Positions 1 to 64,000 of a DNA stretch of 64,000 nucleotides are shown here, one piece after another. The first letter of the stretch is position 1. Each line of letters opens with the position of its first letter. A program made the position numbers and the translations under genes. The stretch lies in the sequence record MZ234035.1; one strand, written 5' to 3'. The notes below the pieces were generated by a model, which worked only from the letters and a program-made list of their open reading frames with translations, did no database searches and had not been told where the DNA came from. The DNA is from Escherichia phage vB_EcoM-G3F7.

Positions 1-969
1 ATGAAAACTGTAACTATCAATAAGGGTATCTACTTCGGTAAAGAAATCTCTGGAACTTTTGAGCTCTTAGGTGAATGGTTCCCAGATAATGCTCCGGTAG
101 ATGCACAAGGAGATGGTAAAGTTTTTGTTGAAATTGACGGTAAGCGTCGCGGTGTTTGGGTTTACAAATCAGACATTTCATATGATGGTGTAAAAGTTGA
201 AGAAGTTAAAGAATCATATGAAGATATGAAAACCCGCATTAATAAAAGATTTAATGTTATGGGAATGATGACGAATGGTATTATTAACGGAAACATTCGT
301 TCATTAATTATCTCTGGTGCGGCGGGTATTGGTAAAACGTATTCTTTAGATAAAGCTTTGAATAAAGCAAATGATAATGGATACATTGAATATAAAAGCA
401 TTAACGGTAAAATCTCCGGTATCGGTCTTTATGAACAACTTTGGAATAATCGTGAAGAGAATTCTGTCCTTTTGATTGATGATGTGGATGTTTTCTCTGA
501 TATGGACATTCTTAATCTTCTGAAAGCTGCTCTGGACACTGGAGAGACCCGTAAAGTCTGCTGGAGCACCGCATCTTCTTACTTAGAAGAAAAAGGCATT
601 GAGCGTGAGTTTGAATTTAAAGGAACGATTGTTTTTATCACAAACGTTGACATTGACCGCGAATTAGACCGTGGTACTAAACTTGCTCCACATTTACAAG
701 CATTAGTGTCCCGCTCGGTTTATTTGGATTTGGGTGTTCACACTAATGAAGAAATTATGGTCAGGGTTGAAGATGTTATTCTTTCAACTGACATGATGCA
801 AAAGCGCGGTCTTTCTGATGAAGAAACTTATAAAGCATTATCATGGATGAAAGTTAATGTTAATCGTTTACGCAATGTTTCACTGCGTACTGCTCTTTAT
901 CTTGCTGACTTTATTATGACCGACAAAAACGGTTGGGAAGAAATTGCTGAGGTTACTCTTCTGAAATAA
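1..969 (+). CDS. P-loop NTPase (AAA-like), nrdC.11-like early protein
   Basis: 322-aa ORF; Walker A GAAGIGKT and Walker B LLIDDVD motifs. Confidence 0.7.
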   Translation: MKTVTINKGIYFGKEISGTFELLGEWFPDNAPVDAQGDGKVFVEIDGKRRGVWVYKSDISYDGVKVEEVKESYEDMKTRINKRFNVMGMMTNGIINGNIRSLIISGAAGIGKTYSLDKALNKANDNGYIEYKSINGKISGIGLYEQLWNNREENSVLLIDDVDVFSDMDILNLLKAALDTGETRKVCWSTASSYLEEKGIEREFEFKGTIVFITNVDIDRELDRGTKLAPHLQALVSRSVYLDLGVHTNEEIMVRVEDVILSTDMMQKRGLSDEETYKALSWMKVNVNRLRNVSLRTALYLADFIMTDKNGWEEIAEVTLLK

Positions 970-1058
970 TTCATAAGAGGACTTCTATGACAAAAAGGCA
1001 GTTCAGAAATAGATTATATGGACTGCCATTAAAAAGATGACTAGAATTAAACTGGTGA

Positions 1059-1373
1059 ATGGAGGTAATGATGTTATACTCAAAGGCTCGTGAAATTTAC
1101 GAAACTAAAATTAAAGAAGCAGTATTTAAGTTCGCAACGACAATGCGATGGACAAATGACTGGGAGTATTCAAAAAATCATAAGAAGCCCATGGTGACAA
1201 GAAAGGCTCATATGTTAGTGTTAATAGACCGTGAGCAGATTAAAGCCCGAGAAGCCCTCCAGAATCATAAAAAGGCTGCCTTTGAATGGTTTATGGATAA
1301 CACTGCTCCTGAGACTAAGAAAGCGGTAAGCGCATGGTTCAGTGGAAAAAATTGTGAAAGAAGTTTCTTTTAG
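1059..1373 (+). CDS. hypothetical protein
   Basis: 104-aa ORF; GGAGG RBS precedes internal ATG at 1071, so true start may be 1071. Confidence 0.45.
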   Translation: MEVMMLYSKAREIYETKIKEAVFKFATTMRWTNDWEYSKNHKKPMVTRKAHMLVLIDREQIKAREALQNHKKAAFEWFMDNTAPETKKAVSAWFSGKNCERSFF

Positions 1374-1375
1374 TG

Positions 1376-1405
1376 GTTTACAAGACTGTTCCTCTGTGGT
1401 ACTAT
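1376..1405 (+). promoter_or_regulatory. T4-type early promoter
   Basis: GTTTAC, 18-nt spacer with TGG, TACTAT. Confidence 0.6.
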
Positions 1406-1433
1406 ACAACTATCAACTACGGAGGAACACAAA

Positions 1434-1961
1434 ATGAACGCTAAAGATATTTTCAACCTGGTAAATTACAACGATGGTAAATTTAAATCTGAAGCACAAA
1501 GTAAGTTCTTTAATGACATCTCAATCGAAGGTGAAATCACGGTTGACGGAGGACAAATTTACAAATCTCGTTGGAATTGGATCGTTATTATCGATGAGAT
1601 TGGTATTGTAGAAATTTACAAGAATACGAATAAAAATCGTACATTACACTGGTCTCGTGATACTAACGAACAGTACAAAAAGGATAAAGCATCTAAATTA
1701 TCTCGTGTAACTCAAGAAGATATTGAGTTCATCAAGAAAGATATTTTGATGTATGATAACTTAATTGCTGAAGAGCAAGCTGTTATTGATAAATTTGATG
1801 AGATTAAAGCTTCTCGTGAAATTCCTGATTTTATGAAAGAATCAGTAAATGAACGATACACTCTCATTTCAGAGCGTATTGAAACTTACAAAAAGCAAAG
1901 AGCTGAACGCCAGAATACTCTTCGGAAGTTTGAAGAACGGTTAAAGACGGTACTCGCATAA
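1434..1961 (+). CDS. hypothetical early protein
   Basis: 175-aa ORF immediately downstream of early promoter 1376-1405 and GGAGG RBS. Confidence 0.55.
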   Translation: MNAKDIFNLVNYNDGKFKSEAQSKFFNDISIEGEITVDGGQIYKSRWNWIVIIDEIGIVEIYKNTNKNRTLHWSRDTNEQYKKDKASKLSRVTQEDIEFIKKDILMYDNLIAEEQAVIDKFDEIKASREIPDFMKESVNERYTLISERIETYKKQRAERQNTLRKFEERLKTVLA

Positions 1962-1962
1962 C

Positions 1963-1987
1963 CGCTTTATACCAAGGATGGTATAAT
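1963..1987 (+). promoter_or_regulatory. MotA-box-like middle promoter
   Basis: CGCTTTA box, 11-12-nt spacer, TATAAT. Confidence 0.4.
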
Positions 1988-2016
1988 GGTTCTAAGCCCT
2001 TTTAATTGAGATTATT

Positions 2017-2424
2017 ATGAAACAGTTGATAATTAAAAGATTGAATTTATTGATATGTTGTTTATGTATAGCAATTGCATATGGTTATTACGCAATTAAT
2101 GATTATATGCATTATAAAGATTATGATGTTACTGTAGTTAATACCATTACAGGAACACAAGGAAAAGGGTCTAGTTTATCGTTTATTGCCGTATATGAAC
2201 TCAAAGATGGTTATAGATTTAGTGAATATATTTCCCCAGAGATGTATTCATCAATAGAAAAAGGTGATAATATTACTGTAAGTTTACGTCCTTTCGACGT
2301 AAAACAGACATTGTTTGATAATATTGTTTGGTTCTTTGGAATGGTATTAGTTCAATCTGTGTGTGGTGCTTATATAGTCTGTTCCATCTTATTCTGTATA
2401 TTTAGTAAAATTGAAATTGAGTGA
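2017..2424 (+). CDS. hypothetical membrane protein
   Basis: 135-aa ORF with hydrophobic Cys-rich segments at both ends. Confidence 0.5.
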   Translation: MKQLIIKRLNLLICCLCIAIAYGYYAINDYMHYKDYDVTVVNTITGTQGKGSSLSFIAVYELKDGYRFSEYISPEMYSSIEKGDNITVSLRPFDVKQTLFDNIVWFFGMVLVQSVCGAYIVCSILFCIFSKIEIE

Positions 2425-2431
2425 GGAAAAT

Positions 2432-3319
2432 ATGTCAGTAGTAATTAATAATGTCAATGCAGTAATTAAATCTTTAGTTAATAAAAAATTAAATGAATGG
2501 ACTGTACTTCGTCGTGGAGAGCCAGATAAATTTTTTCATAGATTTAACCCAACTTTGGATTTGAATGTTATTGACAGAGATGTTCATGCTGAAATTTTAG
2601 ATAAATTTAAAGTTGATATTGGGTTTGGGTTAGATAAACATTTGCAACGAACAAACGGATCTGGAATGGGTTTATCTAATCGCATCATGAAAGCCCTTAA
2701 TAAAATTGGAGCGTTGTCTCGTATTAATGCGAGTGAAATCCTTCGCAATTATAATAAAGGATATGACCTTTATGGTCGACTAATGCCGAAATTATCATTT
2801 GACCAAATGATTGCGGATTTGTGGGAAAATCAACGACGATTATTAGCATTAGGCGCTCGATTAGCTAAAGGTCTAGATAAACAAATGATTTTTAAGACCA
2901 ATAATACAGAAGACCTTAAATGCTTTAAATTTAGTACTCGTGGAGATGATTATTACATCAGAGCTCGCTCTACAGATTATGTTAATATGGGGCATCATCT
3001 CTGTTTAGCTTTTGAAGTTTTAAAAGAAGCCGGAACATTAGAATATGTGTCTGGTGCTAAATGTCCGATTGGTTCAAATTGCATTTTAATTTATCGCCCA
3101 GATGAATCCAGTTCAACTAAATTACCTACAAAACCTGTACCAGTTCGCAGTAATGAAAAACATTCTGAACAAATTGCTTATTTTAATAAGCAGATTGAAG
3201 AGCTAAATATTTCTATTCAGCAATATGATGATGAAATTTTCAGACTATCTGGATTGAGTAGTAAAGCTAAATCTGAGCGTGAAAAATTAATTAAAATCGT
3301 TGATTTACTTAAATCTTAA
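2432..3319 (+). CDS. hypothetical protein with C-terminal coiled coil (paralog A)
   Basis: ATG at 2432 after GAGGA RBS; C-terminal heptad-rich tail. Confidence 0.55.
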   Translation: MSVVINNVNAVIKSLVNKKLNEWTVLRRGEPDKFFHRFNPTLDLNVIDRDVHAEILDKFKVDIGFGLDKHLQRTNGSGMGLSNRIMKALNKIGALSRINASEILRNYNKGYDLYGRLMPKLSFDQMIADLWENQRRLLALGARLAKGLDKQMIFKTNNTEDLKCFKFSTRGDDYYIRARSTDYVNMGHHLCLAFEVLKEAGTLEYVSGAKCPIGSNCILIYRPDESSSTKLPTKPVPVRSNEKHSEQIAYFNKQIEELNISIQQYDDEIFRLSGLSSKAKSEREKLIKIVDLLKS

Positions 3320-3327
3320 GGAACACC

Positions 3328-4356
3328 ATGAAAACTCGTTCTCAAATTGAAGATATGGTTCGTAATGCCAGCTATACTCGTGATGTTATGACATTTTTGT
3401 GTGAAAATAATTTAGACCCTGATAAAGTTAATCGTGTTATTCATCACTTTAAGTATACGAATAGCAGTGAATGGGTGCGTAATTTTAGTAAAGCAGGGTA
3501 TATTACACAAATGACTGCTCGTGAACAGCTCACCGATTTCTGTAAAACTATTGATTATAAAAATCCTTTGATTGTTCAAGGCGTTGGTCAAAGTAAGGTC
3601 GATTTATCATCTGGATTTTTCAATCCAAATCATTATCGTATTGAATGGAGATTTATTGCTCTATTCCGTAAACAATTAAAGCAAATTTTGTCTACTGCTA
3701 GTCGATTAAAAGGCTCTGATATTAACTTAAAGAACCTGAAATTTGATGGTTATACTCTTCAGATGGAAGTAAGACCGTTAAAAGAAAATAATAGAACTGC
3801 ACGAATTAGCTTTAAGCCTAATACTAAAAATTCTCTTTCAATTTGTGAATGTCTTAAATCACAGCTGACAGAAGCATTTAAGTATATGGATGTTGTTGCT
3901 GCTGTTCAATCTAAGATTTTACCTCGTTTTGAGCGAAATTGGGAACATACAACAACATATGAACTTGATATGATCGTTTCATTTAAATATGAATTTTTGA
4001 GAAAGGATGAAATTGTTCAAGAGAAAAAGCAGGAAGTGCAAGATACCTTAAATTTAAATTTATCCAATTACTTATCAAACGATCCTAAATTTTGGATGTA
4101 TAGCTCAAGCAATATAGATGCATGTAAACTTAATAAAGTGAGTTTTCTTCCTACTGAAAATTCAAATTTTAAACCTGTAGAAAAATGGCACGCTGACGCG
4201 ATTGAGAAGTCTCTTAAGGCAGTAGATGATGAACTCGTTAAAGCGACCAATGAAGTGCTAGAAGCTGAAAAGGCGTTAGAACAAGCTCAGTCAAGGGTTC
4301 AAAATCTGACAAAGCAACGTTCTAAACTGAACAATGCACTAAATGCACTGAACTAG
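3328..4356 (+). CDS. hypothetical protein with C-terminal coiled coil (paralog B)
   Basis: 342-aa ORF; tail ...LEAEKALEQAQSRVQNLTKQRSKLNNALNALN; core resembles next two ORFs. Confidence 0.6.
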   Translation: MKTRSQIEDMVRNASYTRDVMTFLCENNLDPDKVNRVIHHFKYTNSSEWVRNFSKAGYITQMTAREQLTDFCKTIDYKNPLIVQGVGQSKVDLSSGFFNPNHYRIEWRFIALFRKQLKQILSTASRLKGSDINLKNLKFDGYTLQMEVRPLKENNRTARISFKPNTKNSLSICECLKSQLTEAFKYMDVVAAVQSKILPRFERNWEHTTTYELDMIVSFKYEFLRKDEIVQEKKQEVQDTLNLNLSNYLSNDPKFWMYSSSNIDACKLNKVSFLPTENSNFKPVEKWHADAIEKSLKAVDDELVKATNEVLEAEKALEQAQSRVQNLTKQRSKLNNALNALN

Positions 4357-4385
4357 TTTACTTTGCCACAAGGATGTGGTATAAT
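4356..4385 (+). promoter_or_regulatory. T4-type early promoter
   Basis: GTTTAC, 18-nt spacer, TATAAT. Confidence 0.6.
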
Positions 4386-4413
4386 GTTTTTACTTTCTAC
4401 TGAGGAGATTATT

Positions 4414-5415
4414 ATGACTCGTAACGAATATATCAAATCATTCAATAGCGTTATTGATGATAAAGCTATACCGATGTTTGGCCAAAATAGCGTTCTTTCT
4501 ATTATCAATCAATGGCTCAATAGTGTTGATGCAAGTATTGTTTCTTCTACTAAATTTATTCATGAAATTCGTAAAATTTCTAGCCGTGTAGATAAAGATG
4601 TTATCAAGAAAACCTTTAAAGAGTCTCGTCTTCTTTCATATTTGGTTAATCGGGATATTCTTGGTAATTTTGGGAAAGAAATTAAACGAACTAAAGATGT
4701 AGTAGGATACAATTGGTTCGGTGATGTTAATTCTTATCATCTTAATATTAAAGAAGACCCTGAGAATATTTTTACTCGTCGTTGGATCAGTAATTTCAGA
4801 CTTTTTAAGAAACAAATTCTAAAATCAGCTTCTAAATTATGTTATGGCGATTATCGTCAAATTCATCCTTTGGCTTCTGATATGATTATCATAAAAGAAT
4901 ATGAACTTGATAAAAATAAAGTATCTATTTTTGTGAATTATGGATTTTTTACACCAGAAACTAACCAAAAGAATATTAATAAATTTTTCTCAATTGCTAG
5001 CACTATAACTCGTCAATTAGAGACCGCATTACTTTGTATGGAAACAGTAGAAAATATTCATACATATCCTTTTAAGAATATATGCGGTTGGGAAGGATAT
5101 AAACTCGTAATTAGCCTTCGTGAAGTGAAATGTGCTTATTCACCTACTGATAAAGAAATTTACCAACAAAAATGTGATGAAATTGTGAATACTCCTAAAG
5201 AAGAAACTACCCTTGAGGAACTAATGGAATGTCTTGATGATTCACCTGAACCGATAGAAATTCGTCCAGAAGTTATTGCACTAGAAAAAGCTTATAAAGA
5301 AGTTCTAGAAATTTCTAATAAAGCGCAGAAAGAATATGAGCAGGCTAAAAGGATTTGGGAAGAATCTGTTAATCGTCTTGATCGTCTGGAACAAGCTTTA
5401 CAGTTAATTAAGTAA
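4414..5415 (+). CDS. hypothetical protein with C-terminal coiled coil (paralog C)
   Basis: ATG at 4414 after GAGGAG RBS; shares FKKQILKSASKL core with paralog B; heptad tail. Confidence 0.6.
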   Translation: MTRNEYIKSFNSVIDDKAIPMFGQNSVLSIINQWLNSVDASIVSSTKFIHEIRKISSRVDKDVIKKTFKESRLLSYLVNRDILGNFGKEIKRTKDVVGYNWFGDVNSYHLNIKEDPENIFTRRWISNFRLFKKQILKSASKLCYGDYRQIHPLASDMIIIKEYELDKNKVSIFVNYGFFTPETNQKNINKFFSIASTITRQLETALLCMETVENIHTYPFKNICGWEGYKLVISLREVKCAYSPTDKEIYQQKCDEIVNTPKEETTLEELMECLDDSPEPIEIRPEVIALEKAYKEVLEISNKAQKEYEQAKRIWEESVNRLDRLEQALQLIK

Positions 5416-5467
5416 TTTAAAGCCAAGGATGGCTCGGAGTATAAATCATTAACCAAGTGAGAAGAAC

Positions 5468-6394
5468 ATGAAAACTCGTAAACATTATATTGATTATTTT
5501 GACAGTCTTATTACTAAACATCGTAATTATCAGATAGGACACAGAGCAGTAATCAATAATATTCTTCGTGATTTTTTAGACTATATTGGATGGGAAAACC
5601 ATATTTGTAAAGATACACAAAATGCGTATTCACATTCTCTTGGTTCTTTGCTCGAGTGGTTCAAACGTTCCCGATTACTATCTTCTGTGATAGCTGTTAA
5701 TAATGTTAAAAAATTTATGTATCCAAGCTACATTGAGACTAATGTATCAAATGCTAGTGTTGTTACATTTAATATTATTAACGACGTGAAAAGAACTTAT
5801 TTAGAAGAATGGTTTTCTAAAGATAGTAAAGAAAAATTTGCTAGTGAATTTTCACACGAATTCAATAATAACGTGAATATGCTTTTTAAGCATTCTCGTA
5901 GACTGTTTTGTCATGGTGATAACCGTACTATTAATGTGAATGTAAAAGACTGGGTTACGGCTAAATTCACTCCATCGTCCCAGAATGGGCAATTTGAATT
6001 GTCAATTATCATTTGTGCTCCGCACGAGATATATAAAAACCTTCCGTATATGAAACCACGCGAAGCTAATAAACACAATGAAACTATTAGTTCTTTGGCT
6101 TATAATTTACGCGTGTTATTATCTGATATGGATGTAGTCAAATCCTTTGATGATAATACGAATTATGGTCTTTCGCTGTTTGAAACTAAATTTGTTATTA
6201 AATTAAAGGACCCTAGTGAATTTAAACCTACACCAAAATCCAATCATGGAAATGATACTATGAAAGAAGAACGCGAATATCTCAGTGCCCGTTTGATTGA
6301 AGTTGAAAAACAGATTGAAGAGCATACTAAAGTTCTTAAGGCTTTAACCGCCAAAGCAAATGGTTTACGTAATGCTATTGAGGTATTGAAATGA
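5468..6394 (+). CDS. hypothetical protein with C-terminal coiled coil (paralog D)
   Basis: 308-aa ORF; heptad tail ...[31 protein letters not shown]. Confidence 0.6.
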   Translation: MKTRKHYIDYFDSLITKHRNYQIGHRAVINNILRDFLDYIGWENHICKDTQNAYSHSLGSLLEWFKRSRLLSSVIAVNNVKKFMYPSYIETNVSNASVVTFNIINDVKRTYLEEWFSKDSKEKFASEFSHEFNNNVNMLFKHSRRLFCHGDNRTINVNVKDWVTAKFTPSSQNGQFELSIIICAPHEIYKNLPYMKPREANKHNETISSLAYNLRVLLSDMDVVKSFDDNTNYGLSLFETKFVIKLKDPSEFKPTPKSNHGNDTMKEEREYLSARLIEVEKQIEEHTKVLKALTAKANGLRNAIEVLK

Positions 6395-6780
6395 AAAAGC
6401 GTTTATTAGAAGACATTGCAGCTTCAAGTAATTCCAGTTTAATTAAAATTATTATGGCTGGTGAGGAAGATGATATGGAAATGCGTGGAAAGATTCACGG
6501 CTGCGACGATTTAGATTTTAAACCTCCAGCATGGGATGCTATTATGGCTATGGTTGAACGACGTGAAAGAGCTTCTAAAAACGTTCCTAATTGCCCTGAA
6601 TGCGGTACTGAACAAGTTCAATTGATTAACTGGCGTAAACCAGAGCTTGAATATAAATGCCGTCAATGTAAACATAAATTCAGTAAGCATGCTCCGGAAA
6701 TGGTTAAATTGCCTGACTCTACTGAGTTCTTTAAAGAACTTGTGAGTGTTCAACCAATGCCTAATAATATTTTGGATTAA
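6391..6780 (+). CDS. hypothetical zinc-ribbon protein
   Basis: 129-aa ORF; CPECG...CRQC motif; ATGA start/stop overlap with upstream ORF. Confidence 0.55.
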
Positions 6781-6782
6781 AA

Positions 6783-7025
6783 ATGACCAAGCGTAAAGAA
6801 TATATGGAGGCTGCTGAAAAGGCAGTCCGTGAATTAGCAATAGCTTATTATAATGAACATGGTAAATTTCCTGATAGATACAGCGTGCTTAAATCTGCTT
6901 TAACTCGTTCATATAAAAATATGCTATCAGAAGTAAGTGATATTATATACAAACATAAAGAACAAACGGGCCAAAGTCTTGATTACGACGAGACTTTTAA
7001 ACAAGTACTAGGAATTAAGGAATAA
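6783..7025 (+). CDS. hypothetical protein
   Basis: 80-aa ORF tightly packed between neighbours. Confidence 0.5.
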
Positions 7026-7026
7026 T

Positions 7027-7290
7027 ATGTTTAAAGTATATGGTTATGATAGCAACATTCATAAATGTGTGTATTGCGATAATGCAAAACGTCTTTTGAC
7101 CGTGAAGAAACAGCCGTTTGAATTTATCAACATTATGCCGGAAAAAGGTGTTTTTGATGATGAGAAAATTGCTGAGCTTCTGACTAAACTAGGTCGTGAT
7201 ACTCAAATCGGCTTGACAATGCCCCAGGTATTTGCTCCTGATGGAAGTCATATTGGTGGATTTGACCAACTGCGAGAATATTTTAAATGA
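7027..7290 (+). CDS. nrdC: thioredoxin/glutaredoxin NrdC
   Basis: 87 aa; CVYC redox motif; matches T4 NrdC length and sequence as recalled. Confidence 0.85.
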   Translation: MFKVYGYDSNIHKCVYCDNAKRLLTVKKQPFEFINIMPEKGVFDDEKIAELLTKLGRDTQIGLTMPQVFAPDGSHIGGFDQLREYFK

Positions 7291-7502
7291 TGCTCGAAGG
7301 AACTGACTATATTCATGATTACCGCGGAAGCGCGGTATATGTAGGTGATGAAGTTGCAGTTTATTATGGGTATAGAACTTTGATGACAGCCAAGGTTATT
7401 CAAATTAAAAATAATCGTGCTAAACTCGAAGTTTATTATTCTAATGGTGAAAAGTCTATTTCTAAGTGGAAATACGGCGATTGTATGGTTAAATTGGGGT
7501 AA
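7287..7502 (+). CDS. hypothetical protein
   Basis: 71-aa ORF; ATGA overlap with nrdC stop. Confidence 0.5.
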   Translation: MMLEGTDYIHDYRGSAVYVGDEVAVYYGYRTLMTAKVIQIKNNRAKLEVYYSNGEKSISKWKYGDCMVKLG

Positions 7503-7504
7503 AT

Positions 7505-7675
7505 ATGATTTACGATATTAATGTATCAAGAACTCCGTCAATGGTTACTATTCCAGCCGAAGAACTAGATCGTCTTCAGAAAATTGAAGAGCTTCTTTGG
7601 GAAATTGAATCTGATTTGCCATCAGGATTAGAATCCTGGATTGATTATGAAGAACTTAATAAGCTTCGGGGTTAA
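7505..7675 (+). CDS. hypothetical acidic protein
   Basis: 56-aa ORF; a +1-frame ORF (7647-7814) overlaps its 3' end. Confidence 0.4.
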   Translation: MIYDINVSRTPSMVTIPAEELDRLQKIEELLWEIESDLPSGLESWIDYEELNKLRG

Positions 7676-7797
7676 ACCTTGGTGGGCGGCTAGATGGGAA
7701 ACTGTAGAGCCAGAGCCGGAAGAACCGGTTTACATTGATGAAGAAACAGTATATAATGAACCAACGATAAATGACTTAATTGATATGGAGATGGGAC

Positions 7798-8283
7798 ATG
7801 ATTACAGTAGATAAGTGGTTTAGAATTAATCGTGTTGATACAGGGCTATGTAATTACTGGCCGGAACTTAGTGCAGGTACTGTCTTTAAAGTTCGTGAAC
7901 TTGCAAAAGAATGCGAAGATGATATAGAACCTGATACTGGAATTATTGAAATTGAACTTTCCGACGGAAAGATTATTAACATCTATGATAAGCCAATTAC
8001 ATACTGGTGTTTGTGGAATACTGAATCCGTTGAAAATGGCGAAATTGAAGAAGTTGTAGAGAGAACTAGCCAAGATGTTCAGAAGCCTAAAGCCGCTTTT
8101 CAAGGTGAACGTATTTCATACGCATTAGCTAAATTAGCTGCGCAAGAAAATAACGATGGCTATGAAGGTAACCTGATGCAAGCTGCCGCAGAGTACATTG
8201 AATGGCTTGAAACTCAAATTTCTTTTTCTGACCAAAAGATTCGGCAATATAAGCGATTGCATCAAATGTTTTACAATACTTGA
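7798..8283 (+). CDS. pin: Lon protease inhibitor Pin-like protein
   Basis: 161 aa from ATG 7798; position between nrdC and gene 49 as in T4. Confidence 0.5.
   Translation: MITVDKWFRINRVDTGLCNYWPELSAGTVFKVRELAKECEDDIEPDTGIIEIELSDGKIINIYDKPITYWCLWNTESVENGEIEEVVERTSQDVQKPKAAFQGERISYALAKLAAQENNDGYEGNLMQAAAEYIEWLETQISFSDQKIRQYKRLHQMFYNT
8236..8283 (+). repeat. direct repeat copy 1 (3' end of pin)
   Basis: About 46 nt highly similar to 8449-8496. Confidence 0.6.
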
Positions 8284-8319
8284 AAAAACTCAAAATTCTT
8301 TTTCTGACAGGACATTTTA

Positions 8320-8496
8320 ATGAAAACCGAATTGGTTTATACTGAAAAGTTAAATGGCGGTAAGGTTTGGAAACTTTTTATTAAAGGACATTCTACGGAC
8401 CCTCATATGACCACTTGCGTAGGAACCTATTCTCGTCCTACTAAAAAGATGATTCGACAGTATAAACGATTGCATCGAATGTTTTACAATACTTAA
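8320..8496 (+). CDS. small ORF sharing duplicated C-terminal tail with pin
   Basis: 58-aa ORF ending IRQYKRLHRMFYNT, near-identical to pin C-terminus. Confidence 0.35.
   Translation: MKTELVYTEKLNGGKVWKLFIKGHSTDPHMTTCVGTYSRPTKKMIRQYKRLHRMFYNT
8449..8496 (+). repeat. direct repeat copy 2 (3' end of small ORF)
   Basis: Near-identical to 8236-8283 with a 3-nt insertion and a few substitutions. Confidence 0.6.
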
Positions 8497-8539
8497 AAAT
8501 AATAAATACCCTTATCTATTTAAGGTAAGGGTATTTATT

Positions 8540-9013
8540 ATGTTATTGACTGGCAAATTATACAAAGAAGAAAAACAAAAATTTTATGATGCACAAAATG
8601 GTAAATGCTTAATTTGCCAACGAGAACTAAATCCTGACGTTCAAGCTAATCATCTTGATCATGACCATGAATTAAATGGACCAAAAGCAGGAAAGGTACG
8701 TGGATTGCTTTGTAATCTCTGCAATGCTGCAGAAGGTCAAATGAAGCACAAATTTAATCGTTCTGGCTTAAAGGGACAAGGTGTTGATTATCTTGAATGG
8801 TTAGAAAATTTACTTACTTATTTAAAATCCGATTACACCCAAAATAATATTCATCCTAACTTTGTTGGAGATAAATCAAAGGAATTTTCTCGTTTAGGAA
8901 AAGAGGAAATGATGGCCGAGATGCTTCAAAGAGGATTTGAATATAATGAATCTGACACCAAAACACAATTAATAGCTTCATTTAAGAAGCAGCTTAGAAA
9001 GAGTTTAAAATGA
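8540..9013 (+). CDS. 49: endonuclease VII (Holliday junction resolvase)
   Basis: 157 aa; Cys/His zinc-site pattern; matches T4 gp49 as recalled. Confidence 0.85.
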   Translation: MLLTGKLYKEEKQKFYDAQNGKCLICQRELNPDVQANHLDHDHELNGPKAGKVRGLLCNLCNAAEGQMKHKFNRSGLKGQGVDYLEWLENLLTYLKSDYTQNNIHPNFVGDKSKEFSRLGKEEMMAEMLQRGFEYNESDTKTQLIASFKKQLRKSLK

Positions 9014-10827
9014 CAATTGAAAAAGAAATTGAAGGATTGATTCATAAAACTAATAAAGACCTTTTAAACGAGAATGCTAATAAAGATTCTCGTGTTTTTC
9101 CAACTCAACGGGACCTTATGGCTGGTATTGTGTCTAAACACATTGCCAAAAATATGGTCCCGTCTTTTATTATGAAAGCGCATGAAAGCGGAATTATTCA
9201 TTTCCATGATATTGATTATTCCCCTGCTCTTCCATTTACTAATTGTTGTTTAGTAGATTTAAAAGGAATGCTTGAAAACGGATTTAAGCTTGGTAATGCA
9301 CAGATTGAAACTCCTAAATCAATTGGCGTTGCTACTGCAATTATGGCGCAAATTACTGCACAGGTTGCTTCTCACCAATACGGCGGAACGACTTTTGCTA
9401 ATGTAGATAAAGTACTTTCTCCTTATGTTAAACGCACCTATGCAAAACATATTGAGGATGCAGAAAAATGGCAAATCGCTGATGCGTTAAATTATGCTCA
9501 ATCTAAAACAGAAAAAGATGTATACGATGCATTCCAAGCTTATGAATATGAAGTAAATACTCTCTTTAGTTCAAACGGACAGACTCCTTTTGTAACAATT
9601 ACATTTGGTACGGGAACTGACTGGACTGAACGAATGATTCAGAAAGCAATTCTGAAAAATCGTATTAAAGGTCTCGGTCGTGATGGGATAACTCCTATTT
9701 TCCCTAAGCTTGTTATGTTCGTTGAAGAAGGCGTTAATCTTTATAAAGACGATCCGAACTATGATATTAAGCAGCTTGCTTTAGAGTGTGCAAGCAAAAG
9801 GATGTATCCTGATATTATTTCAGCTAAGAACAATAAAGCTATCACCGGCTCATCTATTCCTGTTTCTCCAATGGGTTGCCGCAGTTTCTTGAGCGCGTGG
9901 AAAGATTCAACCGGTAATGAAATTCTTGATGGACGTAATAATCTTGGTGTTGTAACACTGAATCTTCCTCGTATTGCGTTGGATTCTTATATTGGAACAC
10001 AGTTCAATGAACAGAAATTTACTGAATTGTTCAATGAGCGAATGGATTTATGTTTTGAAGCTTTGATGTGTAGAATTAGTTCCTTAAAAGGAGTTAAAGC
10101 GACTGTTGCTCCTATTCTTTACCAAGAAGGTGCATTCGGGGTTCGTCTTAAACCTGATGACGACATAATTGAGTTATTTAAAAACGGTAGAAGTTCAGTG
10201 TCTTTAGGATACATTGGTATTCATGAATTGAATATTCTTGTCGGTCGTGATATTGGACAAGAAATTTTAACTAAAATGAATGCTCGTCTTAAACAGTGGG
10301 CTGAAAGAACTGGGTTTGCTTTTAGTTTGTATTCGACTCCTGCTGAAAACCTTTGTTATCGCTTCTGTAAACTTGATACAGAAAAATATGGAAGTGTAAA
10401 AGATGTTACCGATAAAGGATGGTACACTAACAGTTTCCATGTTTCAGTAGAAGAAAATATTACTCCGTTTGAAAAGATTTCTCGCGAAGCCCCATATCAT
10501 TTCATTGCGACAGGTGGTCACATTTCTTATGTTGAACTTCCTGATATGAAAAATAACCTAAAAGGTCTTGAGGCTGTCTGGGATTATGCTGCACAACATT
10601 TAGATTATTTTGGTGTTAATATGCCAGTAGATAAGTGTTTTACATGCGGAAGTACCCATGAAATGACTCCTACTGAAAACGGATTTGTTTGTTCTATTTG
10701 TGGAGAAACTGATCCTAAAAAGATGAACACAATAAGAAGAACATGCGGCTATCTTGGAACTCCTAGCGTTGTTCCATGGAATTTAGGTAAAATGAAAGAA
10801 ATGGTAAAACGAGTAAAACATGCATAG
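9010..10827 (+). CDS. nrdD: anaerobic ribonucleoside-triphosphate reductase NrdD
   Basis: 605 aa uninterrupted; C-terminal glycyl-radical motif RRTCGYLG and CxxC...CxxC zinc ribbon. Confidence 0.92.
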   Translation: MTIEKEIEGLIHKTNKDLLNENANKDSRVFPTQRDLMAGIVSKHIAKNMVPSFIMKAHESGIIHFHDIDYSPALPFTNCCLVDLKGMLENGFKLGNAQIETPKSIGVATAIMAQITAQVASHQYGGTTFANVDKVLSPYVKRTYAKHIEDAEKWQIADALNYAQSKTEKDVYDAFQAYEYEVNTLFSSNGQTPFVTITFGTGTDWTERMIQKAILKNRIKGLGRDGITPIFPKLVMFVEEGVNLYKDDPNYDIKQLALECASKRMYPDIISAKNNKAITGSSIPVSPMGCRSFLSAWKDSTGNEILDGRNNLGVVTLNLPRIALDSYIGTQFNEQKFTELFNERMDLCFEALMCRISSLKGVKATVAPILYQEGAFGVRLKPDDDIIELFKNGRSSVSLGYIGIHELNILVGRDIGQEILTKMNARLKQWAERTGFAFSLYSTPAENLCYRFCKLDTEKYGSVKDVTDKGWYTNSFHVSVEENITPFEKISREAPYHFIATGGHISYVELPDMKNNLKGLEAVWDYAAQHLDYFGVNMPVDKCFTCGSTHEMTPTENGFVCSICGETDPKKMNTIRRTCGYLGTPSVVPWNLGKMKEMVKRVKHA

Positions 10828-11650
10828 GTATTATATAATTTATAAAATAACAAATATAATTAATTCAAAGGAATATATCGGTGCGCATAGCACCGATAAC
10901 ATAAATGACGGTTATATGGGGTCAGGAACATTGATTCGTGCCGCTTTATTAAAATATGGTAGAAAAAATTTTAATAAAGAAATTTTACATGTTTTTGATA
11001 ATGAAAAACAAATGTATGATAAAGAAGCTGAACTTGTAACCGAAGAGTATTGTCTAAAAGAAAATACATATAATATTAAACCTGGTGGAAAAGGTGGAAC
11101 TGCTTATGAACAGACACTTGAACATCGCCACAAAAATAGTTTAGCAAATAAAGGTAAAAAGAAAACAGCAGAAACTAAAATAGCTATTTCACGTGCTTTA
11201 AAGAAATATAAACGTACACCAGAGCATCAAGCAAATTTAAATAAAGCTGTAAGCATAGCTATGAAGCGAAAAGATGTTAGAAGTAAATTAGTTGGAGAGC
11301 GGTCTGAGAAAGATAAATTATCTATATCAAACGGTGTTAAAAAATATTACAATTCTTTGAGCGAAGAAGAACGCGAACTTCATCGCAAGCGAATTATTGA
11401 AGGTAAAAAGAATTCTCCCATGTCATTGGAATCTAGACAAAAGCTTTCAAAAGCTTTAAAAGGACTTCAAGTTGGTTCAAAAAATCCAATGTATGGAAAA
11501 ATTTCTCCAACTAGTAAAACCGTTTCAGTTGACGGTATTAAATATGATTCAATTAAAAAGTGCTCAAATGCCATAAAAGTTTCTAGACATCTTATACTGA
11601 AACGCTGTAATTCTACTGATGAAGCTTGGAAAAATTGGATATTATTATGA
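10820..11650 (+). CDS. free-standing GIY-YIG homing endonuclease (Seg-like)
   Basis: 276 aa; N-terminal IIY...(10 aa)...YIG motif; basic C-terminal half; overlaps nrdD stop and nrdG start. Confidence 0.8.
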   Translation: MHRYYIIYKITNIINSKEYIGAHSTDNINDGYMGSGTLIRAALLKYGRKNFNKEILHVFDNEKQMYDKEAELVTEEYCLKENTYNIKPGGKGGTAYEQTLEHRHKNSLANKGKKKTAETKIAISRALKKYKRTPEHQANLNKAVSIAMKRKDVRSKLVGERSEKDKLSISNGVKKYYNSLSEEERELHRKRIIEGKKNSPMSLESRQKLSKALKGLQVGSKNPMYGKISPTSKTVSVDGIKYDSIKKCSNAIKVSRHLILKRCNSTDEAWKNWILL

Positions 11651-12118
11651 ACTATGACAGAATATACCCGTGCTGCTTTGTGAATGGTCCTGGATGCAGG
11701 ACCGTTCTTTTCGTTACAGGTTGTTTGCATAAATGCGAAGGGTGTTATAATAAATCAACATGGAATGCTAGAAATGGTATTCCATTCACTGGTGAAACAC
11801 TAGAACAATTAATTGAATGTTTGAATAATGATTATATAGAAGGATTAACTATAACCGGAGGTGACCCTCTTTATCCTGATAACAGAGACGTGATTCATTG
11901 CATCGTTCAAACAGTAAAAAAATCTTTATCCCAATAAAAGCATTTGGTTGTGGACAGGATATAAGTTTGAAGATATTAAACAACTAGAAATGCTTAAATA
12001 TGTTGATGTTATTATTGATGGAAAGTATGAGAAAAATCTTCCGACTAAAAAGCTGTGGCGAGGATCAGATAATCAGCGACTTTGGTCAAATACCTATGGG
12101 GTGTGGAAACATGATTAA
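11647..12118 (+). CDS. nrdG: anaerobic RNR activating protein NrdG, apparent +1 frameshift
   Basis: Radical-SAM CxxxCxxC (GCLHKCEGC) part stops at 11935-11937; conserved C-terminal part continues in +1 frame to 12118. Confidence 0.8.
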
Positions 12119-12238
12119 ATTGAATTATATTATATTATGGATACTATAAATGATATGATTTTTCATTTTGGTCCAGAATTTTATTCCCAATATAGTTTAG
12201 TGCTTATCAATGCTTGGTTAATTAATTAAGGGTAAAAT

Positions 12239-12454
12239 ATGTATAAATTTCGTAAAGGTTTAGCTGATTTTCTTACAACTGTAACATTCTTTCTGTTTAT
12301 GGCAGTTGGAGCTATTTTCCTTATTCCTTTTATTGCTATATTTTTCGTGATTAGTTTAATTTCTCCAGAAAAGGGCTTATCTTCTAGTGAGTTTAATGAG
12401 CGTCTGGATAAAATTACTAACAAGCTGAATGCTGTTCTTGATAAAAAGGCTTAA
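12239..12454 (+). CDS. hypothetical membrane protein
   Basis: 71-aa ORF with one long hydrophobic helix. Confidence 0.45.
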   Translation: MYKFRKGLADFLTTVTFFLFMAVGAIFLIPFIAIFFVISLISPEKGLSSSEFNERLDKITNKLNAVLDKKA

Positions 12455-12456
12455 TT

Positions 12457-12768
12457 ATGATTAGTTTTGAGCGGTATGTAGTAGAGAGTTGGAATGGTTT
12501 TGATATGTTCGGTAATGACTATTATTTCTATGAATGTAGTCTGAACCCAAGCTTCTGGGCTGGACGTGAACAAGACCTCGAAGAAATCAACGCTCGTGCC
12601 GATTTGTTAGGTGAACTGCCTACTACTTATTTCACCTTTGATGAATCCGGCTTCGTTATCCAGGTTTATTTTCCTGAAGAAAACTCTGGTGAGGATTCTG
12701 TTAATCCTCCTTATTGGGCTTACCAAGGAATTATTTCTCGTGGAACAAAACTCGAACTTAAAGAATAA
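12457..12768 (+). CDS. hypothetical protein
   Basis: 103-aa ORF, acidic. Confidence 0.5.
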   Translation: MISFERYVVESWNGFDMFGNDYYFYECSLNPSFWAGREQDLEEINARADLLGELPTTYFTFDESGFVIQVYFPEENSGEDSVNPPYWAYQGIISRGTKLELKE

Positions 12769-13063
12769 GATTGAAGTCTATGGAATTCCAGATGAAGTAG
12801 GTCGTTGTCCTGGATGTCAATCAGTTACAAAACTTCTAAAGGAGCTCAATGCTCCTTTTACTTTCTATAAAGTTCTTACAAATAATGGTAAGATTGAGTA
12901 TGATCGTCCACTGATTGTATCTCTTGCTAAACGCGCTGGATTCACATCTCTTAGCATTCGTTATCCAGTCATTTTCATTAATGATTCTAGACAAAAGAAC
13001 ATTAAACACTTCAAAGAAACTCTCATTTCACTTGGATATGATAGAGATATCATAGAAGACTAA
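12740..13063 (+). CDS. nrdH: glutaredoxin-like protein NrdH
   Basis: CPGC redox motif; start uncertain (GTG 12740 after AAGGA, no in-frame ATG near N-terminus). Confidence 0.55.
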   Translation: MEQNSNLKNKIEVYGIPDEVGRCPGCQSVTKLLKELNAPFTFYKVLTNNGKIEYDRPLIVSLAKRAGFTSLSIRYPVIFINDSRQKNIKHFKETLISLGYDRDIIED

Positions 13064-13066
13064 GAC

Positions 13067-13090
13067 GGGCCCTCTGGGCCTTTCTTTCTC
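13067..13090 (+). terminator. intrinsic terminator after nrdH
   Basis: GGCCC-TCT-GGGCC hairpin followed by TTTCTTTCTC. Confidence 0.55.
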
Positions 13091-13160
13091 ACATTCTGTA
13101 TATTACCATTCTAAGCTATCGTTCCCTTCTTATCATTCCCTAAAATAATTTCACAAAGTT

Positions 13161-13190
13161 GTTTACAACAAGTTCAAACTGTGGTATTAT
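13161..13190 (+). promoter_or_regulatory. T4-type early promoter
   Basis: GTTTAC, 18-nt spacer, TATTAT; A/T-rich upstream element. Confidence 0.6.
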
Positions 13191-13220
13191 TAACATATGA
13201 ATTGCCTTTGAGGATTTGAT

Positions 13221-13403
13221 ATGGTTGTGGTTGATAAAGAGATTAAAAAGGGACAATATTATTTTATTAATGGTAATGTTGTTCGTGTTACTTATGTAAA
13301 CGGTTTTGAAGTTTATTATCTTATACTCAAGTTACATAAACAGATGATTTGTGATCGTGCTGTATTTAGTTCAGTTGCTAAGGAAATTAAACTCCATGGG
13401 TAA
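13221..13403 (+). CDS. hypothetical protein
   Basis: 60-aa ORF downstream of early promoter 13161-13190. Confidence 0.35.
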   Translation: MVVVDKEIKKGQYYFINGNVVRVTYVNGFEVYYLILKLHKQMICDRAVFSSVAKEIKLHG

Positions 13404-13689
13404 AACGTATCGTCGTAAAGATTTAAAAGTACGTGATTATGACTATTTCGGAAAGCGTAAAGCTCCTGATGGTGTAAGTCATAAAGATATGGTTGAAAAC
13501 ATTTTTCGCTCTGATAAATGGCGTAGAATGAAAGGCATTGATTCAGAAGTTAAAGATGAGCTAAATCGTCAATTACGTAGTGAAGTAAGAAAGTTGAAAA
13601 AATCAGTTTACATTGACGATGATTTTGATTACAATACTTCTCAACGAGTTGCTAAGCGCAAATCAAACGAGTGTTATCGTTATAGCTGA
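13396..13689 (+). CDS. hypothetical basic protein
   Basis: ATG at 13396; about 97 aa, Arg/Lys-rich. Confidence 0.45.
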   Translation: MGKTYRRKDLKVRDYDYFGKRKAPDGVSHKDMVENIFRSDKWRRMKGIDSEVKDELNRQLRSEVRKLKKSVYIDDDFDYNTSQRVAKRKSNECYRYS

Positions 13690-13828
13690 GGAAAATATGA
13701 ATATCAAACGCATGCTTTTTAAGCAAGGGCTATATACTTTAAATGCTACTCCAAAAGGAGATACAACTAAGTGGTTAGTAAATGACTGGATTAAATTTAT
13801 TGATGAAAATGGTAATTGGGAAATTTAA

Positions 13829-14029
13829 ATGAATCCTGAATCTAAATTATCGCAGCGAATTGCTGAAGAACGCGCCAAATTTTTCCAGAACATGAAACAC
13901 AATGGTATTGAGGATGAAGTTTTTCTAAATTGGTTCTGGAATAATAAGTATGCAGCATGCGAAGGAGCTTTGTCATTGTCAGTCGCAATGATGTACGAAG
14001 GCTGGAAGGGTGCCAAAAAGTTTAGCTAA
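13829..14029 (+). CDS. hypothetical protein
   Basis: 66-aa ORF ending at terminator hairpin 14029-14047. Confidence 0.45.
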   Translation: MNPESKLSQRIAEERAKFFQNMKHNGIEDEVFLNWFWNNKYAACEGALSLSVAMMYEGWKGAKKFS

Positions 14030-14047
14030 GGGCTTCGGCCCTTTTTG
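14029..14047 (+). terminator. intrinsic terminator (UUCG tetraloop)
   Basis: AGGGC-TTCG-GCCCT followed by TTTTT. Confidence 0.7.
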
Positions 14048-14081
14048 GATAATAAAATTTTAATGCAATTGAGGATAATGT

Positions 14082-14408
14082 ATGACTATTCAAATTAAAA
14101 ACGCCATCAATTCTTACGCATATGATAAAGTAGTTTCTCTGCTAGAAAAAGGCGATATTGTAACTCCTCAAATTTTGGATAAATGGGAAAAAGAGCTTCA
14201 TCAGACGATGAAACAGAATGATCAGAAGATTGGACGCAATACTGTCCGTGAATTGTTGGTTCAATATATCTTGTCAGAATTTGATGTTAAAGCTTTTGGT
14301 GTAGAATCTAAAGCTTATCAAAAGCATGAAATTTCCGATAAAACTATTCGTCGTATGAAAAATCAACGCAAGAAAAAATTTGCAGACCTGAAAATTACTA
14401 AGGTATAA
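14082..14408 (+). CDS. hypothetical protein
   Basis: 108-aa ORF with RBS. Confidence 0.5.
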   Translation: MTIQIKNAINSYAYDKVVSLLEKGDIVTPQILDKWEKELHQTMKQNDQKIGRNTVRELLVQYILSEFDVKAFGVESKAYQKHEISDKTIRRMKNQRKKKFADLKITKV

Positions 14409-14410
14409 TT

Positions 14411-14626
14411 ATGAACGAAGCTCTTATTAACGATTTGCGTCTTGCCGGATATGAAGTAAATACAAATGGCATTGGTTTAACTCAAATTGAAGGAAACGGA
14501 TTCATCCTTGAGTATGAATTTAGCCAATGGTGGTTATATGCCAATTACGGCGAATTGATTGAATATGTTGACCAATTTGATTCACTAGATGCAGCTCTTG
14601 AAGCGGCTAAGTTGATGAATGTATGA
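14411..14626 (+). CDS. hypothetical protein
   Basis: 71-aa ORF. Confidence 0.5.
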   Translation: MNEALINDLRLAGYEVNTNGIGLTQIEGNGFILEYEFSQWWLYANYGELIEYVDQFDSLDAALEAAKLMNV

Positions 14627-14892
14627 AATTAATTAATATTTCTATTGCTATTGAAAATTTTGGTATTTTCTATGTTGACCAATACATGAAAATTTCATTT
14701 TTCCCAAATAAAACTGGTGTTGGATATTGGGAAAGCCATGTTTCTGAATTAAATGAAAGTGAATATGTTAGTACACATAAAAAGTTTTTAGACTTTTTAT
14801 ATCGCGCTGATATTAATGATCATTACATAGATATTCATGAATTTAAAAAGATGATGGAGAAAGTGTTCCAAGCATACTGCTTACTTAGATAA
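14623..14892 (+). CDS. hypothetical protein
   Basis: 89-aa ORF; ATGA overlap with upstream ORF. Confidence 0.5.
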   Translation: MKLINISIAIENFGIFYVDQYMKISFFPNKTGVGYWESHVSELNESEYVSTHKKFLDFLYRADINDHYIDIHEFKKMMEKVFQAYCLLR

Positions 14893-14970
14893 CTGATATC
14901 CTCTATGCTTTAAGATAGATCTTCAAATATTATGATATAATAGATCTATGAATTGAGCTAAGAGGTGAAA

Positions 14971-15528
14971 ATGTCAGAAACTAAGCCTAAATATAATTAC
15001 GTAAACAATAAAGAGCTTTTACAAGCTATTATTGATTGGAAAACAGAATTAGCAAATAATAAAGACCCAAATAAAGTAGTTCGTCAGAATGATACTATCG
15101 GATTAGCCATTATGCTTATTGCAGAAGGCTTATCTAAACGTTTCAACTTTTCAGGATACACCCAGTCTTGGAAACAAGAAATGATTGCAGATGGTATAGA
15201 AGCTTCTATTAAGGGGCTTCACAATTTTGATGAAACGAAATATAAAAACCCACATGCGTATATAACTCAAGCTTGTTTTAATGCATTTGTCCAACGTATT
15301 AAAAAAGAACGTAAGGAAGTTGCAAAGAAATATAGTTACTTCGTTCACAATGTCTATGACAGTCGTGACGACGATATGGTTGCGTTAGTAGATGAAACTT
15401 TTATTCAAGACATCTACGATAAAATGACGCATTACGAAGAATCAACCTATAGAACACCGGGGGCTGAAAAGAAAAGTGTTGTAGACGATTCTCCTAGTTT
15501 GGATTTTTTATATGAGGCTAACGATTAA
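14971..15528 (+). CDS. 55: late-transcription sigma factor gp55
   Basis: 185 aa from ATG 14971 ([23 protein letters not shown]...), matches T4 gp55 as recalled. Confidence 0.9.
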
Positions 15529-15730
15529 CCTCTCCGGATTCTTGGAAGAAATACCTGAAGTTGAAGCTATTCCCTATTTACTTAAAATGTATCTCAGGGA
15601 AGTTTTAGCTCTTGACATTGATATTGATCCAGAAAATCCGTATGATACCGCTTTTAAATCTAATGGTGTAGAATTAAACTATCGGTATCATTTAACAGAT
15701 GATGATTTTTATTTTATATTAGAGAAATAA
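15512..15730 (+). CDS. hypothetical protein
   Basis: 72-aa ORF overlapping gp55 3' end. Confidence 0.45.
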
Positions 15731-15731
15731 T

Positions 15732-16049
15732 ATGACTGATAAACCCGAAATTAATGATGAAGTGGAAAAGCTTATTTCTTCTATTGAAGAAAAGAACCGT
15801 CTTGAAGCAGAAAGAAAAGCAAATAAGTTATTGTCTAAAAACAAACGCGAACTGAATCGTCTTTATAAGCACGCTCAGATCGCAGCTGAAAACAATAATT
15901 TTGCTCAATACGAATATGCTATCAAGAAAAGTCGGGATATTCTGAAACAGCCATATAACGATGAACTCATCAGTATTCTTTGGAAGACTACTAGATCGCA
16001 GATTGAGGATATGATTGATGCTTACACACGTAAAATTCAAGCGTCTTAA
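15732..16049 (+). CDS. hypothetical protein
   Basis: 105-aa ORF. Confidence 0.5.
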   Translation: MTDKPEINDEVEKLISSIEEKNRLEAERKANKLLSKNKRELNRLYKHAQIAAENNNFAQYEYAIKKSRDILKQPYNDELISILWKTTRSQIEDMIDAYTRKIQAS

Positions 16050-16221
16050 AATTAATGCAGGATTTACTGAATCTTTGAATGGTCATCTTTGTGTGAAAAT
16101 TTCTGAAAAAGAATACCATGATAGTTCAATTAAAGAAGTTAATCCTCCTATTGTAAGAGCAGACCCCAATATGAAAGTGTGGGTTGATTCTTATCAAGTC
16201 AAAAAATGGTGGCAGTTATGA
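16015..16221 (+). CDS. hypothetical protein
   Basis: 68-aa ORF. Confidence 0.4.
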   Translation: MMLTHVKFKRLKINAGFTESLNGHLCVKISEKEYHDSSIKEVNPPIVRADPNMKVWVDSYQVKKWWQL

Positions 16222-16396
16222 AAGATGAACACCCAGACTTCTGAAATAGATTATAATAAAATTCGTTCCTCTAAAGAGGAAATGATGAGACGCTTTAAAG
16301 AGTCTCATGATAAAGCTAAAGCAGAAGGAACTATAAAATATAAGCGCATAAAATTTAAAAGTTCTAACGAGCCTCTGTATGGCGTATTATGTGGAT

Positions 16397-16420
16397 AGGA
16401 GCTTCGGCTCCTATATTGCT
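16397..16420 (+). terminator. terminator-like hairpin
   Basis: AGGAGC-TTCG-GCTCCT; weak T-run. Confidence 0.45.
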
Positions 16421-16440
16421 TTATAAATTTTTGGTAAAAT
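16416..16440 (+). promoter_or_regulatory. MotA-box middle promoter upstream of agt
   Basis: TTGCTTTA box, 11-nt spacer, TAAAAT. Confidence 0.5.
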
Positions 16441-16464
16441 AAACCAAAACAAAGAGGATATTAA

Positions 16465-17667
16465 ATGAAAGTATGTATTTTTATGGCTCGAGGTCTTGAA
16501 GGTTGCGGTGTAACTAAATTTTCTCTTGAGCAGCGTGATTGGTTTATTAAAAATGGTCATGAAGTAACTTTGGTTTATGCTAAAGATAAATCATTTACTC
16601 GTAATTGTGCGCATGATTATAAATCATTTTCAATTCCGGTTTTATTAGCAAAAGAATACGATAAAACACTTAAGCTGGTAAATGATTGTGATATTCTAAT
16701 TATCAATTCAGTTCCTGCTACTTCGGTTGAAGAAGACACTATTAATAACTATAAAAAAATTATTGATAACATTAAACCTTCTGTTCGTGTTGTAGTTTAT
16801 CAACATGACCATTCTTCTCTTTCTTTGCGCCGAAATTTGGGATTAGAAGAAACTGTTCGTCGAGCTGATGTTATTTTTAGCCATTCTGATAATGGTGATT
16901 TTAATAAAGTTCTGATGAAAGAATGGTATCCTGAAACAGTTTCTCTGTTTGATGATATTGAAGAAGCACCGACAGTATATAACTTTCAGCCTCCTATGGA
17001 TATTGCGAAGGTTCGGTCAACCTACTGGAAAGATGTTTCTGAAATTAACATGAATATCAACCGTTGGATTGGTCGTACGACTACATGGAAAGGTTTTTAT
17101 CAGATGTTTGATTTTCATGAAAAACATCTTAAACCTGCAGGACTAAGTACTATTATGGAAGGTCTGGAACGTTCTCCAGCGTTCATTCCTATTAAAGAAA
17201 AAGGAATTCCATACGAGTATTATCGTCTTCATCAAGTAGACCAAATTAAAATTGCTCCTAATTTGCCAACGCAAATTCTTGACCGTTATGTAAATAGCGA
17301 AATGCTTGAACGCATGAGTAAATCCGGATTTGGTTATCAGCTGAGTAAGTTGGACAAAAAATATCTACAACGTTCTTTAGAATATACTCATCTCGAGCTT
17401 GGTGCATGTGGAACAATTCCTGTTTTCTGGAAATCTACTGGCGAAAATTTAAAATTCCGTGTTGATAATACTCCTTTGACCTCACATGATAGCGGTATCA
17501 TTTGGTTTGATGAAAATGACATGGAATCAACATTCGAGCGTATTAAAGAATTGTCATCTGACCGAGCTCTTTATGACCGTGAGCGAGAAAAAGCATATGA
17601 ATTTTTGTATCAGCATCAAGATTCAAGCTTCTGTTTTAAAGAACAGTTTGACATTATTACAAAATAA
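16465..17667 (+). CDS. agt: DNA alpha-glucosyltransferase
   Basis: 400 aa; N-terminus MKVCIFMARGLEGCGVTKF...; length matches T4 alpha-gt. Confidence 0.85.
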   Translation: MKVCIFMARGLEGCGVTKFSLEQRDWFIKNGHEVTLVYAKDKSFTRNCAHDYKSFSIPVLLAKEYDKTLKLVNDCDILIINSVPATSVEEDTINNYKKIIDNIKPSVRVVVYQHDHSSLSLRRNLGLEETVRRADVIFSHSDNGDFNKVLMKEWYPETVSLFDDIEEAPTVYNFQPPMDIAKVRSTYWKDVSEINMNINRWIGRTTTWKGFYQMFDFHEKHLKPAGLSTIMEGLERSPAFIPIKEKGIPYEYYRLHQVDQIKIAPNLPTQILDRYVNSEMLERMSKSGFGYQLSKLDKKYLQRSLEYTHLELGACGTIPVFWKSTGENLKFRVDNTPLTSHDSGIIWFDENDMESTFERIKELSSDRALYDREREKAYEFLYQHQDSSFCFKEQFDIITK

Positions 17668-17690
17668 AGGGCTTCGGCCCTTTAGCTTTA
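17668..17690 (+). terminator. intrinsic terminator after agt
   Basis: AGGGC-TTCG-GCCCT followed by TTAGCTTT. Confidence 0.6.
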
Positions 17691-17709
17691 TACGGAGTTT
17701 GATATAATG
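17684..17709 (+). promoter_or_regulatory. MotA-box-like middle promoter upstream of gene 47
   Basis: AGCTTTA box, 12-nt spacer, TATAAT. Confidence 0.45.
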
Positions 17710-17843
17710 ATATTTCTTGGATATGTGATACTTTTTCTTGCATTTTATCTATTCACTAGAGCATGTTGGATTGGGTTCTTTAGCACTCCAGATGGATTTA
17801 TTTCAATAATTTTATTTTGCATTTCAATGACGGTTCTTGATAT

Positions 17844-18863
17844 ATGAAAATTTTAAATTTAGGTGATTGGCATTTAGGCGTTAAAGCCGATGATGAGTGG
17901 GTTCAATCTATTCAGTTGGATGGAATTAAACAAGCAATAGAATATTCTAAGAAAAATGGAATTACTACATGGATTCAATATGGCGATATTTTTGATGTGC
18001 GAAAAGCAATCACACATAAAACTATGGAGTTCGCCCGTGAAATAGTTCAAATGCTTGATGATGCTGGTATTACCCTACATACTGTTGTAGGAAACCATGA
18101 TATGCACTTTAAAAATACTTTAACCCCAAATGCTTCTACTGAGCTTTTGGCTAAATATCCTAATGTTAAAGTATATGATAAGCCTACTACAGTAGATTTT
18201 GACGGATGTTTGATTGATTTAATTCCTTGGATGTGTGAAGAAAATACTGGTGAAATTCTTGAGCATATCAAAACTTCATCTGCTTCTTTTTGTGTTGGTC
18301 ACTGGGAACTGAATGGATTTTATTTTTATAAAGGAATGAAATCTCATGGTCTTGAACCTGATTTCCTTAAGACTTATAAAGAGGTGTGGTCTGGTCACTT
18401 CCATACTATTTCTGAGGCTGCTAACGTCAGATATATTGGGACACCATGGACACTAACTGCAGGTGACGAGAATGACCCTCGTGGGTTCTGGATGTTTGAC
18501 ACAGAAACAGAACGAATGGAATTTATTCCAAACAATACTACCTGGCATCGTAGAATTCATTATCCATTTAAAGGAAAAATTGACTATAAAGATTTTACAA
18601 ATCTATCAGTACGTGTTATAGTAACTGAAGTAGACAAAAATCTGACGAAGTTCGAATCTGAACTAGAAAAAGTTGTGCATTCATTACGAGTTGTGTCAAA
18701 GATTGATAACTCTGTCGAGTCAGATGACAGTGAAGAAGTTGAAGTTCAATCTCTTCAGACGTTGATGGAAGAGTATATTAATGCAATTCCAGACATCACT
18801 GATTCTGACCGTGAAGCACTTATTCAATATGCAAATCAGCTATATGTAGAGGCAACACAATGA
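17844..18863 (+). CDS. 47: recombination nuclease subunit gp47 (Mre11-like)
   Basis: 339 aa; phosphoesterase motifs GDWH, GDIFD, GNHD. Confidence 0.9.
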   Translation: MKILNLGDWHLGVKADDEWVQSIQLDGIKQAIEYSKKNGITTWIQYGDIFDVRKAITHKTMEFAREIVQMLDDAGITLHTVVGNHDMHFKNTLTPNASTELLAKYPNVKVYDKPTTVDFDGCLIDLIPWMCEENTGEILEHIKTSSASFCVGHWELNGFYFYKGMKSHGLEPDFLKTYKEVWSGHFHTISEAANVRYIGTPWTLTAGDENDPRGFWMFDTETERMEFIPNNTTWHRRIHYPFKGKIDYKDFTNLSVRVIVTEVDKNLTKFESELEKVVHSLRVVSKIDNSVESDDSEEVEVQSLQTLMEEYINAIPDITDSDREALIQYANQLYVEATQ

Positions 18864-19123
18864 CTTTTGATGAATTTAAAAATGTTATGATGAGTCAGCA
18901 TTTTGAATGCGAAGTAAAAGATGATATTGGGCATAAAGAAATTATTGAATATTGGTTTGAACCGTTAGAGGTTGAAGATAATTGTATTAAAAAGGTTACA
19001 GTCTGCACTGACTGGGCTGTATCTTTTAACTTCAACATTTTAGATAATGACACACCTAAATCATTACGAGATATGGCTGTATCTTGTATTAAGGATGCAT
19101 ACTGTGAAGTTTTCGACATTTGA
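18860..19123 (+). CDS. hypothetical protein (46.2 position)
   Basis: 87-aa ORF; ATGA overlap with gene 47 stop. Confidence 0.5.
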   Translation: MTFDEFKNVMMSQHFECEVKDDIGHKEIIEYWFEPLEVEDNCIKKVTVCTDWAVSFNFNILDNDTPKSLRDMAVSCIKDAYCEVFDI

Positions 19124-19310
19124 CATTAATGATGAATTCATAGCAAATATTGATTACACCGAAGAAGATTCTAGATATGTTGGAATAATTTATATCACAT
19201 CAAAAGCAGCACAAGGTGTTGTTTGCATGGCTGAATTTGATGAATACTTTTTAGATTATGATGATATGATAGAATGGTCTAAAAGATACATTAAAAGGAA
19301 TCTTTTGTGA
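19095..19310 (+). CDS. hypothetical protein (46.1 position)
   Basis: ORF with internal ATG at 19095; start uncertain. Confidence 0.4.
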   Translation: MHTVKFSTFDINDEFIANIDYTEEDSRYVGIIYITSKAAQGVVCMAEFDEYFLDYDDMIEWSKRYIKRNLL

Positions 19311-20989
19311 AGAATTTTAAACTAAACCGAGTTAGGTATCAAAATATAATGTCAGTAGGTGGAAATCCTATTGACATTCAACTAGATAAGGTTCAAAAAA
19401 CTCTTATTACTGGACGAAATGGTGGTGGTAAGTCTACTATGTTAGAAGCCATCACATTTGGGCTTTTTGGCAAGCCATTTCGTGATGTAAAGAAAGGTCA
19501 ATTAATAAACAGCACAAATAAGAAAGAACTTTTAGTTGAACTGTGGATGGAATATGATGAGAAAAAGTACTATATCAAAAGAGGACAAAAACCGAACGTT
19601 TTCGAAATCACCGTTAACGGTACACGTCTTAATGAATCTGCCAGCAGTAAAGATTTCCAAGCAGAATTTGAACAGCTTATCGGAATGTCATATGCCAGTT
19701 TCAAGCAGATTGTTGTCCTTGGTACAGCAGGGTATACCCCTTTCATGGGTTTGTCGACCCCTGCGCGAAGAAAGCTTGTGGAAGACCTGCTTGAGGTAGG
19801 AACATTAGCTGAAATGGATAAGCTTAATAAAGCACTAATACGTGAATTAAATTCACAAAACCAAGTGCTTGATGTTAAAAAAGATAGTATTATCCAACAA
19901 ATTAAAATATATAATGATAACGTTGAACGCCAGAAAAAATTAACGGGTGACAACCTTACTCGTCTTCAAAATATGTATGATGATTTGGCAAAAGAAGCTA
20001 GAACGCTAAAATCGGAAATAGAAGAAGCTAATGAAAGATTAGTTAATATTGTTTTAGATGAAGACCCGACTGATGCATTTAATAAAATCGGTCAAGAAGC
20101 AGTTTTAATTAAATCAAAAATTGACTCGTATAATAAAGTCATTAATATGTATCACGAAGGTGGATTATGTCCAACCTGCTTGTCACAATTAAGTTCCGGT
20201 GATAAAGTTGTTTCTAAAATTAAAGATAAAGTTTCTGAATGTACGCATTCGTTTGAACAGCTTTCAACACACCGTGATAATTTAAAAGTTCTTGTTGATG
20301 AATACCGAGATAATATTAAAACCCAACAGTCGTTGGCAAATGATATTCGCAATAAAAAGCAATCTCTAATCACGACGGTAGATAAAGCTAAAAAAGTTAA
20401 AGCGGCTATAGAAAAAGCATCTTCTGAGTTTATTGACCATGCTGATGAAATAGCACTGCTTCAAGAAGAACTTGATAAAATTGTTAAGACAAAAACTAAT
20501 TTAGTAATGGAAAAATACCACCGAGGAATTTTGACTGATATGCTCAAAGATTCTGGTATTAAAGGTGCTATTATTAAAAAGTACATTCCATTATTTAATA
20601 AGCAGATTAACCATTATCTTAAAATAATGGAAGCGGATTATGTGTTTACATTAGATGAAGAATTTAATGAGACAATTAAATCCCGTGGTCGCGAAGATTT
20701 TAGTTATGCTTCATTTAGTGAAGGTGAAAAAGCAAGAATTGATATTGCTCTTTTATTTACTTGGCGTGATATTGCTTCTATTGTATCTGGTGTTAGTATT
20801 AGTACATTAATACTCGATGAAGTGTTTGATGGGTCATTTGATGCCGAAGGTATTAAAGGTGTAGCTAATATTATAAATTCAATGAAAAACACTAATGTTT
20901 TTATAATTTCGCATAAAGACCATGACCCGCAAGAATATGGTCAGCATCTTCAAATGAAGAAAGTTGGTCGATTTACTGTAATGGTTTAA
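19307..20989 (+). CDS. 46: recombination nuclease ATPase subunit gp46 (Rad50-like)
   Basis: 560 aa; Walker A GRNGGGKST; CPTC zinc hook; apparent GTG start. Confidence 0.9.
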   Translation: MKNFKLNRVRYQNIMSVGGNPIDIQLDKVQKTLITGRNGGGKSTMLEAITFGLFGKPFRDVKKGQLINSTNKKELLVELWMEYDEKKYYIKRGQKPNVFEITVNGTRLNESASSKDFQAEFEQLIGMSYASFKQIVVLGTAGYTPFMGLSTPARRKLVEDLLEVGTLAEMDKLNKALIRELNSQNQVLDVKKDSIIQQIKIYNDNVERQKKLTGDNLTRLQNMYDDLAKEARTLKSEIEEANERLVNIVLDEDPTDAFNKIGQEAVLIKSKIDSYNKVINMYHEGGLCPTCLSQLSSGDKVVSKIKDKVSECTHSFEQLSTHRDNLKVLVDEYRDNIKTQQSLANDIRNKKQSLITTVDKAKKVKAAIEKASSEFIDHADEIALLQEELDKIVKTKTNLVMEKYHRGILTDMLKDSGIKGAIIKKYIPLFNKQINHYLKIMEADYVFTLDEEFNETIKSRGREDFSYASFSEGEKARIDIALLFTWRDIASIVSGVSISTLILDEVFDGSFDAEGIKGVANIINSMKNTNVFIISHKDHDPQEYGQHLQMKKVGRFTVMV

Positions 20990-21003
20990 TTTATAAGAGA
21001 TTA

Positions 21004-21027
21004 TGCTTTAATTTATTAGAGTATAAT
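21004..21027 (+). promoter_or_regulatory. MotA-box middle promoter
   Basis: TGCTTTA box, 11-nt spacer, TATAAT. Confidence 0.5.
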
Positions 21028-21044
21028 CTCTATGGAGGAAAAAC

Positions 21045-21233
21045 ATGGAATATTCAACTGGACAGCATCTATTAACTATTCCTGAAATAAAACGATATAT
21101 TCTGAGAAATAATTTTTCTAATGAAGAGCATATAGTTACTGAATCTATGCTTAGGAATGCATTTAAAGCAGAATATACAAAAATAATGTCCAATAGAAAT
21201 GAAGCTTGGACTGTTACTGATTATTATGACTAA
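21045..21233 (+). CDS. hypothetical protein
   Basis: 62-aa ORF after MotA-box promoter 21004-21027. Confidence 0.4.
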   Translation: MEYSTGQHLLTIPEIKRYILRNNFSNEEHIVTESMLRNAFKAEYTKIMSNRNEAWTVTDYYD

Positions 21234-21242
21234 AGGTGTATT

Positions 21243-21632
21243 ATGACTAAAATTACTGTGAATTATAACGTTGATGTAAAAGATATTCAGCCAAAACACG
21301 TGCGTTCTGAATCAAATCCACAAAACCAAAATAAAATTCGTCGAGCATGGGTTTTGTCTCTTTCTGATAACGCAATGGAAGTTATTCAGAACAAAATTAA
21401 ATCTGCACCTGCTCGTCATGCGTATTATGAAGCTATCGATCGTGAAGTAAGTAATAAATGGATTGAACTAATGCGCAAACATACTACAGAATCCCTAAAC
21501 GCCGGTGCTAAATTTATTATGACTTCATGTGGTGAACGTCTTGAAGATGATTATTGCGGTAATGCAGATGAACGTCTAATTGTTGCTGCTCAAATTGTTG
21601 CGGAAACAATTGCGGCTGATTTTAATCGTTAA
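21243..21632 (+). CDS. rpbA: RNA polymerase-binding protein RpbA
   Basis: 129 aa, position upstream of gene 45, length matches T4 RpbA. Confidence 0.6.
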
Positions 21633-21687
21633 TTGCTTTATTAAATTAGTTATAAAATTAAATCTCATTTGAATTGAAGGAAATTAC

Positions 21688-22374
21688 ATGAAACTGTCTA
21701 AAGATACACTGAATATTTTGAAAAATTTCGCTACTATTAACTCTGGCATTATGCTTAAATCCGGTCAATTTATTATGACTCGCGCAGTTAATGGTACAAC
21801 TTATGCGGAAGCAAATATTTCTGACGTTATTGATTTTGATGTAGCAATTTACGATTTGAACGGTTTTCTCGGTATTCTGTCTCTAGTTAATGATGATGCA
21901 GAAATTTCCCAGTCAGAAGATGGAAATATTAAAATTGCTGATGCTCGTTCAACAATTTTTTGGCCAGCAGCCGATCCGAGTACAGTAGTTGCTCCTAATA
22001 AACCAATTCCATTCCCGGTAGCATCTGTTGTTACTGAAATTAAAGCTGAAGACCTTCAACAACTGTTGCGTGTATCTCGTGGTCTGCAAATTGATACAAT
22101 TGCTATCACGGTAAAAGAAGGTAAAATCGTAATTAACGGTTTTAATAAAGTAGAAGATTCTGCTCTGACCCGTGTTAAATATTCTTTGACTCTTGGTGAT
22201 TATGATGGTGAAAATACATTTAATTTCATTATCAATATGGCAAATATGAAAATGCAACCAGGAAATTATAAACTTCTGCTCTGGGCAAAAGGTAAACAAG
22301 GTGCTGCTAAATTTGAAGGTGAACACGCGAATTATGTAGTAGCTCTTGAAGCTGATTCTACCCACGATTTTTAA
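21688..22374 (+). CDS. 45: sliding clamp gp45
   Basis: 228 aa; matches T4 gp45 length; followed by terminator hairpin. Confidence 0.9.
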   Translation: MKLSKDTLNILKNFATINSGIMLKSGQFIMTRAVNGTTYAEANISDVIDFDVAIYDLNGFLGILSLVNDDAEISQSEDGNIKIADARSTIFWPAADPSTVVAPNKPIPFPVASVVTEIKAEDLQQLLRVSRGLQIDTIAITVKEGKIVINGFNKVEDSALTRVKYSLTLGDYDGENTFNFIINMANMKMQPGNYKLLLWAKGKQGAAKFEGEHANYVVALEADSTHDF

Positions 22375-22377
22375 TAG

Positions 22378-22396
22378 AGGGCTTCGGCCCTTTATA
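22378..22396 (+). terminator. intrinsic terminator after gene 45
   Basis: AGGGC-TTCG-GCCCT followed by TTTAT. Confidence 0.65.
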
Positions 22397-22425
22397 ATTT
22401 ACACTAAAACTTGAATGAGGAAATT

Positions 22426-23385
22426 ATGATTACCGTAAATGAAAAAGAACACATTCTTGAACAGAAATATCGTCCATCTACTATCGATGAATGTATTCTT
22501 CCCGCCTTTGATAAAGAAACCTTTAAATCTATTACAAGTAAAGGTAAGATTCCACATATTATTCTTCATTCTCCTTCTCCAGGAACAGGTAAAACAACTG
22601 TAGCAAAAGCATTGTGTCATGATGTAAATGCTGATATGATGTTTGTAAATGGATCAGACTGTAAAATTGATTTCGTTCGCGGTCCTTTGACTAATTTTGC
22701 CAGTGCAGCTTCATTTGATGGTCGTCAAAAAGTAATCGTTATTGATGAATTTGACCGTTCAGGGCTAGCAGAGTCTCAGCGACATCTTCGTTCATTTATG
22801 GAAGCTTATAGTTCAAACTGTAGTATTATTATTACTGCTAACAATATTGATGGTATTATTAAACCACTTCAGTCACGCTGCCGAGTTATTACATTCGGTC
22901 AACCGACCGATGAAGATAAAATTGAAATGATGAAGCAGATGATTCGTCGATTGACTGAAATCTGTAAGCATGAAGGAATTGCTATAGCTGATATGAAAGT
23001 TGTAGCAGCTTTGGTTAAAAAGAATTTTCCTGATTTTCGTAAAACTATTGGCGAGCTCGATAGTTATTCATCTAAAGGTGTTTTGGATGCTGGTATTTTA
23101 TCACTGGTTACTAACGATCGTGGTGCTATTGATGATGTTCTTGAGTCTCTCAAAAATAAAGATGTTAAACAACTCAGAGCTTTAGCACCAAAATATGCAG
23201 CTGATTATTCGTGGTTCGTGGGTAAACTTGCCGAAGAAATCTATACACGCGTAACTCCGCAAAGTATTATTCGTATGTATGAAATTATTGGTGAAAATAA
23301 CCAGTATCATGGTATTGCAGCTAATACTGAATTGCATCTAGCTTATCTTTTCATTCAGTTAGCATGTGAAATGCAGTGGAAGTGA
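22426..23385 (+). CDS. 44: clamp loader large subunit gp44
   Basis: 319 aa from ATG 22426; Walker [11 protein letters not shown]. Confidence 0.9.
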
Positions 23386-23386
23386 T

Positions 23387-23950
23387 ATGAGCTTATTTGA
23401 AGATGATATTCAATTAAACGAGCATCAAGTTGCTTGGTATTCAAAAGATTGGACAGCTGTCCAATCCGCTGCTGATTCTTTTAAAGAAAAAGCTGAAAAT
23501 GAATTTTTTGAAATAATTGGAGCTATTAATAATAAAACTAAATGCTCTATTGCTCAAAAAGATTATTCAAAATACATGGTTGAGAATGCATTATCACAAT
23601 TTCCTGAATGCATGCCAGCTGTATATGCTATGAATTTAATTGGATCAGGTTTAAGTGATGAAGCTCATTTTAATTATCTGATGGCTGCAGTTCCTCGTGG
23701 TAAAAGATATGGTAAATGGGCAAAACTGGTTGAAGATTCCACCGAAGTATTGATTATTAAGTTACTTGCTAAACGGTATCAAGTTAATACAAATGATGCA
23801 ATTAACTATAAATCAATTCTTACTAAAAATGGAAAACTTCCTTTAGTATTAAAAGAACTAAAAGGTTTAGTCACGGATGATTTTTTGAAAGAAGTGACTA
23901 AGAACGTAAAAGAACAGAAACAACTCAAAAAACTAGTATTGGAATGGTAA
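23387..23950 (+). CDS. 62: clamp loader small subunit gp62
   Basis: 187 aa from ATG 23387; position between 44 and regA. Confidence 0.8.
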
Positions 23951-23951
23951 A

Positions 23952-24320
23952 ATGATTGAAATTACTCTTAAAAAACCTGAAGATTTTCTGAAAGTAAAAG
24001 AAACTTTGACTCGTATGGGAATTGCTAATAATAAAGATAAAGTTCTGTATCAGTCCTGTCATATTCTTCAGAAAAAAGGACTATACTATATCGTTCATTT
24101 TAAAGAAATGCTTCGTATGGATGGTCGCCAAGTTGAAATGACAGAAGAAGATGAAGTTCGTCGTGATTCGATTGCATGGCTGTTAGAAGATTGGGGACTG
24201 ATTGAAATCGTTCCTGGTCAAAGAACTTTTATGAAAGATTTAACTAATAACTTCCGAGTTATTTCTTTTAAACAAAAACATGAATGGAAGCTCGTTCCTA
24301 AATATACGATTGGTAATTAA
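23952..24320 (+). CDS. regA: translational repressor RegA
   Basis: 122 aa; matches T4 RegA length and position. Confidence 0.85.
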   Translation: MIEITLKKPEDFLKVKETLTRMGIANNKDKVLYQSCHILQKKGLYYIVHFKEMLRMDGRQVEMTEEDEVRRDSIAWLLEDWGLIEIVPGQRTFMKDLTNNFRVISFKQKHEWKLVPKYTIGN

Positions 24321-24321
24321 T

Positions 24322-24543
24322 ATGACTGCTATAACTCCGCAAGAATACATGGCGTCTCTTAAAGAAAAATATAATCTTTCTGCAACAGAAACACTTTTTG
24401 ATTTACCAGAAAACCTTCAACTAAAATTTCAGGTAGAATTTCAAAAATTAATTCATCCAGAACAAAAACACTTTACCGCAGTCGTTAAGTCAATTAATGC
24501 AGATGGAATGACAATTTTTCACCGACAAATAGTACTAATTTAA
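24322..24543 (+). CDS. hypothetical protein
   Basis: 73-aa ORF from ATG 24322 ending at terminator hairpin. Confidence 0.4.
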   Translation: MTAITPQEYMASLKEKYNLSATETLFDLPENLQLKFQVEFQKLIHPEQKHFTAVVKSINADGMTIFHRQIVLI

Positions 24544-24545
24544 GC

Positions 24546-24568
24546 AAGGGGCTTCGGCCCCTTATTTG
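24546..24568 (+). terminator. intrinsic terminator upstream of gene 43
   Basis: AAGGGGC-TTCG-GCCCCTT followed by ATTT. Confidence 0.6.
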
Positions 24569-24585
24569 GAGTATAATATATCAAG

Positions 24586-24621
24586 AGCCTAATAACTCGG
24601 GCTATAAACTAAGGAATATCT
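24586..24621 (+). promoter_or_regulatory. gene 43 translational operator hairpin
   Basis: AGCCU-AAUAACUC-GGGCU stem-loop just 5' of gene 43 RBS and ATG. Confidence 0.55.
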
Positions 24622-27318
24622 ATGAAAGAATTTTATATCTCTATTGAAACAGTCGGAAATAACATCGTTGAACGTTATATTGATGAAAACGGAAAGGAAC
24701 GTACTCGTGAAGTAGAATATCTTCCGACTATGTTTAGGCATTGTAAGGAAGAGTCAAAGTACAAAGACATCTATGGTAAAAACTGCGCTCCTCAAAAATT
24801 TCCATCAATGAAAGATGCTCGAGATTGGATGAAACGAATGGAAGACATCGGTCTCGAAGCTCTCGGTATGAACGATTTTAAACTCGCTTATATCAGTGAT
24901 ACATATGGTTCAGAAATTGTTTATGACCGAAAATTTGTTCGTGTAGCTAACTGTGACATTGAGGTTACTGGTGATAAATTTCCTGACCCAATGAAAGCTG
25001 AATATGAAATTGATGCTATCACTCATTATGATTCAATTGACGATCGTTTTTACGTCTTTGATTTGTTGAATTCAATGTACGGTTCAGTATCAAAATGGGA
25101 TGCAAAGTTAGCTGCTAAGCTTGACTGTGAAGGTGGTGATGAAGTTCCTCAAGAAATTCTTGACCGAGTAATTTATATGCCATTCGATAATGAGCGTGAT
25201 ATGCTCATGGAATATATCAATCTTTGGGAACAGAAACGACCTGCTATTTTTACTGGTTGGAATATTGAGGGATTTGACGTTCCGTATATCATGAATCGCG
25301 TTAAAATGGTTCTCGGTGAACGCAGTATGAAACGTTTCTCTCCAATCGGTCGAGTAAAATCTAAACTAATTCAAAATGTGTACGGTAGCAAAGAAATTTA
25401 TTCTATTGATGGCGTATCTATTCTTGATTATTTAGATTTGTATAAGAAATTCGCATTTACTAATTTGCCGTCATTCTCTTTGGAATCAGTTGCTCAACAT
25501 GAAACCAAAAAAGGTAAATTACCATACGACGGTCCTATTAATAAACTTCGTGAGACTAATCATCAACGATACATTAGTTATAACATCATTGACGTAGAAT
25601 CAGTTCAAGCAATTGATAAAATTCGCGGGTTTATCGATCTAGTTTTAAGTATGTCTTATTATGCTAAAATGCCTTTTTCTGGTGTAATGAGTCCTATTAA
25701 AACTTGGGATGCTATTATTTTTAACTCATTGAAAGGTGAACATAAGGTTATTCCTCAACAGGGTTCGCACGTTAAACAGAGTTTTCCGGGTGCATTTGTG
25801 TTTGAACCTAAACCAATTGCTCGTCGATATATTATGAGTTTTGACTTGACGTCTCTGTATCCGAGCATTATTCGTCAGGTTAACATTAGTCCTGAAACTA
25901 TTCGTGGTCAGTTTAAAGTTCATCCAATTCATGAATATATCGCAGGAACAGCTCCTAAACCAAGTGATGAATATTCTTGTTCTCCGAATGGATGGATGTA
26001 TGATAAGCATCAAGAAGGTATCATTCCAAAGGAAATCGCTAAAGTATTTTTCCAGCGTAAAGATTGGAAAAAGAAAATGTTCGCTGAAGAAATGAATGCC
26101 GAAGCTATTAAAAAGATTATTATGAAAGGCGCAGGGTCTTGTTCAACTAAACCAGAAGTTGAACGATATGTTAAGTTCAGTGATGATTTCTTAAATGAAC
26201 TATCGAATTACACCGAATCCGTTCTCAATAGTCTGATTGAGGAATGTGAAAAAGCAGCTACACTTGCTAACACAAATCAGCTGAACCGTAAAATTCTTAT
26301 TAACAGTCTTTATGGTGCTCTTGGTAATATTCATTTCCGTTACTATGATTTGCGAAATGCTACTGCTATCACAATTTTCGGTCAAGTCGGTATTCAGTGG
26401 ATTGCTCGTAAAATTAATGAATATCTAAATAAAGTATGTGGAACTGATGGTGAAGATTTCATTGCCGCGGGTGATACTGATTCGGTATATGTTTGTGTAG
26501 ATAAAGTAATTGAAAAAGTAGGTCTTGACCGCTTTAAAGAACAAAATGATTTAGTTGAATTCATGAATCAGTTTGGTAAGAAAAAGATGGAACCTATGAT
26601 TGATGTTGCATATCGTGAGTTATGTGATTATATGAATAATCGCGAGCATCTGATGCATATGGACCGTGAAGCTATTTCTTGCCCTCCACTTGGTTCAAAG
26701 GGCGTTGGTGGATTTTGGAAAGCGAAAAAGCGTTATGCTCTGAACGTTTATGATATGGAAGATAAACGATTTGCTGAACCGCATCTAAAAATCATGGGTA
26801 TGGAAACTCAACAGAGTTCAACACCAAAAGCAGTGCAAGAAGCTCTCGAAGAAAGTATTCGTCGTATTCTTCAGGAAGGTGAAGAGTCTGTCCAAGAATA
26901 TTACAAAAACTTCGAGAAAGAATATCGTCAGCTTGACTATAAAGTTATTGCTGAAGTAAAAACTGCGAACGATATAGCGAAATATGATGATAAAGGTTGG
27001 CCAGGATTTAAATGTCCGTTCCATATTCGCGGTGTGCTAACTTATCGTCGAGCTGTTAGTGGTCTGGGTGTAGCTCCAATTTTGGATGGAAATAAAGTAA
27101 TGGTTCTTCCATTGCGTGAAGGAAATCCATTTGGTGACAAGTGCATTGCTTGGCCGTCGGGCACAGAACTTCCAAAAGAAATTCGTTCTGATGTACTATC
27201 TTGGATTGACTACTCAACTTTGTTCCAAAAATCGTTTGTTAAACCGCTTGCGGGCATGTGTGAATCGGCTGGTATGGACTATGAAGAAAAAGCTTCGTTA
27301 GACTTCCTGTTTGGCTGA
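24622..27318 (+). CDS. 43: DNA polymerase gp43 (family B)
   Basis: 898 aa; exonuclease DIE and polymerase DTDS motifs. Confidence 0.95.
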   Translation: MKEFYISIETVGNNIVERYIDENGKERTREVEYLPTMFRHCKEESKYKDIYGKNCAPQKFPSMKDARDWMKRMEDIGLEALGMNDFKLAYISDTYGSEIVYDRKFVRVANCDIEVTGDKFPDPMKAEYEIDAITHYDSIDDRFYVFDLLNSMYGSVSKWDAKLAAKLDCEGGDEVPQEILDRVIYMPFDNERDMLMEYINLWEQKRPAIFTGWNIEGFDVPYIMNRVKMVLGERSMKRFSPIGRVKSKLIQNVYGSKEIYSIDGVSILDYLDLYKKFAFTNLPSFSLESVAQHETKKGKLPYDGPINKLRETNHQRYISYNIIDVESVQAIDKIRGFIDLVLSMSYYAKMPFSGVMSPIKTWDAIIFNSLKGEHKVIPQQGSHVKQSFPGAFVFEPKPIARRYIMSFDLTSLYPSIIRQVNISPETIRGQFKVHPIHEYIAGTAPKPSDEYSCSPNGWMYDKHQEGIIPKEIAKVFFQRKDWKKKMFAEEMNAEAIKKIIMKGAGSCSTKPEVERYVKFSDDFLNELSNYTESVLNSLIEECEKAATLANTNQLNRKILINSLYGALGNIHFRYYDLRNATAITIFGQVGIQWIARKINEYLNKVCGTDGEDFIAAGDTDSVYVCVDKVIEKVGLDRFKEQNDLVEFMNQFGKKKMEPMIDVAYRELCDYMNNREHLMHMDREAISCPPLGSKGVGGFWKAKKRYALNVYDMEDKRFAEPHLKIMGMETQQSSTPKAVQEALEESIRRILQEGEESVQEYYKNFEKEYRQLDYKVIAEVKTANDIAKYDDKGWPGFKCPFHIRGVLTYRRAVSGLGVAPILDGNKVMVLPLREGNPFGDKCIAWPSGTELPKEIRSDVLSWIDYSTLFQKSFVKPLAGMCESAGMDYEEKASLDFLFG

Positions 27319-27330
27319 TAGAATAAATCT

Positions 27331-27355
27331 AGGGACCTCCGGGTCCCTTTTTCAT
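27331..27355 (+). terminator. intrinsic terminator after gene 43
   Basis: AGGGACC-TCCG-GGTCCCT followed by TTTTC. Confidence 0.7.
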
Positions 27356-27435
27356 ACAAGTAATATAAATCTATACTTAGGAAAAATAGATGATTCTAGG
27401 TCCTGTAAATTCATTAAAAATTTTTTCACAAAACT

Positions 27436-27465
27436 GTTTACAAGACTGTTCCTCTGTGGTACTAT
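27436..27465 (+). promoter_or_regulatory. T4-type early promoter (repeat cassette)
   Basis: GTTTACAAGACTGTTCCTCTGTGGTACTAT, near-identical to 1376-1405. Confidence 0.6.
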
Positions 27466-27499
27466 ACAATTATCAACTAATACGGATTTGGAGAATAAA

Positions 27500-27736
27500 A
27501 TGAAAATTGTTATGGGATGCTTAGCAGTTTGTTTAGTTGCATTAGCAGCAGTTCCATTTGTTAGTGTTGAAAATGATACTCAACCTGTGATTGAATCTAG
27601 CACCGTTATTCACACTAATGGTAAAATATCAGTTAAAATTGATGATAATCTTCATGTGAATACTAATGGAACGCTGGGTGTTCAATTAGGTAATATCTGT
27701 GTAAGCACTACTGGAGTAATTACTACTTGTATTTGA
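27500..27736 (+). CDS. hypothetical secreted protein
   Basis: 78 aa from ATG 27500; N-terminal signal-like hydrophobic segment; downstream of early promoter. Confidence 0.45.
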   Translation: MKIVMGCLAVCLVALAAVPFVSVENDTQPVIESSTVIHTNGKISVKIDDNLHVNTNGTLGVQLGNICVSTTGVITTCI

Positions 27737-27746
27737 GGAAATTATT

Positions 27747-28127
27747 ATGAAAATCGCTATTTTGGTTATTGCATTAGGTCTTACTGGTTGTGTAGCTCAA
27801 GGACCGGTAGTAAATCAGTCTGATGCAGGAAAAATTGTAAACTGTTCAAGCAAATTTTATAATCCTAATGTCAAGTGTTATAAAGAAGCTCCAAAGCAAA
27901 CAGTCGAACAAATGCAGGCGAATTTTGACGAAGCTATTCGTCCAGATGAATCTGCTCAAGCATATCGTAATTCTGATGTAATTACACGCGAAGAAAAAAT
28001 TGAAAACTACTGCGCCGAAATTTGGGCTAATTGGGCTAATAATTACCAATGGCGTACTGGTAAAAATGCTCCGATGGAGTATGTAGTGAATTCTTATAAT
28101 TCATGCGTAAAAAATTTGACTAAGTGA
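27747..28127 (+). CDS. hypothetical lipoprotein
   Basis: 126 aa; lipobox-like LTGC after hydrophobic leader. Confidence 0.5.
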   Translation: MKIAILVIALGLTGCVAQGPVVNQSDAGKIVNCSSKFYNPNVKCYKEAPKQTVEQMQANFDEAIRPDESAQAYRNSDVITREEKIENYCAEIWANWANNYQWRTGKNAPMEYVVNSYNSCVKNLTK

Positions 28128-28134
28128 GGAAAAC

Positions 28135-28386
28135 ATGGAAACTTTAGTAGCAGGTTCAATTTTTATGGTTTTAGTATCAGGCGTGTTGGCTATTATTATA
28201 TACATGCTTCCATGGTTTATCGCCTTGATGCGTGGGTCAAAATCGACAGTAGGAATCTTTTTCACATCTTTACTGTTTAACTGGTCAATTATTGGTTGGT
28301 TTATTACATTTATTTGGTCAATTGTAGGTGAAACTAAAAAGTCTGCGCAGCCAAATCAGGTAATTATCATCAGAGAGAAGGAATGA
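28135..28386 (+). CDS. imm: superinfection immunity membrane protein Imm
   Basis: 83 aa, two hydrophobic helices; matches T4 Imm as recalled. Confidence 0.85.
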   Translation: METLVAGSIFMVLVSGVLAIIIYMLPWFIALMRGSKSTVGIFFTSLLFNWSIIGWFITFIWSIVGETKKSAQPNQVIIIREKE

Positions 28387-28532
28387 AAAGCAAAATTATA
28401 GCAGTGTTGCTTTTAATCTTGATGGTTATAATAAGTATATACTATAGTGTAACGGTTCCTCTTATGATTCCAACTATTATTTTAGGTTGGAGTTTATTAC
28501 TGTTACAAATTAAATATGAATGCATCAATTGA
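28383..28532 (+). CDS. small hydrophobic protein
   Basis: 49-aa ORF; ATGA overlap with imm stop. Confidence 0.35.
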   Translation: MKSKIIAVLLLILMVIISIYYSVTVPLMIPTIILGWSLLLLQIKYECIN

Positions 28533-28539
28533 GGTTTAA

Positions 28540-29280
28540 ATGATTAACGATTATATGACAGTTGAAGAAATCCGTCTTGATTTGGGTCTTGCATTAAAGG
28601 AAAAAGATTTCGTAATTGATAAAACCGGGGTTAAAACTATTGAAATTATTGGTGCATCATTTGTAGCAGATGAACCTTTTATTTTTGGCGCTCTTAATGA
28701 TGAATACATTCAGCGTGAACTTGAATGGTATAAATCTAAGAGCTTGTTCGTTAAAGATATTCCAGGTGAAACACCGAAGATTTGGCAGCAGGTAGCATCT
28801 TCTAAAGGCGAAATTAACTCGAATTATGGTTGGGCTATCTGGTCAGAAGATAACTATGCTCAGTATGATATGTGTTTAGCTGAACTTGGTCAAAATCCTG
28901 ATTCTCGACGTGGTATCATGATTTATACTCGTCCATCCATGCAATTTGACTACAATAAAGATGGTATGTCAGATTTCATGTGTACGAATACAGTACAGTA
29001 CCTGATTCGTGATAAGAAAGTCAATGCAGTAGTAAGCATGCGCTCAAATGACGTGGTCTTCGGATTCCGTAATGATTATGCATGGCAAAAATACGTATTA
29101 GATAAATTAGTATCTGATTTGAATGCAGGCGATTCAACTCGTCAGTATAAAGCAGGTTCTATTATATGGAATGTTGGAAGTCTTCATGTATATTCTCGTC
29201 ATTTTTACTTGGTTGATCATTGGTGGAATACTGGCGAAACTCATATTGTGAAAAAAGATTATAACGGTGAGTGGAAATGA
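28540..29280 (+). CDS. 42: dCMP hydroxymethylase gp42
   Basis: 246 aa; thymidylate-synthase-like fold; matches T4 gp42 length. Confidence 0.9.
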   Translation: MINDYMTVEEIRLDLGLALKEKDFVIDKTGVKTIEIIGASFVADEPFIFGALNDEYIQRELEWYKSKSLFVKDIPGETPKIWQQVASSKGEINSNYGWAIWSEDNYAQYDMCLAELGQNPDSRRGIMIYTRPSMQFDYNKDGMSDFMCTNTVQYLIRDKKVNAVVSMRSNDVVFGFRNDYAWQKYVLDKLVSDLNAGDSTRQYKAGSIIWNVGSLHVYSRHFYLVDHWWNTGETHIVKKDYNGEWK

Positions 29281-30119
29281 TTCAATTCGTAATTCCAAGC
29301 TATCAACGCGTAGGGGCAGTTTCTGCCCTTGATATGTTTCCGACTGATTATGAACCACATATTGTAGTGCGTGAACACGAAGAAAAAGCTTATTATGATG
29401 CTTATGGGTCTAGAGCTAAAATTGTAACTATTCCTGATGATGTTAATGGAATTGCCGGTACTCGTAAAGCAATTACTGATATGTATGCAGGTCAACGAAT
29501 CTGGATGATTGATGATGATACTACTATTCGTATGAGTTCAATACGAAAGAGAGACGATAAACGGCGCGTAGATAAAATTAATCAATTAACTCGTGAACAG
29601 TTCTATGAATTAATTCAATACGTTGAGGATGCTATGGATTGCGGGTATTATCACGGTCATGCTCGTCTACCAATTTTTAAAATTACTTCATCTTGGGGTA
29701 ATTATCGTGAAAACTCATATGGATTCACGAATACATGGTATGACCTCGGAAAACTTACGACAGAACAAATTGGGTATGGAAAAATTGATTTATGTGAAGA
29801 TATGTACGCATTTCTCAATTTAATTAATCAAGGTTATCCGCATTTGGCCTTGTTCAAATATCTAGTTGTATCTGGAAAATCACACGCTCCCGGCGGGTGC
29901 AGTTCAATTCGTAGTAATTCTAAACATAATAGAGCGCTTGAACAAATCAATAGAGAGTTTCCAGAGCAAGCTCGTTGGAAAACTTCTAATATTGAAAAAC
30001 GAAAATCGTTGGGTGAAGAAGACGAGCCATTAAAGGTTCTTCGCATGTGTGTTTCTCGTAAAGAAAAATCAGAAGCATTTCATAAGTTTAATGCTATTCA
30101 TCCAATAGCAGTTGATTAA
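29277..30119 (+). CDS. putative GT-A glycosyltransferase at the beta-gt locus
   Basis: 280 aa from ATG 29277; DxD-like IWMIDDDTT motif; unlike T4 beta-gt sequence. Confidence 0.55.
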   Translation: MIQFVIPSYQRVGAVSALDMFPTDYEPHIVVREHEEKAYYDAYGSRAKIVTIPDDVNGIAGTRKAITDMYAGQRIWMIDDDTTIRMSSIRKRDDKRRVDKINQLTREQFYELIQYVEDAMDCGYYHGHARLPIFKITSSWGNYRENSYGFTNTWYDLGKLTTEQIGYGKIDLCEDMYAFLNLINQGYPHLALFKYLVVSGKSHAPGGCSSIRSNSKHNRALEQINREFPEQARWKTSNIEKRKSLGEEDEPLKVLRMCVSRKEKSEAFHKFNAIHPIAVD

Positions 30120-30196
30120 TGCCTAAATTTATTGTGTTATAATTACTCTATCTTTAACCAGTGAGGAAAATATAATGATGCCTATGGAAAAAATGA

Positions 30197-31378
30197 ATGT
30201 CTATTGCAGATTTAAAATCCCGTTTGATTAAAGCTTCCACTTCTAAAATGACTGCTGAGCTGACTACATCTAAATTCTTTAATGAAAAGGATGTAATTCG
30301 TACAAAAATTCCAATGCTTAATATTGCTATTTCTGGTGCGATTGATGGTGGTATGCAGTCTGGTTTAACTATTTTCGCAGGGCCTTCTAAACACTTTAAA
30401 TCAAATATGTCTTTGACTATGGTTGCGGCGTATTTGAACAAATATCCTGACGCGGTTTGTCTATTCTATGATAGCGAATTTGGTATTACTTCAGCTTATT
30501 TGCGATCCATGGGAGTTGATCCGGAACGTGTAATTCATACACCAATCCAGTCAGTTGAACAGCTGAAAATTGATATGGTGAATCAGCTTGAAGCTATTGA
30601 GCGTGGTGAAAAAGTTATTGTATTCATCGACTCAATTGGTAATATGGCTTCTAAGAAAGAAACGGAAGATGCCTTGAATGAAAAATCTGTGGCAGATATG
30701 ACTCGTGCTAAATCACTGAAGTCATTATTCCGTATTGTTACTCCTTATTTTAGTATTAAAAACATTCCATGTGTTGCGGTTAACCACACAATTGAAACAA
30801 TTGAAATGTTTAGTAAGACCGTGATGACAGGTGGTACAGGCGTAATGTATTCGGCTGATACTGTATTCATTATCGGTAAGCGTCAGATTAAAGATGGTTC
30901 TGATCTTCAGGGGTATCAATTTGTTCTAAATGTAGAAAAATCTCGTACCGTTAAAGAAAAAAGTAAATTCTTTATTGATGTTAAATTTGACGGTGGCATC
31001 GATCCTTATTCTGGATTGTTAGATATGGCTCTAGAATTAGGATTTGTAGTAAAACCTAAGAATGGTTGGTATGCTCGTGAATTTCTTGACGAAGAAACCG
31101 GTGAGATGATTCGCGAAGAAAAATCTTGGCGTGCAAAAGATACCAACTGCACTACATTCTGGGGTCCTTTATTTAAGCATCAACCATTCCGAGATGCTAT
31201 TAAACGTGCTTATCAGTTAGGTGCTATTGATAGTAATGAAATTGTTGAAGCTGAAGTTGATGAATTGATTAACTCAAAGGTTGAAAAATTTAAATCTCTA
31301 GAAAGTAAAAGTAAATCAGCTGCTGATTTAGAAACTGACCTCGAGCAGTTAAGTGATATGGAAGAATTTAATGAATAA
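30197..31378 (+). CDS. uvsX: recombinase UvsX (RecA-like)
   Basis: 393 aa; Walker A GPSKHFKS; near-identical to T4 UvsX as recalled. Confidence 0.95.
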   Translation: MSIADLKSRLIKASTSKMTAELTTSKFFNEKDVIRTKIPMLNIAISGAIDGGMQSGLTIFAGPSKHFKSNMSLTMVAAYLNKYPDAVCLFYDSEFGITSAYLRSMGVDPERVIHTPIQSVEQLKIDMVNQLEAIERGEKVIVFIDSIGNMASKKETEDALNEKSVADMTRAKSLKSLFRIVTPYFSIKNIPCVAVNHTIETIEMFSKTVMTGGTGVMYSADTVFIIGKRQIKDGSDLQGYQFVLNVEKSRTVKEKSKFFIDVKFDGGIDPYSGLLDMALELGFVVKPKNGWYAREFLDEETGEMIREEKSWRAKDTNCTTFWGPLFKHQPFRDAIKRAYQLGAIDSNEIVEAEVDELINSKVEKFKSLESKSKSAADLETDLEQLSDMEEFNE

Positions 31379-31715
31379 AGATGATTTAGACTTAGATCTA
31401 GAAATTATCGATGAATCCCCCTCTTCGGAGGGGGAAGAAGAAAGAAAAGAACGTCTTTTTAATGAGTCTCTTAAGATAATTAAATCTGCTATGGAAAATG
31501 TTATCCAGGAGATTGTCATTAAACTAGAAGATGGTTCTACACATATAGTGTATGTAACTAAACTGGATTGGGTTGATGGAAAGGTTGTAATGGACTTTGC
31601 TGTTCTTGACCAAGAAAGAAAAGCTGAGTTAGCTCCTCATGTAGAAAAATGTATTACAATGCAACTGCAAGATGCATTTAATAAAAGGTCAAAGAAAAAA
31701 TTTAAATTCTTTTAA
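31353..31715 (+). CDS. 40: gp40-like protein
   Basis: 120-aa acidic ORF between uvsX and 41. Confidence 0.55.
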   Translation: MIWKNLMNKDDLDLDLEIIDESPSSEGEEERKERLFNESLKIIKSAMENVIQEIVIKLEDGSTHIVYVTKLDWVDGKVVMDFAVLDQERKAELAPHVEKCITMQLQDAFNKRSKKKFKFF

Positions 31716-31724
31716 GGAGTAAGT

Positions 31725-33152
31725 GTGGTAGAAATTATTCTTTCTCATCTCATATTTGATCAAGCTTATTTTTCAAAAGTTTGGCCATATATGGATTCAG
31801 AATATTTTGAAAGTGGTCCAGCTAAAAATACATTCAAATTAATTAAATCTCATGTCAATGAGTATCATAGCGTTCCATCTATTAATGCGTTAAATGTTGC
31901 ATTAGAAAATAGTTCATTTACTGAAACAGAATATTCTGGTGTAAAAACACTTATTTCAAAACTAGCTGATTCTCCGGAAGACCACAGCTGGTTAGTAAAA
32001 GAAACAGAAAAATATGTTCAGCAAAGGGCGATGTTTAATGCTACGTCTAAAATAATCGAAATTCAAACTAATGCTGAGCTTCCTCCGGAAAAACGAAATA
32101 AGAAAATGCCAGATGTAGGTGCTATTCCTGACATCATGCGCCAAGCATTATCAATTTCATTTGATAGTTACGTTGGTCATGATTGGATGGATGACTACGA
32201 AGCACGCTGGCTATCTTATATGAATAAAGCTCGTAAAGTTCCATTTAAACTCAGAATTCTAAACAAAATTACGAAAGGCGGAGCTGAAACTGGAACACTG
32301 AACGTTTTAATGGCTGGCGTTAACGTTGGTAAGTCATTAGGTCTGTGTTCATTGGCAGCAGATTATTTGCAGCTCGGACATAATGTTCTTTACATTTCCA
32401 TGGAAATGGCAGAAGAAGTCTGTGCTAAGCGTATTGACGCTAACATGCTTGATGTTTCTCTTGATGACATTGATGATGGGCATATTTCTTACGCTGAGTA
32501 TAAAGGAAAAATGGAAAAATGGCGTGAGAAATCTACTCTCGGCCGTTTAATCGTTAAACAGTATCCTACTGGTGGAGCAGATGCTAATACATTTCGGTCG
32601 CTTTTAAATGAATTAAAGCTCAAGAAGAATTTTGTTCCAACAATCATTATTGTTGACTATCTAGGTATTTGTAAATCTTGCCGCATTAGAGTTTATTCAG
32701 AAAATAGTTACACAACTGTTAAAGCCATCGCAGAAGAATTGCGTGCTCTGGCTGTTGAAACTGAAACTGTTCTTTGGACTGCAGCACAGGTTGGTAAACA
32801 AGCTTGGGACTCTTCCGATGTTAACATGAGTGATATCGCAGAATCTGCTGGTCTTCCAGCGACAGCTGATTTTATGCTTGCGGTCATTGAAACCGAGGAG
32901 TTAGCAGCTGCTGAACAACAACTCATTAAGCAAATCAAATCACGATATGGTGATAAGAATAAATGGAATAAGTTTTTGATGGGTGTTCAAAAAGGAAATC
33001 AGAAATGGGTAGAAATTGAACAAGATTCTACTCCAACTGAAGTGAACGAAGTAGCAGGTTCACAACAGATTCAGGCTGAACAGAATCGCTATCAAAGAAA
33101 CGAATCGACTCGAGCTCAGTTAGATGCTTTGGCGAATGAATTAAAATTTTAG
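31725..33152 (+). CDS. 41: replicative helicase gp41 (DnaB-like)
   Basis: 475 aa; Walker A GVNVGKS; apparent GTG start. Confidence 0.95.
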   Translation: MVEIILSHLIFDQAYFSKVWPYMDSEYFESGPAKNTFKLIKSHVNEYHSVPSINALNVALENSSFTETEYSGVKTLISKLADSPEDHSWLVKETEKYVQQRAMFNATSKIIEIQTNAELPPEKRNKKMPDVGAIPDIMRQALSISFDSYVGHDWMDDYEARWLSYMNKARKVPFKLRILNKITKGGAETGTLNVLMAGVNVGKSLGLCSLAADYLQLGHNVLYISMEMAEEVCAKRIDANMLDVSLDDIDDGHISYAEYKGKMEKWREKSTLGRLIVKQYPTGGADANTFRSLLNELKLKKNFVPTIIIVDYLGICKSCRIRVYSENSYTTVKAIAEELRALAVETETVLWTAAQVGKQAWDSSDVNMSDIAESAGLPATADFMLAVIETEELAAAEQQLIKQIKSRYGDKNKWNKFLMGVQKGNQKWVEIEQDSTPTEVNEVAGSQQIQAEQNRYQRNESTRAQLDALANELKF

Positions 33153-33181
33153 TTTACAAGCTGACAAGACTATGGTATAGT
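33153..33181 (+). promoter_or_regulatory. T4-type early promoter upstream of dmd
   Basis: GTTTAC, 17-nt spacer, TATAGT. Confidence 0.5.
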
Positions 33182-33210
33182 AGTCTTGTTGGTTAAATGA
33201 GGAGATTGTT

Positions 33211-33393
33211 ATGGAATTGGTAAAGGTAGTTTTTATGGGGTGGTTTAAGAATGAAAGCACGTTTACTAAAGAAACCACAATGATGAAAGATGACGTTCAA
33301 TGGGCTACTACTCAGTATGCTGAAGTTAATAAAGCATTAGTTAAAGCTTTCATTGATGACAAGAAAGTATGTGAAGTGGATTGCCGAGGATAA
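33211..33393 (+). CDS. dmd: Dmd-like antitoxin
   Basis: 60 aa, directly downstream of gene 41 and an early promoter; size and position match T4 dmd. Confidence 0.6.
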   Translation: MELVKVVFMGWFKNESTFTKETTMMKDDVQWATTQYAEVNKALVKAFIDDKKVCEVDCRG

Positions 33394-33394
33394 T

Positions 33395-33652
33395 ATGCAT
33401 ATTGTTTTATTTAAACCTACTCCGTATAACGTCAGGAAAAATACACAATTCAAAGCACTTATTGCCGATACGTGGGAATTGGTGTTAGATATTCCAGCAG
33501 AAGAAAGTCCTCCATTTGGTCGAGTGGAATTTATTAAGTTTGCTGTTCGCCCTACGAAGCGGCAGATTCGTCAGTGTAAAAGGTATTTTCGTAAGATCGT
33601 TAAGCTAGAGAAACAGTTTGTAACATGTGATTACGCAAAAGTTTTAAAATAA
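33395..33652 (+). CDS. hypothetical basic protein (61.4 position)
   Basis: 85 aa from ATG 33395; Lys/Arg-rich. Confidence 0.45.
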   Translation: MHIVLFKPTPYNVRKNTQFKALIADTWELVLDIPAEESPPFGRVEFIKFAVRPTKRQIRQCKRYFRKIVKLEKQFVTCDYAKVLK

Positions 33653-33710
33653 CTGTTTACTTTTATTGGAAATTGAGATACTATAAACATAAACTACTGA
33701 GGAGATTATC

Positions 33711-34004
33711 ATGAAAAAATTTATCTTTGCTACAATTTTTGCTTTAGCTTCTTGTGCTGCTCAGCCTGCTATGGCAGGTTATGATAAAGATTTGTGCGAA
33801 TGGTCTATGACTGCGGATCAGACTGAGGTTGAAACTCAAATTGAAGCAGATATTATGAATATCGTTGAGCGTGATCGTCCTGAAATGAAAGCTGAAGTGC
33901 AAAAACAGCTTAAGTCTGGTGGTGTAATGCAGTATAATTACGTTCTGTATTGTGATAAAAACTTTAATAATAAAAATATCATCGCTGAAGTGGTAGGTGA
34001 ATAA
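33711..34004 (+). CDS. sp: Spackle-like periplasmic protein
   Basis: 97 aa with N-terminal signal peptide; size and position match T4 sp. Confidence 0.6.
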   Translation: MKKFIFATIFALASCAAQPAMAGYDKDLCEWSMTADQTEVETQIEADIMNIVERDRPEMKAEVQKQLKSGGVMQYNYVLYCDKNFNNKNIIAEVVGE

Positions 34005-34017
34005 TTAGAGGCTAATA

Positions 34018-34182
34018 TGAAAACGTTTAAAGAATTTATCAAAGAAGATATGGTCGCTGGAGATTCAGGTGGTAGTCCTGAAAATATCTCTACTGGAACA
34101 ACGTCAGGCGCTGTAGTAAATAAAGGTCCTGAACAGATTCCTAAAAAGAAAAAAGAGGAATCTAAAGAAAAAGAAGAGTAAA
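34018..34182 (+). CDS. small hypothetical protein
   Basis: 54-aa Lys/Glu-rich ORF between sp and 61. Confidence 0.35.
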
Positions 34183-34183
34183 A

Positions 34184-35212
34184 ATGTCATCAATACCTTG
34201 GATTGATAATGAGTTTGCATACCGTGCATTAGCTCATTTACCTAAATTCACACAAGTAAATAATAGTTCAACTTTTAAATTACGGTTTAGATGCCCAGTT
34301 TGTGGAGATTCAAAAACCGACCAGAATAAAGCCCGTGGATGGTATTATGGTGATAATAATGAAGGAAATATTCATTGTTATAACTGTAACTATCATGCAC
34401 CAATCGGAATATATTTAAAGGAGTTTGAACCTGATTTATATCGTGAGTATATCTTTGAAATAAGAAAAGAAAAAGGTAAAAGTCGTCCAGTAGAAAAACC
34501 TAAAGAACTTCCTAAACAACCTGAGAAGAAAATAATTAAATCTCTTCCGTCATGTGTTAGATTAGATAAACTGGCGGAAGACCATCCAATTATAAAATAT
34601 GTAAAAGCTCGTTGTATTCCAAAGGATAAATGGAAATATCTTTGGTTTACAACCGAATGGCCTAAATTAGTTAATAGCATAGCACCGGGAACATATAAAA
34701 AGGAAATTTCTGAGCCTCGTCTTGTTATTCCAATTTATAATGCTAATGGAAAAGCTGAGTCTTTTCAAGGACGCGCATTAAAGAAAGATGCTCCTCAAAA
34801 ATATATCACCATCAAAGCTTATCCTGAAGCAACAAAAATTTATGGAGTCGAACGAGTTAAAGATGGTGATGTATATGTTCTAGAAGGACCTATAGATTCA
34901 CTTTTTATTGAAAATGGTATAGCTATTACGGGTGGTCAATTAGACCTAGAAGTTGTTCCATTTAAAGATAGACGAGTGTGGGTTTTAGATAATGAACCTC
35001 GTCACCCTGACACTATTAAACGAATGACTAAATTAGTTGATGCAGGAGAAAGGGTTATGTTTTGGGATAAATCTCCCTGGAAATCAAAAGATGTTAATGA
35101 TATGATTAGAAAGGAAGGTGCAACCACTGAACAAATTATGGAATATATGAAAAATAATATTGCCCAGGGGTTAATGGCTAAAATGCGGCTATCTAAATAT
35201 GCTAAGATTTAA
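34184..35212 (+). CDS. 61: DNA primase gp61
   Basis: 342 aa; N-terminal zinc ribbon CPVCGD...CYNC; Toprim-like region. Confidence 0.9.
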   Translation: MSSIPWIDNEFAYRALAHLPKFTQVNNSSTFKLRFRCPVCGDSKTDQNKARGWYYGDNNEGNIHCYNCNYHAPIGIYLKEFEPDLYREYIFEIRKEKGKSRPVEKPKELPKQPEKKIIKSLPSCVRLDKLAEDHPIIKYVKARCIPKDKWKYLWFTTEWPKLVNSIAPGTYKKEISEPRLVIPIYNANGKAESFQGRALKKDAPQKYITIKAYPEATKIYGVERVKDGDVYVLEGPIDSLFIENGIAITGGQLDLEVVPFKDRRVWVLDNEPRHPDTIKRMTKLVDAGERVMFWDKSPWKSKDVNDMIRKEGATTEQIMEYMKNNIAQGLMAKMRLSKYAKI

Positions 35213-35409
35213 ATTAACCCAACTAAAGCAAATGCTAAATCTACGAATGTATCAAGAGTAACTACTGGAATACTAACGCCATGAGCAATAGCAACTGGCG
35301 ATAAAACAAAATTCCAAAGTAAAATTCCTATCATAGCAGTAATAGTAAAAGCTATACGTTTCTTATTACCTTTTATGGCATTAACAAGTGCCATTAATTT
35401 TTGTACCAT
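35209..35409 (-). CDS. small hydrophobic membrane protein, antisense to flanking genes
   Basis: 66-aa ORF; AAGGAGGA RBS 3 nt before ATG; two hydrophobic helices. Confidence 0.45.
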   Translation of the reverse strand: MVQKLMALVNAIKGNKKRIAFTITAMIGILLWNFVLSPVAIAHGVSIPVVTLDTFVDLAFALVGLI

Positions 35410-35422
35410 ATGTCCTCCTTAT

Positions 35423-35446
35423 TGCTTTATATATTTATTGTATAAT
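35423..35446 (+). promoter_or_regulatory. MotA-box middle promoter upstream of gene 56
   Basis: TTGCTTTA box, 11-nt spacer, TATAAT. Confidence 0.55.
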
Positions 35447-35482
35447 TAATCTACTAACCCATGAATTGAAAGGAAAAATAAC

Positions 35483-35998
35483 ATGCCACATTTCAACGAA
35501 TGTAGTCAACTGATCGAAGGCGCTGATAAAGCTCAAAATGAATATTGGGATATTCTCGGTGATGAAAAAGACCCGCTGCAGGTAATGCTTGATATGCAGA
35601 AATCTTTACAGATTCGTTTAGCAAATGACCGCGAATACTGTTATCATCCAGATAAATTAGAAACTGCCGGTGATGTTGTTTCTTGGATGCGTGAACAAAA
35701 AGACTGTATTGATGATGAATTCCGCGAACTTCTGACTTCTCTTGGTGAAATGTCACGTGGTGAAAAAGATGCATCGGCAGTTTGGAAAAAATGGAAAGCA
35801 CGTTATATTGAAGCGCAAGAAAAACGCATTGATGAAATGTCCCCAGAAGATCAGCTCGAAATTAAATTTGAGCTTGTGGATATATTTCATTTCGTATTAA
35901 ATATGTTTGCTGGCCTTGGAATGAATGCGGAAGAAATCTTTAAACTTTATTATTTGAAAAATAAACATAATTTTGAACGTCAAGATAATGGGTATTAA
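35483..35998 (+). CDS. 56: dCTP pyrophosphatase gp56 (MazG-like)
   Basis: 171 aa; matches T4 gp56 length; MotA-box promoter upstream. Confidence 0.85.
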   Translation: MPHFNECSQLIEGADKAQNEYWDILGDEKDPLQVMLDMQKSLQIRLANDREYCYHPDKLETAGDVVSWMREQKDCIDDEFRELLTSLGEMSRGEKDASAVWKKWKARYIEAQEKRIDEMSPEDQLEIKFELVDIFHFVLNMFAGLGMNAEEIFKLYYLKNKHNFERQDNGY

Positions 35999-36662
35999 AC
36001 AAAAATTTTATAGAACATATATCGTAAAAGTTAGGACGCCGAAAGGCGTCTTTTGGTACGCTGGGAAACATGAATCATTTATTGTAAATCCATATGATGA
36101 TAAATATCCGGGGTCAGGCAAAATACTATGGAACATATATCGTAAGTATGGTTTTAATTATAAAATACGTTGGTCAAAATGCCATGGTTCTAGAGAAAAA
36201 TCATATGAAGTTGAACGCGAGCTAATATCTGCATTAAAACGTAAACACCCAGATACTTGCATTAATATTTCTCCTGGTGGTCAGGGTGGAGAAGGAAGAA
36301 AATGGACTGAGCAACAACGATTAGAACATAAACTTAGATTAAACAATCCTGAAACAAAAACTCGGATGAAGAATTCACAACGTATAGCCCAAAATAGAGC
36401 AGAACGAAAAGCTCGGCAATCTGAAGTAATGAAAAAGTTTTATTCGAATGGCGGAAATAAAAAGATTTCAGAAGGAACTTCAAGGGCGCAAAGAAAAGCG
36501 CCGCATTGGCATGAACCGCTTAAAAGCGAAATACATGAGTTATGGGTTTCTTTAGGTAAACCAGCAACAGGCCCGGTTGTAAAGGCGCTTAAAGGAAAAT
36601 ATGATGTAACAAGTTCAGCTCTTAAGAATTTAATTTACTTATTCAGAAAAGAAGATGTATAA
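35988..36662 (+). CDS. segF: GIY-YIG homing endonuclease SegF
   Basis: 224 aa from ATG 35988; GIY-YIG-like N-terminus; between 56 and soc as in T4. Confidence 0.8.
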   Translation: MGIKQKFYRTYIVKVRTPKGVFWYAGKHESFIVNPYDDKYPGSGKILWNIYRKYGFNYKIRWSKCHGSREKSYEVERELISALKRKHPDTCINISPGGQGGEGRKWTEQQRLEHKLRLNNPETKTRMKNSQRIAQNRAERKARQSEVMKKFYSNGGNKKISEGTSRAQRKAPHWHEPLKSEIHELWVSLGKPATGPVVKALKGKYDVTSSALKNLIYLFRKEDV

Positions 36663-36665
36663 ATA
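36658..36665 (+). promoter_or_regulatory. late promoter motif for soc
   Basis: Exact TATAAATA about 30 nt upstream of soc ATG, overlapping segF stop. Confidence 0.55.
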
Positions 36666-36695
36666 ATCATGTAATTTAAATAAAAGGAGAATTAC

Positions 36696-36941
36696 ATGGC
36701 TAGTACTCGCGGTTATGTTAATATTAAAACATTTGAGCAGAAATTAGATGGAAATAAGAAAATTGAAGGAAAGGAAATTTCTGTAGCTTTCCCTCTTTAT
36801 TCTGACGTTCACAAAATTTCTGGTGCTCATTACCAGACGTTCCCTTCAGAAAAAGCAGCATATACTACTGTATATGAAGAAAATCAGCGTACTGAATGGA
36901 TTGCTGCAAACGAAGATTTGTGGAAAGTAACTGGTGGTTAA
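36696..36941 (+). CDS. soc: small outer capsid protein Soc
   Basis: 81 aa; matches T4 Soc; late promoter TATAAATA at 36658-36665. Confidence 0.85.
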   Translation: MASTRGYVNIKTFEQKLDGNKKIEGKEISVAFPLYSDVHKISGAHYQTFPSEKAAYTTVYEENQRTEWIAANEDLWKVTGG

Positions 36942-36947
36942 TAATTC

Positions 36948-36975
36948 AAGGACTCCTTCGGGAGTCCTTTTTTCA
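36948..36975 (+). terminator. intrinsic terminator after soc
   Basis: AAGGACTCC-TTCG-GGAGTCCTT followed by TTTTTC. Confidence 0.75.
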
Positions 36976-36983
36976 TTTAAATG

Positions 36984-37013
36984 GTTTACTTTCCAAAATG
37001 AGTATGGTATAAT
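36984..37013 (+). promoter_or_regulatory. T4-type early promoter
   Basis: GTTTAC, 18-nt spacer, TATAAT. Confidence 0.55.
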
Positions 37014-37039
37014 AGAATTATCTTATAGAGGAGAGCGCT

Positions 37040-37246
37040 ATGTTAAATCGTTGGATTAAACCGAATGAAGATTTAGATATTATCATTTCACGACACGTAA
37101 TGAAGAAATATGAATTGCAACCATGGTCTACAGAAGTTGTTGTGCATTCATTTATGATGTACGCAGATGGTTCTGTTGAATTTAATGCAGAGATTCGATA
37201 CGATTATGGCGAGAAGCAAGTTGAATTCAAAAGAGGCTTTTTGTAA
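37040..37246 (+). CDS. hypothetical protein
   Basis: 68-aa ORF downstream of early promoter 36984-37013. Confidence 0.45.
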   Translation: MLNRWIKPNEDLDIIISRHVMKKYELQPWSTEVVVHSFMMYADGSVEFNAEIRYDYGEKQVEFKRGFL

Positions 37247-37587
37247 TGTTTATCTTTAATTGGTTTAAAAATTTCTTTACGGATTTTTTCTCTACAGTTC
37301 CTGGGGAAGGTGTAGTTCCTATTTCAAATGACGACCTTCCTTTAACTGTAGTTGAGTATGTTTATATGGGAGATGGAACAGTAGAAGCAGTCACTATGAC
37401 TTATGAAGAAGCCCAAGAATATTATAAAAATCCTTGGCGCTGGTCAGTACCTACTACATCATCTAATGCACAGAATACACAGTCTAGTTCTGATTCATAT
37501 GATACTAATGTTCCTGTTCATGTATGGACGGGCGATTCATGTGGAAGTTCTTGTGATTCTAGTTGTTCATCTACATCTTGTGATTGA
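37246..37587 (+). CDS. hypothetical protein with Cys/Ser-rich C-terminus
   Basis: 113-aa ORF ending [17 protein letters not shown]. Confidence 0.45.
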
Positions 37588-38081
37588 GGAAAATTATGGA
37601 AGCAATTTTGTTTGAAATGTCTATCAATAGTATTAGTATGGCGTTTGTCAAGGATGTTCCAATTACCGTAGCAGTAATGATTGATAAAAGATATGACAAT
37701 GACATGTATCTAGTAGAAGATTTTATTTCAATGCCAGTTCCAGAAGATGTTGAAATAAAACTTAAAAAGATCGGAATTATTGAAACTGTACAAAATTCTC
37801 CATTTATGGCAATTCAAGCATTTACTAAATCTAACTATATTGATGTTGCTGAAGCATACTATAATAATAAACCGTTATCCTTCTATTCATATGATTCAAT
37901 ATATGACTGGAAAATTGATAAGGGAAATAAATTTATAATTACGGACGAAAGTGCGCTATCATATTTTATTACCTCTTTATGGAATAATTTAAATCCTAAT
38001 TTGCTAAAAATTCATGAATTTGACGGTGTCCATACTATTGTTTTAGGTAAAATAAATGAAAGCTCTCAAGAAGATTCTTGA
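37584..38081 (+). CDS. hypothetical protein (mrh region)
   Basis: 165-aa ORF; ATGA overlap with upstream ORF. Confidence 0.5.
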
Positions 38082-38259
38082 ATGGTTCAATAGACCAAAC
38101 TCAATGTACATTGATGATGGTTGGGTTGAACAAGCAAATAAAGAAATGCAGAACGAATCAGAAGAATGGATGAAATCAATGATTAGTGCTGAGAAAGAAA
38201 AGAAATTAGAACGCTCAGCGCTTAAATTAATGAGAGACATCTATGGGGATAAATCGTGA
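38056..38259 (+). CDS. hypothetical protein
   Basis: 67-aa ORF. Confidence 0.4.
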
Positions 38260-38412
38260 ACAAAGATATGACGTTAGAAGAGGCTAAAGCAAAAGCAAAT
38301 GAAGCATTGGATTTGCTTCTTAAAATTGGCAGTAAAATGATGGAAGAAAATGAGAAATATATCCAGGAAAACAAAATTCCTGACGGCCCATTAGTAGGCA
38401 AGAGGAAATCAC

Positions 38413-38883
38413 ATGATTGAAGTAGCAAAACATTATTCAATAGAATTTATGTCTAAAGAAGGTAAATCAGTAAATACACTTGACAAAAAGTGCTCGTTAA
38501 TTATTCCTTTAGCAGAAAATCCGGATATTTTAATTAAAGATATAAAAGAAAGAAAATACCCAGAAAATGTTATTCTAATTATAAAGCATACTGAAGATAT
38601 TTTGCAGAATACTGATTCACCGTTTTCTTCTTCTGAAGCTTTAACTATTAAAGGCTATAAAAGAGCTCATGAATATGGTCTTTTTGACCTGTTTGAAGAC
38701 GATAAAGTTAAATTAGCGAGTCAACCTTCTAAAAGTAAAACATTCATTATTGAAGATATTAAAGATATAAATGCATTCGTTAAGATGGTCTGGGCTCATT
38801 TTGATGTTGGACTACGCTGGAGAATGTCCGAAGAAGAAAGAAAGATTATTGAAGCTAATCGTCAATTTGGTTTTTATCGCTAG
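38413..38883 (+). CDS. hypothetical protein
   Basis: 156-aa ORF. Confidence 0.5.
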
Positions 38884-38891
38884 GAATTAAT

Positions 38892-39074
38892 ATGGATTTA
38901 TTTGAGATGTTAGAAGATAATCATTCTACGAATATCCAGAATGATTCTAGTGATTATAAGAAAGAGTACCGTATAGTATTACAGAATTATGGAATTGAAG
39001 CCCCAGATGCTCTTCTAGAAGAACTAGCTTCATACCATCTTGACCCTCCGCCTTGGGCTCCTTGGGCAAAATAA
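38892..39074 (+). CDS. hypothetical acidic protein
   Basis: 60-aa ORF. Confidence 0.4.
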   Translation: MDLFEMLEDNHSTNIQNDSSDYKKEYRIVLQNYGIEAPDALLEELASYHLDPPPWAPWAK

Positions 39075-39085
39075 TTCAAAAAGTT

Positions 39086-39115
39086 GTTTACTTTCCTTTC
39101 TAACGATGATATGAT
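39086..39115 (+). promoter_or_regulatory. T4-type early promoter upstream of modB
   Basis: GTTTAC, 18-nt spacer, TATGAT. Confidence 0.45.
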
Positions 39116-39141
39116 AGCTTCTGAAGTATACGGAGGCTATC

Positions 39142-39765
39142 ATGATTATTAATCTTGCAGATGTTGAACAGTTATCTATAAAAGCTGAAAGCGTTGATTT
39201 TCAATATGATATGTATAAAAAGGTCTGTGAAAAATTTACTGACTTTGAGCAGTCTGTTCTTTGGCAATGTATGGAAGCTAAAAAGAATGAAGAGCTTCAT
39301 CGGCAATTGAATAAAATCATTAAAAAGCATTTAACTAAATCGCCTTATCAGTTATATCGTGGTATATCAAAATCGACAAAAGAACTTATTAAAGATTTAC
39401 AAGTTGGAGAAGTGTTTTCAACGAACAGGGTAGATTCATTTACTACTAGTTTGCATACAGCGTGTTCTTTTTCTTATGCTGAATATTTTACTAAAATAAT
39501 ACTTCGTTTAAAAACTAATAAAGCTTTTAATTATTCTGACCATATCAGCGATATTATACTTTCTTCTCCTAATACTGAGTTTAAGTACACGTATGAAGAT
39601 ACTGATGGGCTAGATTCAGAGCGTACTGATAACTTAATGATGATTGTGCGTGAACAAGAATGGATGATTCCAATTGGAAAGTATAGAATAACTTCTATTT
39701 CAAAAGAAAAATTACACGATTCATTTGGAACATTTAAAGTTTATGATATTGAGGTAGTTGAATGA
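39142..39765 (+). CDS. modB: ADP-ribosyltransferase ModB-like
   Basis: 207 aa; R...STN...E-x-E-like motifs (YRGIS, EQEWMIP). Confidence 0.6.
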   Translation: MIINLADVEQLSIKAESVDFQYDMYKKVCEKFTDFEQSVLWQCMEAKKNEELHRQLNKIIKKHLTKSPYQLYRGISKSTKELIKDLQVGEVFSTNRVDSFTTSLHTACSFSYAEYFTKIILRLKTNKAFNYSDHISDIILSSPNTEFKYTYEDTDGLDSERTDNLMMIVREQEWMIPIGKYRITSISKEKLHDSFGTFKVYDIEVVE

Positions 39766-40364
39766 AATACTCAGTAATGCAACTAAAAGATTTTAAAATA
39801 AAATCAATGGATGCATCGGTGCGTGCTTCTATTCGTGAAGAATTACTTTCTGAAGGGTTTAATTTATCTGAAATTGAACTTTTAATTCATTGTATTACTA
39901 ATAAGCCAGATGACCATACTTGGTTAAATGAAATAATCAAATCTCGTTTGGTTCCAAACGATAAACCTCTTTGGAGAGGTGTTCCAGCTGAGACTAAACA
40001 AGTATTAAATCAAGGAATTGATATTATTACATTTGATAAAGTCGTATCAGCTTCATATGATAAAAATATAGCTCTACATTTTGCTTCCGGTTTAGAGTAT
40101 AACACACAAGTTATTTTTGAATTCAAAGCTCCTATGGTATTCAATTTCCAGGAGTATGCTATAAAAGCTCTGCGCTGTAAAGAATACAATCCAAACTTTA
40201 AGTTTCCGGATAGCCATCGTTATCGTAATATGGAATTAGTTTCAGATGAACAAGAAGTAATGATACCAGCTGGAAGTGTATTTAGAATTGCAGATAGATA
40301 TGAGTATAAAAAGTATTCAACATACACTATCTATACTCTTGATTTTGAAGGATTTAATCTATAA
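39762..40364 (+). CDS. modA: ADP-ribosyltransferase ModA-like
   Basis: 200 aa; paralog of upstream ORF (WRGV, EQEVMIP). Confidence 0.6.
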   Translation: MKYSVMQLKDFKIKSMDASVRASIREELLSEGFNLSEIELLIHCITNKPDDHTWLNEIIKSRLVPNDKPLWRGVPAETKQVLNQGIDIITFDKVVSASYDKNIALHFASGLEYNTQVIFEFKAPMVFNFQEYAIKALRCKEYNPNFKFPDSHRYRNMELVSDEQEVMIPAGSVFRIADRYEYKKYSTYTIYTLDFEGFNL

Positions 40365-40420
40365 TGGAAGGACTTAGATTCATTATACCATGAAATTTTT
40401 GAAGCATTTTTCATAAAATT

Positions 40421-40450
40421 GTTTACAAGCCAAGGTAAAAATGTTATAGT
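40421..40450 (+). promoter_or_regulatory. T4-type early promoter
   Basis: GTTTAC, 18-nt spacer, TATAGT. Confidence 0.5.
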
Positions 40451-40485
40451 ATAGTAGTCAATCGTCCGTAAGATGTGAGAAAAAT

Positions 40486-41232
40486 ATGAAACTGTCTAAT
40501 AATCAAATTCGTAAAATTAAACGTCGTTTAGAGCACACTCAGGCATCTGCAAAAAGACGTTCTAAAGATTTTAACTTAGACTTCAATTACATTAAGAATA
40601 TTTTAGATCAAAAAGTTTGTGCCTATTCAGGAGAACCTTTTGATAATCGTATTGAAGGAGAGAAATTATCATTAGAACGTTTTGATAATAACATTGGATA
40701 CATTAAAGGGAATGTTATTGCAGTAAAGAAAAAGTATAATACATTTCGTTCTGATTATACTTTAGAAGAGTTGATTGAAAAACGGGATTTATTTGCTTTG
40801 CGAATTGGTCGTTCATCTGCGAAAAAAGTTCATAAACTAAATTTAGATGAAAAGAAATGGGCTAAAATCAAAAAGACTTATAATCAAATTAAAGCTATAC
40901 AGAAAAAGCGTGAAAATCGAATTGAACACATTTCTCAGCTTTCTAAATCAAAACAGACCTCTGACATTAAGCTAAGAATTATAGCACTTAAAGCTCGTAT
41001 TGATGGTTCTCGCATAGCAGAAGGCGCTGAAGTTGTTAAACTGAACGTTCTTCTTAAAGGCTCGGATTGGAAAATTGTGAAAAAGTTGTCAGAAGCAGAA
41101 ATGCAATATGATGTGTGTGATAAAATTATTCAAGGTGTAGAGCGGTATCAAAACTTGTCTTTTATTGATAAACTTAAACTGAAAAGAGGATACCCGCTAA
41201 ATTGTTCAATTTTTAAACTTATCCGAGGATAA
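40486..41232 (+). CDS. srd: hypothetical protein, Srd-like by position
   Basis: 248-aa basic ORF between modA and dda; identity by synteny only. Confidence 0.35.
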   Translation: MKLSNNQIRKIKRRLEHTQASAKRRSKDFNLDFNYIKNILDQKVCAYSGEPFDNRIEGEKLSLERFDNNIGYIKGNVIAVKKKYNTFRSDYTLEELIEKRDLFALRIGRSSAKKVHKLNLDEKKWAKIKKTYNQIKAIQKKRENRIEHISQLSKSKQTSDIKLRIIALKARIDGSRIAEGAEVVKLNVLLKGSDWKIVKKLSEAEMQYDVCDKIIQGVERYQNLSFIDKLKLKRGYPLNCSIFKLIRG

Positions 41233-41233
41233 T

Positions 41234-41545
41234 ATGGTTTATGTATATGCGATAGTTTACCGAGACAAAGACGGATTTACGGCGCCAGTTCCACTTGATG
41301 AACATCGTCCTGCTGTGTTTTTTGAAAGAGAGATTGCTGATAGAGTTTTTACTACTCTCAAAGACCAATATAAACTAGCTTTAGGTATGGGAATTCCAAG
41401 ACTAGTTGAGACTCCACGCAAGTTTTGGTTTAATAAAATAGAAGTTAAACATGTTAAGCCTGATGTAGATACACAAAGATTATATCAACGAATTCTAGAT
41501 ACTGGGCGTATTGTTAGTATTCCAATTGCAGGGACTTTCCGATGA
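41234..41545 (+). CDS. hypothetical protein (dda.1 position)
   Basis: 103-aa ORF. Confidence 0.5.
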   Translation: MVYVYAIVYRDKDGFTAPVPLDEHRPAVFFEREIADRVFTTLKDQYKLALGMGIPRLVETPRKFWFNKIEVKHVKPDVDTQRLYQRILDTGRIVSIPIAGTFR

Positions 41546-42861
41546 CATTTGATGATTTGACAGAAGGCCAGAAAAATGCCTTTAACATCGTTATGAGGGC
41601 TATTAAAGAAAAGAAACATCATGTAACTATTAATGGACCTGCTGGTACTGGTAAGACTACTCTTACTAAGTTCATCATTGAAGCTTTAATATCTACGGGT
41701 GAAACTGGTATTATTTTAGCAGCTCCTACACATGCAGCTAAAAAGATTCTTTCAAAACTGTCGGGGAAAGAAGCGAGTACTATTCACAGTATTCTTAAAA
41801 TTAACCCAGTTACGTATGAAGAAAACGTTCTTTTTGAACAGAAGGAAGTACCAGATTTAGCTAAATGCAGGGTATTAATCTGCGACGAAGCGTCAATGTA
41901 TGATAGAAAGCTATTTAAAATTCTGCTTTCAACTATTCCACCTTGGTGTACTATAATTGGAATAGGTGATAATAAGCAAATTAGACCTGTTGATCCAGGA
42001 GAAAATACTGCTTATATCAGTCCATTCTTTACACATAAAGATTTTTATCAGTGTGAACTCACTGAAGTTAAACGCAGTAATGCTCCTATTATTGATGTAG
42101 CTACTGACGTTCGTAACGGTAAGTGGATTTATGATAAAGTTGTTGACGGGCATGGAGTACGTGGATTTACTGGTGATACCGCTTTACGCGATTTTATGGT
42201 AAATTATTTTTCAATCGTCAAATCTCTAGATGATTTGTTTGAAAATCGCGTAATGGCATTTACGAATAAATCTGTTGACAAGTTAAATAGCATTATTCGT
42301 AAAAAGATTTTTGAAACTGATAAAGATTTTATTGTCGGTGAAATTATTGTAATGCAGGAACCATTAATTAAAACATATAAAATTGATGGAAAGCCTGTGT
42401 CAGAAATTATTTTTAATAACGGACAATTAGTTCGTATTATAGAAGCAGAGTATACATCAACATTTGTTAAAGCTCGTGGTGTTTCTGGAGAATACTTAAT
42501 TCGTCATTGGGATTTAACAGTAGAAACTTACGGCGATGATGAATATTATCGTGAAAAGATTAAAATAATTTCATCTGATGAAGAGCTATATAAGTTTAAC
42601 CTATTTTTAGGTAAAACAGCAGAAACTTATAAAAACTGGAATAAGGGTGGAAAAGCTCCATGGAGTGATTTTTGGGATGCTAAATCACAGTTTAGTAAAG
42701 TGAAAGCACTTCCTGCATCAACATTCCATAAAGCGCAGGGTATGTCTGTAGACCGTGCTTTCATCTATACACCTTGTATTCATTATGCAGATGCTGAATT
42801 GGCTCAACAACTTCTTTATGTTGGTGTTACCCGTGGTCGTTATGACGTATTTTATGTGTGA
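41542..42861 (+). CDS. dda: DNA helicase Dda (SF1)
   Basis: 439 aa; Walker A GPAGTGKTT. Confidence 0.9.
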   Translation: MTFDDLTEGQKNAFNIVMRAIKEKKHHVTINGPAGTGKTTLTKFIIEALISTGETGIILAAPTHAAKKILSKLSGKEASTIHSILKINPVTYEENVLFEQKEVPDLAKCRVLICDEASMYDRKLFKILLSTIPPWCTIIGIGDNKQIRPVDPGENTAYISPFFTHKDFYQCELTEVKRSNAPIIDVATDVRNGKWIYDKVVDGHGVRGFTGDTALRDFMVNYFSIVKSLDDLFENRVMAFTNKSVDKLNSIIRKKIFETDKDFIVGEIIVMQEPLIKTYKIDGKPVSEIIFNNGQLVRIIEAEYTSTFVKARGVSGEYLIRHWDLTVETYGDDEYYREKIKIISSDEELYKFNLFLGKTAETYKNWNKGGKAPWSDFWDAKSQFSKVKALPASTFHKAQGMSVDRAFIYTPCIHYADAELAQQLLYVGVTRGRYDVFYV

Positions 42862-42867
42862 GGATAT

Positions 42868-43128
42868 ATGATTAACATCAATTCAAAATATTTAAATCGT
42901 CTAATAGATTGTATAAGGAAGCATACTAATAAGCAAGATAATCTCGATGTTATGGTAACAGGAGCTGAGCTCCTTCATAAGCTTTATCTTATAAGTGATA
43001 CTATATTAGCAATTAAACGAATTGAAAAACAATCATATCACAGTAATACAGATACGGTAATTACACTAGATGAAAGTGTCTGTAAATTACTAATTAAATT
43101 TGAGGAAGCTATTCGTGGAAATAACTAA
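42868..43128 (+). CDS. small hypothetical protein, paralog 1 of 3
   Basis: 86-aa ORF. Confidence 0.45.
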   Translation: MININSKYLNRLIDCIRKHTNKQDNLDVMVTGAELLHKLYLISDTILAIKRIEKQSYHSNTDTVITLDESVCKLLIKFEEAIRGNN

Positions 43129-43360
43129 AGACCAGTTTTATCTGCTTCAAGATAAAGTGAGCGAAATTTATGAAATAGCTTATAGTAAAAATCGTGAAAC
43201 TGTAAAAATTGAATCTAGTAAGTTGATGCTTCAATTAGAAGAAATTGAACGAGATTTAATTGCGTTAGAATTCTTTTGTGGTGAAGTGAAAACTGTCACA
43301 ATCAGTGATTATGTTTTAGGTGAAATTAGCTATCTTTATAAGGCGATTATTAATGATTGA
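43100..43360 (+). CDS. small hypothetical protein, paralog 2 of 3
   Basis: 86-aa ORF; tail TVTISDYVLGEISYLYKAI resembles next ORF. Confidence 0.45.
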   Translation: MRKLFVEITKDQFYLLQDKVSEIYEIAYSKNRETVKIESSKLMLQLEEIERDLIALEFFCGEVKTVTISDYVLGEISYLYKAIIND

Positions 43361-43595
43361 ATTAAGTTGGTGTCAGTTTAAATCTCTTATGACAAATGTT
43401 AAAGCTGTCATTGAGAAAAATTCTGGTCCTGAAAATATTACTATTCGCGAAAAAGCTTTAAAGATAATATACAGTCTTGAAGAGATGCAAAAAGATATTG
43501 AATCTATGGCAAAATTTATTGATGAACCTATTAATAAAGTTTATATTCAAGACTATACTGTAGGCCAAATTCGCGATTTAGCGAGGAAAATTTAA
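43320..43595 (+). CDS. small hypothetical protein, paralog 3 of 3
   Basis: 91-aa ORF; tail KVYIQDYTVGQIRDLARKI. Confidence 0.45.
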   Translation: MKLAIFIRRLLMIELSWCQFKSLMTNVKAVIEKNSGPENITIREKALKIIYSLEEMQKDIESMAKFIDEPINKVYIQDYTVGQIRDLARKI

Positions 43596-44278
43596 TGTTT
43601 GATTTTATTATAGATTTTGAAACAATGGGAAGTGGTGAAAAAGCAGCTGTTATTGATTTAGCTGTAATTGCTTTTGACCCTAACCCAGAAGTAGTTGAAA
43701 CATTTGATGAATTAGTTTCACGCGGCATTAAAATCAAATTTGATTTAAAAAGCCAAAAAGGACATCGTCTTTTTACTAAAAGCACTATCGAATGGTGGAA
43801 AAATCAGTCTCCTGAAGCTCGAAAAAATATTGCACCGTCCGATGAAGATGTAAGCACTATCGACGGTATTGCGAAATTTAATGATTACATCAATGCACAT
43901 AATATCGATCCTTGGAAATCTCAAGGCTGGTGCCGTGGAATGTCGTTTGATTTTCCAATTTTAGTCGATCTCATTCGTGATATTCAACGTCTTAATGGTG
44001 TTTCTGAGAATGAACTTGACACATTTAAGTTAGAACCATGTAAATTCTGGAATCAGCGTGATATTCGTACCAGAATTGAAGCACTTCTGCTTGTTCGTGA
44101 TATGACCACGTGTCCTCTTCCAAAAGGAACTTTAGATGGATTCGTTGCGCATGATTCTATTCATGACTGCGCGAAAGACATCCTGATGATGAAGTACGCT
44201 TTGCGATATGCTATGGGTCTTGAAGATGCTCCATCAGAGGAAGATTGCGATCCTCTATCTCTTCCAACAAAACGATAA
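43595..44278 (+). CDS. dexA: exonuclease A DexA
   Basis: 227 aa; DEDD-like exonuclease; matches T4 DexA length. Confidence 0.8.
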   Translation: MFDFIIDFETMGSGEKAAVIDLAVIAFDPNPEVVETFDELVSRGIKIKFDLKSQKGHRLFTKSTIEWWKNQSPEARKNIAPSDEDVSTIDGIAKFNDYINAHNIDPWKSQGWCRGMSFDFPILVDLIRDIQRLNGVSENELDTFKLEPCKFWNQRDIRTRIEALLLVRDMTTCPLPKGTLDGFVAHDSIHDCAKDILMMKYALRYAMGLEDAPSEEDCDPLSLPTKR

Positions 44279-44284
44279 AAAGTT

Positions 44285-44314
44285 GTTTACTTCCTCGGTT
44301 AGTTGTGGTATTAT
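44285..44314 (+). promoter_or_regulatory. T4-type early promoter
   Basis: GTTTAC, 18-nt spacer with TGG, TATTAT. Confidence 0.55.
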
Positions 44315-44341
44315 AACACCATAGCTACTGAGGATAATAAA

Positions 44342-44842
44342 ATGAAAATTTATCGTGTTGAATCATCGTTTAGTATTCTTGATTATGAAGATGCTATAAC
44401 AATACGTCGAAATCTTTGTGTTCAAATAACGCCGTACAGGAGTATAATAGATTCATGGAGCGAAGAGTGGCTATTACACGTAGGTTATGACAGACCTAAT
44501 TTTATGCATCATAGCGATAATAATAAAAGAATTCCTTTACCACACGAAGATAAACTATTAGTTAAAAACGCTAATATAGTAATTAATACTAAGTTCAAGA
44601 AAGATTATGTTGGAGTAGAATATCATATTCCAGGATGGTTTATAGCTCTTTATCATTTTGCTTTCGCTAGCGAATATGATATGATGAGATGGTTCACACG
44701 AGAAGAGCGTGAAGAATTAGCTTCGAAAGGATTTTATCTTGCTGTATACGAAGTACCAGATGACCAAGTTATCGTTGGCGGGCATCAAGTAATGTTCCGT
44801 AAATCCCATGCTGAACTTGTAGATTTTATTGAAATGAGATAA
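44342..44842 (+). CDS. hypothetical protein
   Basis: 166 aa from ATG 44342 downstream of early promoter 44285-44314. Confidence 0.5.
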   Translation: MKIYRVESSFSILDYEDAITIRRNLCVQITPYRSIIDSWSEEWLLHVGYDRPNFMHHSDNNKRIPLPHEDKLLVKNANIVINTKFKKDYVGVEYHIPGWFIALYHFAFASEYDMMRWFTREEREELASKGFYLAVYEVPDDQVIVGGHQVMFRKSHAELVDFIEMR

Positions 44843-44844
44843 TT

Positions 44845-45390
44845 ATGAAATTTAATTATAATCCTGAATACACACCGAATCCGGCAGCTAAACTGATTGA
44901 TTTTGACGTTGTAAGTACTTATGTATGCCCTGTTAAACCACTGGAAATTAAGGAACCTACTATGACTACCGCTATTGAAATCGGCAAAACCTACAAACTG
45001 GTTGAACCTAAAATTAAAACTAATGCCTTGATTTCTGGTCATAAAACTCTGACTGATGTTTTTGGCGAAGGCGAATTTATTGTTGAAGAATTTGCCAAAA
45101 GTGAGTGGTTTGACAAATCTTACGTCATCCACGGTCGCCGGTTAGATAATAACAAAATAAAGAAAAACCTGGTTTATGAAGATGAGTTCATCCTGTTCCA
45201 AGAAGTTGAAGAACAAGACCCTACAGACCTGTTGTGTGCTGCTGTGTCTATCCGTCGTCCTTTTGATAATCCTATCTGTGGTTGGGTAACAGACCAGTGG
45301 ATTGAAGATGGTGTTGAGCTTCTGAACGTTGTCCATGCAGGAGATTTTAGTGTAGTACCTCGTAGTGCGGTGGTAGCTATTTTGAATTAA
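44845..45390 (+). CDS. MotB-family paralog
   Basis: 181-aa ORF; C-terminus WIEDGVELLNVVHAGDFSVVP resembles next ORF. Confidence 0.5.
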   Translation: MKFNYNPEYTPNPAAKLIDFDVVSTYVCPVKPLEIKEPTMTTAIEIGKTYKLVEPKIKTNALISGHKTLTDVFGEGEFIVEEFAKSEWFDKSYVIHGRRLDNNKIKKNLVYEDEFILFQEVEEQDPTDLLCAAVSIRRPFDNPICGWVTDQWIEDGVELLNVVHAGDFSVVPRSAVVAILN

Positions 45391-45392
45391 TA

Positions 45393-45422
45393 GTTTACAA
45401 ACTCTTGGGACCAGAGTATAAT
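45393..45422 (+). promoter_or_regulatory. T4-type early promoter upstream of motB
   Basis: GTTTAC, 18-nt spacer, TATAAT. Confidence 0.55.
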
Positions 45423-45466
45423 GGTCCTGTGGAGTATAAAATCTTTTTAACAAGTGAGAGATAACT

Positions 45467-45955
45467 ATGATTATTAATATTGGTGAAATTGCTCGTGTAT
45501 CTGATAAATCCCGTTCTAAAGCAGCAGGAAAATTGGTCGAAGTTGTAAGCATTCAGCTTAAACACGGTGTTAAAGATGAAGATTCTGAAGTAAAAGTACG
45601 TATCATTGCTAAAGATGGAATGTCTAAGCCCCAGTTTGGTTATGTTCGATGGAAATTTCTTGAGCCTGCGTTTTTGAAAGCTGTTCCTGCTAAAGGAATT
45701 GAAACGATTGATACTTCGCATGTAGGTGTAGACTTTAAGTGGAAACTCGGTCAAGCTATCAAGTTCATTGCTCCTTGTGAATTTAAATTTATCAAAGATG
45801 ATGGAAAGGCTGTTTATACTCGCGCTATGTGTGGATACATTACCGATCAATGGGTAGAAGATGGCGTTAAGTTGTACAACGTGGTATTTTTAGGAACATA
45901 TAAAGTCATTCCTGAAAGTTGGATTAAACACTACAGCAATGCTCTCTATGCATAA
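45467..45955 (+). CDS. motB: MotB-like protein
   Basis: 162 aa as T4 MotB; position upstream of the gene 39 cluster. Confidence 0.5.
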   Translation: MIINIGEIARVSDKSRSKAAGKLVEVVSIQLKHGVKDEDSEVKVRIIAKDGMSKPQFGYVRWKFLEPAFLKAVPAKGIETIDTSHVGVDFKWKLGQAIKFIAPCEFKFIKDDGKAVYTRAMCGYITDQWVEDGVKLYNVVFLGTYKVIPESWIKHYSNALYA

Positions 45956-46126
45956 AGTTTAAAATTTTTTCATAAAACTATATACATCAGTAGTTGATTA
46001 TGGTACTATATCAATATCAACTACTGATACAGAAAACAACTTGGAGAATAAAATGGATAATTCGTTAAAGGTGCGCTGATACTCTTCTGAAACGCATCGC
46101 TCCAATGTTCAATTAATGAGGAAATT

Positions 46127-46345
46127 ATGATGAAACGTAAAATTGTTCAGAATTGCACTAATGATGAATTTGAAGATGTATTATTCGATCCAGATTTGGT
46201 AGTAGTTCAAAAGGAACACACTATCAAGTTTACTCACTTGACTTCGGTTTATGTGTATGAAAAGGTTGGGGATAAACAACCAATTTACGGTGTATTTCGT
46301 GAAATCACTGAAGATGGTACAACTTACTGGAAGGAAATTTATTAA
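46127..46345 (+). CDS. hypothetical protein
   Basis: 72-aa ORF. Confidence 0.45.
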
Positions 46346-46758
46346 TGGCTATTAAATTTGAAGTTAATAAATGGTATCAATTTAAAAATAAACAAGCTCA
46401 AGAAAATTTTATTAAAGACCATACTGATAACGGAATCTATGCACGCCGTTTAGGTATGCATCCTTTTAAAATTTTAGATGTGGATGCTCTTGGGCGTCCT
46501 ATTAAAATTATGTCATTTGCTGGAAATTTAGTACTATCTTCTGGTAAAGATATTTTGGATGAAGATTTTATTTGGCTTTCATCGAATGAAGCTGAATTCT
46601 TTAATGAAGTTGAAAATCCATACCAGGCAGCTGAAGAGCAGGAAGAATCTGCACCGATAACTGATCAATCTAAATTCCCTGTAATGAAAGTTACTATTGA
46701 AAATGATGAACAGGCATGGTCCTTGTATCAGATGTTGAAAGCTCACTTTAAGGAATAA
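46345..46758 (+). CDS. hypothetical acidic protein
   Basis: 137-aa ORF; TAATG overlap with upstream ORF. Confidence 0.5.
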
Positions 46759-46760
46759 TT

Positions 46761-46937
46761 ATGCCGCTTTATGATTATAAATGTCAATCAAAAGACTGCG
46801 CAAAAGAATACGAAAAAATCAAGAAAATTTCTGAAAGAGATACTGATGTATGTCCTGATTGTCATCGGATTGCTATTCGGTTAGTCTCTGCCCCTAAGCA
46901 TGTGAATGGCGGATTTTACGACTTACTTAAAGGGTAA
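46761..46937 (+). CDS. FmdB-like zinc-ribbon protein
   Basis: 58-aa ORF, not in track; YDYKCQ...C...CPDC pattern. Confidence 0.4.
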   Translation: MPLYDYKCQSKDCAKEYEKIKKISERDTDVCPDCHRIAIRLVSAPKHVNGGFYDLLKG

Positions 46938-46939
46938 TT

Positions 46940-47311
46940 ATGTTTAAAATCGGTAAGAAATATCGCATTCGCGAAGGTGAAGAAAAGAAATATCTATTTT
47001 CTGCTATTTATAGGAATGGTTCTATTAATGCTGTAATATCTACAAGCGAATTTATCGTTGAAGATATGAAAGGTAATAATGTTACAATGATTAGTACAGC
47101 ATCTGGAAATGACGGAAAAATTCTTCACAGTTTTCAGAGTAATGTTCTAATTTATGATGAAGAATTTGACTTCTTCGAAGAAGTTCCCGAAGGTTTTGCT
47201 TTTGAATGCACTATCACTATGAAATCTGGTGACCCTCTTTCTTTTACAGTTAAAGATGAAGGAAGTCGCTTGAGAATTATTAGTCTTCTTCAAGCCATTA
47301 AATTTAAGTGA
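46940..47311 (+). CDS. hypothetical protein
   Basis: 123-aa ORF. Confidence 0.45.
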   Translation: MFKIGKKYRIREGEEKKYLFSAIYRNGSINAVISTSEFIVEDMKGNNVTMISTASGNDGKILHSFQSNVLIYDEEFDFFEEVPEGFAFECTITMKSGDPLSFTVKDEGSRLRIISLLQAIKFK

Positions 47312-47577
47312 AAATTATGAAATATATTAATCGTTCTATCGCGGCATTAGTATTAGCAGTGTCTTTAGTAGGATGTACTGATGCTGATAATGCAACCAAA
47401 GTTTTGTCTTCAAGCGGTTTTACTAATATTGAAATCACTGGATATAACTGGTTCGGTTGTTCTGAAAATGATTTCCAACATACTGGATTTCGTGCTATTG
47501 GACCTACTGGGCAGAAAGTAGAAGGAACAGTATGTTCTGGGCTGTTCTTTAAGGATTCAACTATTCGTTTTAAATAA
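47308..47577 (+). CDS. hypothetical lipoprotein
   Basis: 89 aa; signal peptide with LVGC lipobox; followed by terminator. Confidence 0.45.
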   Translation: MKIMKYINRSIAALVLAVSLVGCTDADNATKVLSSSGFTNIEITGYNWFGCSENDFQHTGFRAIGPTGQKVEGTVCSGLFFKDSTIRFK

Positions 47578-47597
47578 AAGGCCTTCGGGCCTTTAGC
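47577..47597 (+). terminator. intrinsic terminator upstream of gene 39
   Basis: AAAGGCC-TTCG-GGCCTTT. Confidence 0.6.
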
Positions 47598-47619
47598 TTT
47601 ATGATTACCGGAGTATAAT
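47594..47619 (+). promoter_or_regulatory. MotA-box-like middle promoter upstream of gene 39
   Basis: AGCTTTA box, 12-nt spacer, TATAAT. Confidence 0.45.
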
Positions 47620-47643
47620 ATTCCCGAAACCAAACGAGGATAA

Positions 47644-49464
47644 GTGATGATTAAGAATGAAATTAAAATTCTGAGCGATATTGAACATATCAAAAAGCGT
47701 AGCGGCATGTACATTGGCTCTTCTGCTAATGAAATGCATGAGCGCTTTCTGTTTGGTAAATGGGAAAGTGTTCAGTATGTACCTGGTCTTGTTAAGCTTA
47801 TTGATGAAATTATCGATAACTCAGTAGATGAAGGTATTCGTACTAAGTTTAAATTCGCAAATAAAATTAATGTTACTATTAAAAACAATCAAGTAACAGT
47901 TGAAGATAACGGTCGTGGTATTCCACAAGCGATGGTTAAAACACCTACCGGTGAAGAAATTCCTGGTCCAGTTGCTGCATGGACTATTCCAAAAGCGGGT
48001 GGTAACTTCGGTGATGATAAAGAACGCGTCACCGGCGGTATGAATGGTGTTGGTTCTAGTTTGACAAACATTTTTTCTGTGATGTTTGTCGGTGAAACTG
48101 GTGATGGTCAAAATAATATTGTAGTTCGTTGTTCAAATGGCATGGAAAATAAATCATGGGAAGATATTCCTGGAAAATGGAAAGGAACTCGTGTTACTTT
48201 CATTCCAGATTTTATGTCATTTGAAACTAATGAATTATCTCAAGTTTATCTTGACATTACACTAGATCGTCTCCAGACACTTGCTGTTGTTTATCCTGAT
48301 ATTCAATTTACCTTTAATGGTAAAAAGGTTCAGGGCAATTTTAAGAAATATGCACGACAGTATGATGAACATGCTATCGTTCAAGAACAAGAAAATTGTT
48401 CTATTGCGGTTGGTCGTTCACCCGACGGTTTTCGTCAATTAACATACGTCAATAACATTCATACTAAGAATGGTGGCCATCACATTGACTGTGTTATGGA
48501 TGATATTTGTGAAGACCTTATTCCACAAATCAAACGCAAGTTCAAAATTGATGTAACTAAAGCACGCGTTAAAGAATGTTTGACTATCGTTATGTTTGTT
48601 CGTGATATGAAAAACATGCGATTTGATTCTCAAACTAAAGAGCGTTTGACTTCTCCATTTGGTGAAATCCGTAGTCATATTCAGCTTGATGCTAAAAAGA
48701 TTTCACGTGCTATTTTGAATAATGAAGCAATTCTGATGCCAATTATTGAAGCTGCTTTGGCTCGTAAATTGGCGGCAGAAAAAGCAGCAGAAACTAAAGC
48801 AGCTAAAAAGGCATCTAAAGCTAAGGTTCATAAACATATCAAAGCGAATCTTTGTGGTAAAGATGCTGATACTACATTGTTCTTGACTGAGGGTGATTCT
48901 GCTATCGGATATCTTATTGATGTTCGTAATAAAGAACTTCATGGTGGTTATCCATTACGTGGTAAAGTTCTCAACAGTTGGGGTATGTCATATGCTGATA
49001 TGCTTAAAAACAAAGAACTATTTGATATTTGCGCAATCACTGGATTAGTTCTTGGTGAAAAAGCTGAAAACTTGAATTATCATAATATTGCTATTATGAC
49101 TGATGCTGACCATGATGGTCTAGGAAGCATTTATCCTTCTCTGCTTGGATTTTTTAGTAATTGGCCAGAACTGTTTGAGCAAGGAAGAATTCGCTTCGTC
49201 AAAACTCCTGTAATCATCGCTCAGGTCGGTAAAAAACAAGAATGGTTTTATACAGTCGCTGAATATGAGAGTGCCAAAGATGCTCTACCTAAACATAGCA
49301 TCCGTTATATTAAAGGACTTGGCTCTTTGGAAAAATCTGAATATCGTGAGATGATTCAAAACCCAGTATATGATGTTGTTAAACTTCCTGAGAACTGGAA
49401 AGAGCTTTTTGAAATGCTCATGGGAGATAATGCTGACCTTCGTAAAGAATGGATGAGCCAGTAG
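47644..49464 (+). CDS. 39: topoisomerase II large subunit gp39 (GyrB-like), unsplit
   Basis: 606 aa continuous; ATPase motif EIIDNSVDE; no gene 60 split or mobA insert. Confidence 0.9.
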   Translation: MMIKNEIKILSDIEHIKKRSGMYIGSSANEMHERFLFGKWESVQYVPGLVKLIDEIIDNSVDEGIRTKFKFANKINVTIKNNQVTVEDNGRGIPQAMVKTPTGEEIPGPVAAWTIPKAGGNFGDDKERVTGGMNGVGSSLTNIFSVMFVGETGDGQNNIVVRCSNGMENKSWEDIPGKWKGTRVTFIPDFMSFETNELSQVYLDITLDRLQTLAVVYPDIQFTFNGKKVQGNFKKYARQYDEHAIVQEQENCSIAVGRSPDGFRQLTYVNNIHTKNGGHHIDCVMDDICEDLIPQIKRKFKIDVTKARVKECLTIVMFVRDMKNMRFDSQTKERLTSPFGEIRSHIQLDAKKISRAILNNEAILMPIIEAALARKLAAEKAAETKAAKKASKAKVHKHIKANLCGKDADTTLFLTEGDSAIGYLIDVRNKELHGGYPLRGKVLNSWGMSYADMLKNKELFDICAITGLVLGEKAENLNYHNIAIMTDADHDGLGSIYPSLLGFFSNWPELFEQGRIRFVKTPVIIAQVGKKQEWFYTVAEYESAKDALPKHSIRYIKGLGSLEKSEYREMIQNPVYDVVKLPENWKELFEMLMGDNADLRKEWMSQ

Positions 49465-49493
49465 TTTACTTTACCACAAGGATGTGGTATAAT
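49464..49493 (+). promoter_or_regulatory. T4-type early promoter upstream of rIIA region
   Basis: GTTTAC, 18-nt spacer with TGG, TATAAT; overlaps gene 39 stop. Confidence 0.6.
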
Positions 49494-49518
49494 TAATTGG
49501 GCAAATGAGGATATTGAA

Positions 49519-49722
49519 ATGAAATCATATAAAGTAAATTTAGAACTTTTTGATAAAGCAGTTCATCGAGAATATAGAATCATTCAACGCTTTTTCGATA
49601 TGGGAGAAGCTGAAGAGTTTAAAAACCGCTTTAAGGATATTAGAGATAAAATTCAATCCGACACCGCAACTAAAGATGAACTACTAGAAGTTGCTGAAGT
49701 TATTAAACGCAATATGAATTAA
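49519..49722 (+). CDS. hypothetical protein (rIIA.1 position)
   Basis: 67-aa ORF between 39 and rIIA after early promoter. Confidence 0.5.
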
Positions 49723-49732
49723 TGAGGAAATT

Positions 49733-51910
49733 ATGATTATCACCACTGAAAAAGAAACAATTCTTGGTAATGGTTCTAAATCAAAAGCATTTAGCATCAC
49801 AGCATCTCCTAAAGTATTTAAAATTCTATCATCTGATTTGTACACAAACAAGATTCGCGCAGTAGTCCGTGAATTGATTACCAACATGATTGATGCCCAT
49901 GCTCTCAATGGAAATCCTGAAAAATTTATCATTCAAGTTCCTGGACGTTTAGACCCACGATTTGTTTGTCGAGATTTTGGTCCGGGTATGAGTGATTTTG
50001 ATATTCAGGGTGATGATAATTCTCCTGGGTTGTATAATTCATACTTCAGTTCATCTAAAGCTGAATCTAATGACTTTATTGGCGGATTTGGTTTAGGTTC
50101 TAAATCTCCGTTTAGTTATACTGATACGTTTAGTATTACTTCGTATCATAAAGGTGAAATTCGTGGTTATGTAGCTTACATGGATGGTGATGGCCCACAG
50201 ATTAAACCTACATTCGTAAAAGAAATGGGTCCAGATGATAAAACTGGTATTGAAATCGTAGTTCCAGTTGAAGAAAAAGACTTTAGAAACTTTGCTTATG
50301 AAGTTTCTTATATCATGCGACCATTCAAAGATTTGGCTATCATTAATGGTCTTGACCGCGAAATTGATTATTTTCCGGATTTTGATGATTATTACGGCAT
50401 AAATCCAGAAAGATACTGGCCTGATCGTGGTGGATTATATGCTATCTATGGCGGTATTGTTTATCCTATCGATGGTGTTATTAAAGACCGTAACTGGCTA
50501 AGCATTCGTAATGAAGTGAATTACATTAAGTTTCCAATGGGTTCGCTTGATATTGCTCCATCACGCGAAGCTCTTTCACTAGATGATCGTACTCGTAAAA
50601 ATATTATTGAACGAGTTAAAGAACTCAGTGAGAAAGCATTTAATGAAGATGTAAAACGATTTAAAGAATCTACATCTCCTCGTCACACATATCGTGAATT
50701 GATGAAGATGGGATATTCTGCTCGAGATTATATGATTAGTAATTCAGTCAAATTCACGACTAAAAATCTGTCATATAAAAAGATGCAGAGCATGTTTGAA
50801 CCTGACAATAAGTTATGTAATGCAGGAGTTGTGTATGAAGTAAATCTTGATCCTCGACTGAAGCGCATTAAGCAAAGTCATGAAACTTCAGCCGTTGCAT
50901 CAAGTTATCGTCTGTTTGGTATTAATACAACAAAAATTAATATCGTTATTGATAATATTAAAAATCGTGTTAATATTGTTCGTGGATTAGCACGAGCGTT
51001 AGATGATAGTGAATTTAATAACACTTTGAATATTCATCATAATGAGCGTCTTCTGTTTATTAATCCAGAAGTAGAATCGCAGATTGATTTGCTTCCTGAT
51101 ATTATGGCGATGTTTGAAAGTGATGAAGTTAACATTCATTATTTGTCAGAAATTGAAGCTTTAGTTAAAAGCTATATTCCAAAGGTAGTTAAAAGTAAAG
51201 CTCCTCGTCCTAAAGCTGCTACAGCATTTAAGTTTGAAATTAAAGACGGGCGCTGGGAAAAAGAGGAATTATTTACGCTCACATCAGAAGCAGATGAAAT
51301 TACTGGGTATGTAGCGTATATGCATCGTTCTGATATTTTCTCTATGGATGGTACTACATCTCTTTGTCATCCATCTATGAATATTTTGATTCGTATGGCT
51401 AATCTTATTGGCATTAATGAGTTTTATGTTATTCGTCCGCTTTTGCAGAAAAAGGTAAAAGAACTCGGTCAGTGCCAATGTATTTTTGAAACTCTGCGTG
51501 ATTTATATGTAGATGCTTTTGATGATGTAGATTATGATAAGTACGTAGGTTATTCAAGTTCAGCTCAACGATATATTGATAAAATTATCAAGTATCCTGA
51601 ACTAGATTTTATGATGAAGTACTTCAGTACAGATGAAGTTTCTGAAGAATATACACGACTCGCTAATATAGTTAGTTCATTGCGCGGTGTATATTTTAAT
51701 GGTGGAAAAGATACCATCGGTCATGATATCTGGACAGTAACTAATCTTTTTGATGTATTATCAAATAATGCTTCAAAAAACAGTGATAAAATGGTTGCTG
51801 AGTTTACCAAGAAATTCCGTATTGTTTCCGACTTCATCGGATATCGCAACTCTTTAAGTGATGATGAAGTTTCCCAAATCGCTAAAACTATGAAGGCCCT
51901 TGCGGCCTAA
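49733..51910 (+). CDS. rIIA: rIIA protein
   Basis: 725 aa; N-terminus [20 protein letters not shown]...; matches T4 rIIA. Confidence 0.95.
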
Positions 51911-51921
51911 TAAGGAAAATT

Positions 51922-52860
51922 ATGTACAATATTAAATGCCTGACCAAAAACGAACAAGCTGAAATTGTTAAACTGTATTCAAGTGGTAATTACACCCAGC
52001 AGGAATTGGCTGATTGGCAAGGTGTATCGGTTGACACAATCCGTCGTGTTTTGAAAAATGCTGAAGAAGCAGAACGCTCTAAAGTTACTATTAGCGGTGA
52101 CATTACAGTTAAAGTTAATAGCGATGCAGTTATTGCTCCAGTTGCTAAATCTGACATTATTTGGAATGCATCTAAAAAATTCATTTCAATTACTGTTGAC
52201 GGTGTAACTTATAACGCAACTCCTAATACTCATTCAAACTTCCAGGAAATTCTTAATCTGCTTGTAGCGGATAAGTTGGAAGAAGCGGCACAAAAAATTA
52301 ATGTTCGTCGCGCTGTTGAAAAATATATTTCCGGCGATGTTCGAATTGAAGGTGGAAGCTTATTCTATCAAAATATTGAATTGCGGTCTGGTTTGGTTGA
52401 TCGTATTCTTGATTCGATGGAAAAAGGCGAAAACTTTGAATTTTATTTTCCGTTCTTGAAAAATCTGCTGGAAAACCCAAGCCAGAAAGCGGTATCTCGA
52501 CTCTTTGATTTCTTGGTAGCAAACGATATTGAAATTACAGAAGATGGTTACTTCTATGCTTGGAAAGTAGTTCGTAGCAATTACTTTGATTGTCACTCAA
52601 ACACTTTTGATAACAGTCCTGGTAAAGTAGTTAAAATGCCGCGTACTCGTGTGAATGACGATGATACGCAAACTTGTTCCCGCGGTTTGCATGTATGTTC
52701 TAAATCTTATATTCGTCACTTTGGCAGTTCAACCAGCCGAGTCGTAAAAGTTAAAGTACATCCGCGTGATGTAGTATCAATTCCGATTGATTACAACGAT
52801 GCTAAAATGCGTACCTGCCAATACGAAGTAGTTGAAGACGTTACTGAACAATTTAAATAA
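51922..52860 (+). CDS. rIIB: rIIB protein
   Basis: 312 aa; N-terminus MYNIKCLTKNEQAEIVKLYSSGNYTQQELADWQ; matches T4 rIIB. Confidence 0.95.
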   Translation: MYNIKCLTKNEQAEIVKLYSSGNYTQQELADWQGVSVDTIRRVLKNAEEAERSKVTISGDITVKVNSDAVIAPVAKSDIIWNASKKFISITVDGVTYNATPNTHSNFQEILNLLVADKLEEAAQKINVRRAVEKYISGDVRIEGGSLFYQNIELRSGLVDRILDSMEKGENFEFYFPFLKNLLENPSQKAVSRLFDFLVANDIEITEDGYFYAWKVVRSNYFDCHSNTFDNSPGKVVKMPRTRVNDDDTQTCSRGLHVCSKSYIRHFGSSTSRVVKVKVHPRDVVSIPIDYNDAKMRTCQYEVVEDVTEQFK

Positions 52861-52876
52861 GGGCTTCGGCCCTTAA
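52860..52876 (+). terminator. terminator-like hairpin after rIIB
   Basis: AGGGC-TTCG-GCCCT; short T-run. Confidence 0.5.
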
Positions 52877-52888
52877 CTAAGGAAAATT

Positions 52889-53083
52889 ATGTTAGGTTAT
52901 CAAGCACGAGTAAAAGAAGAATACGATCAATTAATGCTCAAAATTAATGCACTTAGCAATTTTTTAGAAAGCACAAAGTTTCTAACGGTTAGTGCAGTTG
53001 AGCAAGAATTGCTACTTTCGCAGTTTATCTCAATGAAATCTTACGCAGATTGTTTAGAAAAAAGAATTGCACAATTCAAATAA
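52889..53083 (+). CDS. hypothetical protein
   Basis: 64-aa ORF flanked by terminator hairpins. Confidence 0.45.
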   Translation: MLGYQARVKEEYDQLMLKINALSNFLESTKFLTVSAVEQELLLSQFISMKSYADCLEKRIAQFK

Positions 53084-53087
53084 AATA

Positions 53088-53110
53088 AGGGCTTCGGCCC
53101 TTTTGTTTTA
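53088..53110 (+). terminator. intrinsic terminator
   Basis: AGGGC-TTCG-GCCCT followed by TTTTGTTTT. Confidence 0.7.
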
Positions 53111-53146
53111 AGGGAAATTATGATTCCGACATAAAGGAAAGTTTAA

Positions 53147-53704
53147 ATGCAGAAAACGAATCCGGGTTTGCAGAGACTATTTCAGATTCCGTCATTTACC
53201 CTATCGAACAGTGACTTGACTAGTGAAATGAAGGTCAAAATTGCTGATACTGCAAGATACTCTTTAAAACAAAACCCGAACCAGGATAAAGCAGAAGTTA
53301 TCGAAAGATGTCGTATCGCTGTGTACGCAGAGTTTTTTGTGGCAGATTGGCTAAGAGGGTATGTTAACAAAGGCCAAGAGGATGTTAATGACCCGTATAC
53401 ATACGCATGGGATGTACTGGCGCATCCAAAATACTGCGGGCTTCGTGTAGAAGTTAAGACACATCAAACTGACTCACGTTGGATTTCGGTAACAACAGGA
53501 TGCAGCGGAGAGTATCCATATGGTTCTGGAATAAATCTAGGGCCCATTCTAAATCATCAAGTCGCTGACTGTATAATTATATTCAACACTAAAGAAATTC
53601 ATCCAGGTGTCATCCAGTACACTCCGAAGTTCATCGGTGACAGAGAAGACCTTCGTAAGGTTGTAAGAAAAAGCAACTACAATGGATGGTATCTTTCCAT
53701 TTAA
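53147..53704 (+). CDS. denB: endonuclease IV DenB-like
   Basis: 185 aa; size and position after rIIB match T4 denB. Confidence 0.7.
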   Translation: MQKTNPGLQRLFQIPSFTLSNSDLTSEMKVKIADTARYSLKQNPNQDKAEVIERCRIAVYAEFFVADWLRGYVNKGQEDVNDPYTYAWDVLAHPKYCGLRVEVKTHQTDSRWISVTTGCSGEYPYGSGINLGPILNHQVADCIIIFNTKEIHPGVIQYTPKFIGDREDLRKVVRKSNYNGWYLSI

Positions 53705-53720
53705 AAATTTTCACAAAACG

Positions 53721-53750
53721 GTTTACATACCACAAGGACTGTGGTACTAT
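53721..53750 (+). promoter_or_regulatory. T4-type early promoter (repeat cassette)
   Basis: GTTTAC, 18-nt spacer with TGG, TACTAT. Confidence 0.6.
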
Positions 53751-53777
53751 ACAACTATCAGCTACGGAGGAGTAAAA

Positions 53778-54041
53778 ATGAAATTTAAATTTTATTACGC
53801 TAAACATAAAATTACCGGTGAATTTATTGCATTTACGACTTCAACTACAGATGAAGGAGATATTTTTACTGCAGTATTTTTATCAAAATGGGAATCAGAT
53901 CAACCTTACTTATCATCACGTGAAGATCTCCAACGATTAGTTAATGGAGAATATAATGATTCATGGTCATATTTAGTCCATGATTGTGTTAAAAAGGCAA
54001 TAAAACAAAAACACTTGGAAATCGTTGAGATTGAACTATGA
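53778..54041 (+). CDS. hypothetical protein
   Basis: 87 aa from ATG 53778 downstream of early promoter 53721-53750. Confidence 0.45.
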   Translation: MKFKFYYAKHKITGEFIAFTTSTTDEGDIFTAVFLSKWESDQPYLSSREDLQRLVNGEYNDSWSYLVHDCVKKAIKQKHLEIVEIEL

Positions 54042-54226
54042 GTTCATTATGGTGGTGTTTCGTTTGGTTAATTAGTATTCCATTAATTTGTTTAACATTT
54101 ACTTTTGTGATGAGGTTATTATGAAAATTTTGAATTCTGTGCTTATTGCTTGTGCGTGGTGGGTTGCGCAAGTTTCAGCAGTAGTAGTTGGTATTCACAT
54201 TTATTACGAATATTTTTAAAAAAGTT

Positions 54227-54256
54227 GTTTACAAGACTGTTCTTCCGTGGTATTAT
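54227..54256 (+). promoter_or_regulatory. T4-type early promoter (repeat cassette)
   Basis: GTTTACAAGACTGTTCTTCCGTGGTATTAT. Confidence 0.6.
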
Positions 54257-54384
54257 TACCCTATCAACTACGGAGGAACAGAAAATGAAAAAGATTGTTA
54301 AAGCTATATGGAATGTAGTTATAATACTAATAGTTTTGAGTATATTCCCAATCGTTTTAATGATTGATGTATTAAACGCTTACT

Positions 54385-54603
54385 TTGGATTTATGTGAGG
54401 AAAATATGAAGCGTAAACGCAGTGCTTTTACATTTATTGAATGGTTTTTCGATAATATTTTTCCGGCTTTATTCATTTTCATGCTGATTTTTGCTTTAGG
54501 TTCAGTTGTAGTTGGAATCTATTTGATGACAGTAGTCGGAATTGATATTCATCAAAATGGTTTAAAATCCGTAGTTGAAACAATTTGGAACGGTGTAAAA
54601 TGA
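54385..54603 (+). CDS. hypothetical membrane protein
   Basis: 72-aa ORF with hydrophobic helices. Confidence 0.4.
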   Translation: MDLCEENMKRKRSAFTFIEWFFDNIFPALFIFMLIFALGSVVVGIYLMTVVGIDIHQNGLKSVVETIWNGVK

Positions 54604-54718
54604 TGAATTTGCTGAGCGGTTGGTTTTATATTCTTATGTTTTACATTGGCGCAAATTTTCCATATTGGATGGGATGGTCAACAACTGCGTTTGGATTTTA
54701 TACTCCTTGAGGTGAATT

Positions 54719-54934
54719 ATGAAAATCTTTAAAGATGTAAAAGTTGGTGAAATTTTCTGTTTAGATAACGGTGATCAGTTAATTCGTATTTCACCTCTTA
54801 AGAGCACTAGCGAGAAACCGACAGTTAACGCTACTTTAGCAAACAATAGTAATGAACGTTTCTGTATTGAAAATGATACTGAAACTTATACCGTAGAAGA
54901 GTTTTGGGAATTGAGCGTCGACTGCGACGATTAA
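54719..54934 (+). CDS. hypothetical protein
   Basis: 71-aa ORF. Confidence 0.45.
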   Translation: MKIFKDVKVGEIFCLDNGDQLIRISPLKSTSEKPTVNATLANNSNERFCIENDTETYTVEEFWELSVDCDD

Positions 54935-54994
54935 TTTAATGGCCGTGTGTATTCATGCGGCCTTGGAGTAGAAAATAATTTAGAGGAAATTAAT

Positions 54995-55453
54995 ATGAAA
55001 TACATGACTGTTACTGATCTGAATAATGCAGGCGCTACCGTTATTGGTACAATCAAGAACGGTGAATGGTTTTTGGGAGTTCCACATAAAGATATTTTAT
55101 CTAAACCTGGATTTTACTTTTTAGTAAGTAAATTAGATGGTCGTCCATTTAGTAATCCATGTGTGTCTGCACGATTTTATGTAGGTAATCAGCGTTCTAA
55201 GCAAGGATTTAGTGCGGTTCTAAGTCATATTCGTCAACGTCGGTCTCAGCTTGCGCGTACTATTGCAAATAACAATGTTCCATACACAGTATTTTATCTG
55301 CCTGCTTCTAAGATGAAACCTCTGACTACGGGATTTGGAAAAGGTCAGTTAGCTTTGGCGTTTATTCGTAATCATCATTCTGAGTATCAAACACTTGAAG
55401 AAATGAACCGTATGTTGGCTGATAACTTTAAATTCGTTTTGCAGGCATATTAA
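54995..55453 (+). CDS. ndd: nucleoid disruption protein Ndd-like
   Basis: 152 aa from ATG 54995 after GAGGAAA RBS; size and position match T4 ndd. Confidence 0.7.
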
Positions 55454-55533
55454 TGAGTAATTTCCACAACGAACATGTGATGCAGTTCTATCGTAATAAT
55501 TTTAAAACTAAAGGCGTCTTCGGACGCCAGTGA
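55453..55533 (+). CDS. stp: Stp peptide
   Basis: 26-aa [29 protein letters not shown], near-identical to T4 Stp as recalled; not in ORF track. Confidence 0.85.
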
Positions 55534-55540
55534 GGAAAAT

Positions 55541-55699
55541 ATAAATATTGCAAAATTATTAGGAGTTATTTCATTTATTTGTTGGATAGTAGCATGTGTT
55601 TTAACTATCTGTATTGATGTCAGCAGTGTGTTTTCGCAAGCTTTAGCTCAGGGTATGTGTGCATATTTAACATTTGTGTTGTTATCTACTAATGATTAA
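55541..55699 (+). CDS. ac: small hydrophobic protein, Ac-like by position, non-AUG start
   Basis: About 50 hydrophobic codons open from ATA/ATT after GAGGA; no in-frame ATG near start. Confidence 0.3.
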   Translation: MNIAKLLGVISFICWIVACVLTICIDVSSVFSQALAQGMCAYLTFVLLSTND

Positions 55700-55832
55700 G
55701 AAAATCTTGGGCTATTCATTAGCCCTTGCTATTTTATTGATAGCATTATATTACGGAATAATGTTCGGATTAATTCAAGTCGTGCTTTTCATTTCTGATG
55801 TTATTATGGCACTACATTCACTAGTATGGTAA
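55692..55832 (+). CDS. small hydrophobic membrane protein
   Basis: 46-aa ORF immediately upstream of gene 52. Confidence 0.35.
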   Translation: MIKKILGYSLALAILLIALYYGIMFGLIQVVLFISDVIMALHSLVW

Positions 55833-55836
55833 ATTT

Positions 55837-57165
55837 ATGCAACTGAATAATCGTGATTTAAAAAGTATCATTGATAATGAAGCATTGGCTTATGCTATGT
55901 ACACGGTTGAAAATCGTGCCATTCCAAATATGATTGACGGATTTAAGCCAGTTCAACGATTTGTTATTGCTCGAGCTCTTGATTTGGCACGAGGAAATAA
56001 AGATAAGTTTCACAAACTCGCTTCTATCGCAGGCGGTGTAGCGGACCTTGGATATCATCATGGTGAAAACTCTGCGCAAGACGCAGGTGCTTTGATGGCT
56101 AACACTTGGAATAATAACTTTCCTCTGTTAGACGGTCAAGGAAACTTTGGTTCTCGTACTGTCCAAAAGGCAGCAGCAAGTCGTTATATTTTTGCTCGTG
56201 TAAGTAAAAATTTCTATAACGTATATAAAGATACTGAATATGCTCCAGTACATCAAGATAAAGAACACATTCCGCCTGCTTTCTATTTGCCTATTATTCC
56301 TACTGTTCTTCTTAATGGCGTTTCCGGTATTGCAACTGGTTATGCAACTTACATTCTTCCTCATAGTGTTTCTTCTGTCAAGAAAGCTGTACTGCAAGCT
56401 CTTCAAGGAAAGAAAGTAACTAAACCGAAGGTAGAATTCCCAGAATTTCGTGGTGAAGTCGTTGAAATTGATGGGCAATATGAAATTCGTGGAACATATA
56501 AGTTTACTTCACGAACTCAAATGCATATCACTGAGATTCCATATAAGTATGATCGTGAAACTTATGTGAGTAAAATCTTAGACCCGCTTGAAGATAAAGG
56601 CTTCATTACATGGGATGATGCTTGTGGTGAGCATGGCTTTGGCTTCAAAGTTAAATTCCGAAAAGAATACTCTTTGAGCGATAATGAAGAAGAACGCCAT
56701 GCAAAAATTATGAAAGACTTCGGGTTGATTGAGCGTCGTTCCCAGAATATTACCGTCATTAATGAGAAAGGAAAGCTGCAAGTTTACGATAATGTAGTTG
56801 ATTTAATCAAAGACTTCGTTGAAGTTCGTAAAACTTATGTCCAAAAACGAATTGATAACAAAATCAAAGAAACTGAATCAGCATTTCGTTTAGCTTTTGC
56901 CAAGGCACATTTCATTAAGAAAGTAATTTCAGGTGAAATTGTTGTACAAGGTAAAACTCGCAAAGAACTGACCGAAGAACTTTCTAAAATTGATATGTAT
57001 TCTTCTTATGTTGATAAACTAGTTGGAATGAACATTTTTCATATGACTTCCGACGAAGCAAAGAAACTTGCTGAAGAAGCTAAAGCCAAAAAAGAAGAAA
57101 ACGAATATTGGAAAACTACTGATGTAGTTACAGAATACACCAAAGATTTAGAGGAAATCAAATGA
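55837..57165 (+). CDS. 52: topoisomerase II medium subunit gp52 (GyrA-like)
   Basis: 442 aa; matches T4 gp52 length and sequence as recalled. Confidence 0.9.
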   Translation: MQLNNRDLKSIIDNEALAYAMYTVENRAIPNMIDGFKPVQRFVIARALDLARGNKDKFHKLASIAGGVADLGYHHGENSAQDAGALMANTWNNNFPLLDGQGNFGSRTVQKAAASRYIFARVSKNFYNVYKDTEYAPVHQDKEHIPPAFYLPIIPTVLLNGVSGIATGYATYILPHSVSSVKKAVLQALQGKKVTKPKVEFPEFRGEVVEIDGQYEIRGTYKFTSRTQMHITEIPYKYDRETYVSKILDPLEDKGFITWDDACGEHGFGFKVKFRKEYSLSDNEEERHAKIMKDFGLIERRSQNITVINEKGKLQVYDNVVDLIKDFVEVRKTYVQKRIDNKIKETESAFRLAFAKAHFIKKVISGEIVVQGKTRKELTEELSKIDMYSSYVDKLVGMNIFHMTSDEAKKLAEEAKAKKEENEYWKTTDVVTEYTKDLEEIK

Positions 57166-57311
57166 GTCCATTCATTGGTATCACAAGCGCTGCATTAGTA
57201 TCTGGTGGCATTTTACTGGCGGGTTTAGGTGTTGTTCCTGCCGTAGCAGGAGGTCTTCTTGCGTTCGGAATTCAACGTGTTATCATGACAGTTATCACAG
57301 TCATGCAGTAA
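57162..57311 (+). CDS. small hydrophobic membrane protein
   Basis: 49-aa Gly/Ala/Val-rich ORF; ATGA overlap with gene 52 stop; followed by terminator. Confidence 0.35.
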   Translation: MSPFIGITSAALVSGGILLAGLGVVPAVAGGLLAFGIQRVIMTVITVMQ

Positions 57312-57315
57312 TTTT

Positions 57316-57346
57316 AGGGAGAGCCTCGGCTCTCCCTTTTTATTTC
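57316..57346 (+). terminator. intrinsic terminator after gene 52 cluster
   Basis: GGGAGAGC-CTCG-GCTCTCCC followed by TTTTTATTT. Confidence 0.75.
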
Positions 57347-57366
57347 AAAAATTTTTTCACAAAACG

Positions 57367-57396
57367 GTTTACAACCAAAGCATACTGTGGTACTAT
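57367..57396 (+). promoter_or_regulatory. T4-type early promoter (repeat cassette)
   Basis: GTTTAC, 18-nt spacer with TGG, TACTAT. Confidence 0.6.
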
Positions 57397-57445
57397 ACAA
57401 CTATCAAATAAATGAACTGAAACAAACAACCCGGAGATACAAAAA

Positions 57446-57673
57446 ATGAAATTTAAAATCGAAAACGAAATCGTTAAAGCTAAAAATGCTCTGACTGCTA
57501 ACAAACTGGTTGTAGATGGTATTGAATATGATATCTGTGGAGTTCGTGAAGAAAAACCTGGTGTTCTGACTTTCTTCACAATGATTTTTAAATTTAAAGG
57601 TGACACAGAATTCAAACAGTTTGATTTTGCCCATGAAGACGAAATCGAAGTTCGTAATCTGAACATTAAGTAA
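57446..57673 (+). CDS. hypothetical protein
   Basis: 75-aa ORF downstream of early promoter 57367-57396. Confidence 0.5.
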   Translation: MKFKIENEIVKAKNALTANKLVVDGIEYDICGVREEKPGVLTFFTMIFKFKGDTEFKQFDFAHEDEIEVRNLNIK

Positions 57674-57712
57674 GTACTTTATTAGAGCTCTTGAAAAAGA
57701 GTGCAAAAAAGT

Positions 57713-57741
57713 GTTTACTTCTGCTTTAAACATGATACTAT
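57713..57741 (+). promoter_or_regulatory. T4-type early promoter upstream of motA
   Basis: GTTTAC, 17-nt spacer, TACTAT. Confidence 0.55.
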
Positions 57742-57778
57742 AGACCTATCAAATAAATGAACTGAAACGGAGATTAAA

Positions 57779-58414
57779 ATGTCTAAAGTAACTTACATCA
57801 TCAAAGCTTCTAACGATATTCTGAATGAAAAAACTGCTGCGATTTTAATTACCATTGCTAAGAAAGATTTCATTACAGCTGCAGAAGTTCGTGAGGTGCA
57901 TCCAGATTTAGGCAATGCAGTAGTTAATAGTAATATTGGGGTATTGATTAAAAAAGGCCTGGTGGAGAAATCTGGTGATGGATTAATCATTACTGGTGAA
58001 GCTCAGGATATTATTTCAAATGCAGCAACTTTATACGCACAGGAAAACGCTCCGGAACTGCTGAAAAAACGAGCAACTCGTAAAGCTCGCGAAATTACTT
58101 CTGATATGGAAGAAGATAAAGACTTCATGTTAAAACTTTTAGATGAAAATGGATTTGTTCTTAAAAAGGTTGAAACTTACCGCAGTAACTATCTCGCTAT
58201 TTTAGAAAAACGCACTCACGGAATTCGTAATTTTGAAATTAACAACAATGGAAATATGCGAATTTTTGGATACAAAATGATGGAACATCATATTCAGAAA
58301 TTTACTGACATCGGAATGTCATGTAAAATCGCTAAAAACGGTAATGTGTATCTTGACATTAAACGTTCGGCAGAAAACATTGAAGCTGTAATCACTGTAG
58401 CATCTGAACTGTGA
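57779..58414 (+). CDS. motA: middle-transcription activator MotA
   Basis: 211 aa; N-terminus MSKVTYIIKASNDILNEKTAAILITIAKKDF; matches T4 MotA. Confidence 0.9.
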   Translation: MSKVTYIIKASNDILNEKTAAILITIAKKDFITAAEVREVHPDLGNAVVNSNIGVLIKKGLVEKSGDGLIITGEAQDIISNAATLYAQENAPELLKKRATRKAREITSDMEEDKDFMLKLLDENGFVLKKVETYRSNYLAILEKRTHGIRNFEINNNGNMRIFGYKMMEHHIQKFTDIGMSCKIAKNGNVYLDIKRSAENIEAVITVASEL

Positions 58415-58424
58415 GGAATAAATA

Positions 58425-58754
58425 ATGAACAAGTTAGAAATTGTCAATGAACTTCGTCGTTGTGTAGAACCTACTCAAGAGGGTTGGGACATCTGGTACC
58501 ATGGAGCTTATCTTGGAACTATCGTAAAGATTAAGACTGGCAAATACATGATTATTCGTGAAAGTAAAGATGCTCCAGTAGGTATTCGCAATAATTTCAT
58601 GGCAGCTATAAGTTCCTTTATGGATTCAGCTTACGAAATTTACCTTGCTGATTATAAAGAATTCCATGAATCTCAACCAGTTATTCGCTCAATTGGTGTT
58701 AACAAAGCTCAACAGAAAACTTTATGGCAACGTATTAAAGGATGGTTTAAATGA
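58425..58754 (+). CDS. hypothetical protein (motA.1 position)
   Basis: 109-aa ORF. Confidence 0.5.
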   Translation: MNKLEIVNELRRCVEPTQEGWDIWYHGAYLGTIVKIKTGKYMIIRESKDAPVGIRNNFMAAISSFMDSAYEIYLADYKEFHESQPVIRSIGVNKAQQKTLWQRIKGWFK

Positions 58755-58906
58755 AAACATTTAAAATTGTCGTAGAATTTTATAACGGCGAAGGTGTAGT
58801 CCATCTTAAAGCGGCCAACCAGTTTGATGCGGTAAGAGTATATTGTCAATGCTTTGAAAGTTCTAAACAAGCTATAAAAATTAAAAGTGTTGAGGAAACC
58901 AAATGA
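58751..58906 (+). CDS. small hypothetical protein
   Basis: 51-aa ORF; ATGA overlaps at both ends. Confidence 0.35.
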
Positions 58907-59370
58907 AAACCTTCAAAGAGCGTCTTGAATTATTAGACCTGGCTTTATTACGTGAAACTCCAGAAAGTCTAGCAGCTAAATTACAGGCCTATGGCGACTA
59001 CACCGAATATACGGAAGAGGATGTTTTAGAAGAGGTTCCTGAAATCTGTTGGCAAGTAGCTCATTGGAACAATAATGAAAAATATCAACGTCGAATTGTG
59101 TGTGCAGCCAACCGCTTTAAGTTAAAAGATGGTGGGACTCTGGTTATTCCTGGTGCTCGTCATTATTCTAAAGATATGGCTGAAGTTCTTGACCAGGTAA
59201 GTGATAAACTTGTATCAGACCATGTTTGTGGTGAAGACCAAGGATTTATTGACCAGTATAGCAATTACTGGACACGTGAAGAAGCAATGATTATTGCAAC
59301 TTACGCTGGACAAGTGCGTATTGAACGTGGTGGTAGTGAAAAAGAACTTTACTCTGAGGACCTTTACTAA
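58903..59370 (+). CDS. hypothetical protein
   Basis: 155-aa ORF; no motif recognised. Confidence 0.5.
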
Positions 59371-59666
59371 TGAATATTAAAAAGTTTCAAATTGATGGAA
59401 TTAAGAATCAAATCCAGGCGTTGGAATATGCCAATAAAATGATGTCAACTAATTGGGGAATTTATACAAATGAACCGGCATTTCAGTTCTGTGATATGGA
59501 ATTCACTAAAAAGCTCGTAGGAAAAGATTATGTATGCCCATTTAGTTTTCCGGTAAATGGAATGCTAAAACCTGCTTTACGCGATCTTTATATTGCGATG
59601 AACGAAGAAATGATAAAAGAATTAAAACGTCAACTGAAGGTGATTCAATTTGGCCAGGGAAATTAA
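59370..59666 (+). CDS. hypothetical protein
   Basis: 98-aa ORF; TAATG overlap with upstream ORF. Confidence 0.5.
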   Translation: MNIKKFQIDGIKNQIQALEYANKMMSTNWGIYTNEPAFQFCDMEFTKKLVGKDYVCPFSFPVNGMLKPALRDLYIAMNEEMIKELKRQLKVIQFGQGN

Positions 59667-59868
59667 TTCAAAATCTGATTATTTTAATTCTCTCAATGAT
59701 AAAGATAAAAATCTAATACGGCATTTTATTGTTGAGATGGGATATACTGATACACGTGATTTAAGAGAACATATATTTGAATGTGGTGTAGCTAAAAAGT
59801 TTTCATTCACATGCAAATGTTTAAGAGAGGTAATTCAGCATTATGAACAATTTAGTCGCAAAACATAA
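59650..59868 (+). CDS. hypothetical protein
   Basis: 72-aa ORF with non-ATG start in track. Confidence 0.4.
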   Translation: MAREINSKSDYFNSLNDKDKNLIRHFIVEMGYTDTRDLREHIFECGVAKKFSFTCKCLREVIQHYEQFSRKT

Positions 59869-59951
59869 TTTTAATAAAGCTTCTGTCCATAAAGATAAGA
59901 AGAAAGCGTTTAAAGAATCTAATCGCAAACAGAAACATAAGGGGAAGGTCT

Positions 59952-60230
59952 ATGATTATTGATTCTCAATCTGTGGTTCAATATACAATCAAAATTGATA
60001 TTCTAGAAAAGCTATATAAGTTTCTACCAAATTTATACCACTCAATTGTTAATGAATTAGTTGAAGAACTACATCTTGAGAATAATGATTTCTTGATTGG
60101 AACTTATAAAGACCTCTCAAAAGCAGGATATTTTTACGTAATTCCAGCTCCAGGAAAAAGTATTGATGATGTATTAAAAACTATAATGATTTATGTCCAT
60201 GATTATGAAATTGAAGATTATTTCGAATGA
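59952..60230 (+). CDS. arn: anti-restriction protein Arn-like
   Basis: 92-aa acidic ORF after GGGGAAGG RBS; size and position match T4 arn. Confidence 0.55.
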   Translation: MIIDSQSVVQYTIKIDILEKLYKFLPNLYHSIVNELVEELHLENNDFLIGTYKDLSKAGYFYVIPAPGKSIDDVLKTIMIYVHDYEIEDYFE

Positions 60231-60379
60231 GTTATAATCTTGAAATGGTAATCGAGCATAATGTAGCTCAGGAACGTGAGTCGTTCAAGGAATTCGTAGA
60301 AAAAATTTTTGAAGAAAATAACACAGACCAGTTTACAAATCAAACGTCTGATGATATTATAACAAAGTCAACTAATTGA
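60227..60379 (+). CDS. small hypothetical acidic protein
   Basis: 50-aa ORF; ATGA overlap with arn stop. Confidence 0.3.
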   Translation: MSYNLEMVIEHNVAQERESFKEFVEKIFEENNTDQFTNQTSDDIITKSTN

Positions 60380-60392
60380 GTGGTATAAGTTA

Positions 60393-60665
60393 ATGAATAA
60401 AAATATTGATACAGTTCGTGAAATTATTACTGTTGCGTCTATTTTGATTAAATTTTCCAGAGAAGATATTGTTGAGAATCGCGCTAATTTTATTGCATTT
60501 CTGAATGAGATTGGAGTAACGCATGAAGGTAGAAAGTTAAATCAGAATTCATTCCGTAAAATTGTTTCTGAATTAACTCAAGAAGATAAGAAAACCCTCA
60601 TCGACGAATTCAACGAGGGTTTTGAGGGTGTATATCGATATCTAGAGATGTATACGAACAAATAA
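60393..60665 (+). CDS. asiA: anti-sigma70 factor AsiA
   Basis: 90 aa; MNKNIDTVREIITVASILIKFSREDIVENRANFIAFLNEIG...; matches T4 AsiA. Confidence 0.9.
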   Translation: MNKNIDTVREIITVASILIKFSREDIVENRANFIAFLNEIGVTHEGRKLNQNSFRKIVSELTQEDKKTLIDEFNEGFEGVYRYLEMYTNK

Positions 60666-61322
60666 TTATTTAGCCCTTCCTAATATTCTGGCCGCCTGAG
60701 CACATATTGATTCAAGGCGGTCATTACTTATATGATCATTTCTATACCAGTACATGGTTATTGTTCCAGCATAGATATTATCCAAATTAAAATATGGACA
60801 ACTGTACATGTAGTTTATTTCGGGAGTAGGCTTTTTAGTTGGTAAAAAAGCAAATTTTGAGTCGGAATAATAATGACGTCCATTTAAATGAACTGTATAT
60901 TCATCCATAGTTTTATCAACAGGATATCCTCCAAGTGATTTTTCACTTATTGTTGAAGGTAATTTTCCTTCATATGCTATAATATCAACAAAATAGTTTA
61001 AGTTTTTAGGGCGGAAAGAATACACCGCACTAAAGTCTGCCTCAGATGATATATGAACTATCTGGAGTTGTTCCAGGGCGACAGATTCAAAGCGTGCATT
61101 TCTTTCCTTTTCAATAATTTCACTGTATGTTTCATACTTTGATTGCTTATAGTACTCAAAGAAACTATCTCCCCTATACCAAACAATCGCCATCATAAAT
61201 AAAAGAATTACGACAGCTACCCGGGAAGCAAGAACTTTCCCGGTAGCGTTATCTTTGAACAAGCGATCTAGAACACCAAACAGAATACCAGAGGGCGAAA
61301 ATGATATTCTAGGTGCTGCCAT
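60666..61322 (-). CDS. t: holin T
   Basis: 218 aa; N-terminal TM segment and large periplasmic domain; matches T4 holin. Confidence 0.9.
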   Translation of the reverse strand: MAAPRISFSPSGILFGVLDRLFKDNATGKVLASRVAVVILLFMMAIVWYRGDSFFEYYKQSKYETYSEIIEKERNARFESVALEQLQIVHISSEADFSAVYSFRPKNLNYFVDIIAYEGKLPSTISEKSLGGYPVDKTMDEYTVHLNGRHYYSDSKFAFLPTKKPTPEINYMYSCPYFNLDNIYAGTITMYWYRNDHISNDRLESICAQAARILGRAK

Positions 61323-61352
61323 AGACCCTCCTTTTAAGGGTATTTATTCACA

Positions 61353-62107
61353 TTATACTCTTGGACCATATATTGCTCCAACATTTTGCCATGTTGGAGC
61401 GGACCCTATGACAGCATAACCAGCAGCGCCGCCATTATATTCAGATCCTTGACCGCGAATATTGCATCTACCTCCCGCGGAACCTACTTCACCACCGTTT
61501 CCACCATTATAGATACCATTCACGGATCCTGAGCCAGGTGCAGAAATAGAATAGATCCTCCTGGCGCACCAAAAGGACGACCGCCACCACCACCAAAGGT
61601 CAATCTCATTCGTGAAAAAGGAGAATAATATCCGCCGCCGCCACCGCCGCCACCGCCTGCAATAGCTCCGCCATTATTAATTCTTAGTCTCCCACCAATA
61701 TCGTTTTGAATACAATGACCTCCAGCTGAGCCAGGACTATTGCTACCGCCATTACCTCCACGACCATACATCGTTACGCCATGTATATTTAACTGAACAT
61801 ATTCATTTGGTGTATCTCCGTACATGAAGAATAAAGGAACATCTTTAGAATAAGAAACGATATCACCAACAATATTGAATACAATAGGTGCACCGCCAGC
61901 TTCAAAGCATCTATCACGGAACCACTGACCATTAAAATTGTGGTTTGCTCCTACAGTATGAATAATTTCTCGTGAGCGACCTGCAAATTGACTCATCCAG
62001 CAAGGAACACCCAATCTTAATTGACCAGCCGCTTGACTCATCCAGCGCTGTCCTGTTTCATTTGCGGCTGAACTTCCAATCCAACCAGGAACACCAACTA
62101 CTGCCAT
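61353..62107 (-). CDS. 38: long tail fibre adhesin gp38 (T2-type, Gly-rich), apparent frameshift
   Basis: N-terminal 195 codons ([13 protein letters not shown]..., poly-Gly) stop at 61520; Gly-rich C-terminal part continues in another frame to stop 61353-61355. Confidence 0.8.
61632..61658 (-). repeat. GC-rich triplet repeat encoding poly-Gly in gp38
   Basis: CCGCCGCCGCCACCGCCGCCACCGCC tract in an AT-rich genome. Confidence 0.6.
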
Positions 62108-62122
62108 AATTTATACTCCAAA

Positions 62123-62137
62123 GGGGGCATTTCCCCC
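62123..62137 (-). other. GC stem-loop between genes 37 and 38
   Basis: GGGGG-5 nt-CCCCC in the 36-nt gap between gp37 stop and gp38 RBS. Confidence 0.4.
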
Positions 62138-62143
62138 TTGTTG

Positions 62144-64000
62144 TTAGAATTTAAAATATTTACTAATTTTGCGAGCAATTTTAGTAAAGAGAGGCGTTTT
62201 CAATTCTTTAATTTCTTCACTCATTTCCTGAATAGCCTTAATTAAAAGAGCATTCACAGCAGAGTTAGAAATTGTCAGAACATCAGATCCATCAACTTCA
62301 ACTTTAGATACAGCTTCCGGTAATTCCTTTTCAAGGTCCTGAGCAATAATACCAACTTCACGTTTAATAACACTACGGTCTTTAATAGACTTAACTTTAT
62401 CGTAAATATAAACTTTCAGTCGGCAAACTTTTTCGACTGCTCCATATTCTAATTCTTCTTTATTAATCTTGAGACGGGAGTCAGAACGAATATACACATC
62501 GCTAAAGCTACCATTTCCTGGTGTATAAAAGAATCCATCATGATGGAATTCAAACACAGCTTGTGGGTGTCCAGCATCAGGAGAAGCCTCCGTGGATCCG
62601 ACACGAATGATTGCTTGCCCCCACTGTGATGGAATACGACGCATACCAAAGTCAACAGCGGTGCTATATCCTTGATTGGTTATAACGCTTCTTGCTTTAA
62701 GAATAGGATAATAACTATCTTGACCAACATAACCATGATCAACGAATAATGGAGCTTCTACTCGCCATTGGTTGCCCCAATCACCCGGTTGTCTAGCAAT
62801 CCATCCAGAACCGTTAATGTGTACACGGTCACGGTTAACGTTAACCATTGCGGTATTTTGCGGGTTTAACGCAATCTCACCATTGTTTGTGATATGTACT
62901 GCCGCCTGAGAAGCATAGCTATAAAATGCTAGCGAATTATCAGCACCACCCTTGCCAATATACCAGTTACCAGTCCCGTCTATGTCACCGCGAATATGCA
63001 AAGAATTACTAGCAGTTGTTGATAATACAATAGAATCATTAGGTGCATTGATTGTTAACCGACCTGTCATCGTATCACCGCCTTTACCTAGGCGAGTATT
63101 CAAGGCAGCATCTAAATTGGTTGCATCGTTGTATTTCTTCCAGATTGAACCAGCAATGTTACCATCAGTGTTCAAGAATGCTGCGCCAGCATAAACTCGG
63201 CTTTGTGACATGAATCGGCCAGACGGCAAGAAACGCCATATAGCTAATTCAGTGGCTGTAGTTCCAGTAGCGGATAAATCACCCTGAGCAACGATACGAT
63301 ATTCTGAACTAGCAATATCCATACCAGAAGCCATAGTAATATTTGTTACAGTGTTTTTCTGTTTAACAATTGGCGCAAACTGGTTTTTATTTGAATCGTC
63401 AATAGCCTGATATAATGGCGCAATGGTAGTATTCTGATTTGCGTAAGTATTAGAACCAGAACCGCTAGCAGGGGCTTGAATATATGCTCCTGGAGCAAGT
63501 GAAATTTTCTGATTAGCACCAAGATTAACAGCAGCAGTGATATTCAGCAATCCCCTAAAGTTTTGTTGAGCAGTCCAAGTGTGTGATCCGTCTTCAAGAA
63601 CAACACGACGACAAGTATTAGTCCTACTTCCTGGATTACCAGCGATACGAACAACGAAATAACGATAGTTCGCCTGAGATACAGTACCGCGCCACACTTG
63701 AACAGTTCGACCCGTTCCGGTATGTTCGCTAGGACCGACAGAAAACATAACCAGGTTTCCATCAATCGTGCCCCAATCCATATTTGCTGGCATATTCTTT
63801 ATTTTGTTCAAAGGAACACTAAACATACTACCAGGGACAAAATCAAAGGTTTGCCAATCTAACTCCGCTAATTGAGCTTTAATACCACCCATACCCAAAG
63901 TAATTGGCAGAGAATAAGATGTATATACTTCGTTCCATGCACCCCACGCACCACCAGTATATGCACGCTCAAAAATACGATCGCGAGTAGTTGCACCCGT
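62144..64000 (-). CDS. 37: long tail fibre distal subunit gp37, 3' portion (5' end beyond window)
   Basis: Frame open from window edge to stop 62144-62146; Ser/Thr/Gly/Asn-rich fibre repeats; C-terminal chaperone-like domain. Confidence 0.85.
   Translation of the reverse strand, partial: TGATTRDRIFERAYTGGAWGAWNEVYTSYSLPITLGMGGIKAQLAELDWQTFDFVPGSMFSVPLNKIKNMPANMDWGTIDGNLVMFSVGPSEHTGTGRTVQVWRGTVSQANYRYFVVRIAGNPGSRTNTCRRVVLEDGSHTWTAQQNFRGLLNITAAVNLGANQKISLAPGAYIQAPASGSGSNTYANQNTTIAPLYQAIDDSNKNQFAPIVKQKNTVTNITMASGMDIASSEYRIVAQGDLSATGTTATELAIWRFLPSGRFMSQSRVYAGAAFLNTDGNIAGSIWKKYNDATNLDAALNTRLGKGGDTMTGRLTINAPNDSIVLSTTASNSLHIRGDIDGTGNWYIGKGGADNSLAFYSYASQAAVHITNNGEIALNPQNTAMVNVNRDRVHINGSGWIARQPGDWGNQWRVEAPLFVDHGYVGQDSYYPILKARSVITNQGYSTAVDFGMRRIPSQWGQAIIRVGSTEASPDAGHPQAVFEFHHDGFFYTPGNGSFSDVYIRSDSRLKINKEELEYGAVEKVCRLKVYIYDKVKSIKDRSVIKREVGIIAQDLEKELPEAVSKVEVDGSDVLTISNSAVNALLIKAIQEMSEEIKELKTPLFTKIARKISKYFKF

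Follow-up and report, generated by a model that had tools for sequence, protein, structure and literature searches.

A repeated cassette in the early-gene region of vB_EcoM-G3F7

The DNA analysed here, referred to as the window, is a stretch of 64 kb from the Escherichia phage vB_EcoM-G3F7, and its content is that of a Tequatrovirus early-gene region. The plus strand carries the T4 early and middle genes nrdC.x, nrdD, 55, a-gt, 47, 46, 45, 44, 62, regA, 43 and imm, followed by 42, uvsX, 41, dmd, sp, 61, 56, soc, mrh, modB/A, srd and dda, and finally dexA, motB, cef, 39, rIIA, rIIB, denB, ndd, 52, motA, arn and asiA; from 60.7 kb on, the minus strand carries the late genes t, 38 and 37. No known RNA family from Rfam is found anywhere in the window. 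The Tequatrovirus record vB_EcoM-CHD94UKE2 (MZ234031.1) is 100% identical over the 13.1 kb that was queried (the first 8 kb and 52900-58000), and it contains a 55-bp tandem duplication at 11715 that is not present in the window.

An earlier note on this DNA had described near-identical early-promoter cassettes recurring at nine places, and the module is present at all nine. Copies are named here by the position of the G of GTTTAC: the five main copies are 1376, 27436, 53721, 54227 and 57367, and the four diverged ones 13161, 4356, 49464 and 44285. Nine further copies had been overlooked, at 33152, 33655, 36984, 39086, 40421, 45393 (weak), 45980, 57713 and 60331. A position-weight matrix built iteratively from the obvious copies identified 16 strong sites, and 17 at a lower threshold. 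The profile scan of the window gave 17 hits on the plus strand and none on the minus strand, against a chance expectation of 0.07 hits per window in first-order Markov simulations; the plus-strand sites score 17-56 bits, and the top score on the minus strand is 5.5 bits. A scan with a variable spacer added 57713, which has a 16-bp spacer, bringing the family to 17 sites plus one (Table 1).

The 31-mer GTTTACAAGACTGTTCCTCTGTGGTACTATA, comprising the −35, the spacer and the −10, has two exact occurrences, at 1376 and 27436, where none is expected, and an exact 34-mer is common to these two copies only. The repeat observation is real and lies far beyond chance. "Near-identical" overstates the similarity: across 66-67 nt, copies match the reference copy at 61-87% of positions, and the module string quoted for them combines parts of several copies. 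A scan for generic sigma-70 hexamers was uninformative (64 promoter-like sites, 78 expected), and only the extended motif is specific. Scanning IMG/VR with a spacer-specific pattern returned only 9 loci, which came from a few T4-like contigs and were not enough for an analysis of contexts, and GenBank phage records were used instead.

Table 1. Cassettes and associated features in the window, with the positions of their T4 counterparts.
Feature	Position	Strand	T4 counterpart	Details
nrdC.8-homologue cassette	1346..1436	+	53943	site of the earlier note
nrdC.8 cassette, −35 TTTACA	1377-1382	+
nrdC.8 cassette, −10 TACTAT	1400-1405	+
nrdC.8 cassette, predicted +1	~1412	+
nrdC.8 cassette, GGAGG	1421-1425	+
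nrdC.8 cassette, ATG	1434	+
nrdC.4-homologue cassette	4326..4416	+	50973	without UP consensus
55.6-homologue cassette	13131..13223	+	41706	a Pe41 is named in PMC6024815
Cassette 3' of gene 43 (imm.1)	27406..27502	+	27080	perfect strong RegB site GGAGAATAAAA at 27490-27500 in leader
ORF78	27500..27736	+		signal-peptide-like small protein between cassette leader and imm.1; 325 phage records
dmd cassette	33122..33213	+	20612	9-bp inverted repeat ACAAGACTA/TAGTCTTGT across −10
sp (spackle) cassette	33625..33713	+	20109
mrh.2 terminator hairpin, then cassette	36948..37042	+	15288	hairpin 36948-36969; Pe15.0
modB cassette	39056..39144	+	13186	Pe12.8
srd cassette	40391..40488	+	11851	Pe11.5
motB.2 cassette	44255..44344	+	8218
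motB weak copy	45363..45469	+	7215	score 17; without TGn; 6-bp inverted repeat across −10
cef cassette	45950..46079	+	6630	−35 variant ATATAC; perfect RegB site 46043-46053
rIIA.1 cassette	49434..49521	+	2458	31/32 identical to 4356 copy
Cassette 3' of denB	53691..53780	+	167086 (ndd.6)	7-bp spacer inverted repeat TACCACA/TGTGGTA
ORF87	53778..54041	+		denB-side cassette; 662 records, two allelic classes ~55% identical
ndd.4 cassette	54197..54287	+	166807	87% identity over 67 nt to 1376 copy
ORF75 terminator hairpin, then cassette	57316..57448	+	163673	hairpin 57316-57337; T4 motA promoter position
ORF75 (phrog_10955)	57446..57673	+		167 phage records; none in T4
Direct repeat, left	57388..57423	+		36 nt, 33/36 identical, −10 and leader; brackets ORF75 module
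Direct repeat, right	57733-57768	+		partner of the left repeat
Second cassette, directly 5' of motA	57683..57781	+		GTTTAC at 57713, 16-bp spacer
asiA cassette	60301..60395	+	161211	inside asiA.1

Anatomy of the cassette

Similarity among the copies spans about 90 nt and takes in, from 5' to 3', an A/T-rich UP element, the GTTTAC −35, the TGn/−10, the ATCAAC start region, a GGAG Shine-Dalgarno and the ATG. Counted from the G of GTTTAC, information content stays above zero between about −20 and about +47. The earlier note had taken similarity confined to the promoter hexamers as a sign against its reading; conservation extends well past them. The UP region, with the consensus aAAAATTTTTTCACAAAAc and positive information from about −20 to −1 before GTTTAC, is missing in 4356 and 49464. 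It is followed by a conserved run of GTTTACa, tGTGGTAyTATa and the start region caACTATCAAc, and then by the Shine-Dalgarno. GTTTAC is found in 17 of the 18 sites, the exception being 45980, whose ATATAC is the same in its T4 counterpart. The −35 and −10 are 17 bp apart at 17 sites and 16 bp apart at 57713, and TG is present at −15/−14 in 57713 and in 15/17 fixed-spacing sites, the exceptions being 33655 (GAGATACTAT) and 45393. The start codon marks the end of the unit: 1372-1438 and 54223-54289 are 87% identical as far as ATGAA, and unrelated past it.

A GGAGG ribosome-binding site had been ascribed to each copy; three of the five main copies have it, whereas the other two have only GGAG, and by our count by eye GGAG lies within the Shine-Dalgarno of 11 of 16 cassette leaders. 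RegB of T4 cleaves at GGAG within early translation-initiation regions, strong sites having the form GGAGRAYARAA (PMC3014915). Perfect matches to this form occur twice in the 64 kb (27490 and 46043; 0.49 expected), both in cassette leaders. With GGAG in most cassette Shine-Dalgarno sequences and strong sites in leaders, the cassettes resemble the RegB targets of T4 early mRNAs, and cleavage is predicted here. Given the promoter, the leader and the GGAG/RegB features, the most fitting reading of the unit is a complete cassette for immediate-early expression.

What follows the unit is more diverse than the short uncharacterised ORF that had been described as usual. Some copies do precede small unknown ORFs, whereas others stand before dmd, sp, modB, srd, cef, motA and asiA. 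The map of cassettes is useful for annotation, and some gene calls in the record begin inside promoters, for example the CDS at 4384 and at 27445.

Correspondence with the early promoters of T4

The early promoters of T4 have GTTTAC at −36 to −31, a GT-rich stretch 5' of the −10, an A-rich UP-like region and further regions of consensus, and form the "UP/−35/TGn/−10" class (PMC1524935; PMC2988021). Applied to the syntenic T4 DNA, the same matrix finds a one-to-one counterpart at the same gene junction for 17/17 fixed-spacing sites, the T4 GenBank record being without promoter features and the matching therefore made by gene junction and promoter names. All 17 sites are oriented with early transcription and lie 5' of early genes orthologous to those of T4. 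For some T4 counterparts, Pe11.5, Pe12.8, Pe15.0 and Pe41, activity right after infection with the unmodified host RNA polymerase is known, and RNA-seq, RT-qPCR or primer extension served as the assay (PMC6024815). In motif, 17-bp spacing, orientation and junctions there is no difference in kind between the cassettes and the Pe class, and promoter activity in vB_EcoM-G3F7 is predicted by orthology with T4. Compared with T4, this phage has one more promoter-plus-ORF module, at motA, and two of its cassettes are followed by extra ORFs.

Exchange of sequence between copies

The spacer offers a view of the copies apart from their function, as 14 of its positions carry almost no consensus. Identity over these positions is 14 between 1376 and 27436, 13 between 4356 and 49464, and 12 between 54227 and each of 1376 and 27436, where a column-shuffle null reaches 10 of 14 at its 99.9th percentile. 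In part, the likeness among copies exceeds the functional consensus. The CCACAAGGA common to 4356, 49464 and 53721 is accounted for by an inverted repeat with the conserved TGTGGTA.

A comparison of 12 genomes over rIIB-motA and of 4 genomes over the whole window shows exchange of sequence among cassettes. The ndd.4 cassette has two spacer alleles, TTCCG and CCTCTG, and CCTCTG is the sequence of the nrdC.8 paralogue; from GTTTAC through ATG, the ndd.4 cassette of JoYop matches the nrdC.8 cassette of the window at 58 of 59 nt. The ORF75/motA cassette of fFiEco06 bears the spacer AGCATAAAGCTTTA of the T4 nrdC.10 cassette, and across phages ORF87 is preceded by at least 4 leader types, each of which matches leaders at other loci. 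The gene-43/imm.1 cassette has two spacer alleles, each of which is found both with and without ORF78; the window, T4, JoYop and ECp13 represent the four combinations, and recombination inside a stretch of about 60 nt is needed to produce them. Cassettes contain breakpoints as well as mosaic junctions.

Small genes gained and lost at cassettes

Three ORFs that are not in T4 (ORF78, ORF87 and ORF75) start inside cassettes and are polymorphic among relatives. The flanking ORF content, which the earlier note had proposed to compare among T-even genomes, thus differs at cassette sites instead of being identical in all relatives. ORF75 and ORF87 have no similarity to one another, and the three variable ORFs are unrelated and belong to different PHROGs without assigned function, so that the similarity of the cassettes is not a by-product of duplicated genes.

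ORF78 is missing from T4 and ECp13, and ATGAAAAT forms a microhomology at both of its junctions; in some cassette-edge events, such microhomology at the start codon amounts to only about 8 nt. Start-codon microhomology of this kind and length is present at many gene starts. At the place of ORF87, T4 has an 8-codon remnant whose leader and first 12 coding nt are those of its own imm.1 cassette; JoYop and ECp13 have a different 68-aa ORF at this cassette, and slur13 has both ORFs. Between the cef cassette (45980) and cef, the window has nothing more than an 8-codon mini-ORF (46053-46079); the mini-ORF is also found in T4, and JoYop and ECp13 have an 89-aa ORF instead. At the sp junction (33655), JoYop has 630 bp and a different cassette. 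Tiny "scar" ORFs behind cassettes are marks of past gene loss.

The ORF75 module across genera

ORF75 comes with a second promoter (57713), its first cassette being the one in the T4 motA promoter position, and the module is bracketed by a direct repeat of the −10 and leader (Table 1). This 36-nt repeat would be the obvious substrate if recombination between neighbouring elements were to form promoter-plus-ORF circles. The tract 57403-57759 is about 99% identical to the Dhakavirus IME281, with about 75-80% identity in the flanking 52 and motA, and both edges of this tract lie within cassettes. In the Salmonella phage S16 (Gelderlandvirus) the ORF75 homologue is found elsewhere, between the nrdC.11 and nrdC.10 homologues, with a terminator before it and a 101-nt direct repeat of the local cassette on both sides; a Klebsiella phage has a bracketed ORF75-type arrangement in yet another context. 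By genus, the locus is motA in Tequatrovirus and Dhakavirus and nrdC.10 in Gelderlandvirus. ORF75 homologues bracketed by direct repeats of a cassette are present in 4 genomes, at least 3 genera and at least 2 loci. A 128-bp insertion at the motA cassette of PhiZZ23 was considered and rejected as a cassette exchange, being a local tandem duplication of the end of motA.1 and the terminator.

Stem-loops

The cassettes had been said usually to follow a terminator hairpin. A strong upstream stem-loop is found at only 2 of 17 sites, 36984 and 57367, whose hairpins fall in the 1.5th and 0.4th percentile of the 60-nt folding energies of the window; these two sites excepted, the folding energy of the 60 nt 5' of the cassettes is typical of the window, and upstream hairpins as a general feature were rejected. 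In the region from −70 to +50, a perfect stem of at least 7 bp is present at 5/17 sites, against 10% of background windows, and stems of at least 9 bp at 3/17, against 0.9%. Three of the five stems of at least 7 bp sit within the promoter itself (49464, 53721 and 33152), and in 49464 and 53721 the inverted repeat TACCACA/TGTGGTA lies between the −35 and −10. In the 4356 copy the spacer CCACAAGGATGTGG pairs with the extended −10 as a 5-bp inverted repeat, and the perfect-stem search over −70 to +50 found no stem longer than 5 bp in the main copies 1376, 27436 and 54227. The stem-loop that gives the promoter-early stem-loop (PeSL) elements their name is a feature of a minority of copies, and the family as a whole does not have it.

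Share of genome plasticity at cassettes

Chaining of BLAST blocks between the window and T4, JoYop and ECp13 revealed 27 early-region loci with an indel or a replacement, and 5 of these 27 have a breakpoint in a cassette. The cassettes with such edges are 5 of the 18 (27436, 33655, 45980, 53721 and 57367/57713). Under a per-base null 2.0 cassette breakpoints are expected (P = 0.045), a marginal excess. Under a per-junction null, with 120 gene junctions, 4.05 are expected against the 5 observed (P = 0.38), which is no enrichment at cassettes, and with the three comparator genomes the junctions hit are 5/18 for cassettes and 22/102 for the others (Fisher P = 0.38). Many of the remaining events involve homing endonucleases, the nrdD intron, the gene 60 insertion and junctions without a cassette. 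Most of the plasticity in the early region is not cassette-linked.

Over rIIB-motA, all three cassette junctions vary among the 12 genomes, this stretch being a biased sample that was picked for its cassettes. With no excess at the level of junctions, the cassettes are one route of shuffling and not its demonstrated main driver; the proposal that they drive modular gene shuffling is borne out case by case, but lacks junction enrichment and has the stem-loop in a minority of copies. Some caution is in order, as the cassettes account for about one-fifth of the structural differences in the 64 kb, no more than their share of gene junctions.

Relation to known systems

PeSLs have been proposed as sites for the insertion, deletion and replacement of small ORFs, and mini-circles were shown for RB49/phi1 (Arbiol 2010, PMC2839356); the idea was extended to T4/PST and KVP40/nt-1, with the promoter consensus TTTACW-N17-TAYWAT and one example in the denB-ndd region (Comeau 2014, PMC4122927). 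Earlier work discussed in PMC2839356 includes that of Repoila (1994) on the internal-protein loci of T-even phages and that of Mosig (1998) on deletions in T4. The cassettes share with PeSLs an AT-rich region with an early promoter, a Shine-Dalgarno and a start codon, dispersed in plastic early regions, a position often before small unknown ORFs, the edges of indels or replacements within the unit and direct repeats that bracket an ORF; the published ndd.4/.5 example from T4/PST is located in the denB-ndd region, where the 53721 and 54227 copies are found as well. They differ from PeSLs in that a stem of at least 7 bp is found in only about 5/17 copies and an upstream terminator in 2/17, and in the lack of indel enrichment. 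The proposed resemblance to PeSL cassettes of T4-type phages therefore extends to promoter, Shine-Dalgarno and indel features, and stops at the stem-loop. In function the cassettes act as the PeSL model would have it, but this holds for a minority of the structural differences.

In being short conserved intergenic sequences that provide homology for module exchange, the cassettes are like the "linkers" of Botstein, and the ORF75 unit, with its own promoter and a preceding terminator, is like the "morons" of lambdoid phages. Unlike in these systems, the linker here is the promoter itself, and the insertions are in the early sense and have a phage-like base composition; reading the promoter as linker follows the descriptions in PMC2839356 and PMC1524935. 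T4 early promoters are a classical and thoroughly studied class, and shuffling by PeSLs has been published too, so the cassettes do not represent a novel type of element; the ORF75 module found across genera and the four combinations at imm.1 add clean new illustrations.

Function and evolution of the cassettes

We consider it highly probable that the repeats are sigma-70-dependent immediate-early promoters fused to a leader and ribosome-binding site, with exchange between copies and an occasional role in crossover. Host RNA polymerase would bind the UP element, the GTTTAC −35, the TGn extended −10 and the −10. Transcription would begin about 7 nt past the −10, at the conserved ATCAAC, of which the A is the predicted start because GTTTAC is numbered −36 to −31 in published work. 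The leader would be some 20-40 nt long and carry the GGAG Shine-Dalgarno; since this doubles as a RegB cleavage site in T4, the first gene should, judging from the T4 literature, be expressed in a brief burst. Most of the likeness among copies would be functional consensus, and copies would also trade sequence by gene conversion or ectopic homologous recombination. Occasionally a crossover within a cassette would insert, delete or replace a small ORF, either alone or together with a promoter, also between genera, and the pathway is probably the general homologous recombination of T4 acting on short homology.

Pure functional convergence, by which selection towards a rich early-promoter consensus would account for the likeness and recombination would have no role, is an improbable reading. 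It fits the peaks of information content at known RNA polymerase contact positions, the positional conservation of every fixed-spacing site in T4 and the fact that indels are no commoner at cassettes than at other junctions, but not the non-consensus spacer positions, of which 12-14 of 14 are identical within sub-families, nor the alleles that match the paralogue sequence of another locus. The occurrence of all four combinations of spacer and ORF78 and the edges of the high-identity ORF75 tract inside cassettes likewise speak against it, and as a complete explanation convergence is largely refuted.

It is similarly doubtful that the cassettes are preferred, actively stimulated recombination sites. 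Such stimulation could come via the open complex or an R-loop at strong promoters, or via a protein that recognises TACTATA..CTATCAA; if true, T4-like genera would have a shared docking system for promoter-plus-ORF modules. Less probable still is a dedicated, integron-like or site-specific system in which a phage protein recognises the cassette or its stem-loop and moves mini-circles of promoter and ORF: the bracketed ORF75 homologues in several genera, the enrichment of stems of at least 9 bp and the experimentally shown RB49/phi1 mini-circles would suit it, but no recombinase is implicated here and the authors of PMC2839356 found none either, the crossovers are scattered over the spacer, the −10/leader and the start codon with no single fixed site, most copies have no stem-loop and indels are not enriched at the level of junctions.

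As immediate-early promoters joined to a leader and a ribosome-binding site, the cassettes explain how the takeover genes of T4-like phages are switched on within seconds of infection, in line with textbook or published knowledge. They also illustrate, as has already been published, one way in which small accessory genes pass from one related phage to another with the transcription of neighbouring genes left undisturbed.

Open reading frames behind the promoter cassettes

Both in the window and in T4, complete early-promoter cassettes stand immediately 5' of mini-ORFs of only eight codons (see table). Full ORFs occupy the positions of both in related phages, and the mini-ORFs look like the scars of deleted ORFs. 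At the sp junction of phage JoYop (~34110 in window orientation) the early-promoter cassette differs from that of the window; a 10-bp inverted repeat made by its spacer and leader, AGCTGATAGA/TCTATCAGCT, spans the -10 element in an arrangement similar to that of the dmd promoter at window 33152.

Several database CDS calls overlap the cassettes, either starting within them or reading across them, and are probably mis-annotations; one of them is the call for the nrdC.4 homologue, whose database start precedes that used in T4 by 30 nt. The record of the closely related phage vB_EcoM-CHD94UKE2 (MZ234031.1) also has a 55-bp tandem duplication in the nrdG region, without counterpart in the window at 11715, and its annotation splits nrdG into three fragments; this may reflect a genuine variant that shifts the reading frame, or else an error of assembly in the record.

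Features recorded by coordinate in the window and in related genomes
Feature	Location	Remark
Mini-ORF MDNSLKVR	window 46053-46079	precedes cef
Mini-ORF MKIAEIEL	T4 167030-167004 (approx.)	precedes ndd.6
CDS calls overlapping cassettes	window 4384 and 27390; MZ234031.1 CDS 4384-5415, 27445-27558, 53741-53830	
G+C-rich UUCG-type hairpins	window 14016-14043, 17661-17691, 22365-22401, 24535-24562, 47572-47602, 52847-52874, 53075-53111	
17-mer AATGAGGAAATTATGAT	window 22414-22430, 46115-46131, 49721-49737	starts of gene 44, cef and rIIA

Other repeats and structural variants

A second family of dispersed repeats consists of G+C-rich hairpins (AAGGGCTTCGGCCCTT) with a UUCG-type tetraloop followed by T-rich tails; none of the seven window copies neighbours a promoter cassette, and their probable role is to terminate transcription or to stabilise RNA. 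Near pin, two copies of a 63-nt direct repeat (83% identical; window 8238-8300 and 8451-8513), consisting of the 3' end of pin, enclose an extra small ORF (~8320-8496) that is absent from T4, JoYop and ECp13; this ORF is an inserted gene, and the repeat that brackets it is not a promoter. Citrobacter phage PhiZZ23 carries a 128-bp tandem duplication (4765-4892, corresponding to window ~57350) of the end of motA.1 and its terminator hairpin, with the junction within an A/T run belonging to the UP element of the motA promoter. Seven of 12 relatives have, between denB.1 and denB (window ~53125-53133), a segment of 213-242 bp which is absent from the window and from T4; it carries a 330-bp ORF overlapping a shortened denB call, and no promoter cassette is present at its junction.

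A shared translation-initiation sequence

The 17-mer AATGAGGAAATTATGAT, which comprises a Shine-Dalgarno sequence and start codon, occurs in three exact copies in the window, against a chance expectation of 0.11 matches even with two mismatches allowed. When the gene 44 and rIIA copies are extended they share 83% identity over 46 nt. The 17-mer may be a translational operator common to gene 44, cef and rIIA, with RegA, tentatively, as the regulator.

Follow-up and report, generated by a model that had tools for sequence, protein, structure and literature searches.

Even in T4, the best-studied phage, about half of the genes lack a known function. Garb and colleagues reportedly found in 2022 that DSAD1, from an SPbeta-like phage, inhibits the SIR2-domain, NAD+-depleting defence protein DSR2 by binding it. 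The SIR2-domain defence protein Dsr1 is overcome by T4 nrdC.5, as nrdC.5-deleted T4 plates again on MG1655 with ECOR17 dsr1 when the gene is expressed from a plasmid (Srikant, Guegler and Laub, eLife 2022; PMC9391042). That study treated nrdC.5 as a single uncharacterised gene and says nothing about paralogues, domain organisation or mechanism. Here, profiles, HMMs, motifs, AlphaFold models and Foldseek matches support the joining of nrdC.5 with three neighbours into one superfamily of ancient, diverged tandem paralogues. It is this joining that is new, the anti-Dsr1 phenotype of T4 nrdC.5 being already known (PMC9391042).

The window, meaning the whole 64,000-nucleotide stretch of Escherichia phage vB_EcoM-G3F7 (MZ234035.1) that was analysed, is Tequatrovirus genome sequence, and its first 9 kb are 100% identical to phage vB_EcoM-CHD94UKE2. 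An earlier note made from the sequence had picked out four consecutive ORFs of about 295–342 aa at 2432–6394 and guessed that they correspond to the T4 nrdC.x ORFs. Both statements hold: all four lie on the + strand, and by comparison with the T4 and AR1 annotations, through which gene names were transferred, they are orthologues of T4 nrdC.6, nrdC.5, nrdC.4 and nrdC.3 with 92–99% identity (Table 1). For nrdC.4 we use the ATG with a GAGGAG ribosome-binding site, giving 333 aa; a TTG further upstream would give 350 aa. Many such ORFs are labelled thioredoxin in GenBank, a name inherited from the nrdC.x gene label. None of the four proteins matches a thioredoxin or glutaredoxin model in Pfam or NCBIfam, and the modelled fold is instead a helical bundle with alpha/beta elements and a long helix; the widespread annotation of the nrdC.3–6 ORFs is wrong.

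Table 1. Positions in the window of the array genes, their shared motifs and tails, and the nearby P-loop NTPase gene
Feature	Position	Strand	Remarks
nrdC.10, P-loop NTPase gene	1-969		Walker A GAAGIGKT aa 106-113; Walker B VLLIDDVD aa 156-163
nrdC.6 orthologue	2432..3319	+	295 aa; 97% identity to T4 NrdC.6 across 259 aa
nrdC.5 orthologue	3328..4356	+	342 aa; 93.9% identity to T4 NrdC.5, full length; same genomic position
nrdC.4 orthologue	4414..5415	+	333 aa; 99.1% identity to T4 NrdC.4
nrdC.3 orthologue	5468..6394	+	308 aa; 92.2% identity to T4 NrdC.3
Motif 1	nrdC.6 2696-2758; nrdC.5 3484-3546; nrdC.4 4615-4677; nrdC.3 5660-5716	+	merged MAFFT alignment
Motif 2	nrdC.6 2798-2878; nrdC.5 3643..3720; nrdC.4 4777-4851; nrdC.3 5843-5920	+	merged MAFFT alignment
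Motif 3	nrdC.6 2990-3034; nrdC.5 3853-3897; nrdC.4 5008-5049; nrdC.3 6098-6139	+	merged MAFFT alignment
nrdC.6 coiled-coil tail	3170..3316	+	aa 247-295; a/d hydrophobic 12/14; shuffles 2/5000
nrdC.5 coiled-coil tail	4198..4353	+	aa 291-342; a/d hydrophobic 13/14; shuffles 0/5000
nrdC.4 coiled-coil tail	5266..5412	+	aa 285-333; a/d hydrophobic 12/14; shuffles 7/5000
nrdC.3 coiled-coil tail	6260..6391	+	aa 265-308; a/d hydrophobic 11/14; shuffles 13/5000

The four proteins follow a common plan in which a basic alpha/beta head, some 230 aa long, is followed by a disordered, proline-containing linker of 19–60 aa and then by a C-terminal coiled coil, an amphipathic helix of 6–7 heptads. The head consists of an N-terminal helical bundle and then hairpin-helix-hairpin alpha/beta elements, and is basic in all four (pI 9.1–9.4, net charge +6 to +10), which distinguishes it from the acidic DNA-mimic inhibitors. 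Three motifs run collinearly through the heads of the four families, and an MKTR/MTR N-terminus is common to nrdC.5, nrdC.4 and nrdC.3. The second motif, EWRFIALFRKQLKQILSTASRLKGSD in nrdC.5, is the "basic core" to which the earlier note had drawn attention; it is real, with the sequence FRKQLKQILSTASRL in nrdC.5 and FRLFKKQILKSASKL in nrdC.4, and is degenerate in nrdC.3 (FNNNVNMLFKHSRRL) and nrdC.6 (LWENQRRLLALGARL). In the four-family alignment not one column is invariant, the nearly invariant ones hold no polar residue, and a search of Pfam, NCBIfam and PADLOC gave no enzymatic match for the array proteins, which together argue for a binder rather than an enzyme.

A C-terminal heptad repeat of 44–52 residues is unbroken in each protein, so that the heptad-rich segment of roughly 50 residues previously described for all four is borne out both by heptad statistics and by the helices modelled for nrdC.4 and nrdC.5. 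With the last 49 residues read in one register, 11–13 of the 14 a/d positions are hydrophobic, against 6–9 of the 35 elsewhere; between 0 and 13 of 5000 tail shuffles match the observed score, which no head window equals. Counted from the C-terminus, all four share one register, the family proteins have the ending R-x-x-L-x-x-A-[LI]-x-x-L-K in common, and the AlphaFold models show the tail as a single long helix (285–332 in nrdC.4, 286–341 in nrdC.5). Among the 378 ORFs of the window a tail HMM matches only the four array proteins, all of which were in its training set, and the tails alone of nrdC.5 and nrdC.3 align in hhalign at E 1.4e-4. The structure predictions are of monomers, and with Ala at many d positions a simple parallel dimer through the tail is uncertain.

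We consider it on balance probable that the array encodes proteins that bind host defence proteins without acting as enzymes, and that combine variable heads with a tail for oligomerisation. In this model the products would be early accessory proteins, dispensable for the phage, whose action is stoichiometric and not enzymatic. We infer that the variable head would bind directly to a host anti-phage defence protein and neutralise it or its sensing step, and that the more conserved coiled-coil tail would oligomerise the protein, providing avidity against oligomeric targets. The genes nrdC.1–6 are non-essential and can be deleted in the laboratory, as a viable genome-reduced T4 has lost them (PMC9825161).

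The array evolves much faster than the neighbouring genes, its members being 21–55% identical across genera where nrdC.10 is 74–79% identical, and the number of copies ranges from 0–1 to 4 per genus. Most comparisons between genera show faster divergence in the head than in the tail (for nrdC.6, 32–40% identity in the head and 59–69% in the tail), and a mosaic nrdC.3 allele carries a Mosigvirus-type head. Two laboratory strains have frameshifted copies in their reference sequences, T4 of nrdC.6 and RB69 of nrdC.5, which matters for tests of function in those strains. Copy-number variation, fast divergence, the allele mosaic and the frameshifts amount to arms-race-like evolution, as does a dN/dS of 0.14–0.33 for nrdC.5, nrdC.4 and nrdC.3, as against 0.00–0.10 for nrdC.10, nrdC.8 and gp49. 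At values well below 1, however, relaxed constraint fits as well as an arms race.

The same paralogues might instead be nucleic-acid-binding or host-takeover proteins acting on phage DNA or RNA or on a host factor, with nrdC.5 affecting Dsr1 indirectly by hiding or removing its activator, and with the other three as housekeeping-like accessory proteins. The basic heads would suit nucleic-acid binding and dN/dS below 1 is in keeping with it. The published experiment shows rescue, not NrdC.5–Dsr1 binding, so that the effect on Dsr1 could indeed be indirect (PMC9391042), and a literature search found no report of direct NrdC.5–Dsr1 binding or of Dsr1 inhibition by NrdC.5. However, no DNA- or RNA-binding domain is recognised in Pfam, NCBIfam or PHROGs, no Foldseek match in the PDB falls below E 0.03, leaving the family without a relative of solved structure, and the array genes are dispensable in the laboratory (PMC9825161). 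Fast head divergence, varying copy number and allele swapping are also more in keeping with a protein target that changes than with a nucleic-acid ligand that stays the same, and we regard this explanation as rather unlikely.

A bolder proposal, to which we give little credence, is a modular multivalent counter-defence device in which the paralogues would come together through their conserved tails as homo- or hetero-oligomers displaying up to four kinds of fast-evolving head. The alpha/beta part of the head may then be a mimic, made early in infection, of a late virion protein with a gpU-like tail-terminator or tail-completion fold, and would block the domains with which defence proteins such as SIR2-type DSR sense structural proteins of the phage. 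The mimicry was suggested solely by recurrent, sub-significant Foldseek matches of both models to proteins named "tail completion", "tail terminator" or "minor tail" (E 0.004–0.06, prob 0.9–0.99) and to lambda gpU (E 0.4).

Returning to the binding of defence proteins, the only published anti-defence phenotype within the array is that of nrdC.5. The window allele differs from T4 NrdC.5 at about 6% of residues, and at 94% identity probably also overcomes Dsr1. Because nrdC.5 counters Dsr1 and the array members are paralogues, nrdC.6, nrdC.4 and nrdC.3 become candidate counter-defence genes. They may target other defence proteins or variants, a proposal based only on their paralogy and evolutionary behaviour.

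How well the four are joined differs between pairs. The earlier note had proposed duplication and divergence of one module and suggested pairwise alignment as the check; in BLASTP significant similarity is seen for nrdC.4 and nrdC.3 (E 0.002), the only such pair, and is lacking for the others, whose homology therefore needs profiles and structure. Both nrdC.4 and nrdC.3 match phrog_1435 over 1–334 of 334 (E 5.6e-168 and 6.4e-101), and in hhalign they align over 214 columns at E 6e-14 to 1e-13 (6e-14 on heads alone); they are the closest pair and clear paralogues. Could the rest be explained by convergence, with only this pair related and nrdC.5 and nrdC.6 sharing a convergent C-terminal coiled coil and a similar composition? 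BLASTP finds no significant match for any pair with nrdC.6 or nrdC.5, hhalign probabilities are low to moderate (0.2–65%), and hhalign of nrdC.6 with nrdC.4 or nrdC.3 is not significant. However, with the tails excluded the heads still align significantly for nrdC.5 with nrdC.4 (E 1.7e-4) and for nrdC.6 with nrdC.5 (E 5e-4 on heads alone, 3–5e-4 overall). For nrdC.5 with nrdC.3 the E value is 6e-5 at full length and 0.0098 on heads alone, and all the hhalign alignments are collinear and transitively consistent.

When HMMs were built leaving out one family at a time, the omitted protein ranked first each time among the 378 ORFs of the window, head-only profiles included. The E values were 1e-14 for nrdC.4, 2.5e-12 for nrdC.3, 2.5e-4 for nrdC.5 and 1.5e-3 for nrdC.6, and with heads only 1.4e-14, 2.5e-12, 0.031 and 0.0027 respectively.

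Predicted structures provide further evidence. In the AF2 models of nrdC.4 (pLDDT 82, pTM 0.66) and nrdC.5 (pLDDT 72.6) the secondary-structure elements follow one another in the same order, although the nrdC.5 model was built from a merged alignment including the other families, so that its likeness to the nrdC.4 model is not fully independent. No nrdC.5 or nrdC.6 sequence went into the nrdC.4 model, which nevertheless matches JS10 NrdC.6 in Foldseek (E 1.2e-5, about 340 columns), and also a 308-aa protein of Yersinia phage fPS-65 at 19% identity; we take the latter for NrdC.3 on the grounds of its length and that identity. Both models match the same BFVD proteins, from phages Cronus, Mineola, fHyAci03, fHe-Yen9-01, CBH8 and PS2 (E 1e-8 to 1e-4). 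In the Foldseek matches TM-scores are no more than modest (0.3–0.5), probably owing to the free orientation of the tail.

Pfam and PHROGs keep the proteins in separate families of unknown function (PF23882, PF26897 and PF26899; PHROGs 2351, 1435 and 2257), each covering one or two array proteins, with only nrdC.4 and nrdC.3 merged, in phrog_1435. By Pfam's definition nrdC.5 is the only DUF7235 (PF23882) member, with 405.6 bits against a gathering threshold of 30 and model positions 1–307 of 307 covered; nrdC.3 reaches only 11.4 bits, in the tail only, and nrdC.6 and nrdC.4 have no match. nrdC.6 matches phrog_2257 (E 3e-152) and its homologues carry PF26899, while homologues of nrdC.4 carry PF26897. 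This separation in the databases would suit convergence, whereas the present evidence joins all four: a four-family profile run against 1.84 billion proteins retrieved 35 clusters at 50% identity, of which 34 are family-like proteins of 280–365 aa, with one exception. The family is small and occurs in T4-like phages only. What ties nrdC.6 and nrdC.5 to the other members comes from marginal sequence statistics (P ~1e-4 to 3e-3) and predicted structures; these links are weaker than that between nrdC.4 and nrdC.3, and nrdC.6 is the superfamily's most diverged member. With homology of the heads found for all four when tails are excluded (hhalign, head-only HMMs, Foldseek), we think convergence very improbable, and the origin of the array by duplication and divergence is supported.

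The Walker A and B motifs reported at 1–969 are present in nrdC.10, whose Pfam matches to nSTAND3, AAA_16, AAA_14 and AAA_22 (E 1e-4 to 3e-4) all fall under the gathering scores; the gene does not, however, lie just upstream of the array as had been stated, the two being 1.46 kb apart with nrdC.9, nrdC.8 and nrdC.7 between them. A single ATP-driven system, which the Walker motifs, the shared early gene block and strand, and co-occurrence in Tequatrovirus, Mosigvirus and Dhakavirus loci might suggest, is highly improbable and the suggested functional link is not supported, since the three intervening ORFs are unrelated (in AR1 joined by the homing-endonuclease gene segE), nrdC.10 is far more conserved, Karamvirus PG7 keeps nrdC.10 with no array member detected and JD18 and EcS1 have it alongside a single member, nrdC.10 was not found in the fetched loci of the Gaprivervirus phages VR7 and CJ20, which keep three array members, and plasmid-borne nrdC.5 alone rescued the deletion phage (PMC9391042); nrdC.10 is probably unrelated to the array.

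If the paralogy with nrdC.5 is true, nrdC.6, nrdC.4 and nrdC.3 are three concrete counter-defence candidates that can be tested now. The shared plan could serve in the search for the family's targets, and its pairing of a variable head with a conserved coiled-coil tail suggests how an arms race re-targets one scaffold; among solved structures the head fold has no counterpart. DSAD1 would have a comparable mode of action if the proposed binding of defence proteins is right; we detected no sequence or structural relationship between it and the array and do not claim shared membership, and DSAD1 is not known to belong to a paralogue array or to carry a coiled-coil stalk. Within T4, the counter-defence genes dmd, tifA and adfA (the "anti-TA island") and ipI–III lie in hyperplastic early regions (PMC9391042). 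Like the array they are non-essential, early, host-range-determining, fast-evolving and lost in laboratory evolution, but they encode unrelated small proteins, whereas the array consists of four paralogues of about 300 aa with one fold and a coiled-coil tail.

Over its first 9 kb the window matches Escherichia phage vB_EcoM-CHD94UKE2 at 100% identity and many Tequatrovirus genomes at 95–99%; gene names were transferred from the annotated AR1 and T4 records (see table). By this mapping, and by protein identities of 92.2–99.1%, four consecutive ORFs correspond to T4 nrdC.6, nrdC.5, nrdC.4 and nrdC.3, referred to below as A, B, C and D respectively (97% over 259 aa for A, 93.9% for B, 99.1% for C and 92.2% for D). 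Each of the four ATG starts used has a good Shine-Dalgarno sequence, and the ORF sizes proposed in an earlier note on this DNA are correct. That note also placed a P-loop ATPase just upstream; the motifs GAAGIGKT and VLLIDDVD are indeed present in nrdC.10, but the gene is 1.46 kb away with three ORFs between. Synteny and conservation argue against its belonging to the array, and that reading was rejected.

Genes in the nrdC.10–nrdC region, with window coordinates
Gene	Coordinates	Remarks
nrdC.10	1-969	P-loop protein
nrdC.9	1059-1373	
nrdC.8	1434-1961	
nrdC.7	2017-2424	predicted membrane protein (T4 annotation)
nrdC.6 (A)	2432-3319	295 aa
nrdC.5 (B)	3328-4356	342 aa
nrdC.4 (C)	4414-5415	333 aa
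nrdC.3 (D)	5468-6394	308 aa
nrdC.2	6391-6780	
nrdC.1	6783-7025	
nrdC	7027-7290	thioredoxin

AR1 carries the homing endonuclease gene segE between nrdC.10 and nrdC.9 (1839-2336 of the AR1 locus), which is absent from window 969-1059. The 57 nt gap between nrdC.5 and nrdC.4 contains a promoter-like sequence (TTTACT, 17 nt, TG-TATAAT; 4357-4385) that overlaps a 7-bp stem-loop (4364-4381) and could, judged by sequence, be an internal early promoter of nrdC.4 and nrdC.3.

Each array protein has an N-terminal head of about 230 aa, a linker and a C-terminal tail. Occupancy of heptad a and d positions by L, I, V, M, F, Y, W or A in the last 49 residues was compared with 5000 shuffles of the same tail, in place of a cruder heptad score that gave no discrimination. 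Every tail has one unbroken register in which 11–13 of the 14 a/d positions, against 6–9 of the 35 others, are hydrophobic-type, a score matched by 0–13 of the 5000 shuffles; none of the 49-residue windows scanned in all heads scores like the tails. Counted from the C-terminus the register is identical in A, B, C and D, and all four have a similar ending, R-x-x-L-x-x-A-[LI]-x-x-L-K. AlphaFold predicts a single long tail helix at residues 285–332 in C (pLDDT 82, pTM 0.66) and 286–341 in B (pLDDT 72.6), preceded in both models by a low-confidence linker, so that the heptad-rich C-terminal segments described earlier are borne out by the a/d test in all four proteins and by long helices in two. 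The elements follow the same order in the B and C models: five to six N-terminal helices lead to a hairpin or small sheet, after which come the motif 2 helix pair, a second hairpin, the long helix of motif 3, another hairpin and finally linker and tail helix. The C-terminal end of nrdC.8 (175 aa) is also a heptad-like helix (...KKQRAERQNTLRKFEERLKTVLA), and this protein is picked up by neither the tail nor the superfamily HMM.

Pairwise alignment, the check proposed in the earlier note, was significant by BLASTP for C and D only (E 0.002), and BLASTP is too insensitive to decide paralogy. Full-length matches to phrog_1435 are seen for both C and D (E 6e-168 and 6e-101 respectively), and the two are also joined by intermediates, as Dhakavirus NrdC.4 (database protein P0057) matches D at 3e-11 and RB69 NrdC.3 matches C at 8e-6. 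For profile comparisons the family alignments were widened with Mosigvirus, Gaprivervirus, Dhakavirus and Kagamiyamavirus orthologues, leaving out P0119, an nrdC.5::nrdC.3 fusion protein. With tails removed, local hhalign gave 6e-14 for C–D, 1.7e-4 for B–C, 5e-4 for A–B and 0.0098 for B–D (6e-5 for B–D with full-length alignments), with aligned ranges that are both collinear and transitively consistent. Leave-one-family-out HMMs were run against all 378 window ORFs of at least 50 aa, and each time the omitted protein was the best remaining match (C 1e-14, D 2.5e-12, B 2.5e-4, A 1.5e-3; with head-only profiles, B 0.031 and A 0.0027); these 378 ORFs include no fifth array member. The merged alignment contains three collinear motifs common to A–D and a nearly invariant Pro ahead of the tail, and an MKTR/MTR start is common to B, C and D.

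The model of C, whose input held no A or B sequences, matches JS10 NrdC.6 in Foldseek (E 1.2e-5, 341 columns) as well as a 308-aa protein of Yersinia phage fPS-65, presumed to be NrdC.3. The B and C models share uncharacterised matches of 310–375 aa in Cronus, Mineola, fHyAci03, fHe-Yen9-01, CBH8 and PS2; the B model was made from the merged alignment and is therefore dependent on the other families. TM-scores are modest (0.3–0.5), presumably because tail orientation is arbitrary. C and D are certainly paralogues, B and A are likely to be paralogous with them, and we regard the paralogy of all four as highly probable. Duplication and divergence of one module, as suggested earlier, is supported by the profiles, the leave-one-out HMMs, the motifs and the models, most strongly for C–D. 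DNA-level repeats between the paralogues are limited to chance-level matches of 19–28 nt, and the duplications are therefore old.

When 1.84 billion cluster representatives were searched with one profile built from the four families, only 35 matched at E <= 0.001, nearly all of them proteins of 280–365 aa, or fragments thereof, matched end to end. Those traced belong to Tevenvirinae of Klebsiella, Enterobacter, Edwardsiella, Kosakonia and Pectobacterium and, where inspected, occupy the equivalent early region close to nrdC.2, nrdC and gene 49. Foldseek extends the family to T4-like phages of Erwinia, Serratia, Yersinia, Acinetobacter and Aeromonas, and its matches suggest that further tandem pairs exist, such as E5E4A1 and E5E4A2 of Acj61. 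Related-locus searches of IMG/VR yielded no more than 5 and 13 loci, nearly all of them from genera already sampled. No significant solved-structure relative was found with Foldseek of the nrdC.4 model against the PDB or profile searches of PDB sequences, and no informative domain came from Pfam, NCBIfam or PADLOC. B falls in Pfam DUF7235, and A in PF26899 and phrog_2257; in the databases and literature searched these families stand apart, each with unknown function. The genes have long been known, and the novelty lies in uniting them in a single head-plus-coiled-coil superfamily.

Many GenBank and UniProt records label every nrdC.x ORF (window 1-7025) 'thioredoxin'. Neither A–D nor nrdC.10 matches a thioredoxin domain in Pfam or NCBIfam, and for these five the name has therefore been propagated from the gene label. 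One T6 RefSeq record names nrdC.5 'tail sheath stabilizer and completion protein'. By exact-sequence look-up the 333-aa NrdC.4 is grouped at 90% identity in a cluster represented by an NrdC.5-type protein (P0091), which looks like a clustering artefact of the protein collection.

Among the loci fetched, which are example phages per genus, Tequatrovirus has four array members, Mosigvirus three (nrdC.6,.5 and.3), Gaprivervirus and Dhakavirus three (nrdC.6,.5 and.4), Kagamiyamavirus (EcS1) and Jiaodavirus (JD18) one, and Karamvirus (PG7) none at E <= 0.01. Between genera the array proteins are 21–55% identical, whereas nrdC.10 is 74–79% identical. Within Tequatrovirus dN/dS is 0.14–0.33 for B, C and D and 0.06–0.14 for A; the values for nrdC.10, nrdC.8 and gp49 are 0.00–0.10. 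The tail is better conserved than the head in most cross-genus comparisons (59–69% versus 32–40% identity in A, 60–65% versus 36–48% in C and 73–80% versus 55–59% in D; B is mixed).

Within Tequatrovirus nrdC.3 (window 5468-6394; 6501-7430 of a further fetched locus, L005) occurs as two deep alleles that share about 60% identity. Of these the HY01 type is mosaic: its N-terminal 45 aa or so are T4-type, and the remainder is about 90% identical to the Mosigvirus RB69 protein. The adjoining nrdC.2 also has deep alleles (dS ~1) and encodes 129 aa in the window versus 104 aa in T4. Together these alleles and the mosaic suggest a recombination hot spot at nrdC.3/nrdC.2. Reference T4 nrdC.6 has a 1-nt deletion just ahead of the tail (T4 locus, AF158101.6, ~4235-4300; window ~3205), and the annotated protein is 275 aa without the coiled coil, the tail being readable in another frame; reference RB69 nrdC.5 (RB69 locus, ~6190-6375) is frameshifted relative to Mosigvirus LF82-41. 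Each lesion is either laboratory-strain decay or an old sequencing error. P0119, found in three contigs (one of 167 kb), joins NrdC.5 residues 146–274 in frame to NrdC.3 residues 134–end at non-equivalent positions, and is a natural deletion that removed nrdC.4.

A T4 clone without nrdC.5, described as an uncharacterised early gene, lost plating on ECOR17 and on MG1655 with ECOR17 dsr1, which encodes a SIR2-domain defence protein, and nrdC.5 expression restored plating (PMC9391042). Viable T4 mutants from a genome-reduction study had lost large fragments that include nrdC.1–6 (PMC9825161). The literature searched (nrdC.3,.4,.6 to.11, DUF7235, Dsr1 counter-defence) held nothing on mechanism or paralogy, and its only functional result was the nrdC.5 phenotype, with none for nrdC.3, nrdC.4 or nrdC.6. 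No column is invariant across the four families, the nearly invariant ones being two Leu (head region and tail), one further Leu, one Ala and one Pro, and Pfam and NCBIfam detect no enzymatic domain in A–D; these sequence features favour a binding over a catalytic role.

The heads are basic (pI 9.1–9.4) and hence are not acidic DNA mimics, and their charge is consistent with an indirect or nucleic-acid-binding function, a possible but rather unlikely alternative. Both AF2 models gave recurrent sub-significant Foldseek matches to phage proteins, with 85–135 columns aligned, and some of these proteins are annotated as tail completion, tail terminator or minor tail (BFVD E 0.004–0.06, prob 0.9–0.99), and the nrdC.4 model aligned with lambda gpU in the PDB at E 0.4. 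Because of these recurrent matches only, the heads might be early decoys of a tail-terminator-like fold on hetero-oligomeric stalks, which we consider improbable. Common ancestry limited to C and D, the best-joined pair, is improbable too. Coupling of the array to the nrdC.10 NTPase in one system is very improbable given synteny and conservation.

Beside the architecture, paralogy and evolutionary pattern, which the present analysis shows, we propose, as somewhat more likely than not, that the array proteins are paralogues acting as stoichiometric binders against host defence. The variable heads would recognise host defence proteins, that of NrdC.5 binding Dsr1 directly, and the flexible linker and conserved coiled-coil tail would oligomerise the protein. 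As the four genes form one superfamily, nrdC.6, nrdC.4 and nrdC.3 are predicted to be further counter-defence genes. No homology of the array proteins to DSAD1, which acts against DSR2, was detected; in mode of action, DSAD1 against DSR2 would be the closest analogue of the array.

What the first reader, a model, noticed from the sequence alone, without database searches (positions are those of the whole stretch)
8236..8496. Duplicated 3' end of pin gives two ORFs with the same 14-residue tail
The last about 46 nt of the pin-like gene (…IRQYKRLHQMFYNT*) recur 213 nt downstream as the end of a 58-codon ORF (…IRQYKRLHRMFYNT*), with a 3-nt insertion and a few substitutions. This looks like a partial duplication or recombination footprint that carries a short motif onto a second protein.
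Basis: seen in the sequence. Interest (0 to 1): 0.4.

Follow-up and report, generated by a model that had tools for sequence, protein, structure and literature searches.

The report
Pin carries its neighbour gene's tail
The repeat is real, but the shared 14-residue tail belongs to the small gene downstream of pin and was captured by pin through an old deletion-fusion (the same fusion seen in the textbook T4 PinA protein); this phage keeps both the fused pin and an intact copy of the small gene, and the repeats have repeatedly deleted that gene in related phages.

Summary
In detail: 8238-8283 recurs at 8451-8496 (41/46 nt, spacing 213 nt), far beyond chance, and 113 GenBank Tequatrovirus genomes carry the same junction. 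It is a recombination footprint, but the direction is reversed. ORF58 (8320-8496) is a conserved gene under purifying selection, a member of Pfam DUF7279, and the tail is its only predicted helix. Pin homologues in Dhakavirus, Karamvirus, more distant lineages and about half of the sampled Tequatrovirus pin protein clusters end ...SFSDRAF* without the tail, with the stop overlapping the ORF58 start (TAATG). T4-type pin (161 aa) is pin residues 1-146 fused in frame to ORF58 codons 44-58. The window holds this fused pin, a 35-nt relic of the old pin end with its stop (8286-8320), and an intact ORF58. T4 lacks exactly 8284-8496. Natural isolates (PST, fPS-65, 4E10) are collapse products of this arrangement, with three different crossover points inside the 46-nt repeat. 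Other lineages lost or rearranged ORF58 independently, and DUF7279 sequence fused to pin at least twice more. The order of events and the function of ORF58 remain unresolved. This is a tidy, apparently undescribed example of ordinary phage mosaicism. Interest is modest.

The parts
7798..8235 (+). pin body, codons 1-146 (PinA / Inhibitor_I24 domain)
   Evidence: Pfam PF10465 scores 160.8 bits over residues 4-141, and phrog_2167 covers residues 1-146. Colinear with the 148-aa pins of PP01 and NBG2.
8210..8233 (+). Repeat A: the pin sequence just before the fusion point (AAACTCAAATTTCTTTTTCTGACC)
   Evidence: 22/24 identical to 8286-8309.
8236..8283 (+). Captured tail t: pin codons 147-161 plus the TGA stop, homologous to ORF58 codons 44-58
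   Evidence: 41/46 nt identical to 8451-8496. Pin residues 147-161 match phrog_3272 positions 44-58 and the ORF58 profile at E = 1e-5. Absent from 148-aa pins.
8284..8496 (+). The 213 nt that T4 lacks: relic + ORF58 + second repeat copy
   Evidence: Alignment with T4 shows a single clean 213-nt gap.
8286..8320 (+). Relic of the ancestral pin 3' end (reads TQNSFSDRTF*). It includes repeat A' (8286-8309), an AGGA Shine-Dalgarno-like site (8309-8312), and a TAA stop (8318-8320) that overlaps the ORF58 ATG
   Evidence: Colinear with the real pin end ...ETQ(I/N)SFSDRAF* + TAATG of PP01, NBG2 and SfPhi01, and ...FSDKAF* of Dhakavirus VR5.
8320..8496 (+). ORF58, a DUF7279-family gene (58 aa). Codons 1-43 (8320-8448) are unique; codons 44-58 plus the stop (8449-8496) are the native tail t'
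   Evidence: Pfam PF23945 scores 62.7 bits (cut-off 24.5) and phrog_3272 gives 3e-34 over the full length. dN/dS is 0.08-0.27 against relatives. The model has three strands plus helix 42-56.
8499..8541 (+). Stem-loop over the gene 49 ribosome-binding site and start codon, holding a late-promoter-like TAATAAATA. It is the fixed right-hand boundary of every rearrangement found
   Evidence: Inverted repeat I1. RNA fold -23.5 kcal/mol, z = -5.2. Conserved in T4 and all loci examined. Its regulatory role in T4 is from my own knowledge of Barth et al. 1988, which is cited in PMC2988022.
8540..9013 (+). Gene 49 (endonuclease VII), the downstream anchor
   Evidence: 157-aa ORF, annotated as endonuclease VII in the matching records.

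Best explanation
**What it is.** The repeat marks a chimeric pin gene sitting next to the gene that donated its tail.

**Ancestral layout (type I, shown).** pin (about 148 aa, ending ...SFSDRAF*), with its stop overlapping the start of ORF58 (TAATG), then ORF58 (DUF7279, 58 aa), a hairpin, and gene 49.

**The fusion (type II; the layout is shown, the single origin is inferred).** A deletion of about 137 nt joined pin codon 146 in frame to ORF58 codon 44. This produced the 161-aa pin of T4.

**The window (type III, shown).** It contains this fused pin, a 35-nt relic of an unfused pin end, and an intact ORF58.

**How type III arose (inferred).** Most likely an illegitimate crossover in the A-run just after the fused pin's stop (ACTTGAAA|AAACTC) joined a fused-pin genome to the right half of a diverged type I genome.

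**Consequences (shown).** The arrangement carries two pairs of direct repeats: t/t' of 46 nt and A/A' of 24 nt. Recombination between t and t' removes 213 nt, including ORF58, and gives a T4-type locus. This has happened repeatedly in nature.

**The tail itself (inferred).** It is the single helix of the ORF58 fold. On pin it merely extends the C-terminal helix and is probably a tolerated passenger.
For: **1. The tail is native to DUF7279.**
- The Pfam and PHROG profiles of ORF58 include it.
- It is kept in all family members found.
- It is kept in paralogues elsewhere: window 33353-33652, the copy upstream of pin in L020/L021, and Karamvirus RZH.
- dN/dS on the tail is low (about 0.2 or less) while dS reaches 0.7-1.9, so the constraint acts on the protein, not the DNA.
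- It forms helix 42-56 of the model.

**2. The tail is foreign to pin.**
- Pin profiles end at residue 141-146.
- 148-aa pins end SFSDRAF. Dhakavirus, Karamvirus and pins at 44% identity end ...FSxxxF. Mosigvirus-like pins end YLERRLS.

**3. The relic.** Positions 8286-8320 reproduce the type I pin end, including the TAATG overlap.

**4. One fusion event.** All 161-aa pins share the same register. Their junction variants (DRM, DQM, DQK, DQT) are linked by single substitutions. All carry CAA at tail codon 10, except the predicted collapse products.

**5. One origin of type III.** The junction is identical in the window, G29, SG1, 235Ecol030PP, RB32 and L14, and 113 records match it.

**6. Collapse is documented.** T4 and phiD1 equal the window minus 213 nt. 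PST, fPS-65 and 4E10 are single-copy genomes with mosaic t/t' tails and three different crossover points.

**7. The interval is a hot spot.**
- The REP4-type clean deletion of ORF58 occurs in 69 records.
- Ec_YwIITB1 has a rearranged layout.
- L020 is an independent fusion across an ACGTTT microhomology.
Against: - **Order of events unresolved.** RB32 has A and A' identical, which would also fit an intragenomic duplication.
- **Missing donor.** No type I genome with the relic allele (DRTF*/DKAF*) plus the window's ORF58 allele was found, so the proposed type I donor is unsampled.
- **Mechanism of the founding deletion unknown.** The T4-type fusion junction (GACCGA|ATGATT) shows no microhomology.
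- **Passenger status not demonstrated.** The substitution contrast (pin tail 4 nonsynonymous to 1 synonymous; ORF58 tail 1 to 3) is not significant (p = 0.21). The pin model is of low confidence in the tail.
- **No expression data.** Translation of ORF58 is inferred from conservation only.
Confidence: 0.8

Rival explanations
1. The tail is pin's own C-terminus, and a partial duplication of the pin 3' end was placed downstream, giving a pre-existing or new short ORF a pin-derived tail.
For: The two copies are direct repeats 213 nt apart, and the pin copy lies upstream. RB32's GenBank note already calls the small ORF similar to pin.
Against: - The tail is part of the DUF7279 and phrog_3272 profiles and is present in paralogues and orthologues in genomes whose pin lacks it.
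- The pin family profiles exclude it.
- The relic of a tail-less pin end lies between the copies.
Confidence: 0.03
2. Intragenomic route. In a type I genome the segment from the pin end through ORF58 was tandemly duplicated, and the first ORF58 copy was then deleted internally, creating the fused pin in place. On this view type III is the ancestor of all type II genomes, T4 included, through collapse of the t/t' repeat.
For: - Collapse from type III to type II demonstrably occurs.
- RB32 has identical A and A'.
- phiD1 equals the window minus 213 nt.
- It needs the same number of rare events as the favoured route.
Against: - t and t' differ at 5 of 46 positions, while the flanks are nearly identical to T4.
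- The relic ends DRTF*/DKAF*, unlike any sampled Tequatrovirus pin end (DRAF*). The ORF58 allele of type III is at most 93% identical to any type I allele.
- Most type II tails carry CAA at codon 10. Collapses with crossovers in the 5' 27 nt of the repeat would give CGA.
- No genome with two full ORF58 copies was seen.
Confidence: 0.2
3. The tail is a portable functional module, and its presence on both proteins is selected. On this view DUF7279 proteins and PinA act on a common target or on each other, and repeated fusions are adaptive rather than accidents of adjacency.
For: - There are three separate fusions of DUF7279 sequence to pin: the T4-type fusion in 365 records, L020, and a whole-domain N-terminal fusion in two samples.
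- DUF7279 genes flank pin on both sides in L021.
- The fused tail keeps its reading frame and most residues across hundreds of genomes.
Against: - 69 records lost ORF58 cleanly while keeping an unfused pin, so neither ORF58 nor the tail is required.
- The variable sites in the pin tail are mostly nonsynonymous.
- In Dhakaviruses ORF58 stays with gene 49 even where pin is truncated or absent.
- There is no fold or functional lead.
Confidence: 0.15
4. The repeat is an assembly or sequencing artefact.
For: None found.
Against: 113 independent records share the junction. Allelic variants of it exist (SG1, RB32, L14).
Confidence: 0.01

Closest known systems
T4 PinA (pin, NP_049694, 161 aa), the characterised inhibitor of E. 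coli Lon
   Same: Same pin body and the same fused C-terminal 15 residues in the same register. T4's locus equals the window's minus 8284-8496.
   Different: T4 has no ORF58 and no relic, so the chimeric origin of its C-terminus cannot be seen in T4 alone. The junction residues differ (DRMIQQ in T4, DQKIRQ here).
PP01/NBG2-type locus (pin of 148 aa, overlapping ORF58, then gene 49), with its equivalents in Dhakavirus VR5 and Karamvirus RZH
   Same: Same genes in the same order and the same ORF58 with its tail. The window's relic 8286-8320 is colinear with their pin end and TAATG overlap.
   Different: Their pin is unfused and there is no repeat.
Pfam DUF7279 (PF23945) / phrog_3272, small T4-type phage proteins of unknown function
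   Same: ORF58 is a full-length member, and a second member lies at window 33353-33652.
   Different: Nothing differs in the protein itself. What is new is that the last helix of one member has been grafted onto pin.
Deletion between short direct repeats and modular shuffling in T4-type hyperplastic regions (for example promoter-stem-loop cassettes; recalled from my own knowledge of Arbiol et al. 2010, not checked here)
   Same: A small non-essential gene is gained and lost between conserved anchors, with repeats at the boundaries.
   Different: Here the repeats are coding sequence created by a gene fusion, not regulatory cassettes. The junctions show only A-run or 6-7-nt microhomologies.
RBS-sequestering hairpin with an internal late promoter upstream of T4 gene 49 (Barth et al. 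1988; the general mechanism is described in PMC2988022)
   Same: The hairpin 8499-8541 is conserved and is the right-hand limit of every rearrangement.
   Different: It is not part of the repeat and is unaffected by it.

Membership tests
Pfam DUF7279 (PF23945), tested on ORF58 | Score above the curated gathering cut-off over the whole domain | tested here: met
   62.7 bits against a 24.5-bit cut-off. Residues 7-56 match profile positions 1-53 of 53. phrog_3272 gives 3e-34 over residues 1-58.
Pfam DUF7279 (PF23945), tested on ORF58 | Conserved C-terminal RPTK..IR..KR..(H)R.F(Y) helix shared by family members | tested here: met
   Invariant R39 P40 T41 K42 I45 R46 K49 R50 H52 R53 F55 among close members. 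The same pattern is in the paralogue at 33353-33652, the copy upstream of pin in L021, and Karamvirus RZH.
PinA / Inhibitor_I24 (PF10465), tested on pin | Score above the gathering cut-off | tested here: met
   160.8 bits against a 27-bit cut-off over residues 4-141.
PinA / Inhibitor_I24 (PF10465), tested on pin | Binds and inhibits Lon protease | not testable with these tools
   Known only for the T4 protein (papers cited in PMC8835725). The window's pin is 90-99% identical to close relatives in the protein search.
PinA / Inhibitor_I24 (PF10465), tested on pin | Whether the C-terminal 15 residues belong to the family domain | tested here: not met
   The profiles end at residue 141-146. Homologues in at least four lineages lack the tail.
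   The polarity is the reverse.
Chimeric gene made by deletion-fusion of neighbouring genes | Both parent genes exist separately, adjacent and in the same order, in relatives, and the fusion is in frame | tested here: met
   PP01, NBG2, SfPhi01, VR5 and RZH have separate pin and ORF58. T4 and the window's pin equal pin 1-146 plus ORF58 44-58 in frame.
Direct-repeat-mediated deletion polymorphism | Genomes exist that equal this one minus one repeat copy and the DNA between the copies, with crossover points inside the repeat | tested here: met
   phiD1 and T4. PST, fPS-65 and 4E10 carry mosaic tails with three different crossover points.
Direct-repeat-mediated deletion polymorphism | Reciprocal collapse through the shorter A/A' repeat (predicts a type I genome with the relic allele) | tested here: not met
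   No single-piece match to the predicted product among 50,697 phage records.

The most novel reading that the evidence does not exclude
DUF7279 proteins are functional partners of PinA, a Rosetta-stone relationship. The helix grafted onto T4-type PinA, which is the form used in all published Lon-inhibition biochemistry, would then alter how PinA engages Lon or another host target. On this reading the three independent DUF7279-pin fusions are adaptive, not accidents of adjacency.
Probability: 0.15. Interest if true: 0.55.

Novelty: new member of a known kind. Interest (0 to 1): 0.35.

Why it matters
**For PinA biochemistry.** The textbook Lon inhibitor, T4 PinA, turns out to be a chimera. Its last 15 residues come from a neighbouring gene that T4 no longer has, and many relatives make a 148-aa pin without them. 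Anyone mapping the Lon-binding surface of PinA, or using it as a reagent, should know that the C-terminus is not part of the ancestral inhibitor.

**For annotation.** This explains the puzzling "similar to pin" notes on the small ORF and gives that ORF a family (DUF7279).

**For phage evolution.** The locus preserves, in natural isolates, nearly every step of a gene fusion, reacquisition and repeat-mediated loss cycle, including collapse products with mapped crossover points. That makes it a compact teaching and test case for recombination between short diverged repeats.

It does not reveal a new kind of system.

Tried and rejected
**Function of ORF58**
- A fold search of the ORF58 model against the PDB found nothing (best E = 0.27).
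- A deep profile search of 1.8 billion representatives found only 9 hits at E <= 0.001. Three of them (P0044, P0045, P0048) are near-full-length family members, P0046 and P0049 look truncated, and four are long repetitive proteins that are probably spurious.
- No solved structure exists for pin.
- No paper mentions DUF7279, and none discusses PinA's C-terminus.

**The tail DNA as a cis element for gene 49: rejected**
- REP4-type genomes (69 records) delete almost all of it and keep gene 49.
- Synonymous sites in the tail are free to vary.
- No sigma-70-like promoter or terminator was found inside 8200-8500.

**Other tests**
- Relaxed selection on the pin tail relative to the ORF58 tail showed a trend only (p = 0.21).
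- The search for the A/A' collapse product found none.
- The IMG/VR scan gave only 6 loci, so the census rests on GenBank phages.
- Junction queries of 91-121 nt were confounded by BLAST piece-joining. I replaced them with 42-45-nt junction queries that only one arrangement can match.
- Barth et al. 1988 and Skorupski et al. 1988 are not held in the library.
- Translational bypass or read-through from pin into the tail was considered and dropped. The fused pin is a plain continuous ORF, and in type I genomes pin stops at TAA.

Full report
**Context.** The window is a Tequatrovirus genome segment, 100% identical over the region to Escherichia phage vB_EcoM-CHD94UKE2. The local gene order is:
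- nrdC (7027-7290)
- two small ORFs
- 49.1 (7641-7814)
- pin (7798-8283, 161 aa)
- a 58-codon ORF (8320-8496, here called ORF58)
- a strong hairpin
- gene 49, endonuclease VII (8540-9013)
- nrdD (9010-10827)

- The stretch 8238-8283 recurs at 8451-8496, 213 nt downstream, with 41 of 46 bases identical. In 200 shuffles of the surrounding 1.4 kb the best 46-mer match was 30/46.
- A degenerate 28-mer from the repeat (one R position, up to 2 mismatches allowed) occurs only at these two places in the 64-kb window, against 0 expected.
- The two ORFs end IRQYKRLHQMFYNT* and IRQYKRLHRMFYNT*.
In ungapped register pin codon 147 (AAG) pairs with ORF58 codon 44 (ATG), and other fused pins have ATG at that position.
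- The same junction is in 113 GenBank records, so it is not an artefact.

**What T4 shows.** T4 has only 41 nt between pin and gene 49. Aligned with the window, it lacks exactly 8284-8496, which is 213 nt.

**Which protein owns the tail.**

*ORF58 owns it:*
- ORF58 is a full-length member of Pfam DUF7279 (62.7 bits against a 24.5-bit cut-off, residues 7-56 on profile positions 1-53 of 53) and of phrog_3272. Both profiles run through the tail.
- All relatives found keep RPTKKMIRQ(Y/F)KR(L/F)HR.F.
- More distant DUF7279 members have the same C-terminal pattern. These are a second gene in this window at 33353-33652 (73 bits), a copy upstream of pin in Mosigvirus-like contigs, and the Karamvirus RZH homologue.
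- ORF58 is under purifying selection (dN/dS 0.08-0.27). This holds in the tail too, where dS reaches 0.7-1.9, so the constraint acts on the protein and not on the DNA.
- The AlphaFold model (pLDDT 82 for the best model; the other four were lower) has three strands and a single helix, residues 42-56, which is the tail.

*Pin does not:*
- The PinA Pfam domain covers pin residues 4-141 and phrog_2167 covers residues 1-146. Pin residues 147-161 instead match the ORF58 profiles.
- Many Tequatrovirus pins are 148 aa and end ...ETQ(I/N/K)SFSDRAF.
- Dhakavirus pin fragments end FSD(K/E)AF. Karamvirus pin ends FNSRKF. Pins at 44% identity end FS(S/D)(K/R)(S/G)F or FNAKSF. Mosigvirus-like pins end YLERRLS.

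The tail is therefore native to ORF58 and secondary in pin.

**The arrangements of the pin to gene 49 interval.**
- **Type I** (PP01, NBG2, SfPhi01; also Dhakavirus VR5 and Karamvirus RZH). Pin ends ...SFSDRAF*, with its TAA overlapping the ORF58 ATG (TAATG), followed by ORF58, the hairpin and gene 49.
- **Type II** (T4, T2, T6, RB7, HP3, phiD1). Pin codons 1-146 are fused in frame to ORF58 codons 44-58. ORF58 codons 1-43 are gone. This is 137 nt shorter than type I.
- **Type III** (the window, G29, SG1, 235Ecol030PP, RB32, L14). The fused pin is followed by AAAAACTCAAAATTCTTTTTCTGACAGGACATTTTAATG and then an intact ORF58. The intervening sequence (8286-8320) is colinear with the end of a type I pin and reads TQNSFSDRTF* in the old pin frame, with the TAATG overlap intact.
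- **Type IV** (REP4 and 68 other records). A 148-aa pin, with ORF58 removed cleanly between TTTTAAT and TTTTACAAT.
- **A single fifth form** (Ec_YwIITB1). A type I pin and ORF58 codons 1-43, followed by a 14-nt piece of the pin end and the fused-pin junction and tail, which frameshifts ORF58.

**Census in the GenBank phage collection.**

| Junction | Records |
|---|---|
| Fused pin junction (types II + III) | 365 |
| Type III junction | 113 |
| Type II, by difference | about 252 |
| Type IV junction | 69 |
| ORF58-specific DNA, all types and genera | 265 |

**History, and what is inferred.**
- Type I is shared by three genera, so it is ancestral (inferred from distribution).
- All 161-aa pins share one fusion register. 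Their junction variants DRM, DQM, DQK and DQT are linked by single substitutions, and all carry CAA (Q) at tail codon 10 where ORF58 has CGA (R). This points to a single fusion event.
- All type III genomes share one tail-to-relic junction, which points to a single origin.
- I favour the view that type III arose when a fused-pin genome was joined to the right half of a diverged type I genome by an illegitimate crossover in the A-run after the pin stop codon (ACTTGAAA|AAACTC). That A-run also slips: it is A11 in phage L14.
- Three things support this view. The relic ends DRTF*/DKAF*, unlike the DRAF* of sampled Tequatrovirus pins. The type III ORF58 allele is at most 93% identical to any type I allele. 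And t and t' differ at 5 of 46 positions although the flanks are nearly identical to T4.
- The alternative is a tandem duplication within one genome followed by an internal deletion, with type II descending from type III. This cannot be excluded. RB32 has identical A and A' copies, and the proposed donor lineage is unsampled.

**The repeat is active in nature.** If type III collapses through the 46-nt repeat, crossovers upstream of codon 10 should produce fused pins carrying ORF58-type alleles. I searched for exactly those sequences and found them, each with a single tail copy followed directly by the hairpin:
- **Yersinia phage PST.** It has the pin junction and then the window's ORF58-tail alleles, including its TAA stop. 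The crossover lies within GATTCG.
- **fPS-65.** It has pin-type alleles to codon 6, then CGA and TAA.
- **4E10.** It has CGA with a TGA stop.
- **phiD1.** It is the window minus 213 nt, with all pin-type alleles.

Most type II genomes nevertheless carry CAA, so most are not fresh collapses. The product predicted for collapse through the shorter 24-nt repeat was not found.

**Other fusions.** In a Mosigvirus-like contig (L021) pin is flanked by DUF7279 genes on both sides.
- A relative (L020) has lost the downstream copy, leaving pin ...YLERR fused to FHRDFYNVY* across an ACGTTT microhomology. This fusion is independent of the T4-type one.
- In two independent metagenome samples a 1-nt deletion removes the stop codon of the upstream DUF7279 gene and fuses the whole domain to the N-terminus of pin.

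Such fusions are at least tolerated. Whether they are selected is open.

**Function.**
- The pin model shows the tail merely continuing the C-terminal helix (122-159) at low confidence.
- Variable sites are mostly nonsynonymous in the pin tail (4 to 1) and mostly synonymous in the ORF58 tail (1 to 3), but the contrast is not significant (p = 0.21).
- Neither ORF58 nor the tail DNA is needed in cis for gene 49, because 69 type IV genomes lack both.
- All published PinA biochemistry that I could trace used the T4 161-aa protein, and no structure or domain mapping exists.
- ORF58 has no fold match, and its family is narrow.
- The hairpin 8499-8541 (-23.5 kcal/mol, z = -5.2) corresponds to the known T4 gene 49 RBS-masking stem-loop. 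That role is from my own knowledge of Barth et al. 1988, which is cited in PMC2988022. The hairpin bounds every rearrangement on the right.

**Novelty and verdict.**
- I found no published description. The nearest thing is RB32's GenBank note that its small ORF is "similar to ... pin".
- This is a new, well-documented instance of familiar processes: deletion-fusion, illegitimate recombination and deletion between direct repeats in a T4-type plastic region.
- Its one notable point is that the model protein T4 PinA is chimeric at its C-terminus.
- Interest is 0.35.

Noticed in passing
window 33353-33652 (+): A 99-aa ORF between the gene 41 helicase (31725-33152) and a spackle-like secreted 97-aa ORF (33711-34004) is a second DUF7279 member (Pfam 73 bits; phrog_2375). 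It shares RPTK(K/R)xIRQxKR with ORF58, so the family is multi-copy in this genome.
   Followed up: partly
window 9010-10827 (+): nrdD is an uninterrupted 605-aa ORF here, whereas T4's nrdD is split by a group I intron that encodes I-TevII.
   Followed up: no
window 7287-7675 (+): Between nrdC and 49.1 the window has 71-aa and 56-aa ORFs where T4 has 49.3 and 49.2 (102 and 106 aa). In phage SG1 the ORF of equal size is annotated as an antitoxin. Not checked.
   Followed up: no
window 8191-8227 vs 8786-8822: Pin (AAEYIEWLETQ) and endonuclease VII (GVDYLEWLENL) share a short EWLE-centred similarity at DNA level (70% over 37 nt) and protein level (BLASTP E = 0.012). This is probably chance.
   Followed up: partly
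L027 (Escherichia phage Ec_YwIITB1), locus 76-360: A fifth arrangement: a 148-aa pin, then ORF58 codons 1-43, then ATTCTTTTTCTGAC plus the fused-pin junction (CAAACG) and the pin-type tail. This frameshifts ORF58 into an 86-aa ORF that overlaps the gene 49 start. It is either a recombinant between type I and type II genomes or a possible intermediate.
   Followed up: partly
L029 (Escherichia phage L14), junction after the pin stop: The A-run at the tail-to-relic junction is A11 instead of A6, so the junction is prone to slippage.
   Followed up: no
L021 1682-2509: In a Mosigvirus-like contig a 275-aa ORF with a methyltransferase-like NPPY motif (VIGNPPYGG) sits between the downstream DUF7279 gene and the gene 49 hairpin. 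The same interval therefore also accepts larger cargo.
   Followed up: no
L022/L023 1501-2076: A 1-nt deletion (TATTGATATG to TATGATATG) removes the stop codon of the DUF7279 gene upstream of pin and makes a 191-aa DUF7279-PinA fusion protein. It is seen in two independent metagenome samples.
   Followed up: yes

Follow-up and report, generated by a model that had tools for sequence, protein, structure and literature searches.

A segH homing endonuclease gene between nrdD and nrdG of a Tequatrovirus and its probable spread by homing

The window analyzed here is a stretch of 64,000 nucleotides of Escherichia phage vB_EcoM-G3F7 (MZ234035.1), a Tequatrovirus, in which a 276-aa ORF, assigned below to segH, lies at the junction of the genes nrdD and nrdG. 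The ATG of this ORF (10820-10822) is inside ATGCATAG, where the nrdD stop codon TAG occupies 10825-10827, giving an overlap of 8 nt. At its other end, the TGA (11648-11650) is merged with the nrdG ATG (11647-11649) as ATGA, giving an overlap of 4 nt. The position and both overlaps are those described in an earlier note made from the sequence alone. The features of the locus are as follows:

9010..10827, plus strand: nrdD, large subunit of the anaerobic ribonucleotide reductase, a continuous ORF of 605 aa
10746..10827, plus strand: diverged 3' tail of nrdD, with 35 of 82 bases different from phage UTI-E2
10820..11650, plus strand: segH, ORF of 276 aa, homing endonuclease gene (GIY-YIG family, free-standing)
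10820..11104, plus strand: predicted GIY-YIG catalytic domain, aa 1-95 (fold model, Foldseek and invariant residues)
11105..11494, plus strand: predicted helical linker, aa 96-225, with repeats of the NUMOD3 type (Pfam and fold model)
11495..11638, plus strand: predicted C-terminal I-TevI-like DNA-binding domain, aa 226-273 (Pfam and Foldseek)
11647..12118, plus strand: nrdG, activase, frameshifted and in two ORF pieces
11652..11736, plus strand: diverged 5' head of nrdG, with 12 differences from UTI-E2, 11 of them in 11652-11694
11916..11922, plus strand: A7 homopolymer, cause of the nrdG frameshift (A6 in T6, PM105 and UTI-E2)

In the nrdD product, the Pfam NRDD domain spans residues 21-604 (1.3e-171), and Gly_radical is matched at 7e-25. 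T4 nrdD is interrupted by 1,035 bp at a point corresponding to about 9546 of the window. Within this insertion are the core of a group I intron (Rfam RF00028, 105 bits) and an ORF of 258 aa, given as I-TevII in the T4 gene table (PMC2988022). The RF00028 match came from a longer T4 locus; a T4 segment beginning within the intron gave no match. Neither the intron nor its ORF is present in nrdD of the window, and the Rfam scan of 8000-14700 matched no family. The earlier account of nrdD as an uninterrupted gene of 605 codons, and of T4 nrdD as the carrier of a group I intron with its own endonuclease, thus holds on both counts. The possibility that segH is an intron-encoded endonuclease was rejected, since no intron was found around the ORF in the Rfam scan and the ORF overlaps both neighboring genes. 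I-TevII is also a GIY-YIG enzyme that targets nrdD (PMC2988022), but it is encoded within its group I intron, and the segH site is about 1.3 kb further downstream.

The ORF product is identical to SegH of phage T6 (ABI48947; GenBank AY262137) at 272 of 276 amino acids (99%) with equal length, and the four substitutions (A42S, A117E, E118K and T231S) are all conservative. The segH gene of RB3 (AY262138) is 98.6% identical in nucleotide sequence, and the phrog_314 family 'homing endonuclease' matches the ORF at 4e-59. In T6 and RB3 (AY262137 and AY262138), the gene occupies the same position and overlaps its two neighbors in the same way, and the diverged nrdD tail is 100% identical, but the downstream nrdG of the window has a +1 frameshift. 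The element is already known: it was named in 2005 (Sandegren, Nord & Sjoberg, Nucleic Acids Res), and SegH is annotated in many T-even genomes, so that the discovery value is small. The title of that paper, as cited in the Edgell review (PMC2988022), describes a homing endonuclease. The gene is labeled 'homing endonuclease' in MZ234038 (vB_EcoM-G3F10) and 'segH' in the T6 (MH550421 and AY262137) and RB3 (AY262138) entries; the label 'segD', found on the same gene in records of RB3, RB5, RB6, RB7, RB9 and RB10, is corrected by the present analysis.

An AF2 model of SegH had a mean pLDDT of 82.9, with aa 1-95 at pLDDT 94-98 and the linker (aa 96-225) modeled as a string of helices at lower pLDDT. 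The best Foldseek matches were 1mk0 and 1ln0, the catalytic domain of I-TevI (probability of 0.99-1.00 and TM of 0.59-0.64 on target), and the C-terminal part of SegH matched 1i3j_A, the DNA-binding domain of I-TevI on DNA (probability of 1.00). The catalytic and DNA-binding domains of I-TevI were the only PDB matches at a probability of about 1 in this structure search; PDB chains searched with the SegH sequence gave nothing meaningful. No variation occurs among 40 homologues at Y8 (Tyr of 'GIY'), Y19 and G21 (Tyr-x-Gly of 'YIG'), E69/E71 (catalytic Glu) and N85 (conserved Asn), the signature residues of the GIY-YIG superfamily. The conserved GIY-YIG arginine does not fall in a single alignment column, and R40 is a candidate for it (Q in KM16). 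The model predicts that the N-terminal 95 amino acids of SegH adopt the GIY-YIG alpha/beta fold.

The search with GIY-YIG and NUMOD profiles proposed in the earlier note was borne out in its NUMOD part, as Pfam NUMOD3 matched aa 200-228 with 28.1 bits, above the cut-off of 20.4. The GIY-YIG part was not: the general model PF01541 had no match, PF19835 (SegE_GIY-YIG) stayed at 18.6 bits (cut-off 25) and TIGR01453 at 47.3 bits (2.5e-12; cut-off 56.05), so that none of these curated profiles was above threshold for SegH. The Pfam I-TevI_DNA-bd match was also sub-threshold (E of 9.5e-4). Since PF01541 or PF19835 is present in many of the listed SegH homologues (33-66% identity), the sub-threshold scores point to a divergent subfamily and not to absence of the domain. 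The linker and C terminus have the make-up of an I-TevI-like DNA-binding module, with a NUMOD3 motif and an I-TevI-type C-terminal domain.

The identity to T6 SegH and the fold match to I-TevI agree with the earlier assignment of the ORF as a free-standing, Seg-type GIY-YIG gene. In SegH, as in I-TevI of the T4 td intron, a flexible linker joins an N-terminal GIY-YIG catalytic domain to a DNA-binding domain at the C terminus. However, I-TevI is intron encoded, the identity is about 23-26% over the aligned domains, and its linker is shorter than that of SegH, which has several NUMOD3-like repeats. Among the T4 SegA-G genes, which like segH are free-standing, encode GIY-YIG proteins and lie between conserved genes of the phage, segB and segE are the closest parallels: segB is about 68% identical to the first ~260 nt of segH, and the SegE-type GIY-YIG domain is the weak Pfam match of SegH. 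SegA-G differ from SegH in locus, target and C-terminal half. The window has a further gene of this kind, a segF-like one, at 35973-36662. The full length of the ORF, its 99% identity to a named SegH and its intact signature residues argue against an inactive, vertically inherited remnant kept through its position in the nrdD-nrdG operon, a reading that could draw on the sub-cut-off Pfam scores for the GIY-YIG and DNA-binding domains and on the 'ND' entries for activity of T4 mobA-D and segD (table in PMC2988022).

We then surveyed 837 phage records with the locus, 677 of which span both flanks. The nrdD/nrdG junction carries segH in about 70 of the 837 records and the HNH gene mobC in 32, and most of the 677 have an empty junction. 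The site is also empty in UTI-E2 and G4498, which are phages of the same species, and segH shows a presence/absence polymorphism among close relatives. This distribution is not the one that the earlier note had set against mobility, namely, the same gene in all relatives. MobC of T4 is likewise free-standing at this junction and overlaps its neighbors, but it is an unrelated HNH protein of 210 aa that opens with a duplicated nrdG start (MNYDRIY...); its activity is listed as 'ND' (PMC2988022). In some phages, the nrdD tail of the segH type is found together with mobC. With the diverged nrdD tail and nrdG head also flanking mobC, endonuclease genes may have replaced one another in series at this site.

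The informative comparator for the footprint of the cassette was UTI-E2; against G4498 and T6, identity in sliding windows across 24 kb gave too mosaic a picture to reveal a clean tract. On otherwise identical flanks, the difference between UTI-E2 and the window is confined to 10746-11736, which consists of the diverged nrdD 3' tail, segH and the diverged nrdG 5' head. The two phages match over the 1,126 bp before this cassette and over about 1,100 bp after it (to 12840), with two indels outside the cassette, one A plus one 5-bp. The diverged nrdD tail begins directly after the glycyl-radical motif RRTCGYLG and encodes ...GTPSVVPWNLGKMKEMVKRVKHA in place of ...GNPNERGFNLGKNKEIMHRVKHQ. Almost all of the 80 records with this tail also have segH; the tail appears to travel with the gene and may make the carrier genome resistant to SegH. 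The comparison with UTI-E2 suggests that segH was gained recently on an otherwise identical backbone, which also speaks against a vertically inherited remnant. Moonvirus KM16 is 88-97% identical to the window across 10700-11700, but only 59-85% in nrdD upstream and 60-77% in nrdG downstream of the cassette. This jump in identity suggests, from sequence comparison, transfer of the segH cassette across genera.

The phage line stems from a published breeding experiment of 20 pooled rounds with strong host-range selection (Loose et al. 2021, PMC8614997). Three of the four ancestors (CHD16UKE1, G3G7 and 101117BS1) have an empty nrdD/nrdG junction. The sole ancestor with segH is CHD94UKE2, a near-identical twin of the window, which contributed 1-11% of the progeny coding regions (PMC8614997). 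The segment 10746-11676 is present without a single difference in each of the six sequenced progeny, and this cassette is the only donor DNA common to the six. The conversion tracts have at least five different boundary structures in two recipient backgrounds: the left flank is of the recipient type again within about 15-90 bp in PM123 and PM136, and the right flank within about 12-18 bp in PM136 and PM133. These boundaries would place the break within the recipient interval corresponding to 10731-11688 of the window, and the breeding genomes could confine the break to some 135 bp around the junction. The presence of the minority parent's segH in six of six progeny is again at odds with an inactive remnant, and we regard that reading as highly improbable.

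The six progeny are not independent because of the pooled breeding rounds, and this shared ancestry, together with the strong host-range selection, would suit a reading in which the cassette reached all progeny by ordinary recombination and selection on segH or the linked nrdD tail, without homing. We consider it improbable, since nothing from the donor other than the cassette is common to the six and the tight crossovers, in five configurations and two backgrounds, resemble break-induced repair and not random recombination. To our knowledge, neither nrdD nor nrdG has a host-range function. Together with the UTI-E2 footprint and the identity jump in KM16, the progeny support the mobility proposed in the earlier note, and it is very probable that 10820-11650 is segH, a free-standing T-even GIY-YIG homing endonuclease gene that is spreading by homing.

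The nrdG gene of the window is in two pieces, 11647-11937 and a second ending at 12118, both of which match Fer4_12/Radical_SAM, and it is 472 nt long, compared with 471 nt in T6, PM105 and UTI-E2. The A7 run is 266-272 bp past the end of the segH ORF, where the earlier note had placed a frameshift (about 270 bp downstream). The A7 allele is also in CHD94UKE2 and the bred phage PM123, and is not in the remaining five progeny. The frameshift is heritable and was passed with segH to one progeny phage, PM123. A sequencing error is unlikely because the breeding-study genomes are Illumina MiSeq data (Loose et al. 2021, PMC8614997), the allele is in three separately assembled genomes, and it segregates as a marker. 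A programmed frameshift was also considered, and nothing was found in its support.

On balance, we favor a combined reading in which the breeding genomes are an unrecognized record of SegH homing, homing dragged a dead nrdG into PM123, and the diverged flanks form a separable immunity module. If homing did carry the frameshifted nrdG into PM123, loss-of-function alleles of its host gene could be spread by a selfish endonuclease.

In the proposed mechanism, segH would be co-transcribed with nrdD and nrdG. No T4 late-promoter consensus (TATAAATA) was found near segH, and the three in the whole window are below chance expectation; the sigma-70 promoter scan had fewer matches than shuffled sequences. 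Because segH overlaps the nrdD stop at its own start and the nrdG start at its own stop, low-level translation of SegH by coupling is probable. In a co-infection, SegH would bind the uninterrupted junction of a relative via the C-terminal I-TevI-like domain and the NUMOD3 linker, and, by analogy with its family, the N-terminal GIY-YIG domain would cut both strands near the junction. The 2005 work of Sandegren et al. is said to have demonstrated cleavage activity of SegH. Repair from the segH-carrying genome would then bring in segH and, on either side of it, the short diverged ends of nrdD and nrdG, as the comparative data show. The carrier would be protected from its own SegH by these diverged flanks and the split junction halves. 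The expected outcome is that a cassette of about 0.93-1.0 kb (from 10746 to 11676-11736) spreads in a non-Mendelian manner.

A main role of segH in phage benefit, either by excluding the markers of competitors or by local rearrangement or amplification, is extremely improbable. Such a role would be modeled on SegB, which is reported in a 2026 paper (PMC13096335) to promote amplification of anti-defense loci, and CHD94UKE2 does have a 55-bp tandem duplication adjoining segH. However, no feature of the window ties segH to a defense or anti-defense gene, the adjoining nrdG is broken and not amplified, and homing accounts fully for the pattern. Under homing, phage breeding for therapy would propagate homing endonuclease cassettes, and with them linked defects like the broken nrdG, whether or not they are of benefit, and the six bred genomes provide a free, high-resolution map of the SegH co-conversion tracts.

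On its sequence, the 276-aa ORF between nrdD and nrdG (10820-11650, plus strand) is segH. The encoded protein is identical to T6 SegH at 272 of 276 residues (ABI48947, GenBank AY262137.2, labelled 'SegH homing endonuclease'), and the DNA has 98.6% identity to RB3 segH (AY262138.2). A 2005 paper on SegH reportedly describes cleavage activity close to its own locus. The earlier note had placed a mobile Seg-type homing endonuclease gene at this junction; the finding is real and was rightly interpreted, and it concerns a known gene at a known place. The gene order at the locus is pin, a small ORF, gene 49 (endonuclease VII), nrdD, segH, nrdG and the 55.x genes. The length and position of the ORF were borne out, as were the two overlaps noted before: 8 nt with the nrdD stop, where the segH ATG lies within ATGCATAG and the TAG of this string is the nrdD stop, and 4 nt with the nrdG start, where the segH TGA and the nrdG ATG share ATGA. 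Translation of SegH could be coupled to nrdD.

We then analyzed the domains of SegH. The profile search suggested in the earlier note succeeded in part: NUMOD3 (aa 200-228) was above the Pfam cut-off, but the SegE-type GIY-YIG domain was sub-threshold, as was the I-TevI DNA-binding domain (aa 226-273). Of two further profiles, phrog_314 ('homing endonuclease') matched at 4e-59 and TIGR01453 ('group I intron endonuclease') at 2.5e-12, the latter under its cut-off. In a large protein collection, PF01541 and/or PF19835 were found in many SegH homologues with 33-66% identity over the N-terminal third, and Y8, Y19, G21, E69, E71 and N85 were invariant in 40 aligned homologues. Using this alignment as input, AlphaFold2 gave a model with a mean pLDDT of 82.9, residues 1-90 being at 94-98. 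When the model was compared with the PDB using Foldseek, just four matches had a probability near 1, namely the I-TevI catalytic domain (1mk0, and 1ln0 chains A and B) and the DNA-bound I-TevI DNA-binding domain (1i3j_A), and all remaining matches were at 0.10 or below. By its domain profiles, invariant residues and predicted fold, SegH is thus built like I-TevI: a GIY-YIG nuclease at the N-terminus, joined through a long helical linker of the NUMOD3 kind to a DNA-binding domain at the C-terminus.

The claim that nrdD is continuous here and interrupted in T4 also held. The window nrdD is a single ORF of 605 aa (9010-10827) with Pfam NRDD over its full length. Against it, T4 nrdD aligned in two blocks lying 1,035 bp apart in T4, with the break at about 9546 of the window. 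Within the T4 insert, Rfam recognized the core of a group I intron (RF00028, 105 bits), while across window 8000-14700 none of the Rfam families matched. The insert also has a 258-aa ORF consistent with I-TevII, an enzyme assigned to the nrdD intron in the T4 gene table (Edgell review, PMC2988022).

To delineate the segH cassette (the gene with its diverged nrdD 3' tail and nrdG 5' head, 10746-11736 at widest), we compared the window with UTI-E2, a phage of the same species with an empty junction. The two had zero differences in the 1,126 bp of nrdD 9620-10745, and over 11737-12840 they differed by two indels only: one additional A in the window at 11916, and ATTAT (5 bp) at 12124-12128. The remaining differences fell into two stretches, with 35 of the 82 bases changed at 10746-10827 and 12 bases changed at 11652-11736, all but one of these 12 lying no further than 11694. 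Overall, the nrdD-nrdG block differed in length by a net 823 bp between the window and empty-site phages. The diverged tail starts directly past the glycyl-radical motif RRTCGYLG and alters the nrdD C-terminus from NPNERGFNLGKNKEIMHRVKHQ to TPSVVPWNLGKMKEMVKRVKHA; the terminal RVKH has wholly different codons in the two types of tail. The empty-site sequence is well conserved, with 1-9 mismatches per 160 nt across nine empty-site phages, one a Gaprivervirus. SegH would cleave near such an empty junction, and the carrier genome would be protected by its diverged flanks and split junction.

The ATTAT indel, which also separates the window from CHD16UKE1, G3G7 and 101117BS1, is just past the nrdG stop in an ATTAT repeat run, where T6 gene 55.9 starts, and is common to PM105. 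About 35 nt inside nrdG there is a terminator-like hairpin (11682-11707, plus strand; GGTCCTGGATGCAGGACC then a T-run), which empty-site phages retain and which is annotated in Yersinia phage fPS-2 as a terminator.

Among 837 phage records with the nrdD/nrdG locus, 70 matched most of the segH-containing query and 32 had a T4-type mobC. A query constructed to represent the empty site, with 600 bp of nrdD fused to the 600 bp from nrdG onwards, was at least 80% covered in 677 records, and in a spread sample of these the large majority spanned about 1,197-1,205 bp, with nrdD running directly into nrdG. The segH-type nrdD tail was found in 80 records. The junction contains segH, mobC or neither in related phages, and occupancy varies even within the species, G4498 and UTI-E2 (Tequatrovirus gee4498) having empty sites. 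The GenBank records of RB3, RB5, RB6, RB7, RB9 and RB10 name segH 'segD' and begin it at an internal ATG (735 versus 831 nt; RB9 locus 1297-2031), and the RB9 record likewise annotates nrdG short; the label and the short starts are annotation errors, not biology.

The Salmonella phage KM16, a Moonvirus, was 59-85% identical to the window in the part of nrdD before the cassette and 60-77% in the part of nrdG beyond it, and identity rose to 88-97% over 10700-11700. Its SegH has 90% aa identity and sits at the same junction behind the same nrdD tail (KM16 locus 2201-3150). This jump at the cassette shows that the same cassette was transferred between genera.

T4 mobC occupies the same junction as segH but is an HNH gene (Edgell review, PMC2988022). 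In BCPEco_001, a segH-type nrdD tail is followed by mobC with no segH, and the nrdG head is partly segH-type (its locus 2001-2721). The joint is the 9-mer ATGCATAGG, common to both arrangements: in segH phages it includes the start codon of segH, and in empty and T4-type phages it falls within the nrdD tail. The tail match also stops at the nrdD stop in BCPSen_003, SHFML-11, BEU50, 215Ecol030PP and ELT1, two of which (BCPSen_003 and ELT1) are among the mobC matches. The combination of tail and mobC and the shared joint suggest that one endonuclease gene replaced the other at a single site, with which the title of the 2005 SegH paper agrees.

We also analyzed a published breeding experiment, in which four myoviruses (CHD16UKE1, CHD94UKE2, 101117BS1 and G3G7) were mixed and taken through 20 rounds of passage, after which six progeny were sequenced (Loose et al. 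2021, Antibiotics 10:1337, PMC8614997). CHD94UKE2 (MZ234031.1) is identical to window 10500-12200 save a 55-bp insertion, and vB_EcoM-G3F10 (MZ234038.1) matches this region at 100% with the same coordinates (megablast); both are Tequatrovirus genomes assembled with SPAdes from Illumina MiSeq reads (PMC8614997). Only CHD94UKE2 carried segH, the junctions of the other three ancestors being empty. The progeny backbones are mainly CHD16UKE1 and G3G7, and CHD94UKE2 contributed 1-2% of coding regions in PM105, PM107, PM108 and PM133, 11% in PM123 and 7% in PM136 (PMC8614997). SegH was over-represented in the progeny: it was present in 6/6, a count that carries no probability because the progeny are not independent samples, with zero differences from the window within 10746-11676. 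Sites distinguishing the ancestors gave the following tracts.

Donor (CHD94UKE2-type) tracts in the progeny, window coordinates
PM107 and PM108: donor 10101 to 11702
PM105: donor 10101 to 11702, and a second donor patch 12022-12223
PM123: donor 10746 to 11932, including the nrdG frameshift (A7); nrdG split
PM133: donor 10101-10647, recipient patch 10656-10731, donor again 10746-11688
PM136: left side patchy with a CHD16UKE1-type flank; donor 10728 to 11676

All progeny but PM136 had G3G7-type flanks, and over the 5.7 kb examined the sequence outside the donor tracts was recipient-type. The five configurations, in two recipient backgrounds and with boundaries tens of bases from the heterologous block, are as expected from repeated break-induced gene conversion. 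On this model, the break would fall in the recipient interval matching 10731-11688, which takes in ~95 bp at the 3' end of nrdD and ~40 bp at the 5' end of nrdG. The proposed mobility of the gene is supported by presence/absence polymorphism, cassette boundaries, inter-genus transfer and over-representation in the cross. Neither 'homing' nor 'endonuclease' occurs in the text of Loose et al. (PMC8614997), and our re-analysis is a modest, apparently unreported observation on a known gene.

The right edges of the PM133 and PM136 tracts are inside the hairpin at 11682-11707. The 55-bp insertion in CHD94UKE2 is a tandem duplication in the nrdG 5' end beside segH (its locus 1661-1715, repeating window 11660-11714) that covers this hairpin. 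It accounts for the entire length difference from G3F10 (167,922 versus 167,867 bp), was in 0/6 progeny, and may reflect either true heterogeneity or an error of assembly.

The nrdG frameshift, placed about 270 bp downstream in the earlier note, is a single extra A, giving A7 at 11916-11922 (266-272 bp past the segH ORF) versus A6 in T6, PM105 and UTI-E2. The A7 allele recurs in the Illumina genomes of G3F10, CHD94UKE2 and PM123, each assembled separately; the other five progeny lack it, as does UTI-E2 despite an otherwise identical backbone. It is therefore most likely a real, recent mutation inactivating nrdG. The allele is heritable, being common to CHD94UKE2 and the bred PM123; it is beyond the minimal cassette and was co-converted in some progeny only. 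The anaerobic reductase is dispensable in aerated culture.

Three other ORFs were seen in the window. A second free-standing Seg-like GIY-YIG ORF (35973-36662, plus strand, 229 aa) is directly 3' of gene 56 (dCTPase), overlapping its end, where T4 has segF; the 3' end of the ORF carries TATAAATA, a late-promoter consensus (36658-36665). Between pin (ORF end 8283) and gene 49, a 58-aa ORF (8320-8496, plus strand) ends in IRQYKRLHRMFYNT, nearly duplicating the Pin C-terminus IRQYKRLHQMFYNT. Present in CHD16UKE1 and G3G7 and not in T6 or G4498, it looks like another small insertion with a second copy of the end of the gene upstream. The stretch 12440-12770, with a 103-aa ORF (12457-12768) similar to RB69ORF082c per the RB14 annotation, is missing from T6, G4498 and RB18, and the window has it in common with UTI-E2, RB14 and fPS-2, another presence/absence difference, adjoining nrdH.
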